Assembly: GCF_965214065.1 (NCBI RefSeq)
Contig: NZ_CBDCAT010000026.1
Location: 248,838 to 312,837 of the forward strand
DNA from: Candidatus Poriferisocius sp.
GTDB lineage: Bacteria; Actinomycetota; Acidimicrobiia; Acidimicrobiales; Bin134
Length of the DNA: 64,000 bases
Reading direction: 5' to 3'
Shown piece by piece: positions 1-64,000 of the stretch. Position 1 is the stretch's first letter, and each line of letters opens with the position of its first letter. Below the pieces are notes generated by a model, which was not told the DNA's origin, did not search any database, and worked only from the letters and a program-made list of their open reading frames with translations. The position numbers were made by a program, and so were the translations under genes.

Positions 1-9
1 GAGCAGCTC

Positions 10-1482
10 ATGAGCCCCACCCCGTTCGATCTCTTGTTCAATCCCCGAGGCATAGTGGTGGCCGGCGCTTCCACCCATCCGGGGAAGTTCGGTTTCGTCG
101 CTCTTCACAACGTGTTGGCGGGGGGATTCGACGGGCCGGTTTTCGCCACCAATCCCGAGCAGCCGACCATTCTGGGGCTCGACACGCTGGCATCGGTCGA
201 ACAGGTGCCCGCGGGGGCAGCCGATATGGTTCTGGTCTGCACGCCCCCTCAGACCTGCGCCGACATCCTGCGGTCAGCAGCCAGCCGGGGCATCGGCGCG
301 GCCTTCATCGCTTCCGGCGGTTTTCGGGAAGCCGGCGCCGAGGGTGCCCGCGCCGAGGAGGAGCTTGTTGATCTGGCCCGCTCGCTGGGCATGACAGTGG
401 CTGGGCCCAACGGGCAGGGATTGATCTCCACCCCGGCCAAGCTGGCCGCCCAGATCGTGGCGCCAGTTCCGCCTCCCGGCCCCATCGCGGTGGCCAGCCA
501 ATCGGGCAACCTGGTGTCAGCGCTCATGAACTACGCCGCGCACAGCGGGGTGGGCATCAGCCGGGCGGTGAGCGCGGGCAACGCGGCCATGGTGGGAGTG
601 GTCGACTACCTGGGCTGGTTTGCCGGCGATCCCCATACCAAAGCCATGGCCGCCTATGTCGAGGGAGTGGGCGACGGCCGGCAATTCGCGGCTGCCATCC
701 GGAAGGTGTCCGAGGCGAAGCCGGTGGTACTGGTCAAAGGAGGCACCACTCCTCGGGGGGCAAAGGCCGCGGCCAGCCACACCGGGGCGCTGGCCACCGA
801 TGACCGGGTTTTCGACGGCATGGTGCGCCAGAGCGGTGCAGTGCGGGCTGCCACCATCGAAGAGGCGTTCGATGCCGTCGCCGCCTTCGCCACCCAGCCG
901 CTGCCCGCTGGTCCCCGCACGGTCGTGCTGTCCAGCGCGGGTGGGTGGGGCGTCATCGCCGCTGACGCGGTGTCGAAGTCCAGCCTGGAGCTTGTCCCCC
1001 TTCCTGCTGATCTGGAGGCGGCCATCGATCGGCTGGTGCCGCCCCGCTGGAGCCGCCACAACCCTATCGACCTGGCCGGGGGCGAGAGCCGCGACACCAT
1101 TCCGGAGGCGATCCACTTGGTAGCCGAGCATCGTGAAGTCGACGCGGTGGTCTATTTGGGAATGGGCATTCAGGCCAACACCGCCTCCCATCTGCGGTCA
1201 GGCCCGTACTTCCACTCAGCCGAGCTGGCCCGAATCTGCGAGTACCACGAACGCCAAGACAGCCGCTTTGCCACAGCTGCGGCCGAGGCATCAGCCCAAA
1301 CCGGCAAACCCATCCTGGCCGCCACCGAGCTGGCCGTCACCCAGCCCGGCAACTCCGGGCCGGCTGCGATGGCGGCCGGAAACCGCTATTGCTTCCCCTC
1401 CGCCGACCGTGCAGTGCGGGCTCTGCACCACCTGTGGTGGTACGCCCAATGGCGCAAGCGTCATCTGCGAGCCAAAGCGTGA
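10..1482 (+). CDS. CoA-binding / ADP-forming acyl-CoA synthetase alpha-type protein
   Basis: 490-aa ORF. N-terminal CoA-binding Rossmann-like segment (PRGIVVAGASTHPGKFG). Succinyl-CoA-synthetase-alpha-like phosphohistidine loop (AASHTGALA). No ATP-grasp beta domain seen. Confidence 0.7.
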   Translation: MSPTPFDLLFNPRGIVVAGASTHPGKFGFVALHNVLAGGFDGPVFATNPEQPTILGLDTLASVEQVPAGAADMVLVCTPPQTCADILRSAASRGIGAAFIASGGFREAGAEGARAEEELVDLARSLGMTVAGPNGQGLISTPAKLAAQIVAPVPPPGPIAVASQSGNLVSALMNYAAHSGVGISRAVSAGNAAMVGVVDYLGWFAGDPHTKAMAAYVEGVGDGRQFAAAIRKVSEAKPVVLVKGGTTPRGAKAAASHTGALATDDRVFDGMVRQSGAVRAATIEEAFDAVAAFATQPLPAGPRTVVLSSAGGWGVIAADAVSKSSLELVPLPADLEAAIDRLVPPRWSRHNPIDLAGGESRDTIPEAIHLVAEHREVDAVVYLGMGIQANTASHLRSGPYFHSAELARICEYHERQDSRFATAAAEASAQTGKPILAATELAVTQPGNSGPAAMAAGNRYCFPSADRAVRALHHLWWYAQWRKRHLRAKA

Positions 1483-1512
1483 TCAGCGAGACGGACCACT
1501 AGGATTTCCGCG

Positions 1513-3015
1513 GTGCGTCGAATCCTGATGCCCCTTCTGCTGCTAGCGGTCGCCCTCGGAGCCCTTCTCGGCTCCAACTACCTGAGCGACCGGCTTCACG
1601 AAAACCTCGGCGAAGTGGCAGCTGACGACACCGTTCCCCCTGGAGTCGGCACGCCTTTGATATCCACCCTTCGCTTGCGGGAGCTGCTGACCCCGTCGCT
1701 GACCGAGCCCGACTTCTTCACCACTCTGGACGACCTGATGGCCACCGCCCCCACGGCCGCTTGTCTCTCCATCACCCTTGACGGCCACGACCCCCCGTTC
1801 TACGAGAGCGGTGCCAACACCCAGGTGAGGCCTTCTGAGGCACTGGTCTTGCTCACCTTGGCGACTGCCCACCAGGTGCTCGGCCCTGATCACACGTTCA
1901 CCACCTCGGTCCAATCCACCGTTCCGATGGACGGGGGGGTGGTGAACGGCGACATCTACTTGGTTGGCGGGGGCGATCCGCTGCTGTTCACCGAGGGATT
2001 CCTGGCGACGATGACCGAGGACCGAGACCTGATTCACACTCCCATCGAAGACCTGGCCCAAAAGCTGGTGGATGACGGTTTGACCCTGGTGACCGGTGCG
2101 GTGGTGGGGGACACCACTCGCTATGACGATCTCCGTTACGTCCCGTCCTGGCCGGAGAGCGTCATCGATTCCGAGAAGATCGGCACCCTGCTTGCCCTGC
2201 AATTCGATGACGGCTGGGTGCAGTTCCCCATCCCGGCATCTGAACAGGCAACCGATGGGGCTGATGGAACAGGCGAGCAGGAAGAGGCGGATGTCTATCT
2301 GGCCGCAGAGGATCCGCCGTTCTACGCGGCCGCGCTCTTCGACGACATGCTAGAAGCCCGCGACGTGGTCATCCGCCGCAGCCCCCGCTCAGAAGCGGTG
2401 CCCGAGGACGATGAGGTGTACGTGATGGCGACGATCGAATCGGCACCACTATCCGATCTCTATGGCCAGATCCTCGCCAGCCGGGACATCGAGACCATCG
2501 AGCTGCTGCTCAAAGAGGTAGGTCTGGCCGCTTTGGGCACCGGTAGCACCAGCGCCGGATTTCAAGCAGTAGAGGAAATGCTCAACGACGCGGGAATCAA
2601 CATAGACCAGCTCCAACTGCTCCAATTCGACGGCTCGGGACTCGATCCGGCCAACGTCGCGACCTGCCCTGTGTTCACCTCGCTGCTGGACAGCGCGGAG
2701 TTCAGCCCGCTGTTCCACGAACTTCTCCCTACCGCGGCTGAAGTCGGCCCGCTGGGGAATCGGTTTGCCGGAGTCCCGAATCCGGGACGGATCACCGGAT
2801 TCTCAGGCGGAATATCGAACGTCACTGCCATGACGGGCTACATCGATATCGGCTTGGGCCAAGAAGTGACGTTTGCCTTCATTGCCAACCAGCCCGGCGC
2901 CGACGACAACCGGGCTATCCGAGACCTGGAAGAAAATATCGTGCGCCATCTGGCCACCTTGGCGGCAAAACCGAGCCTCGACGACATCAGCCTCCAACCG
3001 ATCCGAAACAGCTGA
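1513..3015 (+). CDS. PBP4 / peptidase S13 family D-Ala-D-Ala carboxypeptidase homologue, probably catalytically inactive
   Basis: 500-aa ORF with an N-terminal hydrophobic signal/anchor (LLLLAVALGALLG) and the family hallmark GDIYLVGGGDPLL. The expected SxxK, SxN and KTG boxes read PSEALVLLT, SRD and MTG. Confidence 0.65.
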   Translation: MRRILMPLLLLAVALGALLGSNYLSDRLHENLGEVAADDTVPPGVGTPLISTLRLRELLTPSLTEPDFFTTLDDLMATAPTAACLSITLDGHDPPFYESGANTQVRPSEALVLLTLATAHQVLGPDHTFTTSVQSTVPMDGGVVNGDIYLVGGGDPLLFTEGFLATMTEDRDLIHTPIEDLAQKLVDDGLTLVTGAVVGDTTRYDDLRYVPSWPESVIDSEKIGTLLALQFDDGWVQFPIPASEQATDGADGTGEQEEADVYLAAEDPPFYAAALFDDMLEARDVVIRRSPRSEAVPEDDEVYVMATIESAPLSDLYGQILASRDIETIELLLKEVGLAALGTGSTSAGFQAVEEMLNDAGINIDQLQLLQFDGSGLDPANVATCPVFTSLLDSAEFSPLFHELLPTAAEVGPLGNRFAGVPNPGRITGFSGGISNVTAMTGYIDIGLGQEVTFAFIANQPGADDNRAIRDLEENIVRHLATLAAKPSLDDISLQPIRNS

Positions 3016-3041
3016 CCGGTCTCGAATAAGGCCCTGGATCA

Positions 3042-3686
3042 ATGACCGTGAACGATACAAGCACGATGGCCATGTTCCCCCTGGGGATGGTGCTGATGCC
3101 CACGATGGTTGTGCCGATCCACGTATTCGAGCCTCGCTACCGACAGATGGCCAGGGACTGCATGGACGGGGCCCGCGAGTTCGGGGTGGTGCTCATCGAG
3201 CGCGGTAGCGAGGTAGGCGGCGGAGACATCCGCTCCGCCGCCGGAACCGCGGCCGGGATCATCAGCGCCCAGGAGTTCCCCGACGGGCGATGGGGTCTGG
3301 TTGCCGGTGGTACGCGCCGGATTCGGGTTTCTCGTTGGTTGGAAGACGACCCGTATCCCCGGGCCGAGGTTCAAGACTGGCCCGATGCCGCCGACGGAGG
3401 CGACGACGGCGAGGAAATTGCCGCCAAGCTGCCTCCGGTGATTGCCATGTGGCGCCGGGTGCTGGCTTTGCAGTCCGAATTGGGAGCGCCAGGACCTCCG
3501 GCCACATTCGAGGTGTCCGACGACCCTGCGATCGCGATATGGCAGCTCGCCGCCCTGTCTCCCAGCGGGCCGCTGGACCGACAGAAGCTGTTGACCGCGG
3601 AGAATCCGGCCCGCCGTTTGAGCCTGTTGTATGAGTTCCTCGCCGACGCCGAGGAACTCATACAAGCCCGAATCGAGATGGGGTAG
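3042..3686 (+). CDS. LON N-terminal (substrate-binding) domain protein
   Basis: 214 aa. Begins MFPLGMVLMPTMVVPIHVFEPRYRQM, the typical LON-N/PUA-like start. No AAA or protease domain. Confidence 0.7.
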   Translation: MTVNDTSTMAMFPLGMVLMPTMVVPIHVFEPRYRQMARDCMDGAREFGVVLIERGSEVGGGDIRSAAGTAAGIISAQEFPDGRWGLVAGGTRRIRVSRWLEDDPYPRAEVQDWPDAADGGDDGEEIAAKLPPVIAMWRRVLALQSELGAPGPPATFEVSDDPAIAIWQLAALSPSGPLDRQKLLTAENPARRLSLLYEFLADAEELIQARIEMG

Positions 3687-3713
3687 TGGAAACCACCGGG
3701 ATAGGCTGATCGA

Positions 3714-4070
3714 TTGCAGGAGGAAGCCGTGGCCAAACGTTCAAAAGCTGCCCGAAAAGGGAATTCGCCCAACGAAGCGTTGTCCGAACTGAAGACGCTG
3801 CTTATCGGCTATGGCCGACAGGAAATCGTTACTCCCCTCACCCAGTTGGGGAAGACGCTGAAGCTGGGCATCCTCGGCGCGCTGAGCATCGGCGTGGGGC
3901 TGGTTTTCCTGTCCATTGCCGGATTGCGCTTGCTCCAGACCGAGGCTTCCGGGGTGTTCGACGGAAACATGAGCGCCCTGCCCTATCTGGTGGTGCTAGT
4001 CGGACTGCTTTCTGTGCTGGCGGTCCTGGTGGCCACCAGGACTCGCATATCGAGAGGAGGCCGCTCATGA
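3714..4070 (+). CDS. small two-TM membrane protein (actinobacterial holin-X-like family)
   Basis: 118 aa with two hydrophobic helices (LGILGALSIGVGLVFLSIAGL; LPYLVVLVGLLSVLAVLVA). Its stop overlaps the next start (ATGA). Confidence 0.45.
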   Translation: MQEEAVAKRSKAARKGNSPNEALSELKTLLIGYGRQEIVTPLTQLGKTLKLGILGALSIGVGLVFLSIAGLRLLQTEASGVFDGNMSALPYLVVLVGLLSVLAVLVATRTRISRGGRS

Positions 4071-4288
4071 GCGATATGGAGATGGATCGCGAGTCGATCG
4101 GCAGGGACGATATCCAGGCAAAGTTTGAAGACCTGAAACACAGCCTGGACCGCACCGCAGAAGCGGCTCGCACGCCGATGCTGACCGCAGGCATTGCGAT
4201 TGTGGCGGTGCTGGTGGTTTTGGCCTTCCTGTTGGGACGGCGGCGCGGTCGGGCCAGCCGGACCGTGGTCGAAGTCCGCCGGGTCTGA
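4067..4288 (+). CDS. small C-terminally anchored membrane protein (DUF3618-like)
   Basis: 73 aa. Charged helical N-terminus followed by one TM (LTAGIAIVAVLVVLAFLLG). Translationally coupled to the upstream ORF. Confidence 0.4.
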   Translation: MSDMEMDRESIGRDDIQAKFEDLKHSLDRTAEAARTPMLTAGIAIVAVLVVLAFLLGRRRGRASRTVVEVRRV

Positions 4289-4292
4289 TCGG

Positions 4293-4514
4293 ATGGGGAT
4301 GATTCCCGACCCGCTGGGATACTTGCGCCGACAAGCCATCAGACGCGGGGTACTAGGCGGAAGCCGAGCATGGCTCATCTTGGGCGGTGTGGCCTGGGGG
4401 TTCCGTCTGTTGACCCGGGTGGCCGGCACCCGCCGCCTTCGAGCAGTGCTTACTGAGGAGCTGCGCCCCGGCGAAAGCCTGCTTATCTCACATCTTCCCG
4501 ACGAATCCCGGTGA
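4293..4514 (+). CDS. hypothetical small membrane protein
   Basis: Internal ATG of track ORF 4194..4514, chosen to avoid overlap with the previous gene. One TM (AWLILGGVAWGF). Its stop overlaps the trmI start. Confidence 0.35.
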   Translation: MGMIPDPLGYLRRQAIRRGVLGGSRAWLILGGVAWGFRLLTRVAGTRRLRAVLTEELRPGESLLISHLPDESR

Positions 4515-5284
4515 GCCGGACGCTCCGAGACGGCGAATTGGTCCTGCTCACCGACCGAAAGGGCCGCCGATACCTGGTGACGCTGGCCGAAGGCCGAGAG
4601 TTCCACACCCACGCGGGTTTGGTGGCCCACGATGAGTTGATCGGTGGCACCGAGGGAATGCTGGTGCGCACATCCCGCAACGCCGAGCTGACCATTTGGC
4701 GTCCCACCCTCCACGACTACGTGCTGAAGATGCCCCGGGGAGCGCAGGTGGTGTATCCAAAAGACAGTGCGGCCATCTTGATGCTGGCCGACGTGTTCCC
4801 CGGCGCTCGGGTGCTGGAGTCGGGCGTGGGGTCAGGGGCACTGTCGATAAGCCTGTTGAGAGCCGGAGCGACGGTGCTGGGCTACGAGATCAGAGAGGAC
4901 TTTGCCCAGCAAGCGGTAGAGAACGTGACGGGCTTTCTGGGATCAGAGGTCACCCAGCGCTTCCAGGTTGAGATCAGAGACTGCTACCAGGGGATTGACG
5001 ACAAGGGGCTGGACCGGGTGGTGCTGGATTTGCCCGAGCCCTGGCAAGTTGTGCCCCACGCAGCCGCCTCGCTGCATCCCGGCGGCATCTTGGCGGCCTA
5101 CACCCCGAGCATCGTGCAGGCCGCTCAGCTGCGAGAAGCCTGCGAGGCCGGACCCTGGGCGGCGGCTTCCACGGTGGAGATTCTGCACCGCGGCTGGCAT
5201 ATCAAAGGAGACGCGGTCAGACCCGAGCACCGAATGGTGGGCCACACCGGGTTCGTGACTGCGGTCAGAAGGCTGGCCGATTAG
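4511..5284 (+). CDS. trmI: tRNA (adenine58-N1)-methyltransferase
   Basis: 257 aa. SAM-binding VLESGVGSGALS, plus conserved synteny immediately upstream of arc/mpa as in mycobacteria (Rv2118c). Confidence 0.8.
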   Translation: MSRTLRDGELVLLTDRKGRRYLVTLAEGREFHTHAGLVAHDELIGGTEGMLVRTSRNAELTIWRPTLHDYVLKMPRGAQVVYPKDSAAILMLADVFPGARVLESGVGSGALSISLLRAGATVLGYEIREDFAQQAVENVTGFLGSEVTQRFQVEIRDCYQGIDDKGLDRVVLDLPEPWQVVPHAAASLHPGGILAAYTPSIVQAAQLREACEAGPWAAASTVEILHRGWHIKGDAVRPEHRMVGHTGFVTAVRRLAD

Positions 5285-5300
5285 AGAGTTGAGCGGAGGC

Positions 5301-5540
5301 TCAGACCTCGATGAAGATGCACTCTCCAGGGCATTCCTCGGCTGATTCGATGGTGGCCTCTTCCTGCCCCTCGGGCACGATAGCCAGTCCCTCGACTCCA
5401 CCCGGTTCGCTGAAAACCTTTTCGCCCTCTTTGACGTAGGCCAGGCCATCGTCGAGCAGCGTAAAGACATCTGGGGCGATCTCCTCGCAGAGACCGTCAC
5501 CAGTGCAGAGATCCTGATCGATCCAGACCTTCATTTGCAT
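5301..5540 (-). CDS. single-cluster [3Fe-4S]/[4Fe-4S] ferredoxin
   Basis: 79 aa. Contains WIDQDLCTGDGLCEEIAPDVF ... ECPGECIF, the typical actinobacterial small ferredoxin pattern. GAAAGGG Shine-Dalgarno sequence upstream. Confidence 0.8.
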   Translation of the reverse strand: MQMKVWIDQDLCTGDGLCEEIAPDVFTLLDDGLAYVKEGEKVFSEPGGVEGLAIVPEGQEEATIESAEECPGECIFIEV

Positions 5541-5717
5541 CGGTGCAGTAGCCCTTTCGTGACAAATGGCGGACGCCGGGCATGGTAGACGTTGGGAGCT
5601 CCTTCAGTGTAACCGACCGAGGGTCGATCTCTGCCATGCAGCGGAAATTCCTCCGAGCGGGTAGACAGTCAGAACGCAATCATGCATCGGCACTTCGTTG
5701 AAGGCGTATAGAGTCGG

Positions 5718-7484
5718 GTGGGTATGGCAGACGCGAACGCGGCGGCGGACGAGGAGAGGCCAGAGGAGAATTTTCCTCAGGCCGAGCAGGTGGCAGCTCT
5801 GGAGAAAGAGCTGGCGGTGCTCCGCCAAAGGCTTCAAGATGCTCCCAAACGCGTTCGCACATTGGAAGAGCGGCTGTTGGAAACCAAAGGGCAGCTGGCC
5901 AAGGCCGTATCCCAGAACGAAAAGCTCACCTATACCCTGCGAGAAGCCCGCGAGCACATCTCCGCGCTGCGCGACGAGGTGGACAAGCTCACCCAGCCGC
6001 CGTCGGCGTACGGAACGTTCTTGGACCTCAACGACGACGGCACGGTCGACGTGTTCTCCGGGGGACGCAAGATGCGGGTCGCGCTGCACCCGGAGATCGC
6101 GGTAGACGGGCTGCGTCGAGGCCAAGAGGTGGTCCTGAACGAATCGCTGAACGTGGTGCTGTCCCGGGTGGGCGATGGCACCGGCGAGGTGGTGACCGTC
6201 AAAGAGGTGCTGAGCTGCGGGCGACGGGCGATCATCGTTGGGCGGGCCGACGAGGAGCGGGTAGTGGAGCTGGCCGCGGAGTTGATCGACCAGCCGCTGA
6301 ACAGTGGAGACACCGCGCTGATGGACTCCCGTTCAGGGCTGCTCGTAGAACGCCTGCCTCGACCCGAAGTGGAAGATCTGGTGCTGGAAGAAGTACCTGA
6401 CGTCACCTACGAGCAGGTCGGAGGACTGGACGAGCAGATCGAGCAGATCACCGACGCGGTGGAACTGCCCTTCATGCACCAGGAATTGTTCGCTGAGTAC
6501 CAGCTTCCCGCTCCGAAAGGCATCCTCTTGTACGGCCCACCCGGCTGCGGCAAGACCCTGATCGCCAAGGCAGTGGCCAACTCCTTGGCCGGCAAGGTCG
6601 CCCATATCAACTCCGATCGGGAGGCCCGCTCCTACTTCTTCAACATCAAGGGCCCCGAGCTCTTGAACAAGTACGTCGGCGAAACCGAGCGCCAGATCCG
6701 GCTGGTATTCCAGCGGGCTCGGGAGAAGTCGGCCGAAGGTTGGCCGGTCATTGTGTTCTTCGATGAGATGGAGTCGCTGTTCCGCACTCGGGGCACCGGC
6801 ATCAGCTCCGACATGGAGTCCACCGTGGTCCCCCAACTCCTGGCCGAGATCGACGGGGTGGAGGCGCTGCGCAACGTGATCGTGATCGGCGCCTCCAACC
6901 GGGAGGACCTCATCGATCCAGCCATCTTGAGGCCCGGACGCCTGGACGTGAAGATCAAGATCCAGCGTCCCGATGCCGAAGCCGCCGGGGCCATCTTCGC
7001 CCGCTATCTCACTGCCGAGGTACCTATCGCCGCCGAGATGGTGGAGGGGCTAGGTGGAGGAGACCCGGACAAGGCGATCCAGTCCATGGTCGAGCAGACC
7101 GTGGTTGAGATGTTCTTGGAGGAGGAGCGCAACCAGTTCTTGGAAGTTACCTACCAGAACGGCGACAAAGAGATCATGTACTTCAAGGACTTCGCATCCG
7201 GTGCCATGATCGAAAACGTGGTGCGGCGGGCAAAGAAGCTGGCCATCAAGCGCTCCATCGCCGGCGGCGCACCGGGCATCCACATCAACGACCTTTTGGA
7301 TTCGGTGTACCAGGAGTACCGAGAGCACGAGGATCTGCCCAACACCACGAACCCGGACGACTGGGCGAAGATATCGGGCAAGAAGGGAGAGCGGATCGTG
7401 TTTGTCCGCACACTCTTGTCCAACGAGGAGACAAACCAGGGCGGGCGCTCCATCGAAGGAGTCGGCCCCGGCCAATACCTCTGA
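5718..7484 (+). CDS. mpa: proteasome-associated AAA ATPase ARC/Mpa
   Basis: 588 aa. N-terminal coiled coil, Walker A GPPGCGKT, Walker [11 protein letters not shown]-terminal GQYL proteasome-docking tail. An ATG at 5724 is an alternative start. Confidence 0.95.
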
Positions 7485-7533
7485 CCTTCGATTGCCGCCA
7501 GACCTTCGGCTCAAGTCAACTAGCGTGCCAACC

Positions 7534-9057
7534 ATGGCGGTCCCCAAGATCTGCGGCATTGAGACCGAGTTCGGGATCGCGCACACCGGCGCCGAGGATT
7601 CCAACCCGATCACCGCCTCATCTCTGCTCATCAACTCATACCTGTCGGAAGTGGAGCGCACCGGGGAGGGAGGGCCAGCGTCCGGGGTGTCCTGGGACTT
7701 CGAGGACGAGATGCCCGGCAACGACATCCGGGGCATCGCCCCCCTGGGATCGCTGGCCCCCGAGATTGAGACCCACTTGGTTAACGCGGTGCTCACCAAC
7801 GGCGCCCGCTACTACGTGGACCATGCCCATCCCGAGTTGTCCACCCCTGAGTGCAGCAACGCCCTGGATGCAACCCGCTACGACAAAGCGGGCGAATTGA
7901 TTCTGATGCGCTCCATGGAGTCGGCCGCCCGGGTTCTGCCCCAAGGCCAAGAGCTGGTGGTGTACAAGAACAACTCCGACGGCAAGGGCAACAGCTACGG
8001 GTGCCACGAGAACTACCTCATGGCCCGCACCACGCCTTTCTCCCAGATCGTGGTCCATGCCACCGCCCACCTGGTAACCCGCCAGATCTTCACCGGCTCG
8101 GGCAAGGTGGGCTCGGAGGCTCCTGGCCTCACCACCGCGGAGATACCGTTTCAGATCACCCAGCGAGCGGACTTCTTCGAAGAGGAGGTGGGACTGGAGA
8201 CCACGCTCAAACGGCCGATCATCAACACCCGGGACGAGCCTCACGCCGATGCCCGGCTTTACCGCCGGCTGCACGTCATCACCGGAGACGCCAACATGTC
8301 GGAGGTGGCCACCTTCCTCAAGGTGGGGACCACCGCCGTCGTCTTGGCCATGGTGGAGGACAACGTCTTGCCTCGGGAGTTCCGTTTCCGGACACCGGTG
8401 TCGGCCATGCGGCAGGTGTCCTACGATCTGAGCCTGACCAAGACGCTGGAGCTGGCCGACGGCACCACCGCCACGGCGCTGGAGATCCAGTGGGATCTGT
8501 TGGACCAGGCTCGCAAATACGCCGACAGCCACGGGCTCGACGCAGTGGGCGGCCCGGTGGGCGACATGGTGATCGACCGCTGGGAGCAGGTCTTGGCTGG
8601 TTTGGAGGCCGACCCCATGACCTTGGCACGCCAACTCGACTGGGTGGCCAAATTCCAGCTGATACGGGGATTGTCCCAGCGCCATGGCTTGCGACCCGAT
8701 GACGCCCGCCTGGCCGCGCTCGACCTCCAATACCACGACTTGAGGCCCGAACGATCGGTGGCGGCCCGGGTGGGTTTGGAGGCCCTAGTGCCTGTGGAAG
8801 ACGCCCGAGCAGCTATCTCCGAGCCACCGACAGACACCCGGGCCTACTTCCGAGGCCAGTGCCTGAAGCGGTGGGCCCCCAACATTGTGGCGGCCAACTG
8901 GGACTCGATCGTGTTCGACGTGGGCGACGAGCCGCTCCGACGAGTACCCATGATGGAACCCGCCAGGGGCACGGCCGACCATGTCTACGACCTTCTGGCC
9001 GACTGCGACACCGCCGCTGAGCTGCTGAAGCGATTGGGAGAACAGAGCTCGCGCTAG
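7534..9057 (+). CDS. dop: Pup deamidase/depupylase Dop
   Basis: Internal ATG (MAVPKICGIETEFGI) of track ORF 7402..9057. Motifs [40 protein letters not shown] and [11 protein letters not shown]. Carries the extra Dop-loop segment that PafA lacks. Confidence 0.9.
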   Translation: MAVPKICGIETEFGIAHTGAEDSNPITASSLLINSYLSEVERTGEGGPASGVSWDFEDEMPGNDIRGIAPLGSLAPEIETHLVNAVLTNGARYYVDHAHPELSTPECSNALDATRYDKAGELILMRSMESAARVLPQGQELVVYKNNSDGKGNSYGCHENYLMARTTPFSQIVVHATAHLVTRQIFTGSGKVGSEAPGLTTAEIPFQITQRADFFEEEVGLETTLKRPIINTRDEPHADARLYRRLHVITGDANMSEVATFLKVGTTAVVLAMVEDNVLPREFRFRTPVSAMRQVSYDLSLTKTLELADGTTATALEIQWDLLDQARKYADSHGLDAVGGPVGDMVIDRWEQVLAGLEADPMTLARQLDWVAKFQLIRGLSQRHGLRPDDARLAALDLQYHDLRPERSVAARVGLEALVPVEDARAAISEPPTDTRAYFRGQCLKRWAPNIVAANWDSIVFDVGDEPLRRVPMMEPARGTADHVYDLLADCDTAAELLKRLGEQSSR

Positions 9058-9070
9058 GGCGTCTCGACAA

Positions 9071-9102
9071 TTTGTCTTTACTTCGGTTTGTCCTCACTTC
9101 GG
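9071..9102 (+). promoter_or_regulatory. tandem 16-bp direct repeat upstream of pup (candidate operator/promoter element)
   Basis: TTTGTCTTTACTTCGG / TTTGTCCTCACTTCGG (13/16 identical), followed by the palindrome CGATATCG at 9111-9118 and an SD-like GAGGGG before the pup ATG. Confidence 0.3.
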
Positions 9103-9151
9103 GGAGAGTGCGATATCGTGATCGGCAAGCACCCGGGCATGAGGGGATGAG

Positions 9152-9346
9152 ATGGCGGAACGAGAACAAATCAAAAGACCCGCACCCCAACGAGAGCAGT
9201 CTGATGTCGAAGAAGCTCCGGCGGTCTCAGGGCAGGGCGAGGAGTTGAAGGCAGAGCTCGACGAGCTGTTGGACGAGATCGACGAGGTACTGGAGTCCAA
9301 TGCCGAGGACTTTGTGAAGTCCTATATCCAAAAGGGCGGCCAGTAG
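9152..9346 (+). CDS. pup: prokaryotic ubiquitin-like protein Pup
   Basis: 64 aa. ELDELLDEIDEVLESNAEDFVKSYIQKGGQ with a C-terminal GGQ. Confidence 0.95.
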   Translation: MAEREQIKRPAPQREQSDVEEAPAVSGQGEELKAELDELLDEIDEVLESNAEDFVKSYIQKGGQ

Positions 9347-9362
9347 CGGTAGTCTGCCAACT

Positions 9363-10163
9363 GTGACGCTGCCCCTCTTTGCAGCCGGGGGCGACCCGGG
9401 CCCCAATTTCGCGGCGTTGCTGCGCTCTGCCGGACTTGCGCCGCCGACGCCCGACATCCCCGCTACCGACTTGGCCATAACCCACGCCACCACGGTGGCC
9501 GCCATTCGCTGCCAGCAGGGAGTGGTAATGGCAGGAGACCGTCGGGCCACCGCTGGACACCTAATCAGCCATCGGACCATCGAGAAGGTGTTCCCCGCCG
9601 ACCGCTACTCCGGGGTGGCTATAGCAGGGGCTGCCGGGCCGGCCATGGAAATGGTGCGGCTGTTCCAATTGCAGCTCGAGCACTACGAGAAAGTGGAGGG
9701 CAAGGCTCTCAGCCTGGACGGCAAGGCCAACCAGCTAGGCATGATGGTTCGAAACAACCTGCCCGCAGCTATGCAGGGGTTTGCGGTGGTCCCGTTGTTC
9801 GCCGGCTATGACCGATCCCGTGAGATCGGTCGGCTGTTCCAATACGACGTGACCGGGGGTCGCTACGAGGAGCGGGAGTATGCGGTGGGAGGTTCAGGGA
9901 GTCTTCACGCGGGAACGGTCATCAAGCTGGGATACCGACCCGATGCCGATGCCGATGAGATGATCGATTTGGCGGTGTCGGCCCTGTTCCGCACGGCTGA
10001 GGAGGACTCTGCCACCGGGGGCCCCGATCTGGTGCGGGGCATCTACCCAGTGGTGGCAGTCATCGGTGCCCAAGGTTTCGAACGAGTGGACGATTCCGAG
10101 GTGGAAGCCCGGTTCCGCGATCTGCTGGACAGATTGGAGACCAGAAGGGGTGATTCTCGATGA
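9363..10163 (+). CDS. prcB: 20S proteasome beta subunit
   Basis: 266 aa with a GTG start. Propeptide followed by H-ATTVAAI (catalytic Thr context) and GDRRATAG. Confidence 0.9.
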   Translation: MTLPLFAAGGDPGPNFAALLRSAGLAPPTPDIPATDLAITHATTVAAIRCQQGVVMAGDRRATAGHLISHRTIEKVFPADRYSGVAIAGAAGPAMEMVRLFQLQLEHYEKVEGKALSLDGKANQLGMMVRNNLPAAMQGFAVVPLFAGYDRSREIGRLFQYDVTGGRYEEREYAVGGSGSLHAGTVIKLGYRPDADADEMIDLAVSALFRTAEEDSATGGPDLVRGIYPVVAVIGAQGFERVDDSEVEARFRDLLDRLETRRGDSR

Positions 10164-10837
10164 CCATGCCCTTCTACGTTGCCCCTGAGCAGCTGATGAA
10201 GGATCGGGCCGACTTCGCCCGCAAGGGAATCGCCCGAGGCCGAGCCCTGACTGCGCTCAGCATCAGCGACGGCATCGTGATCTGCGCGGAGAACCAGTCC
10301 AACACCCTGCGCAAGGTGAGCGAGATCTACGACCGCATCGCCTTCGCCGGCGTCGGCCGCTACAACGAGTTCGATCAGCTCCGCATCGCCGGCGTGCGCC
10401 ACGCCGACCTCAAGGGATACACCTATAGCCGCGAGGACGTGGACGCCCGAAGCCTGGCCAATCAGTACGCCCAGGTGCTGGGTCAGACCTTTACCCACGA
10501 GATGAAGCCGATGGAGGTGGAGATCTTGGTGGCTGAAGTGGAGTCAGAGCCCGGTGGAGATCAGATGTTCCACGTGCTCTACGACGGCACCGTCAACGAT
10601 GAATCCGGCTACACAGTGTTGGGGGGAGAGGCTGACTCCATTGCTGAGCGGCTGGGTCAGACCTACGACGGCGATTGGGAAGTGGGTGATGCGGTAAAGG
10701 CTTCTTCGGCCGCGCTGAGCGGCCAGGAGCGAACCTTGGAAGCTGACGACCTCGAGGTGGCCATTCTGGTGCGGGAAACCGGCCGGAGGGCGTTTCAGAG
10801 GATCGAGGGCGACGAATTGGCCAGGCTATTGGACTGA
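10160..10837 (+). CDS. prcA: 20S proteasome alpha subunit
   Basis: 225 aa. [26 protein letters not shown] is the typical PrcA N-terminus. Overlaps the prcB stop (ATGA). Confidence 0.9.
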
Positions 10838-12195
10838 TGGACCGGCGCATCTTCGGGATAGAAAATGAATACGGCGTGACCTGCGCGCTTCGGGGCCATC
10901 GCCGGCTCAGCCCCGATGAGGTGGCCCGCTACCTGTTCCGCCGGGTGGTGTCCTGGGGCCGCAGCAGCAACGTGTTCTTGGTCAACGGCGCCCGGCTGTA
11001 CCTCGACGTGGGATCCCACCCCGAGTACGCCACACCGGAGTGCGATTCGGTATACGACCTGGTAGCCCACGACAAGGCCGGCGAGCGGATCCTGGAAACG
11101 CTCATCGAGAGCGCGGAGCTGCGGCTGCGGGAGGAGGGCATCCAGGGCGACATCTACTTGTTCAAGAACAACACCGATTCAGCCGGCAACAGCTATGGCT
11201 GCCACGAGAACTACCTCACGAGCCGGCGCGACGACTTCACCGAGTACACCGAGGTGCTGATCCCCTTCTTGGTCAGCCGCCAGATTTACGCCGGGGCGGG
11301 CAAGGTGCTTCAGACGGCTCGGGGGGCTGCGTACTGCATAAGCCAGCGGGCCGAGCACATCTGGGAGGGAGTATCGAGCGCCACGACCCGCTCCCGTCCG
11401 ATTATCAATACCCGCGACGAGCCTCACGCCGACGCCGAGCGCTATCGGCGGCTTCACGTCATCGTGGGCGACTCCAATATGAGCGAGTACGCCACGTTCC
11501 TGAAGACGGGGGCCACCGGCATTCTGCTGCGGATGCTGGAAGATCCGTCGGTGGCGCTGCGGGACATGACGCTGGACAACCCCATTCGAGCCATTCGGGA
11601 GATCAGCCACGACCAAACCTGCACTCGCCGCATCCGCTTGGCCAGCGGCCGCGAGGTCAGCGCCCTGGACATCCAGTCCGAATACCTCGACCGCGCCCTC
11701 AAATACGCCGACAGCCGCGACCTGAATCCCCAAGATAAGCAGGCCTTGCAAATGTGGGAGCACTGTCTGACCCAAATCGCCAAGGATCCCCTCAACCTGA
11801 GCAGGGAGTGCGACTGGGTGATGAAGCACCACCTCATCGAGGCCTACCGGGAACGCCACGGCCTGGCCCTCAGCGATTCCCGGGTGGCCCTGCTGGACCT
11901 CCAATACCACGATGTGAATCGGTCGCGCAGCCTCTTCTACCGGATGCAGAACCGGGGCATGACCGAGCGTATGTGCGTGGACGCCGAGATCAACCATGCC
12001 GTCGAGAATCCGCCGGCCACTACCCGGGCCCGACTCCGGGGTGAGTTCATCCGGCGAGCCAAAGAGCGCAAACGGGACTACACCGTGGACTGGGTGCACT
12101 TGAAGCTGAACGACCAGGCCCAGCGGACCGTTCTGTGCAAGGACCCGTTCCGCGCCCACGACGAACGGGTCGAGAAACTGATCGAATCCCTGTGA
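10837..12195 (+). CDS. pafA: Pup--protein ligase PafA
   Basis: 452 aa. [49 protein letters not shown] and [16 protein letters not shown] are near-identical to mycobacterial PafA as I remember it. Confidence 0.92.
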
Positions 12196-13151
12196 TGTCC
12201 AGGCGAAAGCCGGAGCAGGTCAGATTGGAGCGCTTGCTTCGGCTCATCGCCGCGTTGATCGACACCCCTCGCTTCCTCTCCATCGAGGAACTGCACCAGA
12301 GGGTGGGCATCTCCCGCGGAGAGGACTCGGCCGGCTATCCAGAGAACAGCTCGGCAGCCAAGCGGGCGTTCCATCGGGATATGAACCAATTGGCCGATGT
12401 CGGCATCCCGGTCATCTCTGGGCCGGTTCCCGGCCAGGAGCGGGAGACCTGGGGGTACCGCATCCGCAAGCAGGACTACTCCTTGCCGGAGATGGACTTC
12501 GAGGCCGATGAGCTGGCCGCCCTGCATCGGGCAGCCACCGCGGTCCGCTTCGACGGGGTCTCGGGATCGGAGGCGCTGTGGAAGCTGGGCGGCCGGGTAG
12601 GGGAGGGTACCGATGCCGAGCTGGCCGCGGTGCCCGTCCATCCCGCTCTGGCGGACATCTTTCAGGCGATTACCGAGCAGCGGGTGGCCAGCTTCGCCTA
12701 CGGCGGTCAACACCGCGAGGTGGAGCCGTGGACCCTGGCCTTCGATCAAGGCCACTGGTACGTGATGGGCCATGATCGGGGTCGGGACGACAAGCGCACC
12801 TTCCGGGTAGACCGAATCGAAGGCGAAGTCGAACTGGGCTCCCCCGGCGGCTTCCAGCAGCCAGAGGGCACCGCCGGTTGGGTGTCGTTTCAGCCGTGGA
12901 AGTTTGGAACTGCCCCGGCGGTCACCGCCACGCTAAAGGTTGACCCCGATCAGGCGATGTGGGCGGCGCGGCGTCTCGGACAAGAGGCCTCGGAGAAGGA
13001 TTCCGACGGTTCGGCGATATTTGAGGTGGTGGTCCGCAGTCCAGAGGCCTTTCGGTCGCTGGTCTTGGAGTTTCTGGAGCATGCCGAAATTCTCGGTCCC
13101 CCCGAACTGCGCGCCGACATGGTGGCCTGGCTTGAGGGGATCAGCCAATGA
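12195..13151 (+). CDS. pafB: WYL-domain transcriptional regulator PafB
   Basis: Internal ATG overlapping the pafA stop (TGATG). HTH N-terminus (LERLLRLIAALI) and a WYL-type core (HWYVMGHDRGRDDKRTFRVDRI). Position directly after pafA. Confidence 0.75.
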   Translation: MSRRKPEQVRLERLLRLIAALIDTPRFLSIEELHQRVGISRGEDSAGYPENSSAAKRAFHRDMNQLADVGIPVISGPVPGQERETWGYRIRKQDYSLPEMDFEADELAALHRAATAVRFDGVSGSEALWKLGGRVGEGTDAELAAVPVHPALADIFQAITEQRVASFAYGGQHREVEPWTLAFDQGHWYVMGHDRGRDDKRTFRVDRIEGEVELGSPGGFQQPEGTAGWVSFQPWKFGTAPAVTATLKVDPDQAMWAARRLGQEASEKDSDGSAIFEVVVRSPEAFRSLVLEFLEHAEILGPPELRADMVAWLEGISQ

Positions 13152-14104
13152 GCCGGCTGAGCGCAGGGGATCGGCTTCGGCGAATGCTGGAGTTGGTTCC
13201 CTGGATCATGTCCCAAGGCGGTGCCGAGCTGAGTGAGGTATCCCAGCGATTCGACTATCCCGAGGCGGAATTACGAGAGGACCTCGTGAAGGTGCTGTTC
13301 GTCGTGGGGCTGCATCCCTTCACTCCAGATGAGCTGATCTACGTGATGGGCTTGGACGAAGAGGAAAACGGTGGATGGGTGGCCATCAGCAACGCGGATT
13401 ACTTCTCCCGCCCGCTCAGGCTCACCCATGGGCAGGCCTTGGGATTGATTGGCGCCGGGGAGGCTCTGCTGACCGGAGCTGATCCCGACGGCCCGCTGAG
13501 CCGGGGATTGGCCAAACTGGCCGACGGACTAGGAGTGAGCGTGGGGGAGGACTTGGCGGTGAGCCTGGGAGAGTCGGCAGACGAATGGGTTGAACCGCTG
13601 CTGGAAGCAGCCATCGGACACCGCCAAGTGCGGATCCGATACTTCAGCTACGGAAGAGGCCAGGAATCCGAGCGCGTCATTCATCCTCTTCGGGTGTTCT
13701 CGGAGCTGGGAAACTGGTATGTGCAGGGCCATTGCCAGCAGGCCGGTGGTGTACGAGTCTTCCGCATCGATCGGATCAGATCTCTCCAAATGCTGGAGAC
13801 GCCTTTTGAACCGCCTGATGAGGCGGGTACACCGTCGGCTTTTGAAGCTCGGGAGGGCGATCCCCGGGTTGTGCTGCGGCTGGCTCCGGGCACCTCCTGG
13901 GCCATCGAAAAATATCCGACCGACAAGCAGACAGCTCTCGACAGCGGCGAGATCGAGGCCACCCTGCCAGTAAGCGAGATCGGCCGGTTGGAACGGCTGC
14001 TTCTCCAACTCGGCACTCAGGCCGAGCTGTGGCATGCCGACCCTCCGGTGGCCAACGACCAGGCACAGGTCGCCGCTCAGCGGGTTCTGGCCCGATACGA
14101 GTAG
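13148..14104 (+). CDS. pafC: WYL-domain transcriptional regulator PafC
   Basis: 318 aa. RLRRMLELVPWI HTH and NWYVQGHCQQAGGVRVFRIDRI WYL core. Overlaps the pafB stop (ATGA). Confidence 0.75.
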   Translation: MSRLSAGDRLRRMLELVPWIMSQGGAELSEVSQRFDYPEAELREDLVKVLFVVGLHPFTPDELIYVMGLDEEENGGWVAISNADYFSRPLRLTHGQALGLIGAGEALLTGADPDGPLSRGLAKLADGLGVSVGEDLAVSLGESADEWVEPLLEAAIGHRQVRIRYFSYGRGQESERVIHPLRVFSELGNWYVQGHCQQAGGVRVFRIDRIRSLQMLETPFEPPDEAGTPSAFEAREGDPRVVLRLAPGTSWAIEKYPTDKQTALDSGEIEATLPVSEIGRLERLLLQLGTQAELWHADPPVANDQAQVAAQRVLARYE

Positions 14105-14118
14105 AGGGCTTTCGCATC

Positions 14119-14775
14119 ATGAGCGACGAGTCAAAGCCCGCGTCGAAAGAGGCGGTTTCGCCAAGCGGTGTCGCAGACTCCTCTGAGGAAACCGGAGGCG
14201 CCTCAGAGGCCAAGTCGGGCAAGACCGGACTGCGGGTCACTATTGAGTGGGTGGCCGTTTTAGCCGGAGCACTGGCTTTGGCCTTGATATTGCGGGCAGT
14301 GCTCTTTCAGGCGTATTACATCCGCTTCACTTCCATGGAGCCCACCTTGAGCAACGGCGACCGGGTGTTGGTGAACAAGCTGGGCTATGACCTCCATGAC
14401 ATCAACCGAGGCGACCTTGTGGTGTTCGAGCGGCCGCAGGGAGTGGGCGGCCGGCAAACCGATGACCTCATCAAACGGGTCATCGCCCTCCCCGGCGAGG
14501 TCATCAGATTCGTCGAAGGGGAGGTGTACATAGACGGCCGGCGTCTCCACGAGCCCTATCTGGAGTCATCCGGCATCACCGCGGGCAATATGCCCCCCAA
14601 ATGCACCCCCCTCGTGAATGAAGGCTGCCTGGTGAGGGCGGGAGAGGTGTTCGTCATGGGCGACAACCGGGCTAATTCCACCGACAGCCGGTCGTTCGGT
14701 CCCATCTCTGAGCATCTGATAGTGGGACACGCCTTCCTGCGCATCTGGCCGGTCACCGAGTTCGGCCGGCTCTAG
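14119..14775 (+). CDS. lepB: signal peptidase I
   Basis: Internal ATG of track ORF 14029..14775. TM anchor, catalytic boxes SMEPTL, RGDLVVF and GDNRANSTDSR. Confidence 0.85.
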   Translation: MSDESKPASKEAVSPSGVADSSEETGGASEAKSGKTGLRVTIEWVAVLAGALALALILRAVLFQAYYIRFTSMEPTLSNGDRVLVNKLGYDLHDINRGDLVVFERPQGVGGRQTDDLIKRVIALPGEVIRFVEGEVYIDGRRLHEPYLESSGITAGNMPPKCTPLVNEGCLVRAGEVFVMGDNRANSTDSRSFGPISEHLIVGHAFLRIWPVTEFGRL

Positions 14776-14804
14776 CCTGCTAGCCGGCGAAGATCGCCGC
14801 GGTT

Positions 14805-15674
14805 TCAGCGGTCAAAGTGGTCGTGGCCGTAACCGTGATCGTGGCCGTGACCGTGATCGTTGAAGACGTGGAGGATCCCGTCCTCGTGACTGTCGTGCTC
14901 TCCGTGAAAGACACAGTCTTCTTCATCGCCGTGAGCCATGCGGAGGCCGAAGGCTTCTTGCAAGTTCTTGTTGGTTAGTGCTTCGCTGGGTGTTCCCACG
15001 GCGATCATCCGATTGGCCAGGAGAAGAACCTGGTCGCAGAGCTCAGCCTCGTCCATGTGATGGGTGGAGATGACCACGATCCGGCCCCGCCTGCGCTCAT
15101 CATCAACGGTTCGAATGATCACCTCCTGGCTAGGCATGTCCAGGCCGGTAATAGGCTCGTCCATCAAGAGCACGTCGGCGTCGTGGGCTAAGGCCTGGGC
15201 TACCATCACCCGCTGGCGTTGACCCCCCGATAGCTCTCCGAACTGGCGATTCACCAGGTCGAGTACCTCCATGCGCTCGGCCGCGTCCTCAATGATGATC
15301 CGATCCGCAGGGCCAAAACGCTTGATTAGGCCTCGGTTGCGGAAGCGGGACATACGCAGCACGTCGGACACCGTCAACGGCATCCACGCTCGTAGCCCAT
15401 GCTGCTGGGGAACCAATGCGACCGATTTCCTTGAAGGGCTTGGATTGATCGTTCCACTCGACGGCTGGGTGAGGCCAGCGACAAGATGCAACACGGTCGT
15501 TTTTCCCGAGCCGTTGGCGCCGACTAAGGCTGTGGAAGTCCCGTGCTCGAACCGGCAGGTGACTTCCCGCACCGCTATGTGGCCGTTGCCGAACGTTGCA
15601 ACGACATTGTCAAAGTCGATGGGTTTACGGTTGTGAGTTACCAGTTCCCTGAGGAAGGCGGCACGCTCGCTCAT
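14805..15674 (-). CDS. metal-type (ZnuC/MntA-like) ABC transporter ATP-binding protein with His-rich C-terminal tail
   Basis: Walker A GANGSGKTT, signature LSGGQRQR, Walker B LLMDEP. The last 45 residues contain 11 His (..NDHGHGHDHGYGHDHFDR). No permease or binding protein adjacent. Confidence 0.8.
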   Translation of the reverse strand: MSERAAFLRELVTHNRKPIDFDNVVATFGNGHIAVREVTCRFEHGTSTALVGANGSGKTTVLHLVAGLTQPSSGTINPSPSRKSVALVPQQHGLRAWMPLTVSDVLRMSRFRNRGLIKRFGPADRIIIEDAAERMEVLDLVNRQFGELSGGQRQRVMVAQALAHDADVLLMDEPITGLDMPSQEVIIRTVDDERRRGRIVVISTHHMDEAELCDQVLLLANRMIAVGTPSEALTNKNLQEAFGLRMAHGDEEDCVFHGEHDSHEDGILHVFNDHGHGHDHGYGHDHFDR

Positions 15675-16417
15675 CGCTCGTCAGGGTACCAGTTGGCAAG
15701 CGCTGCTCCCATGCGGTCGACGTGGTCGCTGTAAACCGCGTCGATGCCCATGTCCAGCAGTTCGTCGAGCACCCGGGGCTGCTGCGCATCCCAACCGAAG
15801 CACAGCACCCCGAATCGGTGGAACAAAGTGACCAGGCCGCCGGTCCAGTCGGTTTGGTGGAGGTTTACCGAGTCGATGCCGGCCTCAGCCAGCACGGCGG
15901 CCCGCCGCTCGGGGCCGTCGGCCATGCGGCTCAGCCGGGTGGAATTGCACAAGCGCACATCGGGCCACCGATCCCGAAGCTCGACCAGGGTGTCCACATC
16001 GGGGTGGCACAACCACAGCCGTTGGCGGAGCGTACGCCCGGTGCTAGCCGCGGCCCCGTCCACGGCCGCGATCACCGCGGGGGCGGCATCGGGATCTTTA
16101 AGGTCGAGCGACAGCTCGAAATCGGCGCCACAGGCGGCGTACAGATCGGCCAGGGTGGGTATGTGCTCGGGCAGTTCGTCGCGGCGGCAGTCAAAGATGG
16201 GGCGCCGCCGTCTCAGCCGACCCGAGCGCACCCATCCGTCGTGGTCCAGCACCGCGTGGTTGTCGGCAGTCATCCACACGTCGCTCTCCAGGCCGACAGC
16301 CCCCATCTCCAGCGCCAAGGAGAACGCCGCCAACGTGTTCTCGCGCTCTTGGGCTCGGGCCCCCCGATGGGCAAACCCGATCGGGGGCAAATGAAGGGGG
16401 GAGATCCGGGGAGCCAT
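15671..16417 (-). CDS. glycerophosphodiester phosphodiesterase family protein
   Basis: Internal ATG (MAPRISPL..) of track ORF 15671..16618. GDPD motifs FAHRGA, ENTLAAF and LESDVWMTADNHAVLDHD. Its stop overlaps the ABC start. Confidence 0.75.
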   Translation of the reverse strand: MAPRISPLHLPPIGFAHRGARAQERENTLAAFSLALEMGAVGLESDVWMTADNHAVLDHDGWVRSGRLRRRRPIFDCRRDELPEHIPTLADLYAACGADFELSLDLKDPDAAPAVIAAVDGAAASTGRTLRQRLWLCHPDVDTLVELRDRWPDVRLCNSTRLSRMADGPERRAAVLAEAGIDSVNLHQTDWTGGLVTLFHRFGVLCFGWDAQQPRVLDELLDMGIDAVYSDHVDRMGAALANWYPDER

Positions 16418-16487
16418 CGGTTCATCTTGTGCTGCTGACAGGAGATCGAACAACCCCACTGGGGAATAGGAGCGATAGCCTCGGAGC

Positions 16488-16754
16488 GTGGGAAACCTCG
16501 GATGGGCCGAAGTCGCCGTGATCGTGGTGGTAGCCCTGGTGGTTCTGGGGCCGGACAAACTGCCGGGAGCGGCCCGCCAGATCGGCAACGTCATCCGCCA
16601 ATTCCGCCGGATCTCCACCGGATTTCAGCAGGAACTGCAAAACGCCCTGGACGAGCCCATCGAGGCTGAAGCTCGGCGTCGAGGAGAACTGGCCGTGGAG
16701 CAGAGCAAATCGGCAAACAAACCGGCCCCCGACCCACCGCCGAGCAGCCAGTGA
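16488..16754 (+). CDS. tatA: twin-arginine translocase TatA/TatB-family subunit
   Basis: 88 aa with a GTG start. N-terminal TM plus hinge (VIVVVALVVLGPDKLP) followed by an amphipathic helix. Confidence 0.8.
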   Translation: MGNLGWAEVAVIVVVALVVLGPDKLPGAARQIGNVIRQFRRISTGFQQELQNALDEPIEAEARRRGELAVEQSKSANKPAPDPPPSSQ

Positions 16755-17602
16755 GCGAATCCACCGCGGGCCGCTCCCGATCCGACGACGGGACCATGCC
16801 CTTGATGGGACATTTGGCCGAGCTGCGAGTGCGGCTCATCAAATGCGTCTTGGCCGTGGTGGCCGGCGCGGTGGTTTGCTGGGTGTTCTACCCCCAGATA
16901 CTGGACCGGCTGGTCCAGCCCTACTGCGACGTGATCCCCGAAGAAGCGGTGGATGAAGAGGCGGCGAGGCAGAACCTGTTCGGAGGATGCGAGCTTCTCG
17001 TGCTGGACCCGCTGGAGCCGTTCTCGGTGCGACTGACAGTGGCGGGCTACGGAGGGTTGACCCTGGCGGTTCCGGTGGTGCTTTGGCAGGTGTGGAGGTT
17101 TGTCCAGCCTGGCCTCTACCCCCGAGAACGACGACACGCAGCCGCTTTCACAGCGGCCGGGGCCCTGCTGTTCACCCTGGGGGCCGGCCTGGCCTATTGG
17201 AGCATCCCCCGGGCGCTGAACTTCTTGGCCTCAATCGGGGGCGAGGACTTGGTGACCGGATTCTCCCCCGCCAAGTACCTGTCGTTCGTGATCAAGATGA
17301 TGGCTGCATTCGGCATAGGCTTTGAATTCCCCATTCTGCTGGTGTTCTTGCAGCTCGCCGGGATCATCCACTACCGCCAGCTGATCCGGGGGCGGCGATT
17401 CGCCATTGTCGGCATCGTGGCCCTAGTTGCGGTGATCACCCCCAGCGGTGATCCATTCACGCTGATGGTGCTATCGGTGCCCATGTACTTGTTCTACGAG
17501 GTGGCCATTGTCATCGGATGGATGCGAGCCCGCCGAGAACGCCGCCGAGCCGTTGAAGGAGATGAGGACCCAGAGGAAGCCGATGCCGATTCAGAGGGGT
17601 GA
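16751..17602 (+). CDS. tatC: twin-arginine translocase subunit TatC
   Basis: 283 aa. MPLMGHLAELRVRLIK start and a six-TM profile. Overlaps the tatA stop. Confidence 0.9.
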   Translation: MSESTAGRSRSDDGTMPLMGHLAELRVRLIKCVLAVVAGAVVCWVFYPQILDRLVQPYCDVIPEEAVDEEAARQNLFGGCELLVLDPLEPFSVRLTVAGYGGLTLAVPVVLWQVWRFVQPGLYPRERRHAAAFTAAGALLFTLGAGLAYWSIPRALNFLASIGGEDLVTGFSPAKYLSFVIKMMAAFGIGFEFPILLVFLQLAGIIHYRQLIRGRRFAIVGIVALVAVITPSGDPFTLMVLSVPMYLFYEVAIVIGWMRARRERRRAVEGDEDPEEADADSEG

Positions 17603-17612
17603 GAACTGGGGG

Positions 17613-18194
17613 ATGCCAGGAGGACTGGGGCCGGATGGCGTGCTGGTTCGCACCGACGCCGAGGCCCGGGCCCTGATCGAAGAAGCTCGACGGGCCAACC
17701 TGCCACTGCCCGAGCTGGGCTTGCTGGGAGGCGACCTGTGCCGCACTCTCGGCGGCAGAGGCGACCCCGACGCCATCCGCTCGCCGGAAGCGTGGCGGTT
17801 CGCGGTGGATGTCGGCGCCGTACTCCTGGACGGCCGGCTGTTCTGGTTCAGCGCCCACCTGACGGCTCGACGAAGAGGGTGGGCCGGGGAGGCGCTGGTG
17901 GCCATGAACGCCGCCTGGCGGGGGGGCTGGAATCTGGGTCCCAAGGCCCATCCCGGCGATGGGCTGCTGGACGTCTCCCACGGCCGGCTGTCGGTCGGAG
18001 ACCGGCTGCGAGCCCGGCGCCGGGTCGGCACCGGAGACCATCTGCCCCATCCCAATATCCGGTACCAACGCGCTGGTGCCTTCCAGACGGTGCTTGAGCA
18101 GCCGCTGATGGTGGAGTTGGACGGCCAGCCGGTTCAGCGAGCCGCCAATTTGTCGATTCGAGTGGAGCCGGCCGCGCTCACCGTGGTGGTGTGA
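17613..18194 (+). CDS. hypothetical protein, degenerate diacylglycerol/lipid-kinase-like
   Basis: Internal ATG after the tatC stop. The C-terminal half resembles the lipid-kinase accessory domain (HPGDGLLDV ... ELDGQPV). The GGDGT box is degenerate (LLGGDLCRTLGG). Confidence 0.35.
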   Translation: MPGGLGPDGVLVRTDAEARALIEEARRANLPLPELGLLGGDLCRTLGGRGDPDAIRSPEAWRFAVDVGAVLLDGRLFWFSAHLTARRRGWAGEALVAMNAAWRGGWNLGPKAHPGDGLLDVSHGRLSVGDRLRARRRVGTGDHLPHPNIRYQRAGAFQTVLEQPLMVELDGQPVQRAANLSIRVEPAALTVVV

Positions 18195-19438
18195 AGCGCT
18201 GGTATCGCCGGGCTCGAAGAATCACTACGGTCGTCAATGCGACCACTAGCATTCGCCCCGTGACTCCCGAACTGGCCAAGCAGCAGATGGCCGCGGAGGT
18301 CGACGCGCGGGCGGCTCGTCTGCTCGGCGTCTCTCACCAGATCCACGAGACCCCTGAACTCTGCTTTGAGGAGCACACCGCCCACGATCTGCTCTGCACT
18401 GTCCTGGAGGGCGAAGGACTCGAAGTAGAGCGTTCGGCATTCGACCTGGACACGGCGTTCGTGGCCAGAGCCGGCCGGGCTGGCCCCCACGTTGCAGTGA
18501 TCTGCGAATACGACGCTTTGCCCGAGATCGGACACGCCTGCGGCCACAACGTGATCGCGTCCGCAGGACTGGGCGCGGGCTTGGCCGCGGCAGCGCTTGC
18601 CGAGGAGCTGGGGGGCCGTATCAGCATAATCGGCACCCCTGCGGAGGAGGGCGGCGGGGGCAAGTGTTATCTGCTGGAGCGGGGCGCCTTCGACGGCATC
18701 AGAGCAGCCATGATGGTTCACCCCGCCAACCACGAGCTCATGCGGATGAACGCCATTGCGGTGGAGCAGCTTGAAGTGGCTTACGCGGGGAAGTCAGCCC
18801 ACGCTTCAGCCTCGCCTCACCGAGGAAGAAATGCCCTCGACGGTGCTGTGTTGGGGTACATGAATGTGGCTGCGCTACGCCAGCACATTCGACCCGATGA
18901 GCGTATCCACGGGATTTTCACCCGGGCTGGGGACAAGCCCAACATCGTTCCTCATGATGCCGCGGCGGAATGGTACGTTCGCTCTCCCAGGCTCGACAGT
19001 CTGGCGGAGCTGAGAGAACGGGTGGTGGCTTGCCTCGAAGCCGGGGCGGCGGCGGCCGGAGTCGACATCGATTGTCGCAGCGAAGCGCCGATCTACGCCA
19101 ACCTGATCGACAACCAGGTGTTGTTGGACCTCTATATTCACAACGCGGCCGAGACAGGGCGGGTTGTCCACGAGCCCGAGTCCGCAGCAGCCGTTGTGGG
19201 CAGCACCGACATGGGAAACGTCAGCCACGTTGTGCCGTCAATCCATCCCATGATCAAGATCGCCCCCGAGCATGTGCCCATCCACACCCCGGAGTTCGCC
19301 CACTATGCGAAATCGCCGGACGGCGACCAGGCGGTGCTCGACGGGGCGAAGATGATGGCCATGACAGTCGCCGATCTGTGGCTGAACCCCGAAGCCCTCG
19401 ACCTGGCTCATGATGAACTGGCCCTCAGCCGCCAATGA
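18191..19438 (+). CDS. M20-family amidohydrolase/metallopeptidase
   Basis: 415 aa. HACGHNVIA metal-binding motif and GTPAEEGGGGK. The start is uncertain. Confidence 0.75.
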   Translation: MKRWYRRARRITTVVNATTSIRPVTPELAKQQMAAEVDARAARLLGVSHQIHETPELCFEEHTAHDLLCTVLEGEGLEVERSAFDLDTAFVARAGRAGPHVAVICEYDALPEIGHACGHNVIASAGLGAGLAAAALAEELGGRISIIGTPAEEGGGGKCYLLERGAFDGIRAAMMVHPANHELMRMNAIAVEQLEVAYAGKSAHASASPHRGRNALDGAVLGYMNVAALRQHIRPDERIHGIFTRAGDKPNIVPHDAAAEWYVRSPRLDSLAELRERVVACLEAGAAAAGVDIDCRSEAPIYANLIDNQVLLDLYIHNAAETGRVVHEPESAAAVVGSTDMGNVSHVVPSIHPMIKIAPEHVPIHTPEFAHYAKSPDGDQAVLDGAKMMAMTVADLWLNPEALDLAHDELALSRQ

Positions 19439-21051
19439 CCCAGTACGTCGCTGAACAGTTCACCAGTGACGAGGCGGACATCCTCCGCCGGTATTTCACC
19501 AACCTCGACCAGCCGGTGTTCGCACTGGTGAACCTGCCGGAGGTGGTCAAAGGAGCGCTGTTCGCCCGCTACAGCCGGTCGGCCAAATCACTGCGGAGGC
19601 TGTTTCTGGACGAGTTTGTCGGCGAATTGGACATCAGCGGCGACATGACCATCGATGCCACCGTCGGACTCAAGCGGGCCGAGGAGCTGTACGATCGGGT
19701 GTTCTTCGAGTACGGGGACGATTCGGTAGCCCAGCTAGGCGGCGTCCACCTGGCCTGCGAGCAAGCCTCCAATATCTTGACCAAGGTGCTGGAATGGGGC
19801 CGGCTGATGTCGTATTTGGAGCAGTCCACCAGATACATCGACTACCTGGCCCGCATCGGGGGACGCTATCGCTACTACCGCGACCCCCAAGTGGGGGAGT
19901 CACCCCTGTCGGGACGTTACGTCAGCGATATGGACCGGATGTTCGAATCCTACGGCCAGCTCCTACCGGACATGACCGATTTCTACCGCCAGCACACGCC
20001 CAAGGACTCCAGTACCTCTGACTTCGCCTACCGCCAGGCAGTTCGAGCCAAAGCACTGGATGCGGTTCGGGGGATGCTGCCGGCGGCGACCGTGTCAAAT
20101 GTGGGCATCTACGGCACCGGCCAGTCGTACGAGCTGCTCCTGCTGCGGATGCGGGCCCACGATCTCCCCGAGGTCCAGGCATACGCCGATCTGATGCTGG
20201 CCGAGCTGCGCAAGGTGATCCCCTCGTTCCTGAAGCGAGTGGACCTGGAAGACCGAGGAATGGAGTGGAGCCGCTATTTGGGCGACGTCCAGGAGTCGGT
20301 GGAGAGCGTGGCCCAGCATTTGGTGCCTCCGGATCTGTCCGCCGATGAAGTTTCAGAGGTTCGCCTGGTGGACTTCGACCCAGAAGCCGAGGTCAAGATG
20401 GTGGCCTCCATGCTGTACCCCTACACCCATCTACCCGAGGAACAGCTCGAGCGTGAGGTGAGGGCCATGGGGACCGAAGACCGGATGTCGGTGGTGCGGG
20501 CCTATGCGGGGACAAGGGCCAACCGCCGCCACAAGCCGGGGCGAGCCTTGGAGCGGCCCTTCTACCGATTCGACATCCTCTCCGACTACGGCGCCTTCCG
20601 AGATCTCCAGCGCCATCGAATGCTCACACTGGAGTGGCAGAAGCTCACTCCTCAACACGGGTTCACCCGCCCTGAGGCAGTAGACGCCGCGGGCTGCGCC
20701 CCAACGTTCAACAAGGTCATGGAGAGATCAGAGGACCTCTACCACCTCTTGAATCGAGACTTTCCCGAGCAGGCCTCATATGCGGTGTGCTTCGCCTACA
20801 AAGTGCGCTTTGCGATGAGCTTGAACGCCCGATCGGCCATGCACCTCATCGAACTGCGCACCACCCCCCAAGGCCACTCTGTGTACCGAAAGGTCGGACA
20901 AGAGATGTGGCGGCTCATCAGAGACGAGGCCGGTCACGCGGCAATTGCAGAGATGATGAAGTTCGTTGACCTCACCGAGGAGCCCCCCTTGGGCCGGTTG
21001 GATGCTGAACGCCGAGCCGAACAGCGACGTCAAGTCGAAGAGCGGGCGTAA
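19435..21051 (+). CDS. long (two-lobed) ThyX-like FAD-dependent thymidylate synthase family protein
   Basis: 538 aa. N-terminal lobe LPEVVKGALFARYSRSAKSLRR, C-terminal lobe FRDLQRHRMLT (RHR box). About twice the size of canonical ThyX. Confidence 0.6.
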   Translation: MTQYVAEQFTSDEADILRRYFTNLDQPVFALVNLPEVVKGALFARYSRSAKSLRRLFLDEFVGELDISGDMTIDATVGLKRAEELYDRVFFEYGDDSVAQLGGVHLACEQASNILTKVLEWGRLMSYLEQSTRYIDYLARIGGRYRYYRDPQVGESPLSGRYVSDMDRMFESYGQLLPDMTDFYRQHTPKDSSTSDFAYRQAVRAKALDAVRGMLPAATVSNVGIYGTGQSYELLLLRMRAHDLPEVQAYADLMLAELRKVIPSFLKRVDLEDRGMEWSRYLGDVQESVESVAQHLVPPDLSADEVSEVRLVDFDPEAEVKMVASMLYPYTHLPEEQLEREVRAMGTEDRMSVVRAYAGTRANRRHKPGRALERPFYRFDILSDYGAFRDLQRHRMLTLEWQKLTPQHGFTRPEAVDAAGCAPTFNKVMERSEDLYHLLNRDFPEQASYAVCFAYKVRFAMSLNARSAMHLIELRTTPQGHSVYRKVGQEMWRLIRDEAGHAAIAEMMKFVDLTEEPPLGRLDAERRAEQRRQVEERA

Positions 21052-21148
21052 GCCCTCACAACATTGATCGCTAATGAGCACACATCGCGGGGCAGGGGTG
21101 TCTATGATCCGCGCTGATCGCAATACCTGAGAAAAGGACCAGGGGAGA

Positions 21149-21640
21149 ATGACTGACCCTGACGAGAACGAGGAAATCCCAGTAGAGGATTTCGATGATG
21201 GTGATATCGAGGAAGACCTCGACGGCGAATTCGATGATGACCTCGAAGGCGAATTGGATGGCGAGCTCGAAGGCGACCTGGACGAAGACCTCGACGAAGA
21301 CCTCGAAGACGAAGAAGAGGAGGCCGGCAACGGATCGGCCCGCAACTCGACTATGTCTGACGACGAGGACGGCGACACGGAGGACATCGACCCCGACAAT
21401 GTGGAGGCCGATCTCGACACCATCTTGAAGGATCGCCTGGCCGCGGGCGACGACGAGGACGAGGACGAGGACACCCCAGAGCCAACGCCGGAGACCGCGG
21501 GCCAAGTCGCACCCAAGCGGGACAACGAGTGGATGTGCGAGGGGTGCTTTCTGATCGTCAGCTCCAGCCAATTCGGGCCCCGCAACAACCCCCGTTGTCC
21601 GTCGGGGGAGGAACCCTGCCCTTCGCTGGCCCGGTTGTGA
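21149..21640 (+). CDS. acidic DUF4193-like zinc-ribbon protein
   Basis: 163 aa. Extremely D/E-rich N-terminus, then DLDTILKDRL and a C-terminal EWMCEGCFLIVSSSQF...RCPSGEEPCP Cys cluster. AGGGGAGA Shine-Dalgarno sequence. Confidence 0.6.
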   Translation: MTDPDENEEIPVEDFDDGDIEEDLDGEFDDDLEGELDGELEGDLDEDLDEDLEDEEEEAGNGSARNSTMSDDEDGDTEDIDPDNVEADLDTILKDRLAAGDDEDEDEDTPEPTPETAGQVAPKRDNEWMCEGCFLIVSSSQFGPRNNPRCPSGEEPCPSLARL

Positions 21641-21870
21641 GCTCGACCGACAGCACCGACTCCTCCCGGGAGGCGCTGGACCGGATGCTCGATGCGCTGG
21701 TGTTCGCGCCTTTGGGGCTCCTTCTGGAGTCGGACAAGCCGAGCGCGGAGCTGGCGGCTCGAGGCCGTCGACAACTGGAAGCCGCTCGGCTGCTTGGGCG
21801 CATTGCCTTGGGCCACTCCTCTGCTCCGACTGATGGCCCCGCCAACCCTCCCGATCCTCAGCCTGGTTGA
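21637..21870 (+). CDS. hypothetical small protein, translationally coupled to the DUF4193-like gene
   Basis: GTG overlaps the upstream TGA (GTGA). 77-aa product with a helical ALDRMLDALVFAPLGLLLES segment. Fills an otherwise empty gap. Confidence 0.3.
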   Translation: MSSTDSTDSSREALDRMLDALVFAPLGLLLESDKPSAELAARGRRQLEAARLLGRIALGHSSAPTDGPANPPDPQPG

Positions 21871-21873
21871 ACA

Positions 21874-22374
21874 ATGAGCGAGCGGCCAAAAGACGGCGCG
21901 GCCCGACCAGCCCGTGCCGACGAGATCGGTGCCATAGCCGAATTGGCCCGGGAAGCCCGTCGCGAAGCGCTGGAATACCGGGGCGGAGAAAGATGGATGG
22001 CCACCGAGGCCGCTCCTGAGCCGCTTGAACACCATGTGGCAGGTCTTATTGCTGATCCTGAGGCGGTATTGGTGGCGGGCATCTGGGACGACACGGTGGT
22101 GGGGTACGGATGGGCCCGGCGAATAGTCCGCCTGGACGGATCGCCGATTGGCCGGATCGAAGAGCTGTTCGTCACACCGGAGGGCCGTTCGGTAGGAGTA
22201 GGGGAGTCGCTGTTCGGCAGTTTGATGCAGTGGGCCCGAGAGCAGGAGCTCGTGGCGATCGACGCCTTCGTGTTACCTGGCCACCGCGAAGCCAAGAACT
22301 TCTTTGAGACGTTCAAGATGACTGCCCACGCACTGATCGTCCATACCCAGCTTGACCAAAACCGGGAGTCATGA
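21874..22374 (+). CDS. GNAT family N-acetyltransferase
   Basis: 166 aa. Acetyl-CoA-binding-like segment IEELFVTPEGRSVGVGESL. Confidence 0.7.
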   Translation: MSERPKDGAARPARADEIGAIAELAREARREALEYRGGERWMATEAAPEPLEHHVAGLIADPEAVLVAGIWDDTVVGYGWARRIVRLDGSPIGRIEELFVTPEGRSVGVGESLFGSLMQWAREQELVAIDAFVLPGHREAKNFFETFKMTAHALIVHTQLDQNRES

Positions 22375-22769
22375 GCGGGCCGGAGCTATGTGTCGGGGCC
22401 GTGGTGGTAAGCGGCGGCGCCATTCTGCTCATCCGACGAGGAACTCCGCCGGGGGAGGGACTGTGGTCGGTACCCGGTGGCCGCGTGCATCGGGGGGAGA
22501 GCATGGCCGACGCTGCCCGCAGGGAGCTGCTAGAGGAAACCGGGCTGGTAGGGGAGGTGGGCGAGGCCGTGGGCTGGACCGAGCTCATCGGCCGCCGACG
22601 CCACTACGTGGTGGTGGACTTTTGGGTCACAGTGGCGCCCGATGCGGCGCCGACCGCCGCAACCGATGCAACCGACGTGGCATGGGTGGACTTTGACGAA
22701 TTGGAGGAGTGGGACTTGGTCGACGGCCTGCTTCAGTTCCTAGCCGACCACCGGGTTATCTCCGGCTAG
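22371..22769 (+). CDS. NUDIX hydrolase
   Basis: 132 aa. Nudix box GGRVHRGESMADAARRELLEETGL. Confidence 0.85.
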   Translation: MSGPELCVGAVVVSGGAILLIRRGTPPGEGLWSVPGGRVHRGESMADAARRELLEETGLVGEVGEAVGWTELIGRRRHYVVVDFWVTVAPDAAPTAATDATDVAWVDFDELEEWDLVDGLLQFLADHRVISG

Positions 22770-22773
22770 CGGG

Positions 22774-24111
22774 TTAACTCCGGCTGGCGGCTTGAGCACC
22801 GGCGCCGCGGCGGCTGCGCCTCGGCGGCGGGGTGGGTTCCACGCCGAACAGGGCGGCGATATGGGGAACCCGCTCAGACAGCTTTGTGACCTCAGCCAAT
22901 AGTTCCTTGTCAGGATTCTCCGGGACACCCTGGGGCTGAACCGTTCGGCGCACCGGCGAGAACGCCACCGCTCCCAGTACGGTGATCCAACGCTTGGGCG
23001 GCGTGTCGCTGGCCAAGGCGGCGTTGGCCGCCTCTGTCAACCGGTTGACTATGTCTTGGGGAAGGGGCACTCCGGCTTTCGGGGGGCGTGAGCTGAGCCT
23101 CAAGGCTCGCACCATTCGACCATCGGCCAGCGTGGCAGCCACCTCGGCCAGCCATTCGGCGTGCTCTCTGTCGACTCGCTCGGTGAGCTTGTTGCGCAGA
23201 TCTTCGGCCATAGCCTTGGTCTCTTCGTCGGTTGCCCCGTTCTCAGAGGCGACCACCACCGACCGCAGATCGCGTAGGTCAACGTCGTCAATTTCGGCCA
23301 GAGCGGCCTCAACCCGATCTCGCCACTCCGCGGATCGCATCCGAGGGAGCAGCTTGCCGGCTGCGGCTAGAAATTCATCGGCAGGATCGGAACTGGGCTT
23401 CTTTTCTTTCGCATCCTGCTTTGGCGGTTTGGCCTTGGCCTCAGATTCAGGAGCCTCCTCCGGTTTGGCCCCGGCCTCAGATTCAGGAGCCTCCTCCGGT
23501 TTGGCCTCGGCCTCAGGAGCTTCCTTGGCCGCTTTCTGCTTAGCTTGGGCAGCGTCACGGGCTTTCTTGCGCTGATCCCGCAGGGCTTGTTCCACCGAGG
23601 CGACGCCGTCTCTCATCATCTTCTCAGCCACCAGCTTTTGCTCCTCAGGCAAGCTGTCGATCAACGCCTGGCGGTGGGTGCGTGCGGGGCGCAGGCGCTT
23701 GGCTTTGGGACGGTCATCGTCGCGGCGGGTTTCCTGGCGATCACGATCCCTTCGGTCGCCCCGGCCGCGTCGGTCCTGACGTCCCCTTCGGTCGCCGGAA
23801 TCCCGGTCCCGATCCCGGCCCTTGCGATTGGCCACCAACTGGGTGGTCACCAGTGGTTGATCTCGGCCAGAGCCCAAGATCTCCAGAGTCTCCGGCAGGG
23901 GACGCTTGATCTTGGGTTCGAAGGCCTCGATGATCTCGATACCATCCATGTGGAATTCGGCCTCGACGGTCAGCTCGTCGCCCACTTTGGCCGCAAAGGC
24001 GATCAGATCGCCGGCCATCTCGCCCTTCGGCTCTCGTGCGCCCGCGGCCCTCCATGTCCAAGACCCGTCGGGCCGCTGGCTGGTCAGCTCAATCTCAATC
24101 CTGCGAGACAC
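22774..24111 (-). CDS. hypothetical protein with R/D-rich and K/E/A/P-rich repeat linker
   Basis: 445 aa. Folded-looking N- and C-terminal domains are separated by RDRDRDSGDRRGRQDRRGRGDRRDRDR and a repeated AKPEEAPESEA. No recognisable catalytic motif. Confidence 0.55.
   Translation of the reverse strand: MSRRIEIELTSQRPDGSWTWRAAGAREPKGEMAGDLIAFAAKVGDELTVEAEFHMDGIEIIEAFEPKIKRPLPETLEILGSGRDQPLVTTQLVANRKGRDRDRDSGDRRGRQDRRGRGDRRDRDRQETRRDDDRPKAKRLRPARTHRQALIDSLPEEQKLVAEKMMRDGVASVEQALRDQRKKARDAAQAKQKAAKEAPEAEAKPEEAPESEAGAKPEEAPESEAKAKPPKQDAKEKKPSSDPADEFLAAAGKLLPRMRSAEWRDRVEAALAEIDDVDLRDLRSVVVASENGATDEETKAMAEDLRNKLTERVDREHAEWLAEVAATLADGRMVRALRLSSRPPKAGVPLPQDIVNRLTEAANAALASDTPPKRWITVLGAVAFSPVRRTVQPQGVPENPDKELLAEVTKLSERVPHIAALFGVEPTPPPRRSRRGAGAQAASRS
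23437..23530 (-). repeat. 36-bp tandem coding repeat (two full units plus one partial)
   Basis: GGCCTCAGATTCAGGAGCCTCCTCCGGTTTGGCC occurs at 23437-23470 and 23473-23506, then a shortened third copy. Encodes (A/G)AKPEEAPESEA. Confidence 0.9.
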
Positions 24112-24166
24112 CGGCGGTCACGCTACCGCATTGGCGTTCAATGGCAGAACTGCTGGTGGGCTTTCC

Positions 24167-24538
24167 TCAGCATGGGGCCAATACGGCGGTTGCGGGAACA
24201 CCCATACCGCCCAAGTCGATGGCCACCGTGCCAACAGCCGGGGTTAGGCCAGTGAACACCCGTGGGCTCCAGGGGATGCGGGCCTCCACTCGAAGCACGG
24301 GACTTCCCCCGGCTTGGCTGACGCAACCGGCCAGGATGGTGCCGTCAAGGCGGGTTGTGTTCACCGTGCTCAGATCGCAACCCCGGCTCCCGCAACCATC
24401 GACAAAGGCTCCTGCGGCCCGCTCGGCCCGGTTGACGGCCAGGTTGCGACTGGTGATCAGTTCAGCGTGGTCGGCCAGCGAGCCGCTGGCCACAGCCACG
24501 GCCATGCCCAGCGACAAGAGCACAATGGCGGAGTACAT
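24167..24538 (-). CDS. TadE-like pilus/secretion accessory protein (Rv3654c-type)
   Basis: 123 aa. N-terminal hydrophobic helix (AIVLLSLGMAVAVA). Last gene of the Tad-like operon, 4 nt after the previous stop. Confidence 0.5.
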   Translation of the reverse strand: MYSAIVLLSLGMAVAVASGSLADHAELITSRNLAVNRAERAAGAFVDGCGSRGCDLSTVNTTRLDGTILAGCVSQAGGSPVLRVEARIPWSPRVFTGLTPAVGTVAIDLGGMGVPATAVLAPC

Positions 24539-24542
24539 CGGC

Positions 24543-24962
24543 CTAGTCGACTGGCTCGATGCCCACGGCTATGACCCGTTCGGTCTTGAGAATCATACCC
24601 AGATCCACCGGGCAGCTCACCACCGCCGCCACCGACGGTGTCGCGCCGAGGCTTCGGGAAGGGCGAGGCTGGGAAACCAGGCTGACCTCAAACAAGGCAT
24701 CGGTTTGGTTGCAGACCCCGGCGGTGGCGGCGAGGCCGGACTGATCCACCGTGGCCATCACCTCGTCCCACCGGGCCCGAGCCGACGGCTCCGCGGTGGT
24801 GGCGTCGGCCTCGGCCAGGGTGTCGGCAGCATGAACGGCAGCGGCCTCTGTAAAGGCCGATGTCCGGTACCGGGCCGTGCCCAGCGTCCCGGCGGCGTCG
24901 AGCACCACGATGCTGAGCACCAGCGCAGGAAGTATCAGCAGAAACGCAATGGCGTCGCTCAT
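24543..24962 (-). CDS. TadE-like protein
   Basis: Internal ATG (MSDAIAFLLILPALVLSIVVL) of track ORF 24543..25055. TadE-type N-terminal helix. 10 nt after the previous stop. Confidence 0.5.
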   Translation of the reverse strand: MSDAIAFLLILPALVLSIVVLDAAGTLGTARYRTSAFTEAAAVHAADTLAEADATTAEPSARARWDEVMATVDQSGLAATAGVCNQTDALFEVSLVSQPRPSRSLGATPSVAAVVSCPVDLGMILKTERVIAVGIEPVD

Positions 24963-24972
24963 GGGAATCCCA

Positions 24973-25371
24973 TCAACAGGATCCGGGGACGCGGAGCGCG
25001 GCGGCGCTGGTGGCCGATCGACAGGCGATGGCGGTGGTGTGCAGCGCCGACACACGGGTATCCAACGGCGCCGCGGTGACCGCGGCGATCAGATTGCAGG
25101 CGTCGGCGTACACATCCACGGCCACCGGCTGCACCGCGAGGTGCTTAATCTTGCCCAAGGCCGCTCGGGCCGCGGCGGCCAACGCCTCGGGGGGCGGTGC
25201 ATCGCATTGCCATCCGACCGCGGTCGCAGCCTGGGCCGCGGCGACCGCGGCCGACTGGGCGGCCGCGTCGGCCGACAGCCGGGTGACGTGGCTCACGTAC
25301 AAACCGGTGACCACCGCCAACAAGAACATCAGCAGCACCACGTTGCGCAGGACGACCAGGGGGGAGGTCAT
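24973..25371 (-). CDS. TadE/TadG-like protein
   Basis: 132 aa. N-terminal helix VVLRNVVLLMFLLAVVTGLYV, then an Ala-rich segment. 6 nt after the pilin-candidate stop. Confidence 0.5.
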   Translation of the reverse strand: MTSPLVVLRNVVLLMFLLAVVTGLYVSHVTRLSADAAAQSAAVAAAQAATAVGWQCDAPPPEALAAAARAALGKIKHLAVQPVAVDVYADACNLIAAVTAAPLDTRVSALHTTAIACRSATSAAALRVPGSC

Positions 25372-25377
25372 GGCTGG

Positions 25378-25581
25378 TTAGGCGCATGATCCTGGACTTC
25401 CAGAAGTCCAAGTGCCGCCCACGGCGTCGCACAGCCTTTCGCTGGTGATGCGGTTGTTGTCGATATTGTGCCCTTCGTTGGGAGCATTATCGCTGAGCTG
25501 GGCGTAAACGATGAAGGCCACGATGGCAGCGGCAGCGATGGCGACCACGATCAAGATCATCTGGACGATGGCTGATTGCAT
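25378..25581 (-). CDS. candidate major pilin / small hydrophobic subunit (atypical, no Flp G/XXXXEY motif)
   Basis: 67-aa ORF inside the spurious track ORF 25378..26364. Strong SD AAAGGAGA 7 nt upstream of the ATG. MQSAIVQMILIVVAIAAAAIVAFIVYAQL helix plus a polar tail with two Cys. Occupies the flp position of Tad loci. Confidence 0.45.
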   Translation of the reverse strand: MQSAIVQMILIVVAIAAAAIVAFIVYAQLSDNAPNEGHNIDNNRITSERLCDAVGGTWTSGSPGSCA

Positions 25582-25619
25582 GGGTGATTTCTCCTTTGGT
25601 TTGGGGCAACTGGCGCGCC

Positions 25620-26333
25620 TCAGAGCACGAAGATGACGGCGGCCATGACGGTGAGACCAGCGACGGCGGCCACCAGGGTGACCGTGGTTCCGATGGCCCG
25701 GCTGAGCTGGTCGATAGCCAGGCGTCGCTCGGACTCCAGGGTCCGAACCGATCGGGACAGGGACTTCTCCAATAGATCTGACGACGCCGCTCCAGCCCGC
25801 TCGGCAGCCACTACCGAGGTCAGCAGCGGCTCGGCGGGGGAGCCGGCGATGGCCGCGGTGACCGCGGGCAGCGGATCCCGTCCGGCCTCCAAAGCAGCCC
25901 CAATGGCCCCCTGGGCCACGGTGAATGCCCGACCCGACACCGTCAAGGCCGCGTTGACCGCGGCCGCGTTGATGGGCTGTCCCGCCGAGGTCAACAGCCG
26001 CAGTTTGCGCATCCACTCGAGAATCTTCTGGTCCCGTTCTCGGCGGTAGGCCGACGCGGCCAGCGATCGGATGGCTGCGGGCACCAAGCGAGGCAGCCAC
26101 GTTCCAGCCAACACCGCCAGAGTCAAACCTCCGGCCCAGCCGAATGCCGATAGCCCGACGAGCCCGGCAACCCCAGCGCCGGCAGCCGACAGGGTCCAGC
26201 TGGCCATCGAGACGTGGTTGGGAGGCCAGCCCATGGCCGCGGCCTGAATCGCGGCCTGGCTGTTGGTATTGGGCGAGGCCAGCAGCAGTGCCATCGTCCC
26301 GGCCACTCCCGAGATGCCAGCGACAAAGATCAT
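25620..26333 (-). CDS. TadC-like (GspF-fold) inner-membrane platform protein
   Basis: 237 aa. TM-cytoplasmic helical domain-TM layout. The ATG overlaps the upstream stop (ATGA). Confidence 0.55.
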   Translation of the reverse strand: MIFVAGISGVAGTMALLLASPNTNSQAAIQAAAMGWPPNHVSMASWTLSAAGAGVAGLVGLSAFGWAGGLTLAVLAGTWLPRLVPAAIRSLAASAYRRERDQKILEWMRKLRLLTSAGQPINAAAVNAALTVSGRAFTVAQGAIGAALEAGRDPLPAVTAAIAGSPAEPLLTSVVAAERAGAASSDLLEKSLSRSVRTLESERRLAIDQLSRAIGTTVTLVAAVAGLTVMAAVIFVL

Positions 26334-27145
26334 CGGCCCGCTCTCCAGGCCGGGGCCAGAACACGGGCGCAGAGCGCGGCGGTCAACATCGCCAACAGCA
26401 GCATGAACTGCTGCCCGACTACAGAGGTAAGCCAGCGACCCACGTCTTTAGCGGCAAAGCCGCTGATGGCCAACATGCCAACCGCCATCACCACGGTGAC
26501 AGCGATCTGAGGCATGAGGGCAGCCACATAGCGGTGGAAGTGGCGGGCAGTCTCGGCCGCCTCCATAGCCTCGTCGGCCAGGACGCCGGCCAACCCCACC
26601 CACTGGGAACCGCCCCGAAACGCCTCGGCCAGCACGGTGGCCAGCATCTCGGCAATAGGGCGTTGGATGGTGGTGGAGAAGCGGTCGGCCGCCTCGACCA
26701 GGCCGCCGGTCTCGCACTCGGCGGCCATAAGCTGCGCAGCCGCACCGACCCGGCCGGGAACCAGCGGCGCTGCTTGGCGGATGGCTACCACCACGGTGGG
26801 AGCCACCAACGCCTGGTTGGCCAGTCCGCTGGCCAGCTGGGCTAGCTCGTCGGCTTCCCGCAGACTGCGGCGCGATCTGATCTGAACCGCGATTGCCCAA
26901 ATGCCCACGCCGGTAAGCACCATGACGGCCACGCCGGTGGTTGCCCCCACCATCACCAGTCCGGCAATGAATCCGAGGACGACCAGTGCCGCGGCCAGCA
27001 GCGGTCCAGCTCGAAGCGAGCGCCTTCGAGCGAGCAGCAGGCTCCCCATGAAGAGCGCCGTGGGGGTACCGGCCGACGCCGGCCACCAAACCATCACCAT
27101 CAAGGCCAACCCTGCGGCCAAAGCCGCCGCGGCTTGCGCGGTCAT
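26330..27145 (-). CDS. TadB-like (GspF-fold) inner-membrane platform protein
   Basis: Internal ATG (MTAQAAAALAAGL..) of track ORF 26330..27490, overlapping the ATPase stop (ATGA). 271 aa with the same topology as the TadC-like protein. Confidence 0.55.
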   Translation of the reverse strand: MTAQAAAALAAGLALMVMVWWPASAGTPTALFMGSLLLARRRSLRAGPLLAAALVVLGFIAGLVMVGATTGVAVMVLTGVGIWAIAVQIRSRRSLREADELAQLASGLANQALVAPTVVVAIRQAAPLVPGRVGAAAQLMAAECETGGLVEAADRFSTTIQRPIAEMLATVLAEAFRGGSQWVGLAGVLADEAMEAAETARHFHRYVAALMPQIAVTVVMAVGMLAISGFAAKDVGRWLTSVVGQQFMLLLAMLTAALCARVLAPAWRAGR

Positions 27146-28770
27146 CGGTTTCCCACCCGGGATGTCGCCACCGGCGTAGAAGGCACCGCCGGCCTCCTGT
27201 CGGTTCCCGGTGCTGGGCCGTCGGCCGGTCGCAGGTCTATCCCCACAGACTGGTACAGACGCTCGACTTGGCCATGGGGCCGGCCCACCGGGGCCGACCA
27301 CCGCTGGCCGGGACGAAGGGCCCAAAGGCACCGGGTGTCGATGACATCTTGGCGATCGTCGTAGCTGACGATCTGGGTGACATCGGAAATCACCCGCTCT
27401 CCGAGCTCGTTGCGGCCCATCCACACCAGCAGGTGGACGGCGATGGCGATCTGCTGGCGGGCGAACCGAGCGTCGGCCCCCTCGCCGCATGCGTACGACA
27501 CCAATTTGGCCAGCACCCCCGGCCCCGGCTGGCTGTGCAGGGTGACCAGGCAGCCATTGAGCCCACTGCTCATGGCGTCGAGCAGGGCGAGGGTACCCTC
27601 GCCTCTGGTCTCGCCGATCACCAGCTTGGACGAATTGGCGCGCTTGGCGTCGCGGATGTGGTCGCTCATGGTGAGCTTTCCCACACCGTCGTTGTTGGCA
27701 TCCCGGGTCAGGCGCTCAAAGCTGTTGGGGTGGATGCCGTATTGGGCCAAGCGGAGCTCGGGAGTGTCCTCTATGGTGTCGATCCTCTCGGAGCCGTCGA
27801 CGGTGGCCAGCAGGGCCTGGCACAGTGTGGTTTTGCCGCCGCCCATGGCAGCGGCGATCACGATGTTGGCCCGAATTGGCCCGGATACCGCCCCCGCCAA
27901 AATCTTCTGAAGCGGTGGTGCGGCAACTTTCAGGTCGTCCAACGTGGCTTGGCCGGCCATATTCGACCGAAGGACCATGGTGGGGGGATGGCACATGAAC
28001 GCTTCGGCGTGCAGCCGCCACCGGTCGCCAAGGCGGATATCCAGCCGGCTGTCGAGCATGTCGAAGCGCTGGGGCTGCCCTCCGGAGAAGCTGGCCAGGT
28101 GCCGGGCCGTCTCGATCAACTCGTCATTGGACGCGAATGGGGAGTTCCGGCGCTCGCGCTGTCCCTCGGCACGGTGGACGATCATGCACTCGCCGCCCCG
28201 GATTTGGAACTCCTCGACTCCCGTTTCGTCCAGCAGGTCGGCCAGCCGGGTTTGGGCAGCTTGCGAAGCCGACCATAGGTGGGTCTCGCGGTCGAGCGGG
28301 TCGAGCCGGCGGGGGGCGACGGCGGTCCATGCCATCCGACGCCCAAGCCGGTTCAGTCGGCGGCGATGGCTCCGACCCGGGTCGGTGGGCACCCAGAGCG
28401 TGAAGACCCGCTGGCGGCGAAACCGATCGGCGTCGGGCTGATCGTTGGACACCACCACCGAGACAATGGGCGTGGAGCGGCGGGCCCCGGTGTCCAGCCG
28501 TAGCTGGGAGCGGATGTCGGTGCTGTCGGCGGCGGTGATCCACAACACCGCAGCGGCTGAGGCCACCGCCGATTCCCGGCGGAGTTCCGGCTCATCGCCT
28601 CCCATGAAGAACACCGTGGGGTGACCGGCAGCCGATGCCTGGTCAACCTCGGTAGGGGAGGTGGCCAGAATCACACTGGGGGCGCTGCTGGCAATGCCCT
28701 CTAGAACCCCGTCCATTACCTGCTCCACGGCCTCGCTGTCGAGCCGTCTGTCTCTAATTGCCAACAGCAT
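27142..28770 (-). CDS. TadA/CpaF-family secretion ATPase with ~200-aa N-terminal extension
   Basis: 542 aa. Walker A AAAMGGGKTTL, Walker B/Asp box KLVIGETRGEG, His box GCLVTLHS. The N-terminal third has no ATPase motifs. Confidence 0.8.
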   Translation of the reverse strand: MLLAIRDRRLDSEAVEQVMDGVLEGIASSAPSVILATSPTEVDQASAAGHPTVFFMGGDEPELRRESAVASAAAVLWITAADSTDIRSQLRLDTGARRSTPIVSVVVSNDQPDADRFRRQRVFTLWVPTDPGRSHRRRLNRLGRRMAWTAVAPRRLDPLDRETHLWSASQAAQTRLADLLDETGVEEFQIRGGECMIVHRAEGQRERRNSPFASNDELIETARHLASFSGGQPQRFDMLDSRLDIRLGDRWRLHAEAFMCHPPTMVLRSNMAGQATLDDLKVAAPPLQKILAGAVSGPIRANIVIAAAMGGGKTTLCQALLATVDGSERIDTIEDTPELRLAQYGIHPNSFERLTRDANNDGVGKLTMSDHIRDAKRANSSKLVIGETRGEGTLALLDAMSSGLNGCLVTLHSQPGPGVLAKLVSYACGEGADARFARQQIAIAVHLLVWMGRNELGERVISDVTQIVSYDDRQDVIDTRCLWALRPGQRWSAPVGRPHGQVERLYQSVGIDLRPADGPAPGTDRRPAVPSTPVATSRVGNR

Positions 28771-29420
28771 CAGCCCGCGGCCTCATTGTCGTCACCGGGA
28801 CCGAAAGGGCCATCGCTTGGGCACGGGGGCCAGCCCCCGGGAGGCGACTCCCATATCCACCACTGACCGTCGGACAGCACGGCAGCCAGTTCAGGGTCGG
28901 CCTCTATGGTCACGCTGGTGGCGGCGCCTTCGTCGTCCACCGCCAACAAAGTTGCCAGCGCAGCTGCGCACCCACCAGAGGAGGGGGAGAAGACGGCCCG
29001 GTCTCCGGCAGCCGGTCCGGAACCAGCCCACATATCCGCGCTCACCATGAACCGCATCAGCGCGGTCAAGCGGCTGTCGCCACCGTTTTGTAGAGGGCGC
29101 AGCATCTTGGGGGAAACCAGCGTGCCCTCGGGCACGTCGACGGCGGCCACGGTGTCCGCCAGCTGGGAGGGATGGACGAACAGCGCCGCCCCATCGGCCG
29201 GCATGTTGACGGTGGCATGATCGCCCGGTGGGTGGCCCTCGGCCCACCGCTGGGCCGCCACCACTACCGAAACCTCCGCGACATCCTGGCCGTCTCGGGA
29301 CAGGGCCGCGATCGCCGCGACGGTGGCCACCAGGACGACCGCCGTTGCCAATAGGCGCCAGCGGAAGGCAACTGGCCAAGACGTGGGCGACCACTGCTCG
29401 CTATTGGGACGGTTCACCAT
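28770..29420 (-). CDS. CpaB/RcpC-like (SAF-type) membrane-anchored pilus assembly protein
   Basis: 216 aa. N-terminal TM (LLATAVVLVATVAAIAAL) followed by a beta-rich segment with VPEGTLVSPKML, typical of CpaB-like proteins. Sits directly upstream of the ATPase. Confidence 0.4.
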   Translation of the reverse strand: MVNRPNSEQWSPTSWPVAFRWRLLATAVVLVATVAAIAALSRDGQDVAEVSVVVAAQRWAEGHPPGDHATVNMPADGAALFVHPSQLADTVAAVDVPEGTLVSPKMLRPLQNGGDSRLTALMRFMVSADMWAGSGPAAGDRAVFSPSSGGCAAALATLLAVDDEGAATSVTIEADPELAAVLSDGQWWIWESPPGGWPPCPSDGPFGPGDDNEAAG

Positions 29421-30892
29421 ATTGTGATCCGTTGGCCCAGATACTCGGTCGGCTCGCGGAACCAGGACAGATCATCGGCCAAGACCAGGGTGTGGTGATG
29501 GCCCTGCTCAGAGGTGTACTGAACTTGCAGGCTCCACACCCAGAAGCCCCGACGGGGGATCGACCACCGACAGTGCCCGTGGGCCGCTTCCCAGGCGGGG
29601 GACAACGACAACACCTTGTCTTCCGGCACGGTCCAAGGGGGCAAGTCACCGGGCGGGCACCAGACGATGGAAGGATCGTTGCGGGCAAAGGCGGCTTGGA
29701 ACCATTGCTTGCGCTGGGAACTCAGCAGATCCCACAGCGCGGCTGCCTCAATGGCCGTGTCCTTCGCAGCCACGTCGCCCGGAGCCTTCAGCTTGGCCAG
29801 ATCAGCAGGCTCGTAGGGAAGCAGCTCTCGTAGCGACACCCCGACGCGAGTGGCCGTCCAAAGGCATCCGTCCACCGGGGCGTCGAGCACATCGAGCGTT
29901 GACCCCGGTTGCAGGGCTGTCCAATGGCGCACCGCGTGGCCCGCCCTTGAGGCCGCGGTCAGAAACAGCCGCCCGCCCGGTACCTCGGGATGGTGATGTC
30001 CCGTGAAACCACTGGCGTAGGGAACAATCGACTCCCACCGCACCCGCCGCAGCAGCGACATCCGGGTCTGGTCGGTCCACCCCCACGTGCAGGTCTTCCG
30101 TGGAGGCGGAGGAGGCGGAGGAGGGGGCGGAGGAGGAGGGGGCGGCGGAGGAGGGGGAGTCGCAGTAGCCGTCGGAACCGCAGTAACCGTCGGAGTGGCC
30201 GTAGGCCGAGGCGTCGTAGTCGTAGTGGCTGTGGGCCCAGGCGTGGGCGTCGCCGTAGGCCGAGGCGTCGCAGTCGGGGTAGGGGTCACCGTAGGCCGAG
30301 GCGTCGCAGTCGGGGTAGGGGTCACCGTAGGCCGAGGCGTCGCAGTCGGGGTAGGGGTCACCGTAGGCCGAGGCGTCGCAGTCGGGGTAGGGGTCACCGT
30401 AGGCCGAGGCGTCGCAGTCGTAGTGGCTGTGGGCCCAGGCGTGGGCGTCGCCGTAGGCCGAGGCGTCGCAGTAGCCGTCGGCGGGGGAGGCACGGGCTTC
30501 CAATGCCCGGTGTAGGACCAGTAGTACGTCTGCGGAGTCCACCAGTGGCTCCCGAACTGGTACCACGCCCCCGGGGTGTCGGCTGCGGGCGGGCTATGAC
30601 CGCACCCCTCGCTCGTGCTGTGAACAACACAGGAAGTGGAACGGGAGTTCCCGGTCGGCTGTGAGCCGAAGGGTGTGCCGGCGTACTCGACAAACTGGTT
30701 TATGTGGGCGTATTCATGGGCCAGCGAGGTGCGACTGGTCCAGCACCACTGGCCCGGCGACGCGGCATCGCAAGAGGGCCAGCCGAGATCAAGCTTTAGA
30801 TCGGCGGCTCCCGGCGCAGGGCTTATCAGCAGCGCAAGCAGCGCGGTGATCACAATGGCGGCGGCCACCCGCAGGCGGTCAGCACGTCCCAC
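29414..30892 (-). CDS. secreted modular protein: small Cys-containing HExxH domain, Pro/Thr repeat linker, poly-Pro rod, unknown C-terminal domain
   Basis: 492 aa with a GTG start. Signal peptide (RLRVAAAIVITALLALLISPAPGAA), AHEYAHINQF, (TPTPTATPRPTV)x4 flanked by related PT units, 19 consecutive Pro, then a ~240-aa Trp/His-rich domain. Confidence 0.6.
   Translation of the reverse strand: MGRADRLRVAAAIVITALLALLISPAPGAADLKLDLGWPSCDAASPGQWCWTSRTSLAHEYAHINQFVEYAGTPFGSQPTGNSRSTSCVVHSTSEGCGHSPPAADTPGAWYQFGSHWWTPQTYYWSYTGHWKPVPPPPTATATPRPTATPTPGPTATTTATPRPTVTPTPTATPRPTVTPTPTATPRPTVTPTPTATPRPTVTPTPTATPRPTATPTPGPTATTTTTPRPTATPTVTAVPTATATPPPPPPPPPPPPPPPPPPPRKTCTWGWTDQTRMSLLRRVRWESIVPYASGFTGHHHPEVPGGRLFLTAASRAGHAVRHWTALQPGSTLDVLDAPVDGCLWTATRVGVSLRELLPYEPADLAKLKAPGDVAAKDTAIEAAALWDLLSSQRKQWFQAAFARNDPSIVWCPPGDLPPWTVPEDKVLSLSPAWEAAHGHCRWSIPRRGFWVWSLQVQYTSEQGHHHTLVLADDLSWFREPTEYLGQRITIW
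30101..30157 (-). repeat. 19 consecutive proline codons (CCN)
   Basis: Counted codon by codon in the frame of 29414..30892. The plus strand reads (GGN)19. Confidence 0.9.
30267..30410 (-). repeat. four perfect 36-bp tandem repeats, flanked by a ~60-bp direct repeat pair
   Basis: GTCGCAGTCGGGGTAGGGGTCACCGTAGGCCGAGGC x4 (30267-30410). Flanking near-identical blocks lie at ~30205-30270 and ~30402-30470. In frame, with no spacers. Confidence 0.95.
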
Positions 30893-31964
30893 TAGTGTTC
30901 ACCCCCACGTGCTGGTGCAGTCCGGGCACCGCCCCCGGAGCCTCGGCATCAAGCACGGCGTTCAACACCCAGTGCTCGGCACACAATTCGGTTGTTCCCG
31001 GAACTGCGAGGTGCGCAACCAAATCGGCTTCGAATGACTCACAGGTATCGGCGGCGATCCTCTCCAGCCGGGGTTGCCCCTTTAGCACCAGGCCCCGGAA
31101 CACGACGTCGCGACATTTTTCCGCGAATGGCCGTCCGTCAAGCGGGGTCGGATTTCCGATAGTCGGGCACTGCGTCCAAGAGTTCCCCTGTCCGCCGACC
31201 ACGCTGTAGTCGTCGGAATACGCCTGCTGCACGCACTCGCGTTCGGCGCCGTAACGCTGTATGGCCTGCTCCATCAGGCCAGCGCTGGTGGTGCAGCCCA
31301 ACACGGCTTGCGACGCGCGCACATCCTGGGGCCATGGAGAGGGAGTCGACGGGTCTGCATGATGATTCACGCACCGGGTCATCCAGTCCCAGGCCTCCGC
31401 GGGCGGTGAGACCACGCGAAATCCGCCCAATTCCTCCCGGGTAGCAGGCCGAAGCACCTGGTACTCACCGGTAGAGTCCTCTGTCCAGGCGCTCTCCAGC
31501 GACGGCGGCGGCAACTGGTATTCACCATCGCTAATCCCGCCCTCGTCGTCAGCACCGGGAGGAGTGTCCCGCCACGTAGCTTCCGAACTCGACTCATCGG
31601 CAGCAGGGTCGGGATGGGAATGGCCGGGTGGGTGGTTGATTACCGGTTCCAAAGAGCTAGCGCTCCTGGCGCGGGGGCTGAGTGTCCAATTCGTGGGCAA
31701 CCCCGGAGTCGGGGTGGCCGTGGATCCCGGCAAAGGCGTCGCCAGACCGGAGGTGGAGGCGAGTCCGGTGGCGGGCGGCATCGCCCGAGATGGGGCGGCC
31801 TTCGATTCAAGGGCCTCTTTCTGGTCTGGGTCGGTCAGCAGCACCGCAGCAGCAGGCGCCGACAAAGCAGTTGGCGATGAGGCCGCGGGCAGATCGGCGC
31901 TGTTGCTCGCGCAGGCCGTCAACAGCAACGTTGCGGCCAACCACATTCGGTGGACGGCACCCAT
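30879..31964 (-). CDS. Cys-rich putative lipoprotein, first gene of the Tad-like operon
   Basis: Internal ATG (MGAVHRMWLAATLLLTAC..) of track ORF 30879..32024. Lipobox LLLTAC, a Pro/Ser/Thr-rich linker, and a C-terminal domain with many Cys. Its 3' end overlaps the next gene by 14 nt. Confidence 0.55.
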   Translation of the reverse strand: MGAVHRMWLAATLLLTACASNSADLPAASSPTALSAPAAAVLLTDPDQKEALESKAAPSRAMPPATGLASTSGLATPLPGSTATPTPGLPTNWTLSPRARSASSLEPVINHPPGHSHPDPAADESSSEATWRDTPPGADDEGGISDGEYQLPPPSLESAWTEDSTGEYQVLRPATREELGGFRVVSPPAEAWDWMTRCVNHHADPSTPSPWPQDVRASQAVLGCTTSAGLMEQAIQRYGAERECVQQAYSDDYSVVGGQGNSWTQCPTIGNPTPLDGRPFAEKCRDVVFRGLVLKGQPRLERIAADTCESFEADLVAHLAVPGTTELCAEHWVLNAVLDAEAPGAVPGLHQHVGVNTSGTC

Positions 31965-32013
31965 GAAGCCCTTCCGTTCATTGCTTCTCGACAAGGGCCG
32001 GTGGGGCCGATAG

Positions 32014-32189
32014 CTCTGACTCAAGCCAGTCAGAGCACTATATTCACTGGATTTTCAGATATCAACAGATATTTTCATTGTCTTTAAATAAATCAATTCC
32101 TTTCCTAAACGTTGAGAATACATGTTATGTCAAGTTGATATGTCCTTTTGACATGGCTTCTGTATTCCTTAGGCCCGCAAAAGTAGGAT
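32014..32189. promoter_or_regulatory. AT-rich divergent control region with nested inverted and direct repeats
   Basis: 32041-32160 has 36 G+C in 120 nt (30%). Hairpin CTCTGACT-N6-AGTCAGAG (32014-32035). CAGATAT x2 with a 10-bp phase (32056, 32066). ATATCAAC (32059-32066) / GTTGATAT (32134-32141). ATGTCAA-N14-TTGACAT (32127-32154). Confidence 0.5.
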
Positions 32190-33383
32190 ATGCACCGACC
32201 TCCGATGACGACTCCCACTGACTACGACAATCCTGGCTACGCGCGAGCCTGTGCCCTCGAACCTGAAATGGCCGAGAACTACCTCGCGCACACCATGATT
32301 GGCGACCCCTTGGCCGATGCTGCCGTCGAAGTTCTCTCCGCAATGAAGCGTTCGGAGTCCGCCCAACTCATATCGGCCTACATGACCGTCCCGGACGGGA
32401 ATGACCCTCCTGATGCGCCCGAGGAGGTCCACGCGCTCTTCGAGGACGCCTTTACTCCACCAGACTGGCTCGATCCTTCGGCATTGACCGCCGGCATTCA
32501 TATGTTCCATCGGAACCGGAAGATGGTGGTGGCCGGGATGCTGGCCGGAGTTCTCGTGGAAGGATTCTCCACCAACATCAGCGAGTCGTTCTTCGTCACC
32601 GGCCGTCTGCGCGACCAGGGCGTTAGGCGGCTTCAGCAAAACAACCGCCATATGGTGGAGATCTTCCTTCCCGGCGGCATGTTGCCCCACGGTGATGGAT
32701 GGAGGCTCTCTTTTCGGATCCGCCTAGTCCATGCCCAAGTCAGGTACCTGCTCAAGAACTCCGAAGACTGGGACGAGGATGCCTTGGGCGTCCCGTTGAG
32801 CGCAGCCCATTGCGGCTACGCGATCACCGCGTTCTCTGCTCGACTGCTCAAGCACATGAGGAGCCTGGGAGCAGCCTTCAGTGTCGAAGAAGCAGCGAGT
32901 TTCATGGCGACGTGGCGCTACTCGGGGCTTCTCATGGGGATTCCTGACTCGATCCTCTTTCAGGGCGAACAAGATGCGTTGAAGCTGTACGAGGTCGGCA
33001 CCATGTGCGAGCCAGAGCCCGGCGCCGCATCTGTCGTTCTGGCCAACTCGCTGGTGAACTCTGCACCTCTCGTGGTTGGCATCAACGACTCAGCCGAGGG
33101 ACAGAAGTTGTCGCAGTACGTCTACAAAGTGTCGCGGGCGCTCATCGGAGACACACTGGCCAATCAGCTGAACTACCCCAAGCAGTCCACCTTCGGCGTG
33201 CTTCCGTGGTTCCGCGTACAGGCCAAGTACGATCGCTTCACGTCGCGGTTCCTCCCCAAGATCGCCCGCAAGAGCAACGTTTCCAACTTCACAACGCTTT
33301 TGTCGGGTTCGTGGTTCCACGACGAGGGCATCACCTACCACTTGCCCGACCACGTCTATGCCGAGAAGTCCAGCGAATGGTGA
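32190..33383 (+). CDS. oxygenase MpaB-family (DUF2236) protein
   Basis: 397 aa. Resembles MpaB/DUF2236 proteins in length and in helical His/Arg-rich blocks (FRIRLVHAQVRYLL). Weaker match than the paralogue at 52228..53124. Confidence 0.55.
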   Translation: MHRPPMTTPTDYDNPGYARACALEPEMAENYLAHTMIGDPLADAAVEVLSAMKRSESAQLISAYMTVPDGNDPPDAPEEVHALFEDAFTPPDWLDPSALTAGIHMFHRNRKMVVAGMLAGVLVEGFSTNISESFFVTGRLRDQGVRRLQQNNRHMVEIFLPGGMLPHGDGWRLSFRIRLVHAQVRYLLKNSEDWDEDALGVPLSAAHCGYAITAFSARLLKHMRSLGAAFSVEEAASFMATWRYSGLLMGIPDSILFQGEQDALKLYEVGTMCEPEPGAASVVLANSLVNSAPLVVGINDSAEGQKLSQYVYKVSRALIGDTLANQLNYPKQSTFGVLPWFRVQAKYDRFTSRFLPKIARKSNVSNFTTLLSGSWFHDEGITYHLPDHVYAEKSSEW

Positions 33384-33421
33384 GGTTTACTGACCAGCAG
33401 GCAGGTCACTAGGGCTGAGAC

Positions 33422-35887
33422 ATGTTTCGCTGGCAGGCCCGCACAATCCAGAGATCACCCCAACTGGTCCTTCTGGCATTGGGGGCGGTCACGCTTGCGA
33501 TGCTGGCCGGATTCCTGGTTCGGGACCAGCCCGAGGGGCCGATCGACTCCACCGGGATCTTCCTTCCCGCCGGCAGCGACCTTGCCGAGGCCACCGATGC
33601 GATCCGGGAGAGTTTTCCCGAAGCGGCTGATTTGCGGGTGGTTCAAATACTGGCCAAGGGAGATGTCCTCACCGCTAATGGCCTTCGTTCGATAAGGGAC
33701 CTCCAGGCCGCCATCATCAGCGATCCAGCGGTAGAGCCGTTTCTGGTAGACGAGCCCCTCTATGGGTACGTACAGCTCATCGAGCTCGCGGCAGCCGATG
33801 TCGGGCTCAGTCTGGACGCGGTTACCGACACCCAAGTCTCACTCGGATTGGCGCAGTTGGCCCAGGACCCCGAACGCGCCGAGCTGAACGATCTTCTGGG
33901 CCGATTCGTGGCCCGCGACGACGTCGGTACCCCCATAGCGGGACTCTCACTGATCATCCTCGACGACGTCGGCGACGCACTCGGCCAGGAAACGGCGCAG
34001 TTGCGGGCCCACGAGATAGCGGATTCATTCGATGCGTCGCCCCTGGATGTGGCGATCGTCACCCTGGCCAAGAGCGACGCTGAAGGCAAGGATGCCCGGG
34101 AACAGAACCTGCTGATCCTCACCGTGATCGCGCTCGCCGTGATCGTGGTACTGCTGGCCCTGTTCTATCGGACCCAGTCCGACGTCCACATCACGATGTT
34201 GGGCCTCGGCATGACGATCCTCTGGACGCTGGGTGCCGTGTCATGGCTCTCCCCCGGGGGTGTCGGAATCGTGGACCCCGACAACATCCTCCTCACGCTC
34301 GTTCCCGTGCTACTCATCAGCCTGTCGGTGGACTACGCCCTTCAGATCATCGGGCGCTACCGAGAAGCCCTCCGCGACAATGCAGCGCAGGGGGATGACC
34401 CCGAGCCCGACGACGACCGTTCCGGCCGGGCCATGGCCCGATCCGTCCGCCTCTGCGGTGTGCCGGTATTGCTGGCCGCAGGCACTACGGCGGTCAGCCT
34501 CCTGGCCAATTTGAGCAGCCGCTTTGAGCCAATCGCCGACTTCGGAATCATCGCCAGCATCGGCGTGATCTCGGGATGGATCGTGATGACCAGTTTCGTG
34601 CCGTCTGCTCGACTGATTCTGGACCGGCGACTTGCCGCCAAGGGGAGAGAGCCGACAACCCGTCCCGTGGCCGACACCATTCCCGGAGCGGCCGCCGTTC
34701 TGCCCCGCATTGCCACCGCCGTCGTGCGCCGCCCGATACAGGTCTTGGGCACGGCCATTGTCATTACGGTGCTGGCCGTAGTGGCGGCCAACAACCTCAG
34801 CACCACTTTTTCTGTCAAAGACTTCTTGCCGAAGGACTCTGACACGTTTAAGAGCTTTGACTTCCTGGAAGAGAACTTTGACGGTAGCGCCACGCTCATG
34901 ACGGTTCTCGTCGAGACCGACGTGGACAGCAACCGAGCCGTTCAGGACCTTACCGGCCTTCACACCGCCCTGATTGACCCAGTACGCCGGCCGAACGGAA
35001 TCGTGGGGGCCCCATTGGCCTCTGCCGGGACGCTACTTGCCGATTGGACAAGCCAGAGCGGACAAGCCGGCGACAGCTACGACGCCGACGTCGCGGCCGC
35101 CTTCGAGAGCCTGGCCGCTGGCAATGAGGCCACCGACGAAGAAGTCCGGCGGGCCTGGGAACAATTGAGGAGGGCAGACCCGGAGGGATTCGCAGAGGTG
35201 ATAGACCTCCGCACCGACGGTTTCGACCGCACCATCATTCAAATACCCGTCGCGGTGAAGGACAACGAGGCTCTCCAAGACCTGATCGACGAGCTTGAGT
35301 GGCTGTGGAGAGGCGTCAGCGGAGAGATCACCGTCACCGGAGGGGACGCCCTTATCGCCCTGATCACCGAGGAATTAGCCGCCAGCCAAGCGCTCAGCGT
35401 GGGTCTTGTCATCGCCGCTGCGCTGGCCATCCTCGTGGCGCACTTCGGAATCAGCCGATCCCGCCCCGCGCTCGGATTGATCACCATCATTCCCATTGCG
35501 GTAACCCTGGCCTGGCTGCTGGGGGCCATGTGGGTGCTTGGGATCTCCTACAACATGGGCACAGCACTCATGGTGGTGCTCACGATCGGGATTGGCGTTG
35601 ACTACACGATCCACCTGACACATCGCTTCTTGGAGGAGCATGAGGAGGCGGAGCGGGTCGTTGACGGTATACGGAATGCGATGACTACCACCGGCGGGGC
35701 TCTTTTGGCCAGCGCGCTCACAACCGCTCTCGGCCTGTTGGCGCTGCTCTTCTCTCCCCTCGTGCCGATGCAGGAACTGGGGATACTCGCTGCGGTGGCC
35801 ATTCTGTTCGGACTGATAGCCGCGTTCACCGTGCTTCCGTCGCTACTGGTGCTCTGGGCCCGCTACCACCGCTGGCGCGCCCACTAA
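33422..35887 (+). CDS. MMPL/RND-superfamily membrane transporter
   Basis: 821 aa. Two 6-TM bundles, each preceded by a large extracytoplasmic loop. SSD-like GVDYALQI / GVDYTIHL motifs. Confidence 0.85.
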   Translation: MFRWQARTIQRSPQLVLLALGAVTLAMLAGFLVRDQPEGPIDSTGIFLPAGSDLAEATDAIRESFPEAADLRVVQILAKGDVLTANGLRSIRDLQAAIISDPAVEPFLVDEPLYGYVQLIELAAADVGLSLDAVTDTQVSLGLAQLAQDPERAELNDLLGRFVARDDVGTPIAGLSLIILDDVGDALGQETAQLRAHEIADSFDASPLDVAIVTLAKSDAEGKDAREQNLLILTVIALAVIVVLLALFYRTQSDVHITMLGLGMTILWTLGAVSWLSPGGVGIVDPDNILLTLVPVLLISLSVDYALQIIGRYREALRDNAAQGDDPEPDDDRSGRAMARSVRLCGVPVLLAAGTTAVSLLANLSSRFEPIADFGIIASIGVISGWIVMTSFVPSARLILDRRLAAKGREPTTRPVADTIPGAAAVLPRIATAVVRRPIQVLGTAIVITVLAVVAANNLSTTFSVKDFLPKDSDTFKSFDFLEENFDGSATLMTVLVETDVDSNRAVQDLTGLHTALIDPVRRPNGIVGAPLASAGTLLADWTSQSGQAGDSYDADVAAAFESLAAGNEATDEEVRRAWEQLRRADPEGFAEVIDLRTDGFDRTIIQIPVAVKDNEALQDLIDELEWLWRGVSGEITVTGGDALIALITEELAASQALSVGLVIAAALAILVAHFGISRSRPALGLITIIPIAVTLAWLLGAMWVLGISYNMGTALMVVLTIGIGVDYTIHLTHRFLEEHEEAERVVDGIRNAMTTTGGALLASALTTALGLLALLFSPLVPMQELGILAAVAILFGLIAAFTVLPSLLVLWARYHRWRAH

Positions 35888-35907
35888 TCCGATTTGGCCA
35901 GCAGCGG

Positions 35908-36621
35908 CTAGAGCGCGGCGCGGCCCGCGCTCAATCCGCCGTCTACGTAGATGACCTGGCCGGTGACGTAGCGAGCGTCGTTGGAGGCCAAAAACCCCAC
36001 TACATCAGCAATGTCTTCAGGGCGGCCGGTTCTGCCCAACGGCACGGCCCGAGCCCGTTGCTCCCCCTTCTCTCCTTCGTAGTTGACCTGGGTGCCCTCG
36101 GTTTGGATCATTCCGGGGCCGACGGCGTTAGCTCGAATGCCCCGAGGGGCCAGCTCCAGAGCGGTCTGTCTGGTGAAGCTCTCTACCGCGGCCTTGGACG
36201 GCGGGTAGATACCCACTCCTGGGGAGTTGGAATTGGCCGCATTCGACGAGAGGTTGACAATGGCCGAACCCGGTCCCATCAGGGGGGCCAACGCCTGCGT
36301 GCAGTTGAATACCCCCATCACGTTTACCTCCAACACCCGGCGCACGTCTTCTGGGGTCATGGTGTCCAGCTTGGCGAAGATCCAGATGCCGGCGTTGTTC
36401 ACCAGTACGTCCACATGATCTAGCGACTGGGCCAGGGTGGCCACCGATTCGGGATCGGAAACATCGCACTGCCGCCATTGGCCGCCGAGCTCTTCTGCGG
36501 TGGCCGAGGCGGTATTCGGATTCTGATCCACCGCCACGATCTGGTGTCCATCGGCGGTCAGGCGCTTGGAAATCGCCCGCCCGAGCCCCTGTCCCGCACC
36601 GGTTACAACTGCTAGTCCCAT
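35908..36621 (-). CDS. SDR family oxidoreductase (FabG-like)
   Basis: Internal ATG (MGLAVVTGAGQGLGRAI). NNAG, the YPPSK catalytic pair, PGMIQT. Confidence 0.85.
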   Translation of the reverse strand: MGLAVVTGAGQGLGRAISKRLTADGHQIVAVDQNPNTASATAEELGGQWRQCDVSDPESVATLAQSLDHVDVLVNNAGIWIFAKLDTMTPEDVRRVLEVNVMGVFNCTQALAPLMGPGSAIVNLSSNAANSNSPGVGIYPPSKAAVESFTRQTALELAPRGIRANAVGPGMIQTEGTQVNYEGEKGEQRARAVPLGRTGRPEDIADVVGFLASNDARYVTGQVIYVDGGLSAGRAAL

Positions 36622-36668
36622 CGAGCCAGCATGACAGATCGACTGCGGCAGGTTGATACGTTGCCGAC

Positions 36669-37883
36669 GTGCTCCACCACCGCCATCCCTACCGCTGGGT
36701 GATGCTGGGGGCACTGGGGCTGGTGTACTTCTCCTTCGGGATAGCGGTATTCGGCATGACCCCGCTGGTAAACGTGATCCGAGAAGACTTGGATCTGAGC
36801 AAAGGGGCCATGGGAACGATTCTGGGGGCTTGGCCTCTTGTGTTTCTCGTTGCGGCTATGCCAGCTGGAGCGCTCGTCGATCGGCTCGGACTGCGTCGCT
36901 CACTGGGAATCGCCACCGTGATCATCTCCGCCTCCGCGCTGTTGCGTCCGGTGGTCACCAACTTCATCGGCATGTTTGGCTCGGTGGCATTGTTTGGTCT
37001 CGGCGGGCCGCTGGTTTCTGTAGGGGCTCCCAAGCTGATCAGTGTGTGGTTCGACGAGGAAGAGCGAGCGCTGGCCATGGGAATCACCATGTCTGCACCG
37101 GCCATCGGCGGAGTCTTGCCCCTGGTTACCGCCAACAGCCTCCTCATGCCGGCACTCGACCAGAGCTGGCGAGCGACGCTCATGGTTTACGCCCTCATCA
37201 CCGTGGCGATCATCGCTGTCTGGTTGGTCGCCGCATCTGCGGGTGAGCGGCTCGCTCCTGGGGTGGACCGCGATGCCAATCCCGACCACGGCTTCTCCGG
37301 TGCCAGGGGGCTCTTGCGTCATCGAGCTGTCCAGCTAATGCTGATCGTGGCCCTAGGCATGTTCTTCTTCAACCACTCCCTCAATGGATGGCTGCCAACC
37401 GTGATCGAAGACCGGGGATTCTCCAGTTCAGCAGCGGGCTACCTCGCTGGTGCGGTCACTGCCCTCAGCATCGTCGGTGCACTGCTTGGGCCGCGCCTGA
37501 TCCCAGAAAGCAGTCGGATCGCGGTTATGGCCGGGGTTTATGCCGTGTTCGCCGCCGCCTCCATTCTGCTGTATGTGGACGTCAAGGCAGCCACCTTGGC
37601 CGGGTTGGCCATAATCGGCATGAGCAGAGGGCTGGCTGTACCGATTGCCCTTGTGGTGATGATGCAGCTCCCCGGCGTTGCGCAGCGCAATATGGGAGCG
37701 GCCGGTGGATTGTTCTTCACAGTTGGTGAAGCCGGTGGCGTAACCGGACCGATCTTGTTCGGCGTTCTCGCCGACATCGGTGGTTTCGGTGCCGGGCTAG
37801 TGCTGCTTACTGGGGTAGCCGGCCTAACCGGAATCCTGACCCTGGGCCTTCGCTCAGCAATGGCGCGCGTGAGGGACTGCTAG
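36669..37883 (+). CDS. MFS transporter
   Basis: 404 aa, 12 predicted TM helices, and a GALVDRLGLRR loop 2-3 motif. Confidence 0.8.
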   Translation: MLHHRHPYRWVMLGALGLVYFSFGIAVFGMTPLVNVIREDLDLSKGAMGTILGAWPLVFLVAAMPAGALVDRLGLRRSLGIATVIISASALLRPVVTNFIGMFGSVALFGLGGPLVSVGAPKLISVWFDEEERALAMGITMSAPAIGGVLPLVTANSLLMPALDQSWRATLMVYALITVAIIAVWLVAASAGERLAPGVDRDANPDHGFSGARGLLRHRAVQLMLIVALGMFFFNHSLNGWLPTVIEDRGFSSSAAGYLAGAVTALSIVGALLGPRLIPESSRIAVMAGVYAVFAAASILLYVDVKAATLAGLAIIGMSRGLAVPIALVVMMQLPGVAQRNMGAAGGLFFTVGEAGGVTGPILFGVLADIGGFGAGLVLLTGVAGLTGILTLGLRSAMARVRDC

Positions 37884-38047
37884 TGGTCCGTCTGTGAATT
37901 GGCAGGTACGGATTGCGACGGCAGCGGCGTTCCTCGCAAGGCGCACCGACGCAGCCATACCCGGAGCGTACGGCAAGGAGGAGCAACGCCGCGAGGGGCG
38001 TCGATGCCTAGCAGGACGCCCTGCTCAATTTGCAGACGGACCACTAG
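37880..38047. repeat. 168-bp element bounded by a perfect 15-bp inverted repeat (possible bidirectional terminator, structured RNA or MITE-like insert)
   Basis: CTAGTGGTCCGTCTG (37880-37894) pairs with CAGACGGACCACTAG (38033-38047). The helix extends through GAATTG/CAATTT and GCAGG/CCTGC. The arms contain the TAG stops of both convergent genes. Confidence 0.6.
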
Positions 38048-40314
38048 GCGCCCCGACCCTGGATGAGCTCCTGCAAGGCGTCGTCTTCGCTTACCAGCTT
38101 GGTCACCACCGCCTCGTCGACGTCGGCGACGATGATCTCGCCCACCTCGTCGGATACTGAGGCGAAGAAGCCGAGCTCCTTCATACCCACGGCTTGGCGA
38201 TAGTTGTCCTCGGTGGGTGTGAGGTATTGGATCGACACCGCGCTGTAGCGGCGGATGAGGTACAGGTGCATGAGCGCCATCAGCCGCTTGCGGCGCAGTG
38301 CCGGGCTGTGGGTGTTCTGATCCCGCACGGAGAGGATGGCCCGGCCCCGTCGGTCGGTCAGCACTCCGAACACCACGTTGGCCAAGTCGTTGTCGCCGCT
38401 ATACACCACCAGCTCGAGAATCTCCGACCCGGCGGTGTAGGGCCGCAGCTTCACTTTCAGCTGGGCGTCGATGGTGTTGTGGGCCGCCCAGCGCTCCAGC
38501 CAAGCCTCCAGCTCTCGGGTGGGCACCTCGGTCTGCACCAAGTGCTGGAACTGGGTTGAGCCCTTGCCCATGGCCCGGGTGGTGGCGGTTCGCCCCGAAC
38601 TGGCCATAAGCGCGGCATCAAGTCGAGGCCCACCAACCAGGGTCTGCGGCGTCCTATACGGGGAATCCACCAGGCGGAACCTCCGCTGAAGCCGGGCCAA
38701 GGCCAGCATTCCATCCTGTTGGAGGGAGGCGGCGAACTCCTCCCCCGCCATCCCATCCACTTGGTGGCCGCCGTAGGTGATGAAGTTGAACACGAATCCC
38801 AACCGGCCCAATTCCGCGGGGAATTGCCGCATCTCGTCCTCGCTCATGCCGGTGGTGTCCCAGTTGAACGACGGTGACAGGTTGTAGGCCAGCATCTTGT
38901 CCGGATATACCGCATGGACGGCCTCGGCAAACTCTCGGGCATCCTCCAAGTCAGCCGTTTTGGTTTCCATCCACAGCAAATCGCAAAACGGAGCCACCGC
39001 CAGCGACTTGGCCACGGCATAGGGGATCCCGCCCTGCACCTGGTAGTACCCCTCGGTGGTCCGGGCCACCTCGGGATCCCAGGCCACATCCAGGCCCATC
39101 TCCACAGCCCGTTCCTGAGCGGTGTCAGTGTCAACCGTGCGGGCGTAGCTAAGCCACTCCCCCACATCCATTCCAAAGGTCTCACCTTCCGCTGACCGCA
39201 TGGCCAGCTGGTCTGCAACCGCCTGGGCATAGGTGGCCAAGCCCGATGCCCGGTGCCATGCCTCGGCCAGCGCATCTGAGACCCGGTCCACTGCTTCGTC
39301 AGCTCGGGGGTCGGGAGAGGAGTGGTAGGTGACCGCCGTCTTCTCAATGATCTGATTAACACCGGTCTGATCGAGCCAGCCCATGGCTCGCTTGTAGCGA
39401 CTCTCGGGCACGGCATACAGCAGGTGGCCGTTCACACCCTCCACACCGACCTCGGACAGGCGGCGCAATACCGCCAAGTAGGCGTCCTTGTATGAGGGGA
39501 CCGCTAGCTGAGTAGCCCCCATGATGAACGGCTGGTCGCGCTCGTCGGTACCGCCGTCCAATAGGTTGGCCGCCTCCGCGTCGGTGCGGGCCACGATGAT
39601 TCCGGGAACTCCCATCACGTCGAGCTGGAACCGGGTTGCGTTCAACCGCTTGATCTGCTCATCGCACGGCACCAGAACCTTGCCACCCTGGTGACCGCAC
39701 TTCTTGACGCCGGGCTTTTGATCTTCAATGTGATAGCCGGGTACACCAGCCTCCACGAAGCGGCGGATCAGATTGCGGACATGGGCATCGCCGCCGTGAC
39801 CAGTGTCGGCATCGGCGATGATGCTGGGGGTGAAATCGACCATCGGGTTGGCCAAGCGCTCCGATGCGGTCATCCGGGACCGGGCGAAGCGCTGGTTGCG
39901 GTCGGCGGTCAACAGCGCCCTCACCAGTCCGGCAGCCTCGTCGGGCACCATGCTCAAGGGGTAGCTGGCCAGGTCAGGTCCAGGGTCTTCGTGCAGAGAT
40001 CCCTTGGCTGACGTAGCCCATCCACCCAGGTAGATCCCCTCGATCCCCGCGCGCTTCATGGCAACGGCCTGGCCCGGGGAATACGGGCCAAACGTGGAGA
40101 TGCACTGGCCCTCGTCGAACAGCTCACGCAGACGGGAGTGGAAGCGGTCAGCGGCTACGCGAGCCACGGTGTAGTCCTGGTCAATCGCTCCGCGTTGCTC
40201 CACCACTTGGCGAGCCGAGTACAGGCGGGTCACCCCCTCAAAGCGGGGCGAGGCCATCCACGCCTGGGCGGATCGGACCTCGGCATCGAATGAACCGGCA
40301 GCGTTGACGGCCAT
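38044..40314 (-). CDS. aceA: isocitrate lyase, long ICL2 (AceAb-type) form
   Basis: Internal ATG ([10 protein letters not shown]..) of track ORF 38044..40395. KKCGHQGGK signature and a ~750-aa length with an inserted and a C-terminal regulatory domain. Confidence 0.9.
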
Positions 40315-40451
40315 GCTGATACCTCTTTGGTGGCTGGAGGGCTGTTGATCGGGCAGGCTAGCAATCGCACCACTTCTAACTGCACCTTTATTCACGGGAA
40401 ATCTGATCTTGCCTAAGAAAACAGGTTTGCCCGGACCTACCCTGACTTCTC

Positions 40452-42620
40452 GTGGTCTACGAGACGATTGGAAGGCTGAAGGTCGCCGGCCCTCTGGCCG
40501 ATTTCATTGCCAACCGGCTGGCGCCGAGTACTGGAGTGGACCCTGAGGAATTCTGGACCTCATTCGGCGGTATCGTTGAACGCTTTCGACCGCAAGTTCA
40601 GGCATGCCGCAACGAGCGAGACGACCTCCAGGCCCAGATTGACGCTTGGCACCAAGACCCCGAAAAACAGCCCGAGGAGGCCAATGCCTTCTTGCGATCT
40701 ATTGGCTATCTGGTCGATAACCCCGGCCCCAGTTCAGTGGCCACCGAGGGAGTCGACCCGGAGATCGCATTGACGGCCGGACCGCAGCTCGTGGTGCCAG
40801 TGGACAACGCCCGCTATGCCCTCAACGCGGCCAATGCCCGCTGGGGCAGCCTGTACGACGCCTTCTACGGAACCGATGTCATTGACGAATTAGGAGGTGC
40901 TGGGCGAGCCGGTCCGTACAACCCAGTAAGGGGTCAGCGGGTGATCGACCGAGTTCGATCACTGCTGGATAGCCAAATCCCCCTGGCATCTGGATCGCAT
41001 GCCGATGCAGTGGCCTATGCGGTGTCCGATGGCAGGCTGCGGGTAGATCTGTCCGACGGCACCTCGGCCGAGCTAGCCGATCTCGAACAGTTGGCGGGCT
41101 ACACCGGCGATGGGTCGGCTCCCGAAACGGTGCTGCTGCAAAAGCACGGGCTCCACATTGAGCTGGTAATCGACCGGAACCGCGACATCGGCCGAGATGA
41201 CCCTGCGGGGATTGCCGACGTGATGATGGAGTCGGCCCTTACCACCATCATGGATCTCGAGGATTCGGTGGCCGCGGTGGACGCCGATGATAAGGCCCGG
41301 GCCTACGCAAACTGGCTTGGCCTGATGCAGGGCAATCTCACTGCTTCGTTCGCCAAAGGCGGCCGGGCCGTGACCCGCAGCCTGAATGCCGACTCGGCAG
41401 CGCTTGATCCGTCGGGGAATCCGATGGCTGTGCGGCGGCGCAGCGTCATGCTGATTCGCAGCGTAGGCCTGCACATGGATAGTGACATGGTGCGAGTGCA
41501 CGATCAGTCGATTCCTGAGACGATTATCGACGTTGCAGTAGCCGCCTGGTGTGCAAAGTTCGATCTGGCCGGAACCGGACCCCATCGAAATAGCCGTACC
41601 GGGTCGGTCTACATCGTGATGCCGAAGCTGCACGGCCCCCGCGAGACCGCATTAGTTAGGCAGCTATTCTCCAACGTTGAAGACGTTCTGAGTCTTGCCC
41701 CTAACACCTTGAAGATGGGGATTATGGACGAGGAGCGGCGCACGTCGCTCAATCTGGCTGCGTGCATCGCCGAGGCTTCCGAACGGGTGGTGTTCATCAA
41801 CACCGGGTTCTTGGACCGCACCGGAGACGACATTCACACCAACATGCACGCCGGTCCCATGATCCCCAAGGCGGAGATCAAGACGTCGAGGTGGCTCACT
41901 GCCTACGAGGATGCCAACGTGGCTGTCGGGCTGGCGATGGGCCTGCCAGGGCACGCCCAGATCGGCAAGGGCATGTGGGCCAGGCCCGACGACATGGCCG
42001 CCATGCTGGACGAGAAGGTCGTCCACCCTATAGCCGGGGCGTCCACTGCGTGGGTGCCCTCCCCTACCGCGGCCACCCTTCACGCTCTTCATTACCTGGA
42101 GACCGATGTGGGCGCCCGGCAAGGTGAACTAGCTGCCTCTCCCGCCGACCGCGACGCCGCCGTTCAAGCCATGCTGACCCCCGCTGTGCTTCCGCCGGAC
42201 CGCGAGCTGTCTCCTGCTGAGATTCAGCGGGAGTTGGACAACAACGCGCAGGGCATCTTGGGCTACGTAACCCGGTGGGTGGGCCAGGGCGTGGGCTGCT
42301 CCAAGGTGCCCGACATCGACAACATCGGGCTCATGGAGGACCGGGCCACCCTGCGAATTTCCTCTCAGCACATCGCCAACTGGCTCCACCACGGTCTGCT
42401 GTCCGAAGAGCAGGTAGTAGAGGCCATGCGGCGGATGGCCTCAGTGGTGGACAGCCAGAACGCCGACGATCCCGACTATGAGCCCATGAGCAGCGATTTC
42501 TCGGCCAGCGTCCCGTTCAACGCGGCTCTCGCTTTGGTACTCAAAGGGCGAGAACAGCCCAACGGCTATACCGAGGCGATCCTCACCGCCCACCGCCGCC
42601 GCCAGAAGGCGGCCGGCTAG
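40452..42620 (+). CDS. glcB: malate synthase G
   Basis: 722 aa with a GTG start. Family-typical blocks [34 protein letters not shown] and [15 protein letters not shown]. Confidence 0.92.
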
Positions 42621-42638
42621 CCAGCCAGGCTCCCCGCC

Positions 42639-43364
42639 CTACAACCCCCAGGGACTCAGATCTACCTGGAGCTCGCGGAGTCGGTCGATGATCAAGGGGG
42701 GATCCATGGTCATGGCCGGCCAGTGGTAGTCGTAGATGCGGATGTTCAGCACGAAAGCGATGTACTCGGCCACCTGGTCGACGGTGAAGTAGATGCCCCG
42801 CCGGCCGAGAGACGCCTCGTAGGCGGCCCCGTTCTCACGATTCAGCACGAAGTTGGTGTGGTCGCACATATGCTTCATGTCGGTGCTCACCCAATCCCAG
42901 ATCACTTCGGTGCACAGAATCAAAGGCTCGGATGGCTCGGCTGAGATCAGCTTGAAATCCTTCGACACCAGGGTGATGGGCTTCAGCGTGTGGGCGTCGT
43001 AGGTCCGCAACTCCACTTCCTTGCCTCGGAAGTACGGGGTCCACGACACACCGATCCCCTCGTGGGCGCAGCCGATGTAGCTGTGGAACTCACCGTCGAT
43101 GAACATCTCCACCTGGCTGGGAAACGCCGAGAACGGCGGGGCCTTCAAGATGTCGCAGTTGGGCGAGGCCTCGTCGATCACGAACACAATCCCCAACTGC
43201 AACAGCTTGAGCGCCTCCATCAAGCGGCGCCGCTCGATGCCGGTCCCAGCGTGCATTGCAGCCAAGTTGGGAGCCCGCTTGTTCTCCCCCCAGTAGTCGA
43301 ACACGAACTTCCGCAGTTCCAGGGCGTCCTCGGTCCACTCGATCTCGGGCACATGCTGGGGCAT
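42639..43364 (-). CDS. hypothetical protein, possible alkylmercury-lyase (MerB)-like fold
   Basis: Internal ATG with an AAAGGGA Shine-Dalgarno sequence. wHTH-like N-terminus. YIGCAHEG and HMCDHTNFV resemble the MerB Cys96-x-x-Asp99 and Cys159 contexts (by eye only). Confidence 0.3.
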   Translation of the reverse strand: MPQHVPEIEWTEDALELRKFVFDYWGENKRAPNLAAMHAGTGIERRRLMEALKLLQLGIVFVIDEASPNCDILKAPPFSAFPSQVEMFIDGEFHSYIGCAHEGIGVSWTPYFRGKEVELRTYDAHTLKPITLVSKDFKLISAEPSEPLILCTEVIWDWVSTDMKHMCDHTNFVLNRENGAAYEASLGRRGIYFTVDQVAEYIAFVLNIRIYDYHWPAMTMDPPLIIDRLRELQVDLSPWGL

Positions 43365-43389
43365 TGGTCTGTTCCCTTTCTGTTGCGAC

Positions 43390-44160
43390 TCAGATCTTGG
43401 CCGCCGAGCCGCCGTCCACGTAAAGCTGGCTGGCGTTGGTGAATCCGGAGGCCTCCGAGGCCGCGAACACAATTGTCCGGGCCACCTCGTCGGCTCGGCC
43501 CACTCGGCCCTGGGGAATCCGGCCCCCGAGCACTTTGTCGGCGAATTCCTGGGGGCTCAACCCCTGGGCTTCAGCGCCTTTGGCCACCATCTCCATCAAT
43601 CGGTCGGTGGCCGTGGGCCCGGGGTGCACTGCCACCACCCGGACCCCGTCGGGGGCCACCAGTTGTCCCGCCGAAGCAGTCACATGAGTCAGCGCGGTCA
43701 CGATGCAAGCCAGCACATAGCCAGGCGATGCTTCCGTGCCCGCCACTCCGAGCACGTTCACAATTGAACCCGAGCCCTGCTGCTGCATCGCCGGCAGTAC
43801 CGCTCGCATGGCCCGCACATACCCCATGAGCTTCAGGTCGATCGTCTCCTGCCACGCCTCTTCTTCAGCTTCGAGGATCGAACCCCCGGTGGACGAGCCG
43901 GCATTGTTGACCAACACGTCCGCTCCGCCCAGTTGGTCCATGGCCTCGTTCATGGCCGCCGCCACCCCTTCGGCAGTCGACAAGTCAGCGATCACCGGGA
44001 TCCCGCCGATCTCTGCGGCCAGTGCCTCCACATCGGCATTGGTGCGGGCGACAACAGCCACCCGAGCCCCCTCATCGGCAAAAATCCTGGACGCGGCCGC
44101 CCCGATCCCTCGGCTCCCCCCTGTCACGATCACCCGAGCTTCCTGGAGTCCTAGATCCAT
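43390..44160 (-). CDS. SDR family oxidoreductase
   Basis: 256 aa. TGGSRGIG and NNAG motifs, classical SDR length. Confidence 0.85.
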   Translation of the reverse strand: MDLGLQEARVIVTGGSRGIGAAASRIFADEGARVAVVARTNADVEALAAEIGGIPVIADLSTAEGVAAAMNEAMDQLGGADVLVNNAGSSTGGSILEAEEEAWQETIDLKLMGYVRAMRAVLPAMQQQGSGSIVNVLGVAGTEASPGYVLACIVTALTHVTASAGQLVAPDGVRVVAVHPGPTATDRLMEMVAKGAEAQGLSPQEFADKVLGGRIPQGRVGRADEVARTIVFAASEASGFTNASQLYVDGGSAAKI

Positions 44161-44223
44161 AAGCGACGACGTTACCGTCGCTCGATCCTCAGCACCGATG
44201 ATCGTTCACTTTGATCGTGGGCA

Positions 44224-46977
44224 CTATTCGGCACGGTCGACGGCCGGTTCTGCTGGGGGGACCGGTGCAAGATATCCGACGATTAGCAGAAGGATGCCGA
44301 CCGCGATGAATGACACCACACGGCCGACGGTGTCCTGGTTTCTGAGATCGATGAGGAACAGCTTGATCACCACTACGCCCATGAACGAAGCGCCCGCTAT
44401 CCACACCGGCCGGCGACCTCGGCGCACTCCCTCGACCATGGCTGACAACGCGATGACCGTCCAGAGAATGGACAGCGAGGTCTGAAGGGCAGTGGAGTCG
44501 AACATCGAATCGGAATCGAACGGGACATCCCCCCAGTGGTGGACGGTTCTGACCGCGGCCAAGGTTGCGAACACCGTGCCGGCTGCGACCAGCGCTGGCA
44601 CCCAAGATGCCTCGACGAATCCTTGAAGCCCTCGGGCTCCCTCAGCCGCCGCCGTCCGTCGCCACATGAGCGACACGGCCAACAGCACAATTGCGGTCAA
44701 TTCCAGCGGGTTCAGCACCGGCACATAGCGGAGCGGCGTGGGGTCCCCATCAGAAATGAACAGCAAGATCGCAACCGCGACCGACAACCCAGCCAATACC
44801 GGCCCGACGCCGAACAGCAGATAGGCCGGCCGATGAGAGCGAAGCGGCCATTTCAAGGCGCGTGATCCCCACAGGGTTCCGCTCGCCAGAATCATTCCGG
44901 CCAGGCAGGCGGAGACAATCGGCCATACCTCATCGGCGGCCTGGTCGACCTGCCAATGAACTTCCGCGCCGACAAGTACAGATAGCACCCAGAGACTTCC
45001 TGGGTGCAGTAGCTGCTCAAATCGGGGATGATCACCCGAGTAGTTGTGCAACAGGGCGTAGTTGGCAGCCAGGACTACCGGCCATGCCAACCATCCGTAG
45101 AGTGCGAACGGATGGGACTGCGTGCCGAGGGAGACGCCCAGAACCACGGCCATGGTGGGAAGAATCAGTGCTCCCCACGCGGCGAGGTTCATCCACCGCA
45201 ATCTTCGAGCCGAGTAGGAAGCCAGCCCAAGTGAGAGCACCACGAACAGGAAGGACGCAGACAGTTGGGCCGATGGGATGTGGTAGTCGATCTCCAAGTT
45301 GCCGGCTACCAGCCACCAGCCGACGCCCCACACCAATGCCACCCAGGCGGCGATTGAATCGAAGGCGGCCTGCTTCCTTCCCCTCTGAAGCTGCAACCCG
45401 GACACGATGCCCGCGGCCGCGATCAGGACAGTTCCCAAGAAGTACTTATTGGCGATGGGCTGTTCTTCTTGTGGATAGGGAAGCCGATCATTCAAGTGCA
45501 AGGCCATGGCGAACCCGGCAAGAACCTGAAGGGCGCCTCCTGCGCTGGCAGTCAACCACTGGGCTTTGCGGCTTCCAATCCAGAGCAGCAGAACACCCTG
45601 ACCGGCCCAAGCGGTCGAGCTGTAGTAGGTATCGAAGGCAAATGGGATCGCGATTGCAATGAAGACCACCGCAAGACCGGCATAGGCGACCACTAACTCC
45701 TTGTTTTGCCGGCCGATTCTCTGCGTTGCGAGGGCTGCGGTGGCATAGAGCAGCGCGGCTCCCGCTGTGCTGATCGACATTCCATGCTCGGTGTGGCCCA
45801 GCAAGAGCTGATGAACCCCCAAACCGATGAACGGCGTGCCCAACGACAGGGGGGCGAGCCACGACACATCTGCGACGCGCTTGACATCGAAGGTCTTCCT
45901 GGCGGCAAAGAGCACGGGAATCGCCGTGTACATGGCCAGGAACAGAGCAACGAACGGCTCCGTGGTGGTCCAGTCCTCCTCCAGGTGGCGGCTGACCAGC
46001 CAGTACACGGTGACCCCGAATGTGAAGCCGAAACCGAGCAGAGTGAGCTCTGGCCAGACCTTGTACCAGGCAATCCACACAATCGCGGCGTTCAGGATGG
46101 CGTAGAAGGTGAAGACCACCACATGGTCTTCAGGCTGGGTGTACGACAGCACAGGAGCGAGAAAGCCGCCGATGATTCCGAGAACCGCCAATACTCGCGA
46201 GTCCTGAACGATGGCAATGAGCCCCGCCCCCGCGGTGATGACGACGACAAAGACCAGCGCCAACGGAGCGGCCAAGACGTCGTATCCGGCGAAGGCGGCG
46301 TACGTCGTCAGATACAGCACCGCAATCCCGCCTCCTAGGAGGCTCAGGCCGTAGGTGGGGCGACTGCGCCGGAACTGCCACCCCGTGATGAGTAGCGCCG
46401 CACCGAAAACCGCCACGGCGATCAGGGCCATCTCCACCGTCACGGTGATCAAGCCGCGCTCGTCAGCTTCGCGGATCAACAGGCCCATTCCGACCAGGGA
46501 GACCAGAACGCCGACTTTCACCGGTACATTGCCGGTGGACACCCAGTCCTTGGCTGCGCTCGTCACCCTTTTCGCTATTTCAACAGGACGCTCTGTCTCA
46601 ACCCTCGTCTCGACCGCCTCGCGGTGCCCGACTTGAGCGGGTGATACCGGGGTAGGGGGCATCGGTGGCGGCGGAGCGGTGGGAGGAGCTATTGGAGGCC
46701 GAGCGATTGGCCCTGGCGGAGGTGGAGGTGGTGCGGCGGGTCGAGCTCTTGTTGTCAGACCTCCCTCGATTTGCTCGAGCCGCCGCCGATTCTCTTCGAG
46801 CCGCCGCCGATTCTCGATGTCACGTCCCAAGAGAAACCCGATGAGTCCGCCGGCCACGACTCCCCCAAACGGGGCGAACACTCCACCGAGAACGGCTCCT
46901 CCTACCGTTAGGAGGATAATCACCCCGGTGGCCGTGGGATTCTCGCCGGAACTCTGCGGCCGCTGAGGACTAACCAT
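44224..46977 (-). CDS. DUF2339-like large polytopic membrane protein
   Basis: 917 aa. N-terminal TM, ENRRRLE x2 coil, poly-Pro linker, WVSTGNVPVKVGVLVSLVG block, then more than 20 TM helices. Confidence 0.6.
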   Translation of the reverse strand: MVSPQRPQSSGENPTATGVIILLTVGGAVLGGVFAPFGGVVAGGLIGFLLGRDIENRRRLEENRRRLEQIEGGLTTRARPAAPPPPPPGPIARPPIAPPTAPPPPMPPTPVSPAQVGHREAVETRVETERPVEIAKRVTSAAKDWVSTGNVPVKVGVLVSLVGMGLLIREADERGLITVTVEMALIAVAVFGAALLITGWQFRRSRPTYGLSLLGGGIAVLYLTTYAAFAGYDVLAAPLALVFVVVITAGAGLIAIVQDSRVLAVLGIIGGFLAPVLSYTQPEDHVVVFTFYAILNAAIVWIAWYKVWPELTLLGFGFTFGVTVYWLVSRHLEEDWTTTEPFVALFLAMYTAIPVLFAARKTFDVKRVADVSWLAPLSLGTPFIGLGVHQLLLGHTEHGMSISTAGAALLYATAALATQRIGRQNKELVVAYAGLAVVFIAIAIPFAFDTYYSSTAWAGQGVLLLWIGSRKAQWLTASAGGALQVLAGFAMALHLNDRLPYPQEEQPIANKYFLGTVLIAAAGIVSGLQLQRGRKQAAFDSIAAWVALVWGVGWWLVAGNLEIDYHIPSAQLSASFLFVVLSLGLASYSARRLRWMNLAAWGALILPTMAVVLGVSLGTQSHPFALYGWLAWPVVLAANYALLHNYSGDHPRFEQLLHPGSLWVLSVLVGAEVHWQVDQAADEVWPIVSACLAGMILASGTLWGSRALKWPLRSHRPAYLLFGVGPVLAGLSVAVAILLFISDGDPTPLRYVPVLNPLELTAIVLLAVSLMWRRTAAAEGARGLQGFVEASWVPALVAAGTVFATLAAVRTVHHWGDVPFDSDSMFDSTALQTSLSILWTVIALSAMVEGVRRGRRPVWIAGASFMGVVVIKLFLIDLRNQDTVGRVVSFIAVGILLLIVGYLAPVPPAEPAVDRAE

Positions 46978-47047
46978 CCTGCAACAAGGTACCCCGCCCC
47001 ATCTCTCGTGGAAGTCAGCCCCTGCCGATGCCGTCTGCGGGCATCTG

Positions 47048-48361
47048 GTGGAACGGCTCCGGCTGCCTCATCTCGACGTTGGCACCGCTATTGTCCCGGA
47101 CGTGAGCGACCGCCCTGCCCCTATCCGAATAGAGGACCTCGTCGTACCGGTGCTGGCCCCCGAGATCGCCCAGATGATGGAGCAAACCGCGCCCATGGCC
47201 GATCAGATCGAGCTGAGTCCTGAGGCGATTCTGGGTGCGGCCACCGCTCAGACCGGGCTCAGCGACTTCGGCCCCGACGAGTTCCGTGCCCCGCTCGAGG
47301 TGTTGTGCCACTCCCTCGATACCGAGGCCGACCACTCCCCCATGGGCCGGGTGAGCAGCTTTAGCCAGCTCACCACTTTTGCCGCCAACCGGCTGCGCAT
47401 AGAGCAGTACATCAAGGACCATCCCGATGCCCTAGATGTGCCCATCGACCGACCCATAGTGATCGCCGGGCTGCCCCGCACGGGTACTACCCATTTGCAC
47501 AACCTCATTTCTGCCGACCCCGCGCTGAGGTCTCTGCCCTGGTGGGAGGCCATGGAGCCGGTTCCCCCTCCCGAGGAGGCCGGAACTGTGGAAGGCCGCA
47601 TCGAGCGGGCCAAAAGCGGGCTGGTGATCCACAACACGGCCATGCCCCACTACGACCGCATGCACGAGATGACTTGGGATCACGTCCACGAGGAGATCCA
47701 CCTGCTGGGCATCGACTTCTCCACCATGCTGTTCGACTGCCTGGCCGTGCTGCCTACGTGGCGGTCGTACTACAAAGAGCACGACCAGACCCCCCACTAC
47801 CAGTACCTCAAGCGGATTCTCAAAGTGCTCACCCACCAGCGCCCACCCCGGGAGCGCTGGGTGCTCAAGTCACCCCAGCACCTAGAGCAGATCGGCCCCT
47901 TGATGAACGTGTTCGGCGATGCCACCGTGGTGTTCACCCACCGCGATCCGGTGTCAATCACCGCCTCGTTTGCCACCATGATCTGCTACTCGGCCCGCAT
48001 GAGCGCCACCCATCCGGTGGACGTCTTCGGCATCGGCCAGTGGTGGGCCCAGCTCATCGCCGACATGCTCCAGTCGTGCACCGACGACCGCGACTTGGTT
48101 CCCCCCGAGCAGTCCATCGACGTGCTGTTCCATGAGTTCATGGCCGACGACGTGGCCATGGTGGAGCGCATCTACAAACTGGCCGACCAGCCGTTTACCT
48201 CCGACGTCAACGCGGCCATGGACGCCTACATGGACGATCACCCCCGCGGCAAACATGGCCGGGTGATCTACGACTTGGCTGACTTCGGCATGACCGCAGT
48301 GGAGCGACGCCAGGCGCTCAGCTTTTACACCGACCGTTTCGCGGTTGAACTAGAGCACTAG
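47048..48361 (+). CDS. sulfotransferase family protein
   Basis: 437 aa. 5'-PSB loop GLPRTGTTHLHNL and 3'-PB-like RWVLKSPQHL. Confidence 0.7.
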   Translation: MERLRLPHLDVGTAIVPDVSDRPAPIRIEDLVVPVLAPEIAQMMEQTAPMADQIELSPEAILGAATAQTGLSDFGPDEFRAPLEVLCHSLDTEADHSPMGRVSSFSQLTTFAANRLRIEQYIKDHPDALDVPIDRPIVIAGLPRTGTTHLHNLISADPALRSLPWWEAMEPVPPPEEAGTVEGRIERAKSGLVIHNTAMPHYDRMHEMTWDHVHEEIHLLGIDFSTMLFDCLAVLPTWRSYYKEHDQTPHYQYLKRILKVLTHQRPPRERWVLKSPQHLEQIGPLMNVFGDATVVFTHRDPVSITASFATMICYSARMSATHPVDVFGIGQWWAQLIADMLQSCTDDRDLVPPEQSIDVLFHEFMADDVAMVERIYKLADQPFTSDVNAAMDAYMDDHPRGKHGRVIYDLADFGMTAVERRQALSFYTDRFAVELEH

Positions 48362-49440
48362 CCCAGGTCGGCCAGCTTCACCACCTCGGCGCTGATGGGG
48401 TCGGGGGTCCTCTCGGGCAGGAACCAGCGGAACCAGATGCGCCCGTGGGGCCGACCCTGGGTGGACACCCAGTTGGGTACTCCCGGATCGATTGCCGACA
48501 AGACGATGGTCCAGGACCCGTCGGGATCCAACTCCACCTTTGAGCCGTTTGTGGTGACGTCGTCGTAGTCGTAGTTGAAGCAGTGCAAAAACTGGTTCCA
48601 CAGGCACATGTTCCAGAAGACACACTCCGGCGAGCTCCCTTTCAACACCAGCGCCTCGTCATCGTCTAACTCGAATGCACCCATGGCGTAGGAGGCATCT
48701 CCCGCGGCCCAGCCGAAAGTCACTGTGGGCACCGGGAACGGGTCGTCGATGTGGTTGGGCGTGCCCAGCGGAATGGGAACCATGGCGGCCTGTTCCTTCA
48801 CCCAGGTAGTGGCGGCCTGGAAGCGCCGGGCCACCTCGGTATCGGTGTGCACCTCGCTCCATGGAGGGGCAGGGTCCTGGCACTCGATGCGCCAACGGGC
48901 TTTTTCACCATTCACCGGGTCGTTCATGTAATCGCGGGTGCAGGCCACCACCGCATCGGGGGTTAGCTTCAAGAAGTTGCCGTCGTGGTCGTTCGGGCTG
49001 ACGACCATCTCGTAGGTGCCGTCGGGGTTGGGCGTCATCTCCGTGGTGTTGAGCGTGCCAACGATGCGCTCGGAGTAGCGGCCGTCATCGGGACCGCCGT
49101 ACACGGTCAGCGACAAGTACACCGCGTCGCCGGGGTCCACGGTCACCCGGTAGGTGCGGGAGGGGTCGATCCGGGTCATGAAATAGAAGGCGTCGGAGTT
49201 GTCGCCTCCCCACTTCTTGTATGGGCCCACAATCTCGGTGAACCGAGGCCGGTTGGTATCGGCCCACACGTAAACGTCTAGTGCCACCTGGGTGATGGAG
49301 AAGATCCACCGGTACCCCTCAAGCACGGCCTGGTCGTCGGCCAGGGCTTTGGGACCCGCTAGGAACTCCTGGTCTAGGACCTTCATAGTGTCGAGCAGCT
49401 CGTGAACCGCGGCGCTGGTTTCAAAGCGAGTGTCAGTCAT
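48358..49440 (-). CDS. DUF1214-like protein
   Basis: 360 aa. LEGYRW..., KKWGGDNSDAFYF and TYRVTVDPG blocks as in DUF1214 proteins (from memory). Confidence 0.45.
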   Translation of the reverse strand: MTDTRFETSAAVHELLDTMKVLDQEFLAGPKALADDQAVLEGYRWIFSITQVALDVYVWADTNRPRFTEIVGPYKKWGGDNSDAFYFMTRIDPSRTYRVTVDPGDAVYLSLTVYGGPDDGRYSERIVGTLNTTEMTPNPDGTYEMVVSPNDHDGNFLKLTPDAVVACTRDYMNDPVNGEKARWRIECQDPAPPWSEVHTDTEVARRFQAATTWVKEQAAMVPIPLGTPNHIDDPFPVPTVTFGWAAGDASYAMGAFELDDDEALVLKGSSPECVFWNMCLWNQFLHCFNYDYDDVTTNGSKVELDPDGSWTIVLSAIDPGVPNWVSTQGRPHGRIWFRWFLPERTPDPISAEVVKLADLG

Positions 49441-49464
49441 TGGTTCTCCAGTTGTCGTTAGGCC

Positions 49465-50247
49465 CTATAGATCATCGATGAGCAGCCGGTTGGCCCGTAT
49501 AAATGTTCCCTCAGCGGAGGCGGTCACCGTCCCATCGCAAACCATCTCGCCCGATACATACAGCTTTCGTCCCTCGCCGCCCGACGGCCAGGCCCGAAGG
49601 GTGATGTCCTTGAGCAGTGGCGTGGGCCGCCGATACACCACCTTCAGCGTTCCGGTATAGCCCCCTTGGCCGTTGACCACATTGACCACGCCCAACAGCT
49701 CGTCGAAGATCATGGCGATAATCCCCCCGTGGACCATCCCGGGCGGCCCGGCGTAGACAGCGGATAGGTTCATAGTTCCGTGGACTTCCTCTCCCTCAGC
49801 CCAGAATTCAGCGGGAGGCGAAGCCGGGTTCAACCGACCGATGATAGGGCTGTAGGGGAAGAACTGCATCGGGTCGCGTGATTCAAAACCGGCTTCCAGG
49901 TCGCCCATCACCCCTTGGCGGTGAAGCCCCTTCATCTGGTCGGCCTCCAGCAGCTTGGCCGCTTGTTCCAGCAGCTCGGTGGCATCGGAAACCGCTTCGT
50001 CGCCAACAGCAGAAACCCTGACCGCGTTCAGGAGGCGGCGGGCCGCGCCAGCCAATGCCAGCCGCTCGGCACCAGCTCCGTAGTCAGGGCTGGACGCAGC
50101 GCTGGGGGCCTCCCAGAGTGGCTTTTGGCTCAAGGCGAGTGGAGGAAGCGCTGGGCCGTCAGTCGGGGCTGTAGCCGAAGTCGACCACATGGTCGGTGCC
50201 GGGAAGGCCAGGGGTGACCAATCCGGCCCGCCAGCCGCCGTCCACAT
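49465..50247 (-). CDS. PaaI/hotdog-fold thioesterase family protein
   Basis: GPPGMVHGGIIAMIFDELLG motif. The start is uncertain: the track start overlaps the upstream SDR by 89 nt, and a TTG at 50133 is an alternative. Confidence 0.65.
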   Translation of the reverse strand: MWTAAGGPDWSPLAFPAPTMWSTSATAPTDGPALPPLALSQKPLWEAPSAASSPDYGAGAERLALAGAARRLLNAVRVSAVGDEAVSDATELLEQAAKLLEADQMKGLHRQGVMGDLEAGFESRDPMQFFPYSPIIGRLNPASPPAEFWAEGEEVHGTMNLSAVYAGPPGMVHGGIIAMIFDELLGVVNVVNGQGGYTGTLKVVYRRPTPLLKDITLRAWPSGGEGRKLYVSGEMVCDGTVTASAEGTFIRANRLLIDDL

Positions 50248-50956
50248 TCAGCTCTGCCCCGGTTACGTAAGAAGCCTCGTCGCTGGCCAAGAACAACGCC
50301 GCATAGGCGATCTCGATGGGCTCGCCCACCCGGTCGATGGGATGGAAGATGTAGGGCTCTTTTTCCGCCCGAGGGTCATTTGTCGGATTGCCCATCGGGG
50401 TGTTCACCCCGCCGGGGTGGATGGAGTTGACCCTGATGCCGAATCGGCCCCATTCGATGGCCGCGGTCTTGGTCATTCCCCGAATGGCAAATTTCGAGGC
50501 CGTGTAGCTGATGAGGCCGTTTTTGGACTGCTGGCCGTCGATGGAGCTGATGTTCACGATTGAGCCGCCGCCAGCCATCTTCATGGGCTCGAGCACGGCC
50601 TTCATGCCGAGGAACGTACCCACTTGGTTGACGTTGATCACCGCCATGTAGTCCTCAAGGGTGGTGGCCTCAATGGCGGCCGGCCTGAGAATGGCCGCAT
50701 TGTTGACCAGAACCGTCAGCGATCCCATGCTGGCTGCCGCTTCCACCGCCGCGGCCCAGTCGCCCTCTTGGGCCACGTCGAGGTGTACGTAGAGCGCGTT
50801 CTCACCGATGCTGGCCGCCACCTGCTTGCCGTCGTCGTCCAGGACATCGCCCAACACCACTTTGGCCCCCTCAGAGGCGAACAGCCGGGCCTCGGCTTCA
50901 CCCTGCCCCCGGGCTGCTCCAGTGATGATTGCTACTTTGCCGTCCAGCCGTCCCAT
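50159..50956 (-). CDS. SDR family oxidoreductase (3-alpha/20-beta-HSD-like)
   Basis: LDGKVAIITGAARGQG, NNAA, YTASK, IHPGGVNTPM. Confidence 0.88.
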   Translation of the reverse strand: MGRLDGKVAIITGAARGQGEAEARLFASEGAKVVLGDVLDDDGKQVAASIGENALYVHLDVAQEGDWAAAVEAAASMGSLTVLVNNAAILRPAAIEATTLEDYMAVINVNQVGTFLGMKAVLEPMKMAGGGSIVNISSIDGQQSKNGLISYTASKFAIRGMTKTAAIEWGRFGIRVNSIHPGGVNTPMGNPTNDPRAEKEPYIFHPIDRVGEPIEIAYAALFLASDEASYVTGAELNVDGGWRAGLVTPGLPGTDHVVDFGYSPD

Positions 50957-51031
50957 CTCGGTGTCTCCTTCATTGATCGGGCGGTGATTGCCGGCGCCAC
51001 CCTACTTGCCATGCTCAAGCCGCCCTAACCT

Positions 51032-52231
51032 GTGCGCATGTATCTGGGATATCGGGTGTTCGACTCCGACAATCACTACTACGAACCTCGAGACGCCTTC
51101 ACCCGATACATCGACCCGTCGTTCGCTGACCGGGCAGTGCGCCCGGTGATCGAACCCGATGGCTCTGAGGAGGTGTACATCGGCGACCGGAAGTTCACCT
51201 TCTTGGAGCACCGCAGCTTCGACACCGCCCCCAAGCCGGGGATGCTCCGGGAAATGCTCCAAGCTATGAAACAGGGCCAGGGCGGAGGCCAAGTAGTTAA
51301 GCGCAGCCAGGTCTCCGAACCCCACCGCCCCGAATACGTGACCCGTGCCGCCCGGATCGAGGTGCTCGACGCTCAGAATGTCGAGGCCGCGGTGCTGTTC
51401 CCCACATTGGCCGTGTGTGTTGAGCACTTCATGATCGACGACCCCGACCTGCTGTACGCCAACCTGGGCGCCTTCAACCGCTGGTTGGACGATGAATGGG
51501 GCCTTAATCGGGATGGGCGCATCCATGCCCCGCCCCTGCTGTCACTGGTAGATCCCGACCGGGCGGTAGCAGAATTGGAGTGGGCGCTTGGCCGGGGAGC
51601 TCGAATCGTGTCCCTGCGCCCCGGACCGGCTGGCGGCCGCAACCTCGCCGACCCGGTCTTCGACCCGTTCTGGGCCCGGATCAACGAGGCCCGGGCGATT
51701 GTCGGATTCCACATCGGGGAGTCGGGCTACAACCAGTCGATGTCGGTTCACTGGGGCGAGGAGCCCAACCCTCCTTCTCACCGGCAGTCGGCCTTGCAAT
51801 GGACCTGCTTCTACGGCGACCGCCCGATCATGGAAACGATCGCCGCCCTGATCTACGCCAACCTCTTCACCGCGTTCCCCAACGTCCGGGTGATGAGCGT
51901 AGAGAACGGCAGCCTGTGGGTCGACTACCTGATGGCCGCCATGAACAAGATGAACCGCATGGGCCGCAACGGGCCGTGGCTACGAGGCCCCCTCACCGAA
52001 AAGCCCAGCGACATCTTCCGCCGCCATGTGTTCGTGTCCCCGTACCACGAGGAGCCGATTGCCGAGTTGACACGCTCCATCGGAGCCTCGCAGGTGCTGT
52101 TCGGCTCCGACTGGCCCCACACCGAGGGCCTCGCCGAACCGCTCGAGTTCACGGAATCTCTGGCTGGTATGTCTGATGCTGAGGTCCGGATGATCATGCG
52201 TGACAACCTGGCCGGTCTTGTGGCCCCTTAG
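51032..52231 (+). CDS. amidohydrolase-2 (ACMSD-like) family protein
   Basis: 399 aa. VFDSDNHYYEP N-terminal metal-binding motif, VLFGSDWPH near the C-terminus. An ATG at 51038 is an alternative start. Confidence 0.75.
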   Translation: MRMYLGYRVFDSDNHYYEPRDAFTRYIDPSFADRAVRPVIEPDGSEEVYIGDRKFTFLEHRSFDTAPKPGMLREMLQAMKQGQGGGQVVKRSQVSEPHRPEYVTRAARIEVLDAQNVEAAVLFPTLAVCVEHFMIDDPDLLYANLGAFNRWLDDEWGLNRDGRIHAPPLLSLVDPDRAVAELEWALGRGARIVSLRPGPAGGRNLADPVFDPFWARINEARAIVGFHIGESGYNQSMSVHWGEEPNPPSHRQSALQWTCFYGDRPIMETIAALIYANLFTAFPNVRVMSVENGSLWVDYLMAAMNKMNRMGRNGPWLRGPLTEKPSDIFRRHVFVSPYHEEPIAELTRSIGASQVLFGSDWPHTEGLAEPLEFTESLAGMSDAEVRMIMRDNLAGLVAP

Positions 52232-53124
52232 GCGGCTTCTTCCCTCTTGTCGCGGAAAAGCCGGGGATCGTAGGCCACATCACACCGTTCCAGGGCTGCC
52301 TGCCACGCTGGACTGTTCATCATCACCCGCCGAAGCCCGAGGATCATCGCGGTGGCGGCCACTCGGGCTCCAGGTGTGGCCGTAAGTCCCAGCACTGTGG
52401 TCAGCCGACGGGGAATCGTGGTGATTGCCCCGTTCATCAGAACCTGGTACCCCGCACGCTGGGCGGCGGAAATCGGGGGTTTCCGAAGGAATCTGATGGC
52501 GTCGCGCATCCCCGGACTGGAGGCCAGCGCAGGGTGTCCGGATATCCAGGCCCTCAACTCGGGCGCCGTTGCCGGCAGGGGCGATGCTCCCAGTATCTCC
52601 CCCACCTTCATCTGCTCGACCACGAATTGGTCGGCTTCGGCAGCGGTCAAGCGGCCTCCGAACCGCTGGTAAGCCTCCAAGAAAGAATCGGTCAGAGTGT
52701 TGTGGACCCATGCGGCCAACTCCGGGGTCGATGCGCTATAGGCCTGTCCCCGATGCGAGGTCCCGCTCACCCCTTGGTGGGCCGACTTCACCAGGTCGAT
52801 GGCCTCAGCTACTTCGGGCATCGCGCCATAGGTGGCCGACGTGACATAGAACGATGTCCGGCTGAGCCGGCCCAGGGGGTCGTCGCGATAGCGGCTGTGG
52901 TCGTCCACCCCGGCCACCACCTCCGGATGGGCGGCCTGAATCAGCAGGGCCCGAATACCACCGACGAAGACGCTCACGTCGCCGATAACCCGCCAACTCA
53001 CTGATTCGGGACCGCAGAGTCCAGGGTCGCCGGGAAAATTGCCGGTATGCCTCAGCGGCATATCTGCGTGGGCGAACATGCCGCTCACCGAATTGATCAC
53101 TCGAGATCTGACCAGGTGAAACAT
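52228..53124 (-). CDS. oxygenase MpaB-family (DUF2236) protein
   Basis: 298 aa. GPESVSWRVIGD...GGIRALLIQAAHPEVVAGV...DPLGRLSRT is the typical DUF2236 core. Confidence 0.7.
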   Translation of the reverse strand: MFHLVRSRVINSVSGMFAHADMPLRHTGNFPGDPGLCGPESVSWRVIGDVSVFVGGIRALLIQAAHPEVVAGVDDHSRYRDDPLGRLSRTSFYVTSATYGAMPEVAEAIDLVKSAHQGVSGTSHRGQAYSASTPELAAWVHNTLTDSFLEAYQRFGGRLTAAEADQFVVEQMKVGEILGASPLPATAPELRAWISGHPALASSPGMRDAIRFLRKPPISAAQRAGYQVLMNGAITTIPRRLTTVLGLTATPGARVAATAMILGLRRVMMNSPAWQAALERCDVAYDPRLFRDKREEAA

Positions 53125-53131
53125 CTCAGCT

Positions 53132-54313
53132 TCAATCTATCGTCACGATGAGCTGTTCAAATCGGCGTATAGACGCATAGGGCACCCAGGCTGGATTGGC
53201 AGCCAACTCCATGGTGGGAAATCGTGCCAAGAGCATAGGAAAGGCCACTTGACCTTCCAACCGGGCAAGGGCCGCCCCCAGGCAGTAGTGGATGCCTTGG
53301 CCGAAGCTCATCAGCTTGCCTCCCGGCCGGGTGATATCGAATCGGTCGGGATCGTCGAATGCGGCCGGGTCGCGATTGGCCGCCAGTGACATCGTGGTGA
53401 CTGTCTCCCCGGCCGCCACCGGCACCCCGAACAGGTCGAAGGGCTCAGCGGCATCCCTCCCCGACCCCAGCACCGGGGCCTCAAAGCGGAGGATCTCGTC
53501 GACTGCTTGGGCAGCCAGGCTGGAATCGTTGGACAACAAGGCTCGCTGATCAGAATGAGAAAGCAGCAACGCGGCGCCAATCATCAGCATGGAGCGGGTG
53601 GTGTCGTGGCCGGCGAAGAGCAAGTTCTCCACCATCGCCACCAGCTCGGCCTCGCTCAACGCGTCTCCGTCGGCCTCGGCGGCGATGAGGCCGCTGAGCA
53701 TGTCATCGCCTGGCTGTGCTCGGCGATCGGCAATCAGCTCGGCGACATATTCGTTGAGGCCGCCGACGGCCGCCTCCAAGCGGTCCAGCAACTCGGGAGT
53801 ATGGACCGAGGAGAAGACCAAGCCCAGGTCTGCGGTCCAGGCCGCGAACCGATGGTGATCGCCGGCAGGGACCCCGAGCATGGCTGCCATCACCCTGATC
53901 GGCAGCTCGTGGGCAAATTCGGCTACCAAGTCCGCGGTGTGGCCCTGGAATCCGTCCAACAACTCTTCGGTGATCTGCCCCACGCGAGGGCGAAGGGACT
54001 CCACTGCCCGAGGCGTAAACGCCCGACTGACCAGGCGGCGCAGCCGAGTGTGTTCCGGTGGATTAGCGGAGAACATGACCTGCCCCCACCAATCGGCGAT
54101 CGGCCCCTCGGTGATTCCTCGAGGCGCCAAGAGGTCGGTGGTCAAGAACCGGGGGTCGCGCAACGCCGATTCCACCGCGTCGAAGCTCAATGCGATCAGG
54201 CTCCCAGCGATTCCCCGGGCCAGCGGGTGACGTTCTCGGGCCTCGGCCAACACCGGATACGGGTTCGACCAGAAGCCTGGATCGGTGAGGTCTACAACAG
54301 CGAGCTCGTTCAC
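53132..54313 (-). CDS. cytochrome P450
   Basis: 393 aa with a GTG start. I-helix AGHDTT, EILRFE (ExxR), heme loop FGQGIHYCLGAALAR. Confidence 0.92.
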   Translation of the reverse strand: MNELAVVDLTDPGFWSNPYPVLAEARERHPLARGIAGSLIALSFDAVESALRDPRFLTTDLLAPRGITEGPIADWWGQVMFSANPPEHTRLRRLVSRAFTPRAVESLRPRVGQITEELLDGFQGHTADLVAEFAHELPIRVMAAMLGVPAGDHHRFAAWTADLGLVFSSVHTPELLDRLEAAVGGLNEYVAELIADRRAQPGDDMLSGLIAAEADGDALSEAELVAMVENLLFAGHDTTRSMLMIGAALLLSHSDQRALLSNDSSLAAQAVDEILRFEAPVLGSGRDAAEPFDLFGVPVAAGETVTTMSLAANRDPAAFDDPDRFDITRPGGKLMSFGQGIHYCLGAALARLEGQVAFPMLLARFPTMELAANPAWVPYASIRRFEQLIVTID

Positions 54314-54333
54314 AGTCGCTATTGTCCCCCGGC

Positions 54334-55185
54334 ATGGAGATGCTTCCCAGTCCCGAGCCGTTCATCGGAGGAATCGACTTCGGCGAGGGTCCCCGGTGGC
54401 ACGACGGCCGCCTGTGGTACTCAGACTTCTACCAGTACTCGGTGAACGCCGCCTCGCTGGACGGCACCGTCGAGGTGATCGTCGAGGTGCCCGGCCAGCC
54501 GTCGGGGTTGGGATGGATGCCCGACGGCGACCTGCTCGTGGTGTCTATGCGAGACCGGCGGTTGCTGCGCTACGACGGAACCGCCCTACACGAGCACGCT
54601 GATGTTTCCGGAATTGCCTCTTCACTGTGCAATGACATGACCGTGGATGCCGAAGGAAGGGCCTATGTGGGCAACTTCGGATTCGACTTGCACGGCGGTG
54701 AGGATGTGGCCGCGGCCACTCTGGCATTGGTGCAGCCCGACGGTATGGCTGAGGCAGCGGCCGGCGACTTGCTGTTCCCCAACGGGGCGGTGATCACCCC
54801 CGACGGCGCCACTTACATCGTGGGCGAGAGCTTTGGAACTCAGTTCACCGCTTTCGACATCGGGCCGGAGGGCCGGCTGGAGAACCGGCGGCTGTGGGCC
54901 GCGGTTCCCGGCACCGTCCCCGACGGATGCTGCTACGACGCCGAGGGAGGCATCTGGTACGCCGATGCGGTGGGCCGGGCCGCCCTGAGGGTGCTTGAGG
55001 GGGGCGAAATCACCCATCGGGTGGAGACGGAGCTCAACTGCTTCGCAGTCATGCTGGGGGGAGACGACCGGCGTACGCTCTTTCTGGTCACTGCACCGGG
55101 ATCCCATCCTGATGAGGTGCAAGGCCTTGGCCAAGCCCGGATAGAGACCGTTCGGGTGGAGATTCCCGGAGCCGGGCTTCCCTAA
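54334..55185 (+). CDS. SMP-30/gluconolactonase/LRE family protein
   Basis: ATG internal to the TTG-initiated track ORF 54322..55185. GEGPRWHDGRLWYSD, NDMTVD, PNGAVITPDG and CYDAEGGIWYA beta-propeller blades. Confidence 0.75.
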   Translation: MEMLPSPEPFIGGIDFGEGPRWHDGRLWYSDFYQYSVNAASLDGTVEVIVEVPGQPSGLGWMPDGDLLVVSMRDRRLLRYDGTALHEHADVSGIASSLCNDMTVDAEGRAYVGNFGFDLHGGEDVAAATLALVQPDGMAEAAAGDLLFPNGAVITPDGATYIVGESFGTQFTAFDIGPEGRLENRRLWAAVPGTVPDGCCYDAEGGIWYADAVGRAALRVLEGGEITHRVETELNCFAVMLGGDDRRTLFLVTAPGSHPDEVQGLGQARIETVRVEIPGAGLP

Positions 55186-55214
55186 ACCGCAGACCGAGAG
55201 AAAGAGGACGCAAA

Positions 55215-55961
55215 ATGAGATTTTCCGGGAAGGTGGCTTTGGTCACCGGGGCAGGATCGGGAATAGGCCAGGCCACCGCGGTACGACTGGCCAGCGAAGG
55301 AGCTGTCGTCGTCGGCAGTGACATCGACGGCTCGGGGCTGGAGGAAACCGCAGGAATGATGGGCGAGGACGCCGCATTCCATACCGCGGTATCCGACGTG
55401 TGCAGCAGGGACGCCTGCTATGAGCTGATGAGCTCGGCGGTGGCCGAACACGGTCGCCTCGATGTGCTGTGCAACGTCGCCGGAGTGGCCCGAGGCCATC
55501 GGGTGGGCGACGTCGATCAGGAAACCTGGGATCTGATCATGGGTGTGAACGTAGAAGGAGTGTTCTGGATGTCTCAGGCCGCGCTCCCCCACCTGGAGTC
55601 ATCGAACGGCTGCATTGTGAACATCGCTTCCAATGCCGGATTGATGGGACAGGCCTACACCGTGCCCTACTGCGCTAGCAAAGGAGCGGTGGTACTGATG
55701 ACCAAGGCCATGGCCATGGAGACGATGAAGACCGGCATGAGGATCAACGCCATCGCCCCCGGCGGTGTTGACACCAATCTGGCCGCCGCATTCGGCTTTC
55801 CCGAGAATCCCGACATGGAGTTGATGGGGCGGTACATGGGGATGCGGGGAATGGCCCAAGCCGAAGACATCGCCTCTCTGGTGGCCTACGTCGCCTCCGA
55901 CGATGGCCACCGGATACATGGCTCAGTGCTTAGTATCGACGGCGGTATGACCGCAGGATGA
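55215..55961 (+). CDS. SDR family oxidoreductase
   Basis: GKVALVTGAGSGIG, YCASK, APGGVDT. Confidence 0.88.
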   Translation: MRFSGKVALVTGAGSGIGQATAVRLASEGAVVVGSDIDGSGLEETAGMMGEDAAFHTAVSDVCSRDACYELMSSAVAEHGRLDVLCNVAGVARGHRVGDVDQETWDLIMGVNVEGVFWMSQAALPHLESSNGCIVNIASNAGLMGQAYTVPYCASKGAVVLMTKAMAMETMKTGMRINAIAPGGVDTNLAAAFGFPENPDMELMGRYMGMRGMAQAEDIASLVAYVASDDGHRIHGSVLSIDGGMTAG

Positions 55962-56749
55962 GCTGGAATCCGTCTGGCCAACGAGTGCTGATCACTGGCG
56001 CCTCCTCGGGCATCGGGGCCGCCTTGGCGGTTGAATTGGCCCGGTGCGGGGCATATGTGGGCTTGGCCGCTCGCCGGGGCGACCGGCTCGAACAGGTTCT
56101 TGGCGAAGTGCGAGATGTCGGCGGCGATGGCTGCTGGTGGATGTTGGATCTAGCCGACTTGGACAGTGTGGCCCCGTTCGCCGATCGGGCCTGGGCTGAG
56201 ATGGGGCCCATCGATGTGCTGGTGAACAACGCAGGCGCCCCTCGGCGCCGGTCGATGAAGCGGCTAACGGCTGAGGAGTTGGACGAGACGATGGCGGTGA
56301 ACTTCACCGGATCGGCCCGGCTCACCCTGGCTCTTCTGCCTCACATGCTGGAACGGGACTCGGGGACCATCGTGAACGTGTCGTCTATGGGCACGCAGTC
56401 GATGGCTTTTCGGACCGGGGCCTACGCCGCGGCCAAAGCCGCGCTCAACCTGTTCACCGAGGGCCTCTATTTCGATCTGGCCGGGACTGGCGTAAGTGCC
56501 CACCTGTTCACCCCCGGCTCTACCGCCACCGAGTTCTCCACCCCGAAGCCGGGCAACGACGACCCGTTCCCCCAACCCCCTGATGCGTTCATGGACCCGG
56601 TGGATGTGGCCAAGGCGCTGATCGCCAAACTGGGCAACCACGATTTCGAGGGGTTCGCCTCTGCCGCCCTGCTGGAGACCGCCCAAGCCAAGCGGGCCGA
56701 TCCCAACGGCTATCTGGTGCAGGCGATCGAGATGATGACTCGGCGCTAG
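55958..56749 (+). CDS. SDR family oxidoreductase
   Basis: VLITGASSGIG, NNAG, YAAAK. Overlaps the previous stop (ATGA). Confidence 0.85.
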   Translation: MSWNPSGQRVLITGASSGIGAALAVELARCGAYVGLAARRGDRLEQVLGEVRDVGGDGCWWMLDLADLDSVAPFADRAWAEMGPIDVLVNNAGAPRRRSMKRLTAEELDETMAVNFTGSARLTLALLPHMLERDSGTIVNVSSMGTQSMAFRTGAYAAAKAALNLFTEGLYFDLAGTGVSAHLFTPGSTATEFSTPKPGNDDPFPQPPDAFMDPVDVAKALIAKLGNHDFEGFASAALLETAQAKRADPNGYLVQAIEMMTRR

Positions 56750-58104
56750 TCGATCCTCGAGAAGGTCCGGCCGGGGAACAGGTCCACCACCGGCTTCCAG
56801 AGATACTCCAAGCGCCAGGCCCGGCGGGCCAGATAGCGGAGCACATCGGCCTCGTTTCCTGCTCCCTGGTCTTGGATGGCCTTGTCAAGATCCATCAGCC
56901 CATCTTCGAGCGTGTCGGACCGGCGGCCAATGAGGGCGGCGATCTCATCCAACTCGATGGCGCCCAACTTCGGGCCGATCTGCTTCTGTCGGTCCAGGCA
57001 CTCGACTAGCAGCGTGGCGTGCTCCAACCGGTGGCGGGGATAGTCGCCCTCTACCGCCGGCAGCACCTCGTCGCGCAGGTTGGCAATGACCACCCCTTCT
57101 AGCGAGCTGGCCATCTCAACCTCGGGCAGCTCGGGGCGTTCCAATTCGATTCCCATGGCGTCGGCTAGGGCCTCGCAGGTGGCCCGCTCACAGATGTAGC
57201 GATAGGCCCAGTTCATGCCGTTGGGCATCTGGGGGTCGTTGACCACCGTTATCCGGGCCAGCGACACGATCGATCGCACAAACTGCTGCACCCGGTAGTA
57301 GCGCACCGAGTCGAGGTGTACCGGGAAACCAGACAGCTCCTCGTAGCGCCGAATGACCGGTCCAAGTCCCTCGTCCGGGGTTGAAGGACAGAAGAACTCC
57401 CGTGTGCAGATGTTGCCGAAGTCCTCCATGGGATCTCCAAAATGAGCCCATTCCCAGTCGACGATGGCGCTCACCTGCCCATCTTCGAACATGAAATTGG
57501 CCGGTCCAGTGTCTCCCTGCAACAGGCTCACCCGGTCGAGGCGCTCCGGTACATTGTTCCGGATCCACTGGAGCGAGAAGGTGTACAGCGGGTCGGTCAC
57601 CATGCCGTCGAGAAAGCGCTCCACAAAATCCACCTCGCCCAAGGCACACTCGGCCGAGGTAGCGGGCACCGGCATGTGATCGAGACCCAACGAGCCGGGG
57701 TCCAACGAGTGGAGCAGCGCCAGTTGCTGAATGAAGTCCTCGAGCACCGCGGCCTGCTCTTCAGGACCGGCGTTGTCCAAGTCGGCCCGCCCGGGCATCC
57801 GCTCGTGGAGGGCGGCCTGGAGATCTTCATTCCACGCACAGATAGCAGGAACCTTCATGCCGGTCTCGACCAGCGCAGTTTGCACTTTGGCCTCGCTCTT
57901 CACCGAATGGGTGCCGCTGCCGTCTCCTTCACGGTCGAGGCGCAAGAAGTACTCGGCGACCGATCCGTCGGGGCGGGTCACATCTACCACCCACGCCTCC
58001 CGCCGAGCGATGTGGCGCTTCAGATGGGTTATCCGGCCGCCACCCGCCTCAGCGATCCAGTCGGTCATCCCATCGGGCAAATCGTGATTGAGTTCTTCAG
58101 CCAT
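56746..58104 (-). CDS. phosphotransferase (APH/choline-kinase-like) family protein
   Basis: 452 aa. Catalytic/Mg loops LLQGDTGPANFMF and IVDWEWAHFGDP. Confidence 0.8.
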   Translation of the reverse strand: MAEELNHDLPDGMTDWIAEAGGGRITHLKRHIARREAWVVDVTRPDGSVAEYFLRLDREGDGSGTHSVKSEAKVQTALVETGMKVPAICAWNEDLQAALHERMPGRADLDNAGPEEQAAVLEDFIQQLALLHSLDPGSLGLDHMPVPATSAECALGEVDFVERFLDGMVTDPLYTFSLQWIRNNVPERLDRVSLLQGDTGPANFMFEDGQVSAIVDWEWAHFGDPMEDFGNICTREFFCPSTPDEGLGPVIRRYEELSGFPVHLDSVRYYRVQQFVRSIVSLARITVVNDPQMPNGMNWAYRYICERATCEALADAMGIELERPELPEVEMASSLEGVVIANLRDEVLPAVEGDYPRHRLEHATLLVECLDRQKQIGPKLGAIELDEIAALIGRRSDTLEDGLMDLDKAIQDQGAGNEADVLRYLARRAWRLEYLWKPVVDLFPGRTFSRID

Positions 58105-58124
58105 CCCGATGGCTTAGCACGCGC

Positions 58125-58904
58125 CTACCCCACGGGTCTCTTTCCCCAGACAGCAACCCAAAGGCAGTCGATGTAGCGGAAGGTGGGATCGTCAAAGCAG
58201 GCCAACAGTTCGTCATAGTCCGCTTCGTCGTAGTCGTCCCGTCGAGCGCTGAGCGGGCGGGCCACCTCCATGGTGAAGCGGCGGTACCGGGCCCGCAGTG
58301 AACCACCACTCACAATGTCAGTCAGCCCTTCTGAGGACACATCTTCTAGACGGTCACCAAACACCTGGTGGACGCGACGGCCAACGAATGCGTCCATACG
58401 GGTACCAGCAGCCGATCGCTCCCGAAATCGACGGAACACCTCTGCTCTGGGATGGTCGGGGTCGCACTCCATCATGGTTCCGTAATCGGGCTCAGCGACC
58501 ATGACCCATCCCCCCGGTCTAACCGAGCCCACCAGGTTGTCAACCGCCGCATCGAAGTCGGATACATGGGCCAGCAATGCGCGACAGTGCACTAAGTCGA
58601 AGGCCGATTCCTCCACCGGGCCGTCGCAGATGTCATGCGTGCGAACATCGGGGCCGCTCAAGAACCGGGGCATGATGTCGGCCGAAATCACCTCAGCACC
58701 ACGATCTCGCAGCCAGTTCGAAACCGACCCTCGACCAGCCCCCACATCGGCACACTTCCAGCCGCTCTCCACTCCGATTCGCTCCAGTCGGGCGAAGGTG
58801 GGCCCGTCGAGAATGGCCTCCAGCAGGGCCAGGCGCGGTCCTTCTCCCTGATCGTCGATCTCCGACATGGCATACCGCACTCCTGGGCGTTCTACGCTGG
58901 CCAT
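58125..58904 (-). CDS. class I SAM-dependent methyltransferase
   Basis: Motif I CADVGAGRGSVS and post-I ISADI. An ATG at 58868 is an alternative start. Confidence 0.75.
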   Translation of the reverse strand: MASVERPGVRYAMSEIDDQGEGPRLALLEAILDGPTFARLERIGVESGWKCADVGAGRGSVSNWLRDRGAEVISADIMPRFLSGPDVRTHDICDGPVEESAFDLVHCRALLAHVSDFDAAVDNLVGSVRPGGWVMVAEPDYGTMMECDPDHPRAEVFRRFRERSAAGTRMDAFVGRRVHQVFGDRLEDVSSEGLTDIVSGGSLRARYRRFTMEVARPLSARRDDYDEADYDELLACFDDPTFRYIDCLWVAVWGKRPVG

Positions 58905-58926
58905 TCCGTGAGCCTACGATGCGGGT

Positions 58927-59247
58927 ATGAGCGAAGAGCGAGTATTCGGCGATGTGGCCACCAAGCTGTTGATGGAAAACGATCGGGTGAAAATTTGGGA
59001 GATGCGCCTCGATCCCGGCGAGCGGTCCGATCTCCACCGTCACGATCACGACTACGTGCTTGTGCAGGTATCGGGCGACAAGATCGCGGGAGACTTCGAG
59101 CCCGACACAGCCGGGGAGTTCTCCGGTCTGGTAGAAGGCGACGTAATCCCTGGCCAGCCCATGTACATCACTAAAGGTGGCATCGAGGCCGCGGTCAACA
59201 CCGGCTCCGAGCCCTACTACGAAATCCTGATCGAGCTGAAAGACTGA
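58927..59247 (+). CDS. cupin domain protein
   Basis: 106 aa. The ERSDLHRHDHDYVLV metal-binding-type motif 1 and its size fit a monocupin. Confidence 0.65.
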   Translation: MSEERVFGDVATKLLMENDRVKIWEMRLDPGERSDLHRHDHDYVLVQVSGDKIAGDFEPDTAGEFSGLVEGDVIPGQPMYITKGGIEAAVNTGSEPYYEILIELKD

Positions 59248-59324
59248 GCTCTCCAACAACTCATCAACAGCCGCACGATGCGGCGTACGCCTGGCGGCTG
59301 CTGGTAACCCTACTCGCTGGTCAG

Positions 59325-60629
59325 GTGGTGTTCGGCTCCACCATGACGATCATCGGGGCCTCTTTGTCGGACATCTCGGAGAGTCTGGGCACCACCAACG
59401 CCACGCTTTCTTGGGCGGTATCCGCCCCGTTCCTGGGCCTGGCCGCGGGGACCACGGTATTCGGGACTTTGGGCGACTTATGGGGCCACCGGCGGATGCT
59501 GATTCTCGGACTGACGGTGTTCACGGCAGCAACCGGAGTGTGCGGGCTGGCCTGGGATGCCCTTAGCTTCATCGGCTTTCGAGCGTTGGTCGGGCTGGGT
59601 GGCGCCATGATGATCCCCAACGGGATGGCTATCTTGATGGCTGCTTTTCCGGTCAACCAACGAGCACGAGCCATGGGTTGGTTCCAATTTGCCGCCGTGG
59701 GAGGTCCGGCCATCGGCTTGGTCACCGGCGGCGCCCTGGTGGACGCATTGGGATGGCGGGCGATCTTCGCGGTCTACACGCCGGTCGCGGCGATCGGTTT
59801 GATCGCCGCAGCCATGGTTGTGCGTCCTTCTCTGCCCGGCGAGGCCAAACCAGTAGACATTGCGGGCGCGCTCAGCCTGGTGTCTGCGGTGGTCGCCTTG
59901 ATGGTGGCCCTGGACCGGGGCGCCAACCTGGGTTTCGGCCACCCGGTGGCCCTGGCGTTCTTGGCCCTCGTGCCGGTAACCATTTGGACGTTTGTGGCCA
60001 TCGAGCGGCACACGGCTCACCCGATGGTCCCGCTTGAGTGGTTCCGCCGACGCAATTACGCCGGGCCGGTAGTGGCCTCAGCCACGGCCAACGCGGCCTA
60101 TATGGGCGGGTTCATCCTCGCCCCTCAGCTCTTGCAGGAGCGCTATGGGTACACGCTCACTGCGGCCACCGTGTTCCTGGTTGTTCGGCTGATCTCCTTC
60201 AGCCTCAGCTCGCCGGTGGGCGGTCGGCTGACCTCGACTCGGGGCGAACGGTGGACATCCACCCTGGGAAGCGTGCTGGTGGTGTTGGCCATGGTGTCTT
60301 TTGCCGCCGGAGCGCTGGTACACGCGGTAGTGCTAGTGGTTTTGGGCCTAGCGCTGGCCGGCGGAGGACTGGGGGTGGCCGGCCCCGCGTACCAGGTATC
60401 GGTAGTGGGGGCAGTTCCGATGGACCGTCTCGGGGCGGCAACCGGAATGTTCCAGACGCTCACCAGTCTGGGCACCGCGGCCGGGGTCCAAGTCTTGGTG
60501 CTGGCCGTAGGCGAGAACGTCACGGGCGCGGCTTTTGCCAACGCATTTTGGCTAGGTGCGGGGGTGGCCGCCATCGGTGTTTTCGGGGCGCTGGCTATTA
60601 CTTCAACCAACTCCGCTTCGGTGAAATAG
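59325..60629 (+). CDS. MFS transporter (drug:H+ antiporter-like)
   Basis: 434 aa from GTG. LGDLWGHRRML motif A. The N-terminus looks truncated within TM1 (see findings). Confidence 0.8.
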   Translation: MVFGSTMTIIGASLSDISESLGTTNATLSWAVSAPFLGLAAGTTVFGTLGDLWGHRRMLILGLTVFTAATGVCGLAWDALSFIGFRALVGLGGAMMIPNGMAILMAAFPVNQRARAMGWFQFAAVGGPAIGLVTGGALVDALGWRAIFAVYTPVAAIGLIAAAMVVRPSLPGEAKPVDIAGALSLVSAVVALMVALDRGANLGFGHPVALAFLALVPVTIWTFVAIERHTAHPMVPLEWFRRRNYAGPVVASATANAAYMGGFILAPQLLQERYGYTLTAATVFLVVRLISFSLSSPVGGRLTSTRGERWTSTLGSVLVVLAMVSFAAGALVHAVVLVVLGLALAGGGLGVAGPAYQVSVVGAVPMDRLGAATGMFQTLTSLGTAAGVQVLVLAVGENVTGAAFANAFWLGAGVAAIGVFGALAITSTNSASVK

Positions 60630-60632
60630 CGG

Positions 60633-61181
60633 TTAGCTCTGCCCGGTCAATGCAGCCAAGACCTTGGGGGCCATGATCTCGGCTAATTCCAGGCACTCCT
60701 CTTTCGACCAGATGGCGATGGGAACCCACGGATAGTCCACGGTGAGGAACTCGTAATCGGAACATCCGCTCACTCGGGCGATGGCCTGGGCTGAGCCCCT
60801 CATCTCCTCGTGGACGATGGCGACGCTGGGAACGCCAGCCCACTCCAGTTCCACTGCATCCCGCAAACTGCGGGCGCTGCAACTGCCTCAACCGCCGAAG
60901 CCGGTGATGGCGACGGTTGCCTCCTCGGTCAACCGGCTCCAGTCGCCCGGGTCGGGCGGGATCGACACCGAGCTCTTCACCACCTTAAGCGGGGCTTGCG
61001 GATCGCTCAGCTTGGCCAACTCGTCGTACAGGGCGTCCAAGAAGATCTCCCCTTCGCCGAGGCCGTTGGCCACCAGAGCGACCACCGCTCCGTCCAAGCT
61101 GGCCGGCCGGGGGGAGAAATCGTGGTCGTCGGTGCGATCAAATGGGCCGGACGTGGGGTCGAGGCCGATGAGGGCAGTCAT
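60633..61181 (-). CDS. candidate UGSC-motif selenoprotein (in-frame TGA at 60888-60890 read as Sec)
   Basis: Track ORFs 60888..61181 and 60633..60866 share one frame, with only the TGA between them. The junction reads ITGFGG-U-GSCSARSLRD. The downstream part has no ATG/GTG start or SD. A SECIS-like hairpin follows the TGA. Confidence 0.6.
60855..60881 (-). promoter_or_regulatory. SECIS-like mRNA hairpin downstream of the in-frame UGA
   Basis: mRNA 5'-UGCA GCG CCCGCA GUU UGCGGG A UGCA-3': a 6-bp GC-rich upper stem, a G/U-containing apical loop and a 4-bp lower stem. It begins 7 nt after the UGA. Confidence 0.45.
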
Positions 61182-61208
61182 ATTCTCAGAGTAGCCTATT
61201 GGCGCGCA

Positions 61209-62192
61209 CTAGAAGATGGGCTCGGTGATGGCGAGGGCGAGATGGGGTAGCAAGAGCCAGCTTGCTCCCATGCCGGCGCCTCCTGCGGCCACGATCAAGA
61301 TACCCTCGGGTTTGCCGATGCGGGCCATGCGGTCGGTGGCGCTGGTGGCGGGCGCATTGAGCCGGGGCCACAGATACTGCTGAATATCGCTCTTCGACCA
61401 CCCCTCTGCGATGAAGAAGCGATGGTGCTCATGGCCGATGACGATCACCACGTTGCCGTCTTCGCCCAGCCACGAGTCCCCAGCGATGCCGTTGGCCCGT
61501 ATATTCGCCACAAGCGTGTCGCACACACCCTCGGCAGTGCGGCTGGTGAAGTCGGTGGCCTCGACCATCTTCATCAGTGAGTGGACGGTCACCGCGCTCT
61601 GCTCTGCGTCAAAACCCCGCTGGACGTGGAGCGGCGCCCAGTCGGAGGCCTCCTCGTTCTCCCCGAAGCAAAAGGAGTAGCGGGCCGGCGTGGAATAGCT
61701 GGCCCGATCCAAGAACCCGGGTATGCCCCGGCACACATTGCGGATTACCAGTCGAAGCGCCCGCCCAATGGTGGCGTTGGCTCTGAATCCTGGTCCGAAA
61801 CAGCCCGCGGCTGAGGCCACACCCAGCTCGTTGCGAACAGGCCCGTTGATGATCACCACCTGGGCCGCCCCCGAGAGCGTGCCAGTGGTGGAGTGGCAGT
61901 TGCCCTTGGGGTGCAGGTGAGCCCGCACCGCGGCCACAACCGCGGGAAAATACTCGGGAAGGCAGCCGGCCATCACCGCATTGGCCGCAGCCTGCTCCGC
62001 AGTGCAGGTCACCTCCCTAGTGGGAACCGTGCCCAGAACCTCATCCCCCAAGAGGCCGGCATGCTCCAAGAACGCGGCCACCTTTTCGGGGGTGGGAGGC
62101 ATGACGGGCAGACCGTCAGTCCACCCCTTCGCGAAATAGTCCTCCACTAGGGATTCATAGCTGTCGTAAGCGTGTTGGGCGGCCGCAGTCAT
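61209..62192 (-). CDS. conserved hypothetical protein (Cys-rich), co-operonic with the selenoprotein candidate
   Basis: 327-aa ORF with clean coding appearance (GWTDGLPVMPPTPEKV..., several conserved-looking Cys/His). Starts 9 nt after the Lrp stop and ends 27 nt before the next start. Confidence 0.6.
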   Translation of the reverse strand: MTAAAQHAYDSYESLVEDYFAKGWTDGLPVMPPTPEKVAAFLEHAGLLGDEVLGTVPTREVTCTAEQAAANAVMAGCLPEYFPAVVAAVRAHLHPKGNCHSTTGTLSGAAQVVIINGPVRNELGVASAAGCFGPGFRANATIGRALRLVIRNVCRGIPGFLDRASYSTPARYSFCFGENEEASDWAPLHVQRGFDAEQSAVTVHSLMKMVEATDFTSRTAEGVCDTLVANIRANGIAGDSWLGEDGNVVIVIGHEHHRFFIAEGWSKSDIQQYLWPRLNAPATSATDRMARIGKPEGILIVAAGGAGMGASWLLLPHLALAITEPIF

Positions 62193-62201
62193 GCCGAAAC
62201 C

Positions 62202-62669
62202 CTAAAGCTCGTGGCGGGTGGTATCCCATATTGAGCGGATGGCGAAACTCGACCGGAGGCGTCCAACCCCGCTGAAGCGGGACAAGTACTGGTTGTGGAT
62301 CCGCTCAAAATCGCGCTGATCGGCCACTGCGAGGTGGAGCAGATAGTCGGCATCACCGGCCATCAAGTGGCAGGACATGACCTCTGGGCATTCCACCACC
62401 TCCTTTTCGAACTGGCGCAGGTTCGCCTCGCTCTGACTCACCAAGGAGATCTCCACGAACACGTCGAGGGAGCGGTTGATGGCTTGCGGATCGACGATCA
62501 TCACGTACCCGGCGATCACCCCTTCGGCCTCTAGGCGGCGGACCCGGCGATAGCAGGCCGAGGGCGACAACCCCACTCGCTCGGCCAACTCAGCGTTGGA
62601 CATGCGGGCATCTCCCTGTAGCTCGTTGAGAATGGACCGGTCGATGGAATTCAAGTCGCTCATGGGCAT
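62202..62669 (-). CDS. Lrp/AsnC family transcriptional regulator
   Basis: 155 aa. LDSIDRSILNELQGDARMSNAELAERVGLSPSACYRRVRRLE HTH plus an RAM/ACT-like C-terminus. AAGGAGGA Shine-Dalgarno sequence. Confidence 0.9.
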   Translation of the reverse strand: MPMSDLNSIDRSILNELQGDARMSNAELAERVGLSPSACYRRVRRLEAEGVIAGYVMIVDPQAINRSLDVFVEISLVSQSEANLRQFEKEVVECPEVMSCHLMAGDADYLLHLAVADQRDFERIHNQYLSRFSGVGRLRSSFAIRSIWDTTRHEL

Positions 62670-62850
62670 GACTCCTCCTTGGTGCAGCCAGAATCACTGG
62701 GTAATCGAGGAGACATATTCTATTCGTCAATAGAGTAATATACGAATAATCTATTCAAATTAGAATCGAATCGCAGAGAAAATTCAAGATATCTTCATCT
62801 ATAGCGCGAGTATAATGTCATCTGTCATCGAATCGCGGCGGAGGCATGGG
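62670..62850. promoter_or_regulatory. AT-rich divergent lrp/ald control region
   Basis: 62711-62820 has 33 G+C in 110 nt (30%). TATTCGT-N14-ACGAATA (62721-62748), TCTATTC x2, palindrome AAGATATCTT (62786-62795), and a consensus TATAAT at 62811-62816, 35 nt before the ald ATG. Confidence 0.5.
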
Positions 62851-63984
62851 ATGCGAATTGGGGTTCCGAAGGAAATAAAGAGCGAAGAGCGTCGAGTGGC
62901 CTTGACTCCCGGTGGTGCCACCGAACTGGTAAGCCGTGGTCATCAGGTGATCGTGGAGAGCGGGGGCGGCGCAGGGGCAGGCTTCACCGACGAGGAGTAT
63001 GTCGCTCACGGCGCGCGCATTGCCGATTCCGCCGCAATGGTGTTCGACCAGGCTGAGATGATTGTGAAGGTCAAAGAACCCCAGGCCGAGGAGCGAGCCC
63101 GCCTCAGAGACGACCAAGTGATCTTCACCTATCTGCACCTGGCCGCAGACGCAGTGCAGACTGCGGAATTGGCCGAACGGGGAGTCACGGCCATCGCCTA
63201 CGAATCGGTGGTTGGGCCCAATGGAGGTTTGCCCTTGTTGGCGCCCATGTCGCAGGTGGCCGGGCGAATGTCGATTCAGGCTGGGGCCCACTGCTTGGAA
63301 TCCTCGCAAGGCGGACGGGGCGTGTTGCTGGGTGGTGTCCCCGGCGTGGCACCGGCAAAGGCAGTGATCCTCGGCGGAGGCGTCGTCGGACGCAACGCCG
63401 TGCAGATGGCCGTCGGCCTCGGCGCCGATGTGACGGTGATCGACCGGGACGTCGAAGTGTTGGAGGGCCTGAGCTCCAGGTACAGCTCGGCGTTGCACAC
63501 CTTGCACTCCAGCGGCGGCGCCCTGGAAGAGGCGGTTCTCGGTGCCGACTTGGTGATCGGAGCAGTCCTCATCCGAGGGGCACGAGCCCCGCGCCTGGTC
63601 ACCGCCGAGATGATCAAGATGATGCGGCCTCGCTCGGCGGTGGTGGATGTGGCCATCGACCAGGGCGGCTGCATCGAGACTTCTAGGCCCACCACGCACG
63701 CCAGCCCCACCTTTCTGGCTTACGACGTGGTTCACTACTGCGTGGCCAACATGCCCGGCGCAGTACCCCGGACGTCCACGTTCGCTCTGGAGAACGCCAC
63801 GCTCCCCTACATAGTGAAGCTGGCCGATCTGGGGCCCACAGAGGCCATGCGTTCTGATGCTGGACTACGGGCCGGCCTGTCGGTCTGCCGAGGGCAGATC
63901 ACCGAGCCAGCCGTAGCTGAGTCGCTCGGCTTCAGCCACACCTCTCCCGAGGACATGCTGGGTCTGACCAGGCACGCTGCCTAG
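62851..63984 (+). CDS. ald: alanine dehydrogenase
   Basis: Internal ATG (MRIGVPKEIKSEERRVALTP). NAD fold VILGGGVVG. 377 aa. GGAGG Shine-Dalgarno sequence upstream. Confidence 0.93.
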   Translation: MRIGVPKEIKSEERRVALTPGGATELVSRGHQVIVESGGGAGAGFTDEEYVAHGARIADSAAMVFDQAEMIVKVKEPQAEERARLRDDQVIFTYLHLAADAVQTAELAERGVTAIAYESVVGPNGGLPLLAPMSQVAGRMSIQAGAHCLESSQGGRGVLLGGVPGVAPAKAVILGGGVVGRNAVQMAVGLGADVTVIDRDVEVLEGLSSRYSSALHTLHSSGGALEEAVLGADLVIGAVLIRGARAPRLVTAEMIKMMRPRSAVVDVAIDQGGCIETSRPTTHASPTFLAYDVVHYCVANMPGAVPRTSTFALENATLPYIVKLADLGPTEAMRSDAGLRAGLSVCRGQITEPAVAESLGFSHTSPEDMLGLTRHAA

Positions 63985-64000
63985 GCGACACACCACTAGA

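Follow-up and report, generated by a model that had tools for sequence, protein, structure and literature searches.

A Tad/Flp-like operon with leaderless pilin-like proteins and a candidate surface-protein cassette in sponge-associated Acidimicrobiales

The 64-kb stretch of DNA analysed here (the window) carries ten open reading frames on the minus strand at 24167–31964, all of them intact and numbered g1 to g10 from the leading gene (Table 1). The preliminary description had presented them as a near gap-free operon, and this holds to the nucleotide: from g1 to g10 the junction distances are −14, −7, −1, −4, −4, +38, +6, +10 and +4 nt, where negative values are overlaps. Because of the gene overlaps, we infer that the ten genes would share a single transcript and be translationally coupled. 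A promoter candidate sits upstream of g1, in an AT-rich spacer common to a divergent mpaB-like gene, and no terminator-like site was found at the gene junctions. One terminator-like match (26352–26334) falls inside the g5/g6 overlap.

Table 1. Features of the operon and its flanks
Feature	Position	Strand	Basis or characteristics
Sigma-70-like promoter candidate, TTGATA-17-TATAGT	32037..32065	-	10/12 consensus matches only
Replaceable hypervariable cassette, ~1.9 kb	30054..31960	-	blastn against congeneric loci
g1, Cys-rich lipoprotein, 361 aa, 9 Cys	30879..31964	-	lipobox LLTAC
g2, exported protein, 492 aa	29414..30892	-	signal peptide, HEYAH at aa 59-63, PT repeats, 19 Pro
g2 N-terminal domain, aa 31-135 (105 aa)	30488..30802	-	4 conserved Cys
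g2 linker, PT-rich repeats and 19-Pro run	30107..30487	-	repeat analysis
g2 conserved C-terminal domain, ~230 aa, Trp-rich	29417..30106	-	alignments
g3, CpaB/RcpC-like bitopic protein, 216 aa	28770..29420	-	weak profile matches
g4, TadA/CpaF-type secretion ATPase, 542 aa	27142..28770	-	sequence and predicted fold
g4 N-terminal alpha/beta receiver-like domain, aa 1-127	28390..28770	-	AF2 and profile match
g5, polytopic membrane protein in TadB position, 271 aa	26330..27145	-	hydrophobic segments
g6, TadC-like platform protein, T2SSF domain, 237 aa	25620..26333	-	Pfam
g7, candidate major subunit, 67 aa	25378..25581	-	N-terminus MQSAIVQMILIVV
g8, minor-pilin-like, TadE position, 132 aa	24973..25371	-	leaderless N-terminus MTSPLVVLR...
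g9, minor-pilin-like, 139 aa	24543..24962	-	leaderless N-terminus MSDAIAFLLILP...
g10, minor-pilin-like, 123 aa	24167..24538	-	leaderless N-terminus MYSAIVLLSLG..., conserved Cys
Downstream protein, 445 aa, highly charged	22774..24111	-	55 nt past g10, same strand

The identification of g4 as a TadA ATPase is borne out by both sequence and fold. Its P-loop (AAMGGGKTT), Asp box (ERIDTIEDTPE), Walker B motif (LVIGE) and His box (TLHS) are intact, the last two located by pattern and the first two read from the sequence and from invariant columns. The protein scores 53.6 bits against Pfam T2SSE, its best solved relatives by sequence are TadA/CpaF enzymes (97 bits for CpaF, 8rkd, versus 38 for VirB11), and its predicted fold returns TadA/CpaF in Foldseek with an E-value of 6e-23. 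The proposed likeness to the actinobacterial ‘helicase/secretion neighbourhood’ stands in part. Thus, TIGR03819 is the top NCBIfam model for g4, but the score of 137 bits lies far under the cut-off of 373, and therefore indicates resemblance to this family rather than membership.

In addition, g4 begins with a receiver-like domain, modelled by AF2 as a block with pLDDT of ~81–95 (dipping near residue 115) and followed by two long helices (aa 133–180 in the AF2 secondary structure). The sole PDB profile match of this domain is a response-regulator receiver (E 0.017). It is conserved in 64/64 aligned homologues, and among the matches listed, the alignments of plasmid ATPases with g4 begin at residue 148 or later.

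Around the ATPase, the platform assignments are of uneven quality. For g6, the TadC-like label is sound, as the protein passes the Pfam T2SSF threshold (26.0 bits versus a cut-off of 25.2, aa 107–234); its orthologues have weak precomputed T2SSF matches. The neighbouring g5 was called TadB-like, which its position and topology support; however, none of 11 homologues matches T2SSF, and the similarity of g5 to g6 is a weak profile one (hhalign E 0.003 over 136 columns, probability 10%). The CpaB-like label of g3 likewise finds the expected signals, but weak ones: E 0.012 against TIGR03177 (CpaB), and a Pfam SAF match in 5/11 homologues with a best E of 0.003. An alignment with the SAF protein of a Brachybacterium plasmid covers 127 columns (hhalign E 0.003). 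The protein has one N-terminal transmembrane segment and an extracytoplasmic domain with two invariant Cys and a WWIWESPPxGWPxC motif.

The pilin candidate had been described as atypical, and so it is. In g7 the N-terminus runs directly into a hydrophobic helix of ~28 aa; two conserved Cys (LCxAVGGxW...C) close the short loop that follows at the C-terminus, and neither a leader nor the G/xxxxE(Y/F) motif is present in an alignment of 74 homologues. Its start is preceded by a strong Shine-Dalgarno sequence (AAAGGAG, 7 nt upstream) and by no upstream in-frame start; the ATG of g8 has an in-frame stop 9 nt upstream. Indeed, all four pilin-like proteins, g7–g10, begin "M-x-S/D-A-I..." without a prepilin leader, as checked by start-codon context and 40–74 homologues per gene. 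Neither g5 nor any of g7–g10 matches a curated family: g7 gave no DUF4244 or Flp family match, and g8 and g9 no match at all, in Pfam and NCBIfam. What remains of the TadE-like label given to g8–g10 is position, topology and weak profile matches, such as that of g8, which carries an AADAAAQSAA motif, to a plasmid TadE (hhalign E 0.004, 94 columns). Homologues of g10 are detectable even in the distant clade, at 30–37% identity.

As previously noted, genes for CpaE/TadZ, a prepilin peptidase and a helicase are missing from the operon; nor did Pfam or NCBIfam reveal one among the ORFs scanned, which were about 50 of the 64-kb window and covered all but about 10 smaller predicted ones. The absence of a peptidase is matched by the leaderless pilins: since the subunits have no class III leader to begin with, their processing by a prepilin peptidase appears unnecessary, as far as can be judged from their N-termini. 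The absence of TadZ may be explained in part by the receiver-like domain fused to the ATPase, and from this model we infer that the domain could replace TadZ/CpaE in its localisation role.

A reading of the locus as a decaying, functionless remnant of a Tad locus would accommodate the lack of TadZ and peptidase there, as well as the fact that most components fall below curated family thresholds. We find it scarcely credible, given ten intact ORFs and conserved ATPase catalytic motifs. Above all, the order g3–g10 and the coding capacity are kept in ~80 related loci, with ATPase identities falling from 94% to as low as 50%, which argues strongly against decay and places the arrangement far beyond chance. 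This conservation spans at least two families of Acidimicrobiales. All source genomes are metagenome-assembled genomes (MAGs), and the operon family was seen only in Acidimicrobiales MAGs with names indicating sponge association.

How does this machine compare with known systems? It shares with Tad/Flp (type IVc) systems, such as Caulobacter Cpa and Aggregatibacter Tad, a CpaF/TadA-class ATPase by sequence and fold, an above-threshold T2SSF platform protein (g6) adjoined by a second polytopic protein (g5), a CpaB/RcpC-like bitopic SAF protein (g3) upstream of the ATPase, and a small hydrophobic subunit (g7) followed by several larger pilin-like proteins. It differs from them in its pilin-like proteins, which lack leader and Flp G/xxxxEY prepilin motif; in that neither the locus nor the other scanned window ORFs include TadV or TadZ/CpaE; in the additional receiver-like domain of g4; in lacking a secretin in the operon, which is expected in a monoderm; and in two additional exported proteins, g1 and g2, with a domain that is seen nowhere else.

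Two further comparisons are actinobacterial. The Mycobacterium tuberculosis locus Rv3654c–Rv3660c (TIGR03815–TIGR03819) is from the same phylum, supplies the best NCBIfam model for g4 and shares the gene order, with the ATPase first, then a pair of membrane proteins, a small protein and the TadE-like proteins. Besides the g4 score under the TIGR03819 cut-off, the present operon differs in having no TadZ and no match to TIGR03815 (CpaE-like) or TIGR03816 (TadE-like). Downstream of its Tad-like operon, M. tuberculosis carries a gene for a pilD peptidase according to PMC9531140, whereas none lies near the window operon. The nearest annotated ATPases, ~30% identical to g4, belong to plasmid Tad-like loci such as that of Brachybacterium kimchii pCBA3104-01, where genes for a SAF protein, CpaF, T2SSF, an Flp-like protein, TadE and TadE/TadG are co-linear with those here. 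Unlike the operon, however, the plasmid encodes a ParA family protein ~400 nt upstream of the SAF gene, beyond a single small intervening gene. Canonical leaders (G/EVVEY-type) are present on its Flp-like and TadE proteins, g1 and g2 are missing, and the alignment of its ATPase leaves out the first 175 residues of g4. Close to the plasmid Tad-like locus there is also a ‘conjugal transfer protein’ gene.

The two leading genes set the operon apart. The features first read from them (a Cys-rich lipoprotein, then a secreted protein with HExxH, PT repeats and poly-Pro) were all found, and neither protein has a family or solved-structure match. The g1 protein consists of the lipobox, a low-complexity tether of ~120 aa and a conserved domain of ~220 aa with eight Cys, and gave no Pfam, NCBIfam or PDB match. 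The N-terminal domain of g2 carries the motifs HEYxHxNxFVEYAGTP, CVVH and CGH, has no PDB sequence match and probably forms a small module of metal-binding or Cys-knotted type. The linker that follows, with PT repeats at 30249–30420 (a 36-nt unit in 4.8 copies, 99% identity) and a poly-Pro run at 30102–30159, differs in length and composition among loci. The C-terminal domain has invariant Cys, Trp and PGG motifs. Its AF2 model is of moderate confidence (pLDDT 73, pTM 0.72) and found no fold match in PDB or BFVD, nor was there a sequence match. Among 1.84 billion sequence cluster representatives it matches only 60, mostly at their C-termini, and distant family members carry Cadherin-like and Calx-beta domains.

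Synteny of these genes with the Tad core had been named beforehand as a check, and it was found. The g2 C-terminal domain lies one gene upstream of the ATPase in 64/71 chromosomal loci, its end a median 642 nt upstream of the ATPase start, and in 4/4 metagenome loci with the domain, g3 and the ATPase follow directly. A Cys-rich lipoprotein occupies the g1 position in nearly all readable loci: 39/47 of those with a chainable upstream ORF encode a lipoprotein there, as called by a lipobox match or a lipobox-like sequence at the printed N-terminus. The remaining eight chained ORFs resemble chaining artefacts.

With Sec-type signals on two proteins encoded together with the machine, and with atypical subunits, g7–g10 might form a short pseudopilus that pushes g2, and possibly g1, through the wall in the manner of a type II secretion system, with no long pilus made. 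It also fits that PMC2864267 reports secretion of two M. tuberculosis TadE-like proteins, Rv3654c and Rv3655c. We consider this reading unlikely, though, in that, instead of a typical enzyme or effector, g2 has a dedicated C-terminal domain as its conserved part, and g1, being a lipoprotein, would be membrane-tethered rather than released. Moreover, one sub-clade has the machine without g1 and g2, so they are not its only cargo.

The leading genes are also where close relatives diverge. In blastn comparisons with two congeneric loci (L009 and L012), identity is continuous at 74–76% over 22000–30050 and resumes only at 31960 and 32205, respectively, with nothing aligned in between. The cassette so delimited comprises mature g1 and the signal peptide, N-terminal domain and PT/poly-Pro linker of g2. 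The g1 sequences, hypervariable between congeners, group into types a–d, and g1 clusters and g2 N-domain clusters coincide exactly; this co-variation may be a product of common descent, as the types mostly track the ATPase tree. The core is kept without either gene in seven loci of a single sub-clade and in 6/6 paralogous loci, so that, judged by gene content, g1/g2 is accessory to it.

In tad loci, rcp-type genes have a set position relative to rcpC/cpaB, and g1/g2 is placed likewise; the genes overlap, and the conserved C-terminal domain of g2 shows tight linkage to g3. The two proteins might thus be structural envelope parts, analogues of TadD, RcpB and RcpA that build a conduit through the wall. 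This, too, is an unlikely candidate in our view. Wholesale replacement of g1 and the g2 N-domain between congeners would be unusual for a structural conduit, both genes are missing from the seven chromosomal and all six paralogous loci, and the stalk, together with the Cadherin-like and Calx-beta fusions of relatives, points to display rather than a channel.

A swappable, perfectly co-varying two-gene module also recalls contact-dependent antagonism, with the g2 N-domain as a polymorphic effector delivered via the Tad-like apparatus and g1 as an extracytoplasmic immunity lipoprotein; immunity proteins that are lipoproteins, and killing by a Tad-like apparatus, are known from other bacteria. 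Consistent with an effector, HExxH is kept in 8/8 ‘type a’ g2 sequences (the window and seven loci), but it is absent from the other types, and the 105-aa domain matches no toxin or peptidase family. A variable N-terminal domain with its partner gene upstream is the reverse of known polymorphic toxins, and g1 (330–450 aa, long tether) is far larger than typical immunity proteins. We thus hold antagonism to be very improbable. Myxococcus Kil, a Tad-derived apparatus for contact-dependent killing rather than classical adhesion, may serve as a conceptual parallel for this effector reading.

The paralogous loci, with ATPases ~61% identical, adjoin a TraG/VirD4-type T4SS coupling protein, ArdC-N and a 2014-aa helicase; in one of them (L037) a tyrosine integrase lies downstream, and the paralogous locus looks like part of an integrative element. 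In the ATPase tree, their clade and the chromosomal clade of Poriferisocius are sisters. By kinship, the chromosomal operon might then encode a competence-type or mating-type pilus, the more so as Tad pili mediate transformation in Micrococcus luteus, according to PMC4322843. Such a role in DNA transfer or uptake has, in our estimate, little chance of being correct: no coupling protein, relaxase, helicase, integrase or DNA-uptake gene was found among the scanned ORFs of the 64 kb, the operon lies in a conserved housekeeping neighbourhood, and g1 and g2, which distinguish it, are exactly what the mobile-element copy lacks. The helicase adjoins only the paralogous loci, which is a further difference from the ‘helicase/secretion neighbourhood’. 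The neighbours of the window locus include a Pup-proteasome cluster, tatC, thyX and glyoxylate shunt genes.

Taken together, we propose, with about even confidence, that the operon encodes a peptidase-independent, highly derived Tad/Flp-type filament machine that presents a variable module for recognition or adhesion. In this proposal, the host would be a monoderm sponge symbiont of the Acidimicrobiales, close to Candidatus Poriferisocius, and the machine type IVc-like. By homology, g4 is a CpaF/TadA-class hexameric motor and would act on a membrane platform of g5 and g6, while g3 may form an extracytoplasmic collar, as its weak homology suggests. Architecture and gene order point to g7 as the subunit that polymerises via the hydrophobic helix at its N-terminus, with the minor subunits g8–g10 as primers; all four, made without a class III leader, would skip the prepilin peptidase step, and the receiver-like domain would stand in for TadZ/CpaE. 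Exported by the general secretory pathway, g1 and g2 would form an accessory surface module, in which the conserved C-terminal domain couples g2 to the machine or filament, the PT/poly-Pro stalk holds out the variable, Cys-stabilised N-domain, and g1, a long-tethered lipoprotein co-varying with that domain, is probably its partner. Its wholesale exchange among close relatives suggests that the most likely role of the module is recognition of, or adhesion to, sponge matrix, host cells or other bacteria, and makes a fixed structural part improbable. The operon looks like a very divergent Tad/Flp relative with leaderless pilin-like subunits and a swappable surface-protein cassette.

Finally, the 445-aa protein encoded downstream has no Pfam or NCBIfam match, and no terminator was found between its gene and g10; its membership in the operon is uncertain. 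The gene is absent beside the distant and paralogous loci and syntenic in nearly all Poriferisocius-clade loci.

The reading best supported by the analysis is that the ten minus-strand genes g1-g10, numbered in transcription order, would encode a Tad-type filament or pseudopilus machine working without a prepilin peptidase, with the exported proteins g1 and g2 as an accessory recognition or adhesion module. The preliminary description had proposed an almost gap-free operon, and the ORF list and translations reproduce this gene model exactly, with junction distances of -14, -7, -1, -4, -4, +38, +6, +10 and +4 nt as claimed. A sigma-70-like promoter (consensus match) lies in the AT-rich spacer 5' of g1. 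No terminator-like site was found at any gene junction, the single match being inside the g5/g6 overlap, and neither the 5' region nor the rest of the window gave a riboswitch or other known RNA. On the same strand, 55 nt 3' of g10, a further gene encodes a 445-residue, highly charged protein rich in R/K/E/D and of no known family; it is kept at that position in the Poriferisocius clade only, and could belong to the operon transcript or to a separate one.

The core is highly divergent. The Tad-like nature ascribed to it is borne out by g4, which is closest to CpaF by both sequence and fold. It matches Pfam T2SSE at 53.6 bits (cut-off 24.9) and has intact catalytic motifs; its top PDB sequence match is CpaF, with 97 bits against 38 bits for VirB11; and its AlphaFold model (pLDDT 81.6) has CpaF as the top Foldseek match (E 6e-23). 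Alignment and model together place g4 in the TadA/CpaF family of secretion ATPases. An exact-sequence look-up of g4 gave no record. The suggested likeness to the actinobacterial 'helicase/secretion neighbourhood' holds in part: TIGR03819 is the best-scoring NCBIfam model, with VirB11 and TrbB models well below both it and CpaF, but its 137.1 bits fall under the equivalog cut-off of 373.15.

The N-terminus of g4 carries ~180 extra residues, conserved family-wide, and among the plasmid ATPase matches listed none aligns to g4 before residue 148. In the model, residues 1-127 form a six-stranded alpha/beta domain, after which come two long helices, and the sole PDB profile match is a response-regulator receiver (E 0.017). 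Since no invariant acidic residue follows strand 3, the receiver is likely to be an atypical one. In TadZ/CpaE proteins a domain of this kind is joined to a ParA ATPase. Neither the operon nor the 10-kb flanks of its relatives hold TadZ/CpaE; instead, the receiver-like domain is fused to g4 and may act in TadZ's place. For UBA5794, a different order of Acidimicrobiia, a published survey reports that the genomes associated with sponges lack cpaE (PMC12008989).

Of the other core proteins, g6 passes the T2SSF model narrowly (26.0 bits, cut-off 25.2). T2SSF was matched by neither g5 nor 10 of its homologues, and a g5 profile search against PDB sequences returned nothing; hhalign finds a weak likeness between g5 and g6 (E 0.003, probability 10%). 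The CpaB-like g3 matches TIGR03177 weakly (E 0.012; 14.9 bits, cut-off 71) and nothing in a profile search against PDB, and a SAF domain is matched in 5 of 11 g3 homologues (best E 0.003). The order of g3-g10 has a counterpart in the canonical Tad-like locus of the Brachybacterium kimchii plasmid pCBA3104-01, where genes for a SAF protein, CpaF, T2SSF, a Flp-like protein, TadE and TadE/TadG are co-linear with them. Corresponding genes share weak profile similarities (E ~0.003-0.004), including g3 with the SAF protein (hhalign, E 0.003) and g8 with TadE (E 0.004), the sole TadE signal among g8-g10. The plasmid subunits, however, have classical G/xxxxE leaders, whereas g7-g10 are leaderless.

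Prepilin processing is what defines a type IV filament machine. At this locus, all four pilin-like proteins begin M-x-[S/T/D]-[A/S/P]-[I/L/V] with a hydrophobic helix immediately after, and g7 and its 73 homologues start M[QD]S[AP][IV]..., again directly followed by the helix. A strong Shine-Dalgarno sequence lies 7 nt before the g7 start and no earlier start is in frame, a context that excludes a longer leader; for g8 a stop codon occurs in frame 9 nt before the start, and g10 has no alternative start. The pilin candidate is therefore atypical, as had been noted: g7 is not a leader-bearing, G/xxxxE(Y/F)-processed Flp-type prepilin, and it matches neither the Flp nor the DUF4244 family in Pfam and NCBIfam. 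The leaderless g8-g10 lack the TadE/TadF pseudopilin processing motif and match neither Pfam TadE nor any NCBIfam model. A conserved two-Cys loop lies at the C-terminus of g7. Being leaderless, g7-g10 have no class III signal peptide, in keeping with the lack of any peptidase gene close by: Peptidase_A24 (TadV/CpaA) was found neither in the operon nor in ~50 window ORFs scanned, and the GxGD[VILMA]K motif in none of six reading frames. Judged by these N-termini, we infer that g7-g10 may assemble into a filament independently of the peptidase.

Several differences separate the locus from known systems. First, Tad/Flp (type IVc) systems have Flp and TadE processing motifs and TadZ, all missing from this locus; among published actinobacterial systems the M. 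tuberculosis Flp/Tad operon comes closest (PMC9531140, PMC2864267). Second, besides the ATPase equivalog cut-off that g4 does not reach, TIGR03815 (CpaE-like), TIGR03816 (TadE-like) and TIGR03817 (DEAH-box helicase) are absent from the operon proteins and the scanned window ORFs. The absence of CpaE, prepilin peptidase and helicase claimed for the operon thus extends to the window scan, which covered ~50 ORFs, ~10 smaller ones being left out, and likewise gave no integrase, relaxase, coupling protein or other ParA-type gene. Third, of the set that marks VirB11-type T4SS and conjugation systems (VirB11/TrbB ATPase with VirB4, VirD4 and a relaxase), the window ORFs scanned gave no VirB4, VirD4 or relaxase. 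The operon is accordingly a predicted Tad-like machine without several defining features of Tad/Flp and TIGR03815-03819 systems. Literature searches gave no account of conjugation by a Tad-based system and none of the Poriferisocius locus.

The two leading genes are tied to the Tad core by the last ~230 residues of g2, which form a conserved domain. Its HMM places the domain beside the core in 64 of 71 chromosomal loci: exactly one g3 gene separates it from the ATPase, whose start follows the end of the domain at a median distance of 642 nt. Metagenome loci with the domain have g3 and the ATPase immediately 3' of it in 4/4 cases. The g2 C-domain is thus linked to the Tad-like core. It is rare: a word search found 36 proteins, and 60 cluster representatives match out of 1.84 billion, most of them carrying it at the C-terminus. 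Cadherin-like and Calx-beta domains stand upstream of it in distant members. Foldseek gave its model (pLDDT 73, pTM 0.72) no fold match, the best E-values being 0.14 (PDB) and 0.055 (BFVD) with TM <0.25. A less likely rival is that the machine secretes g2 in a T2SS-like manner. In the best-supported reading, the g1/g2 module would be Sec-exported and coupled to the machine via the g2 C-domain.

The rest of the module is variable. g1 contains 9 Cys and the lipobox LLTAC; in g2 the signal peptide is followed by HEYAH (residues 59-63), PT repeats and 19 consecutive prolines. As first described, the two leading exported proteins belong to no recognisable family: Pfam and NCBIfam gave nothing significant for g1, g2, g5 or g7-g10, weak TrbK, BasC and Astro_1A matches being dismissed as hydrophobic-segment noise; g1 and the g2 N-domain have no PDB match, and ten g1-/g2-position proteins from distant loci have no Pfam domains. 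The PT region is encoded by 4.8 tandem copies, 99% identical, of a 36-nt unit, and copies so nearly identical suggest that the repeat has expanded or contracted recently; stalk length varies among relatives. The repeat codes for TPRPTVTPTPTA units of the g2 stalk. This PT/poly-Pro stalk might present a variable recognition or adhesion unit.

A Cys-rich lipoprotein occupies the g1 position in nearly all readable loci, yet these proteins fall into at least four sequence types with faint profile similarity between types, and the g1 clusters coincide exactly with those of the g2 N-domain; g1 might bind g2. The pairing would also fit a less likely rival, in which g1 and g2 are an effector-immunity pair. 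HExxH occurs in 8/8 type-a sequences, the type of the window, so that a chance motif is rejected for this type, and in no other type; not being family-wide, it does not justify calling g2 a metalloprotease. Congeners are ~74-76% identical region-wide, yet at the nucleotide level nothing aligns to the stretch comprising mature g1, the g2 N-domain and linker; similarity to one related locus (L009) resumes at the g1 start and promoter, and to another (L012) only at the mpaB-like gene. This discontinuity is clear, but recent horizontal swapping was not adopted, because the types largely follow the ATPase tree.

Both g1 and g2 are dispensable. They are missing, with the core kept, from one Aldehydirespirator sub-clade (7 loci) and from 6/6 paralogous loci, second Tad-like copies described below. 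This indicates an accessory module and not an indispensable structural part, which argues against the rival of a structural conduit, in which these large exported proteins would be built into the machine. In the seven Aldehydirespirator loci (L047, L050, L053, L054, L056, L059 and L062) the module is entirely lost from the region upstream of position 9380; the operon begins with the CpaB-like gene, whose neighbours are unrelated genes, including a glycerate kinase-like gene.

The second Tad-like copy found in several genomes has an ATPase ~61% identical and the same leaderless subunits, and in a neighbour-joining tree its clade pairs as sister group with the chromosomal clade of Poriferisocius. 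In place of g1/g2 it has an upstream SNF2/DEAD-type helicase of 1804-2017 aa, which adjoins Tad-like genes in paralogous loci only; a TraG/VirD4-type coupling protein and an ArdC-N protein precede the copy, and in L037 a tyrosine integrase lies downstream. The 10-kb flanks showed neither VirB4 nor a relaxase. These loci look like an integrative, possibly conjugative, element using a Tad-like apparatus, and the helicase brings to mind the 'helicase/secretion neighbourhood', still unexplained, of other Actinomycetota. They suggest a conjugation role for the paralogue but not for the window locus, for which DNA transfer or uptake is a less likely rival. A mobile element around the window locus was rejected given housekeeping neighbours and conserved synteny; G+C there is only slightly raised (67% vs ~63%). 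Such paralogous loci (L040:173-16581, L037:75-17268 and L081:1-15328) share their genomes with L001, L035 and others, and have an extra 82-aa pilin-like gene between their g7-like and g8-like genes.

A wider reading, which we consider unlikely, is that of an undescribed prepilin-peptidase-independent, Tad-derived lineage in two forms. The mobile form, with its T4SS coupling protein, ArdC and giant helicase and no VirB4 in view, would represent a novel type of conjugative mating apparatus. In the chromosomal form, a swappable recognition cassette of two proteins, lipoprotein plus secreted-protein N-domain, would have replaced the DNA-processing genes; docked by the new conserved C-terminal domain, it might let sponge symbionts recognise host or partner cells.

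The locus also matters apart from that reading. A conserved lineage with leaderless subunits throughout, and with a receiver-like domain on the motor in place of TadZ, would show the peptidase step to be dispensable and widen the known design space of type IV filament nanomachines in monoderms. The fold-orphan domain so tightly linked to the machine gives a concrete handle on host or mutual recognition or attachment by uncultured sponge-symbiont Acidimicrobiales, and wholesale swapping of the lipoprotein and N-domain cassette gives a second one. The paralogue beside coupling protein, ArdC and helicase hints that Tad-like machines may be conjugation devices in Actinomycetota; if so, the old helicase/secretion association would become testable.

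Full-length g4 relatives come only from Acidimicrobiia/Acidimicrobiales metagenome-assembled genomes, named as Candidatus Poriferisocius, Aldehydirespirator or Poriferisodalis or belonging to sponge collections; the names point to sponges as hosts. By its gene content (Pup-proteasome cluster, tatC, ThyX fusion, MmpL, isocitrate lyase, malate synthase G) the window is core chromosome.

Coordinates of the operon, its internal features and its neighbours in the window
Feature	Position	Strand	Content
Pup-proteasome cluster, complete	5718-14104	+	Mpa/ARC ATPase, Dop-like Pup ligase-family protein, PafA, proteasome beta and alpha subunits, PafB/PafC WYL regulators
tatC	16751-17602		after Pup-proteasome cluster
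ThyX (Thy1) fusion ORF	19435-21051	+	538 aa; ThyX domain is residues 311-498 only
Charged-protein gene	22774-24111	-	445 aa
Operon g1-g10	24167-31964	-	ten genes
Unaligned cassette	30054-31960		mature g1, g2 N-domain, linker
g2 PT repeat	30249-30420	-	36-nt unit
MpaB/Lcp-type oxygenase-domain gene	32190-33383	+	divergent neighbour of operon
Glyoxylate-shunt pair, divergent	38044-42620		isocitrate lyase, 783 aa (unusually long); malate synthase G, 722 aa

The Pup-proteasome cluster followed by tatC is typical core Actinomycetota synteny. The N-terminal ~300 residues of the ThyX-fusion ORF match nothing, and a gene of the same 538 aa is also called in the close relative L084. That relative has two tandem MpaB/Lcp-type copies (L084:4266-6751) against one in the window.
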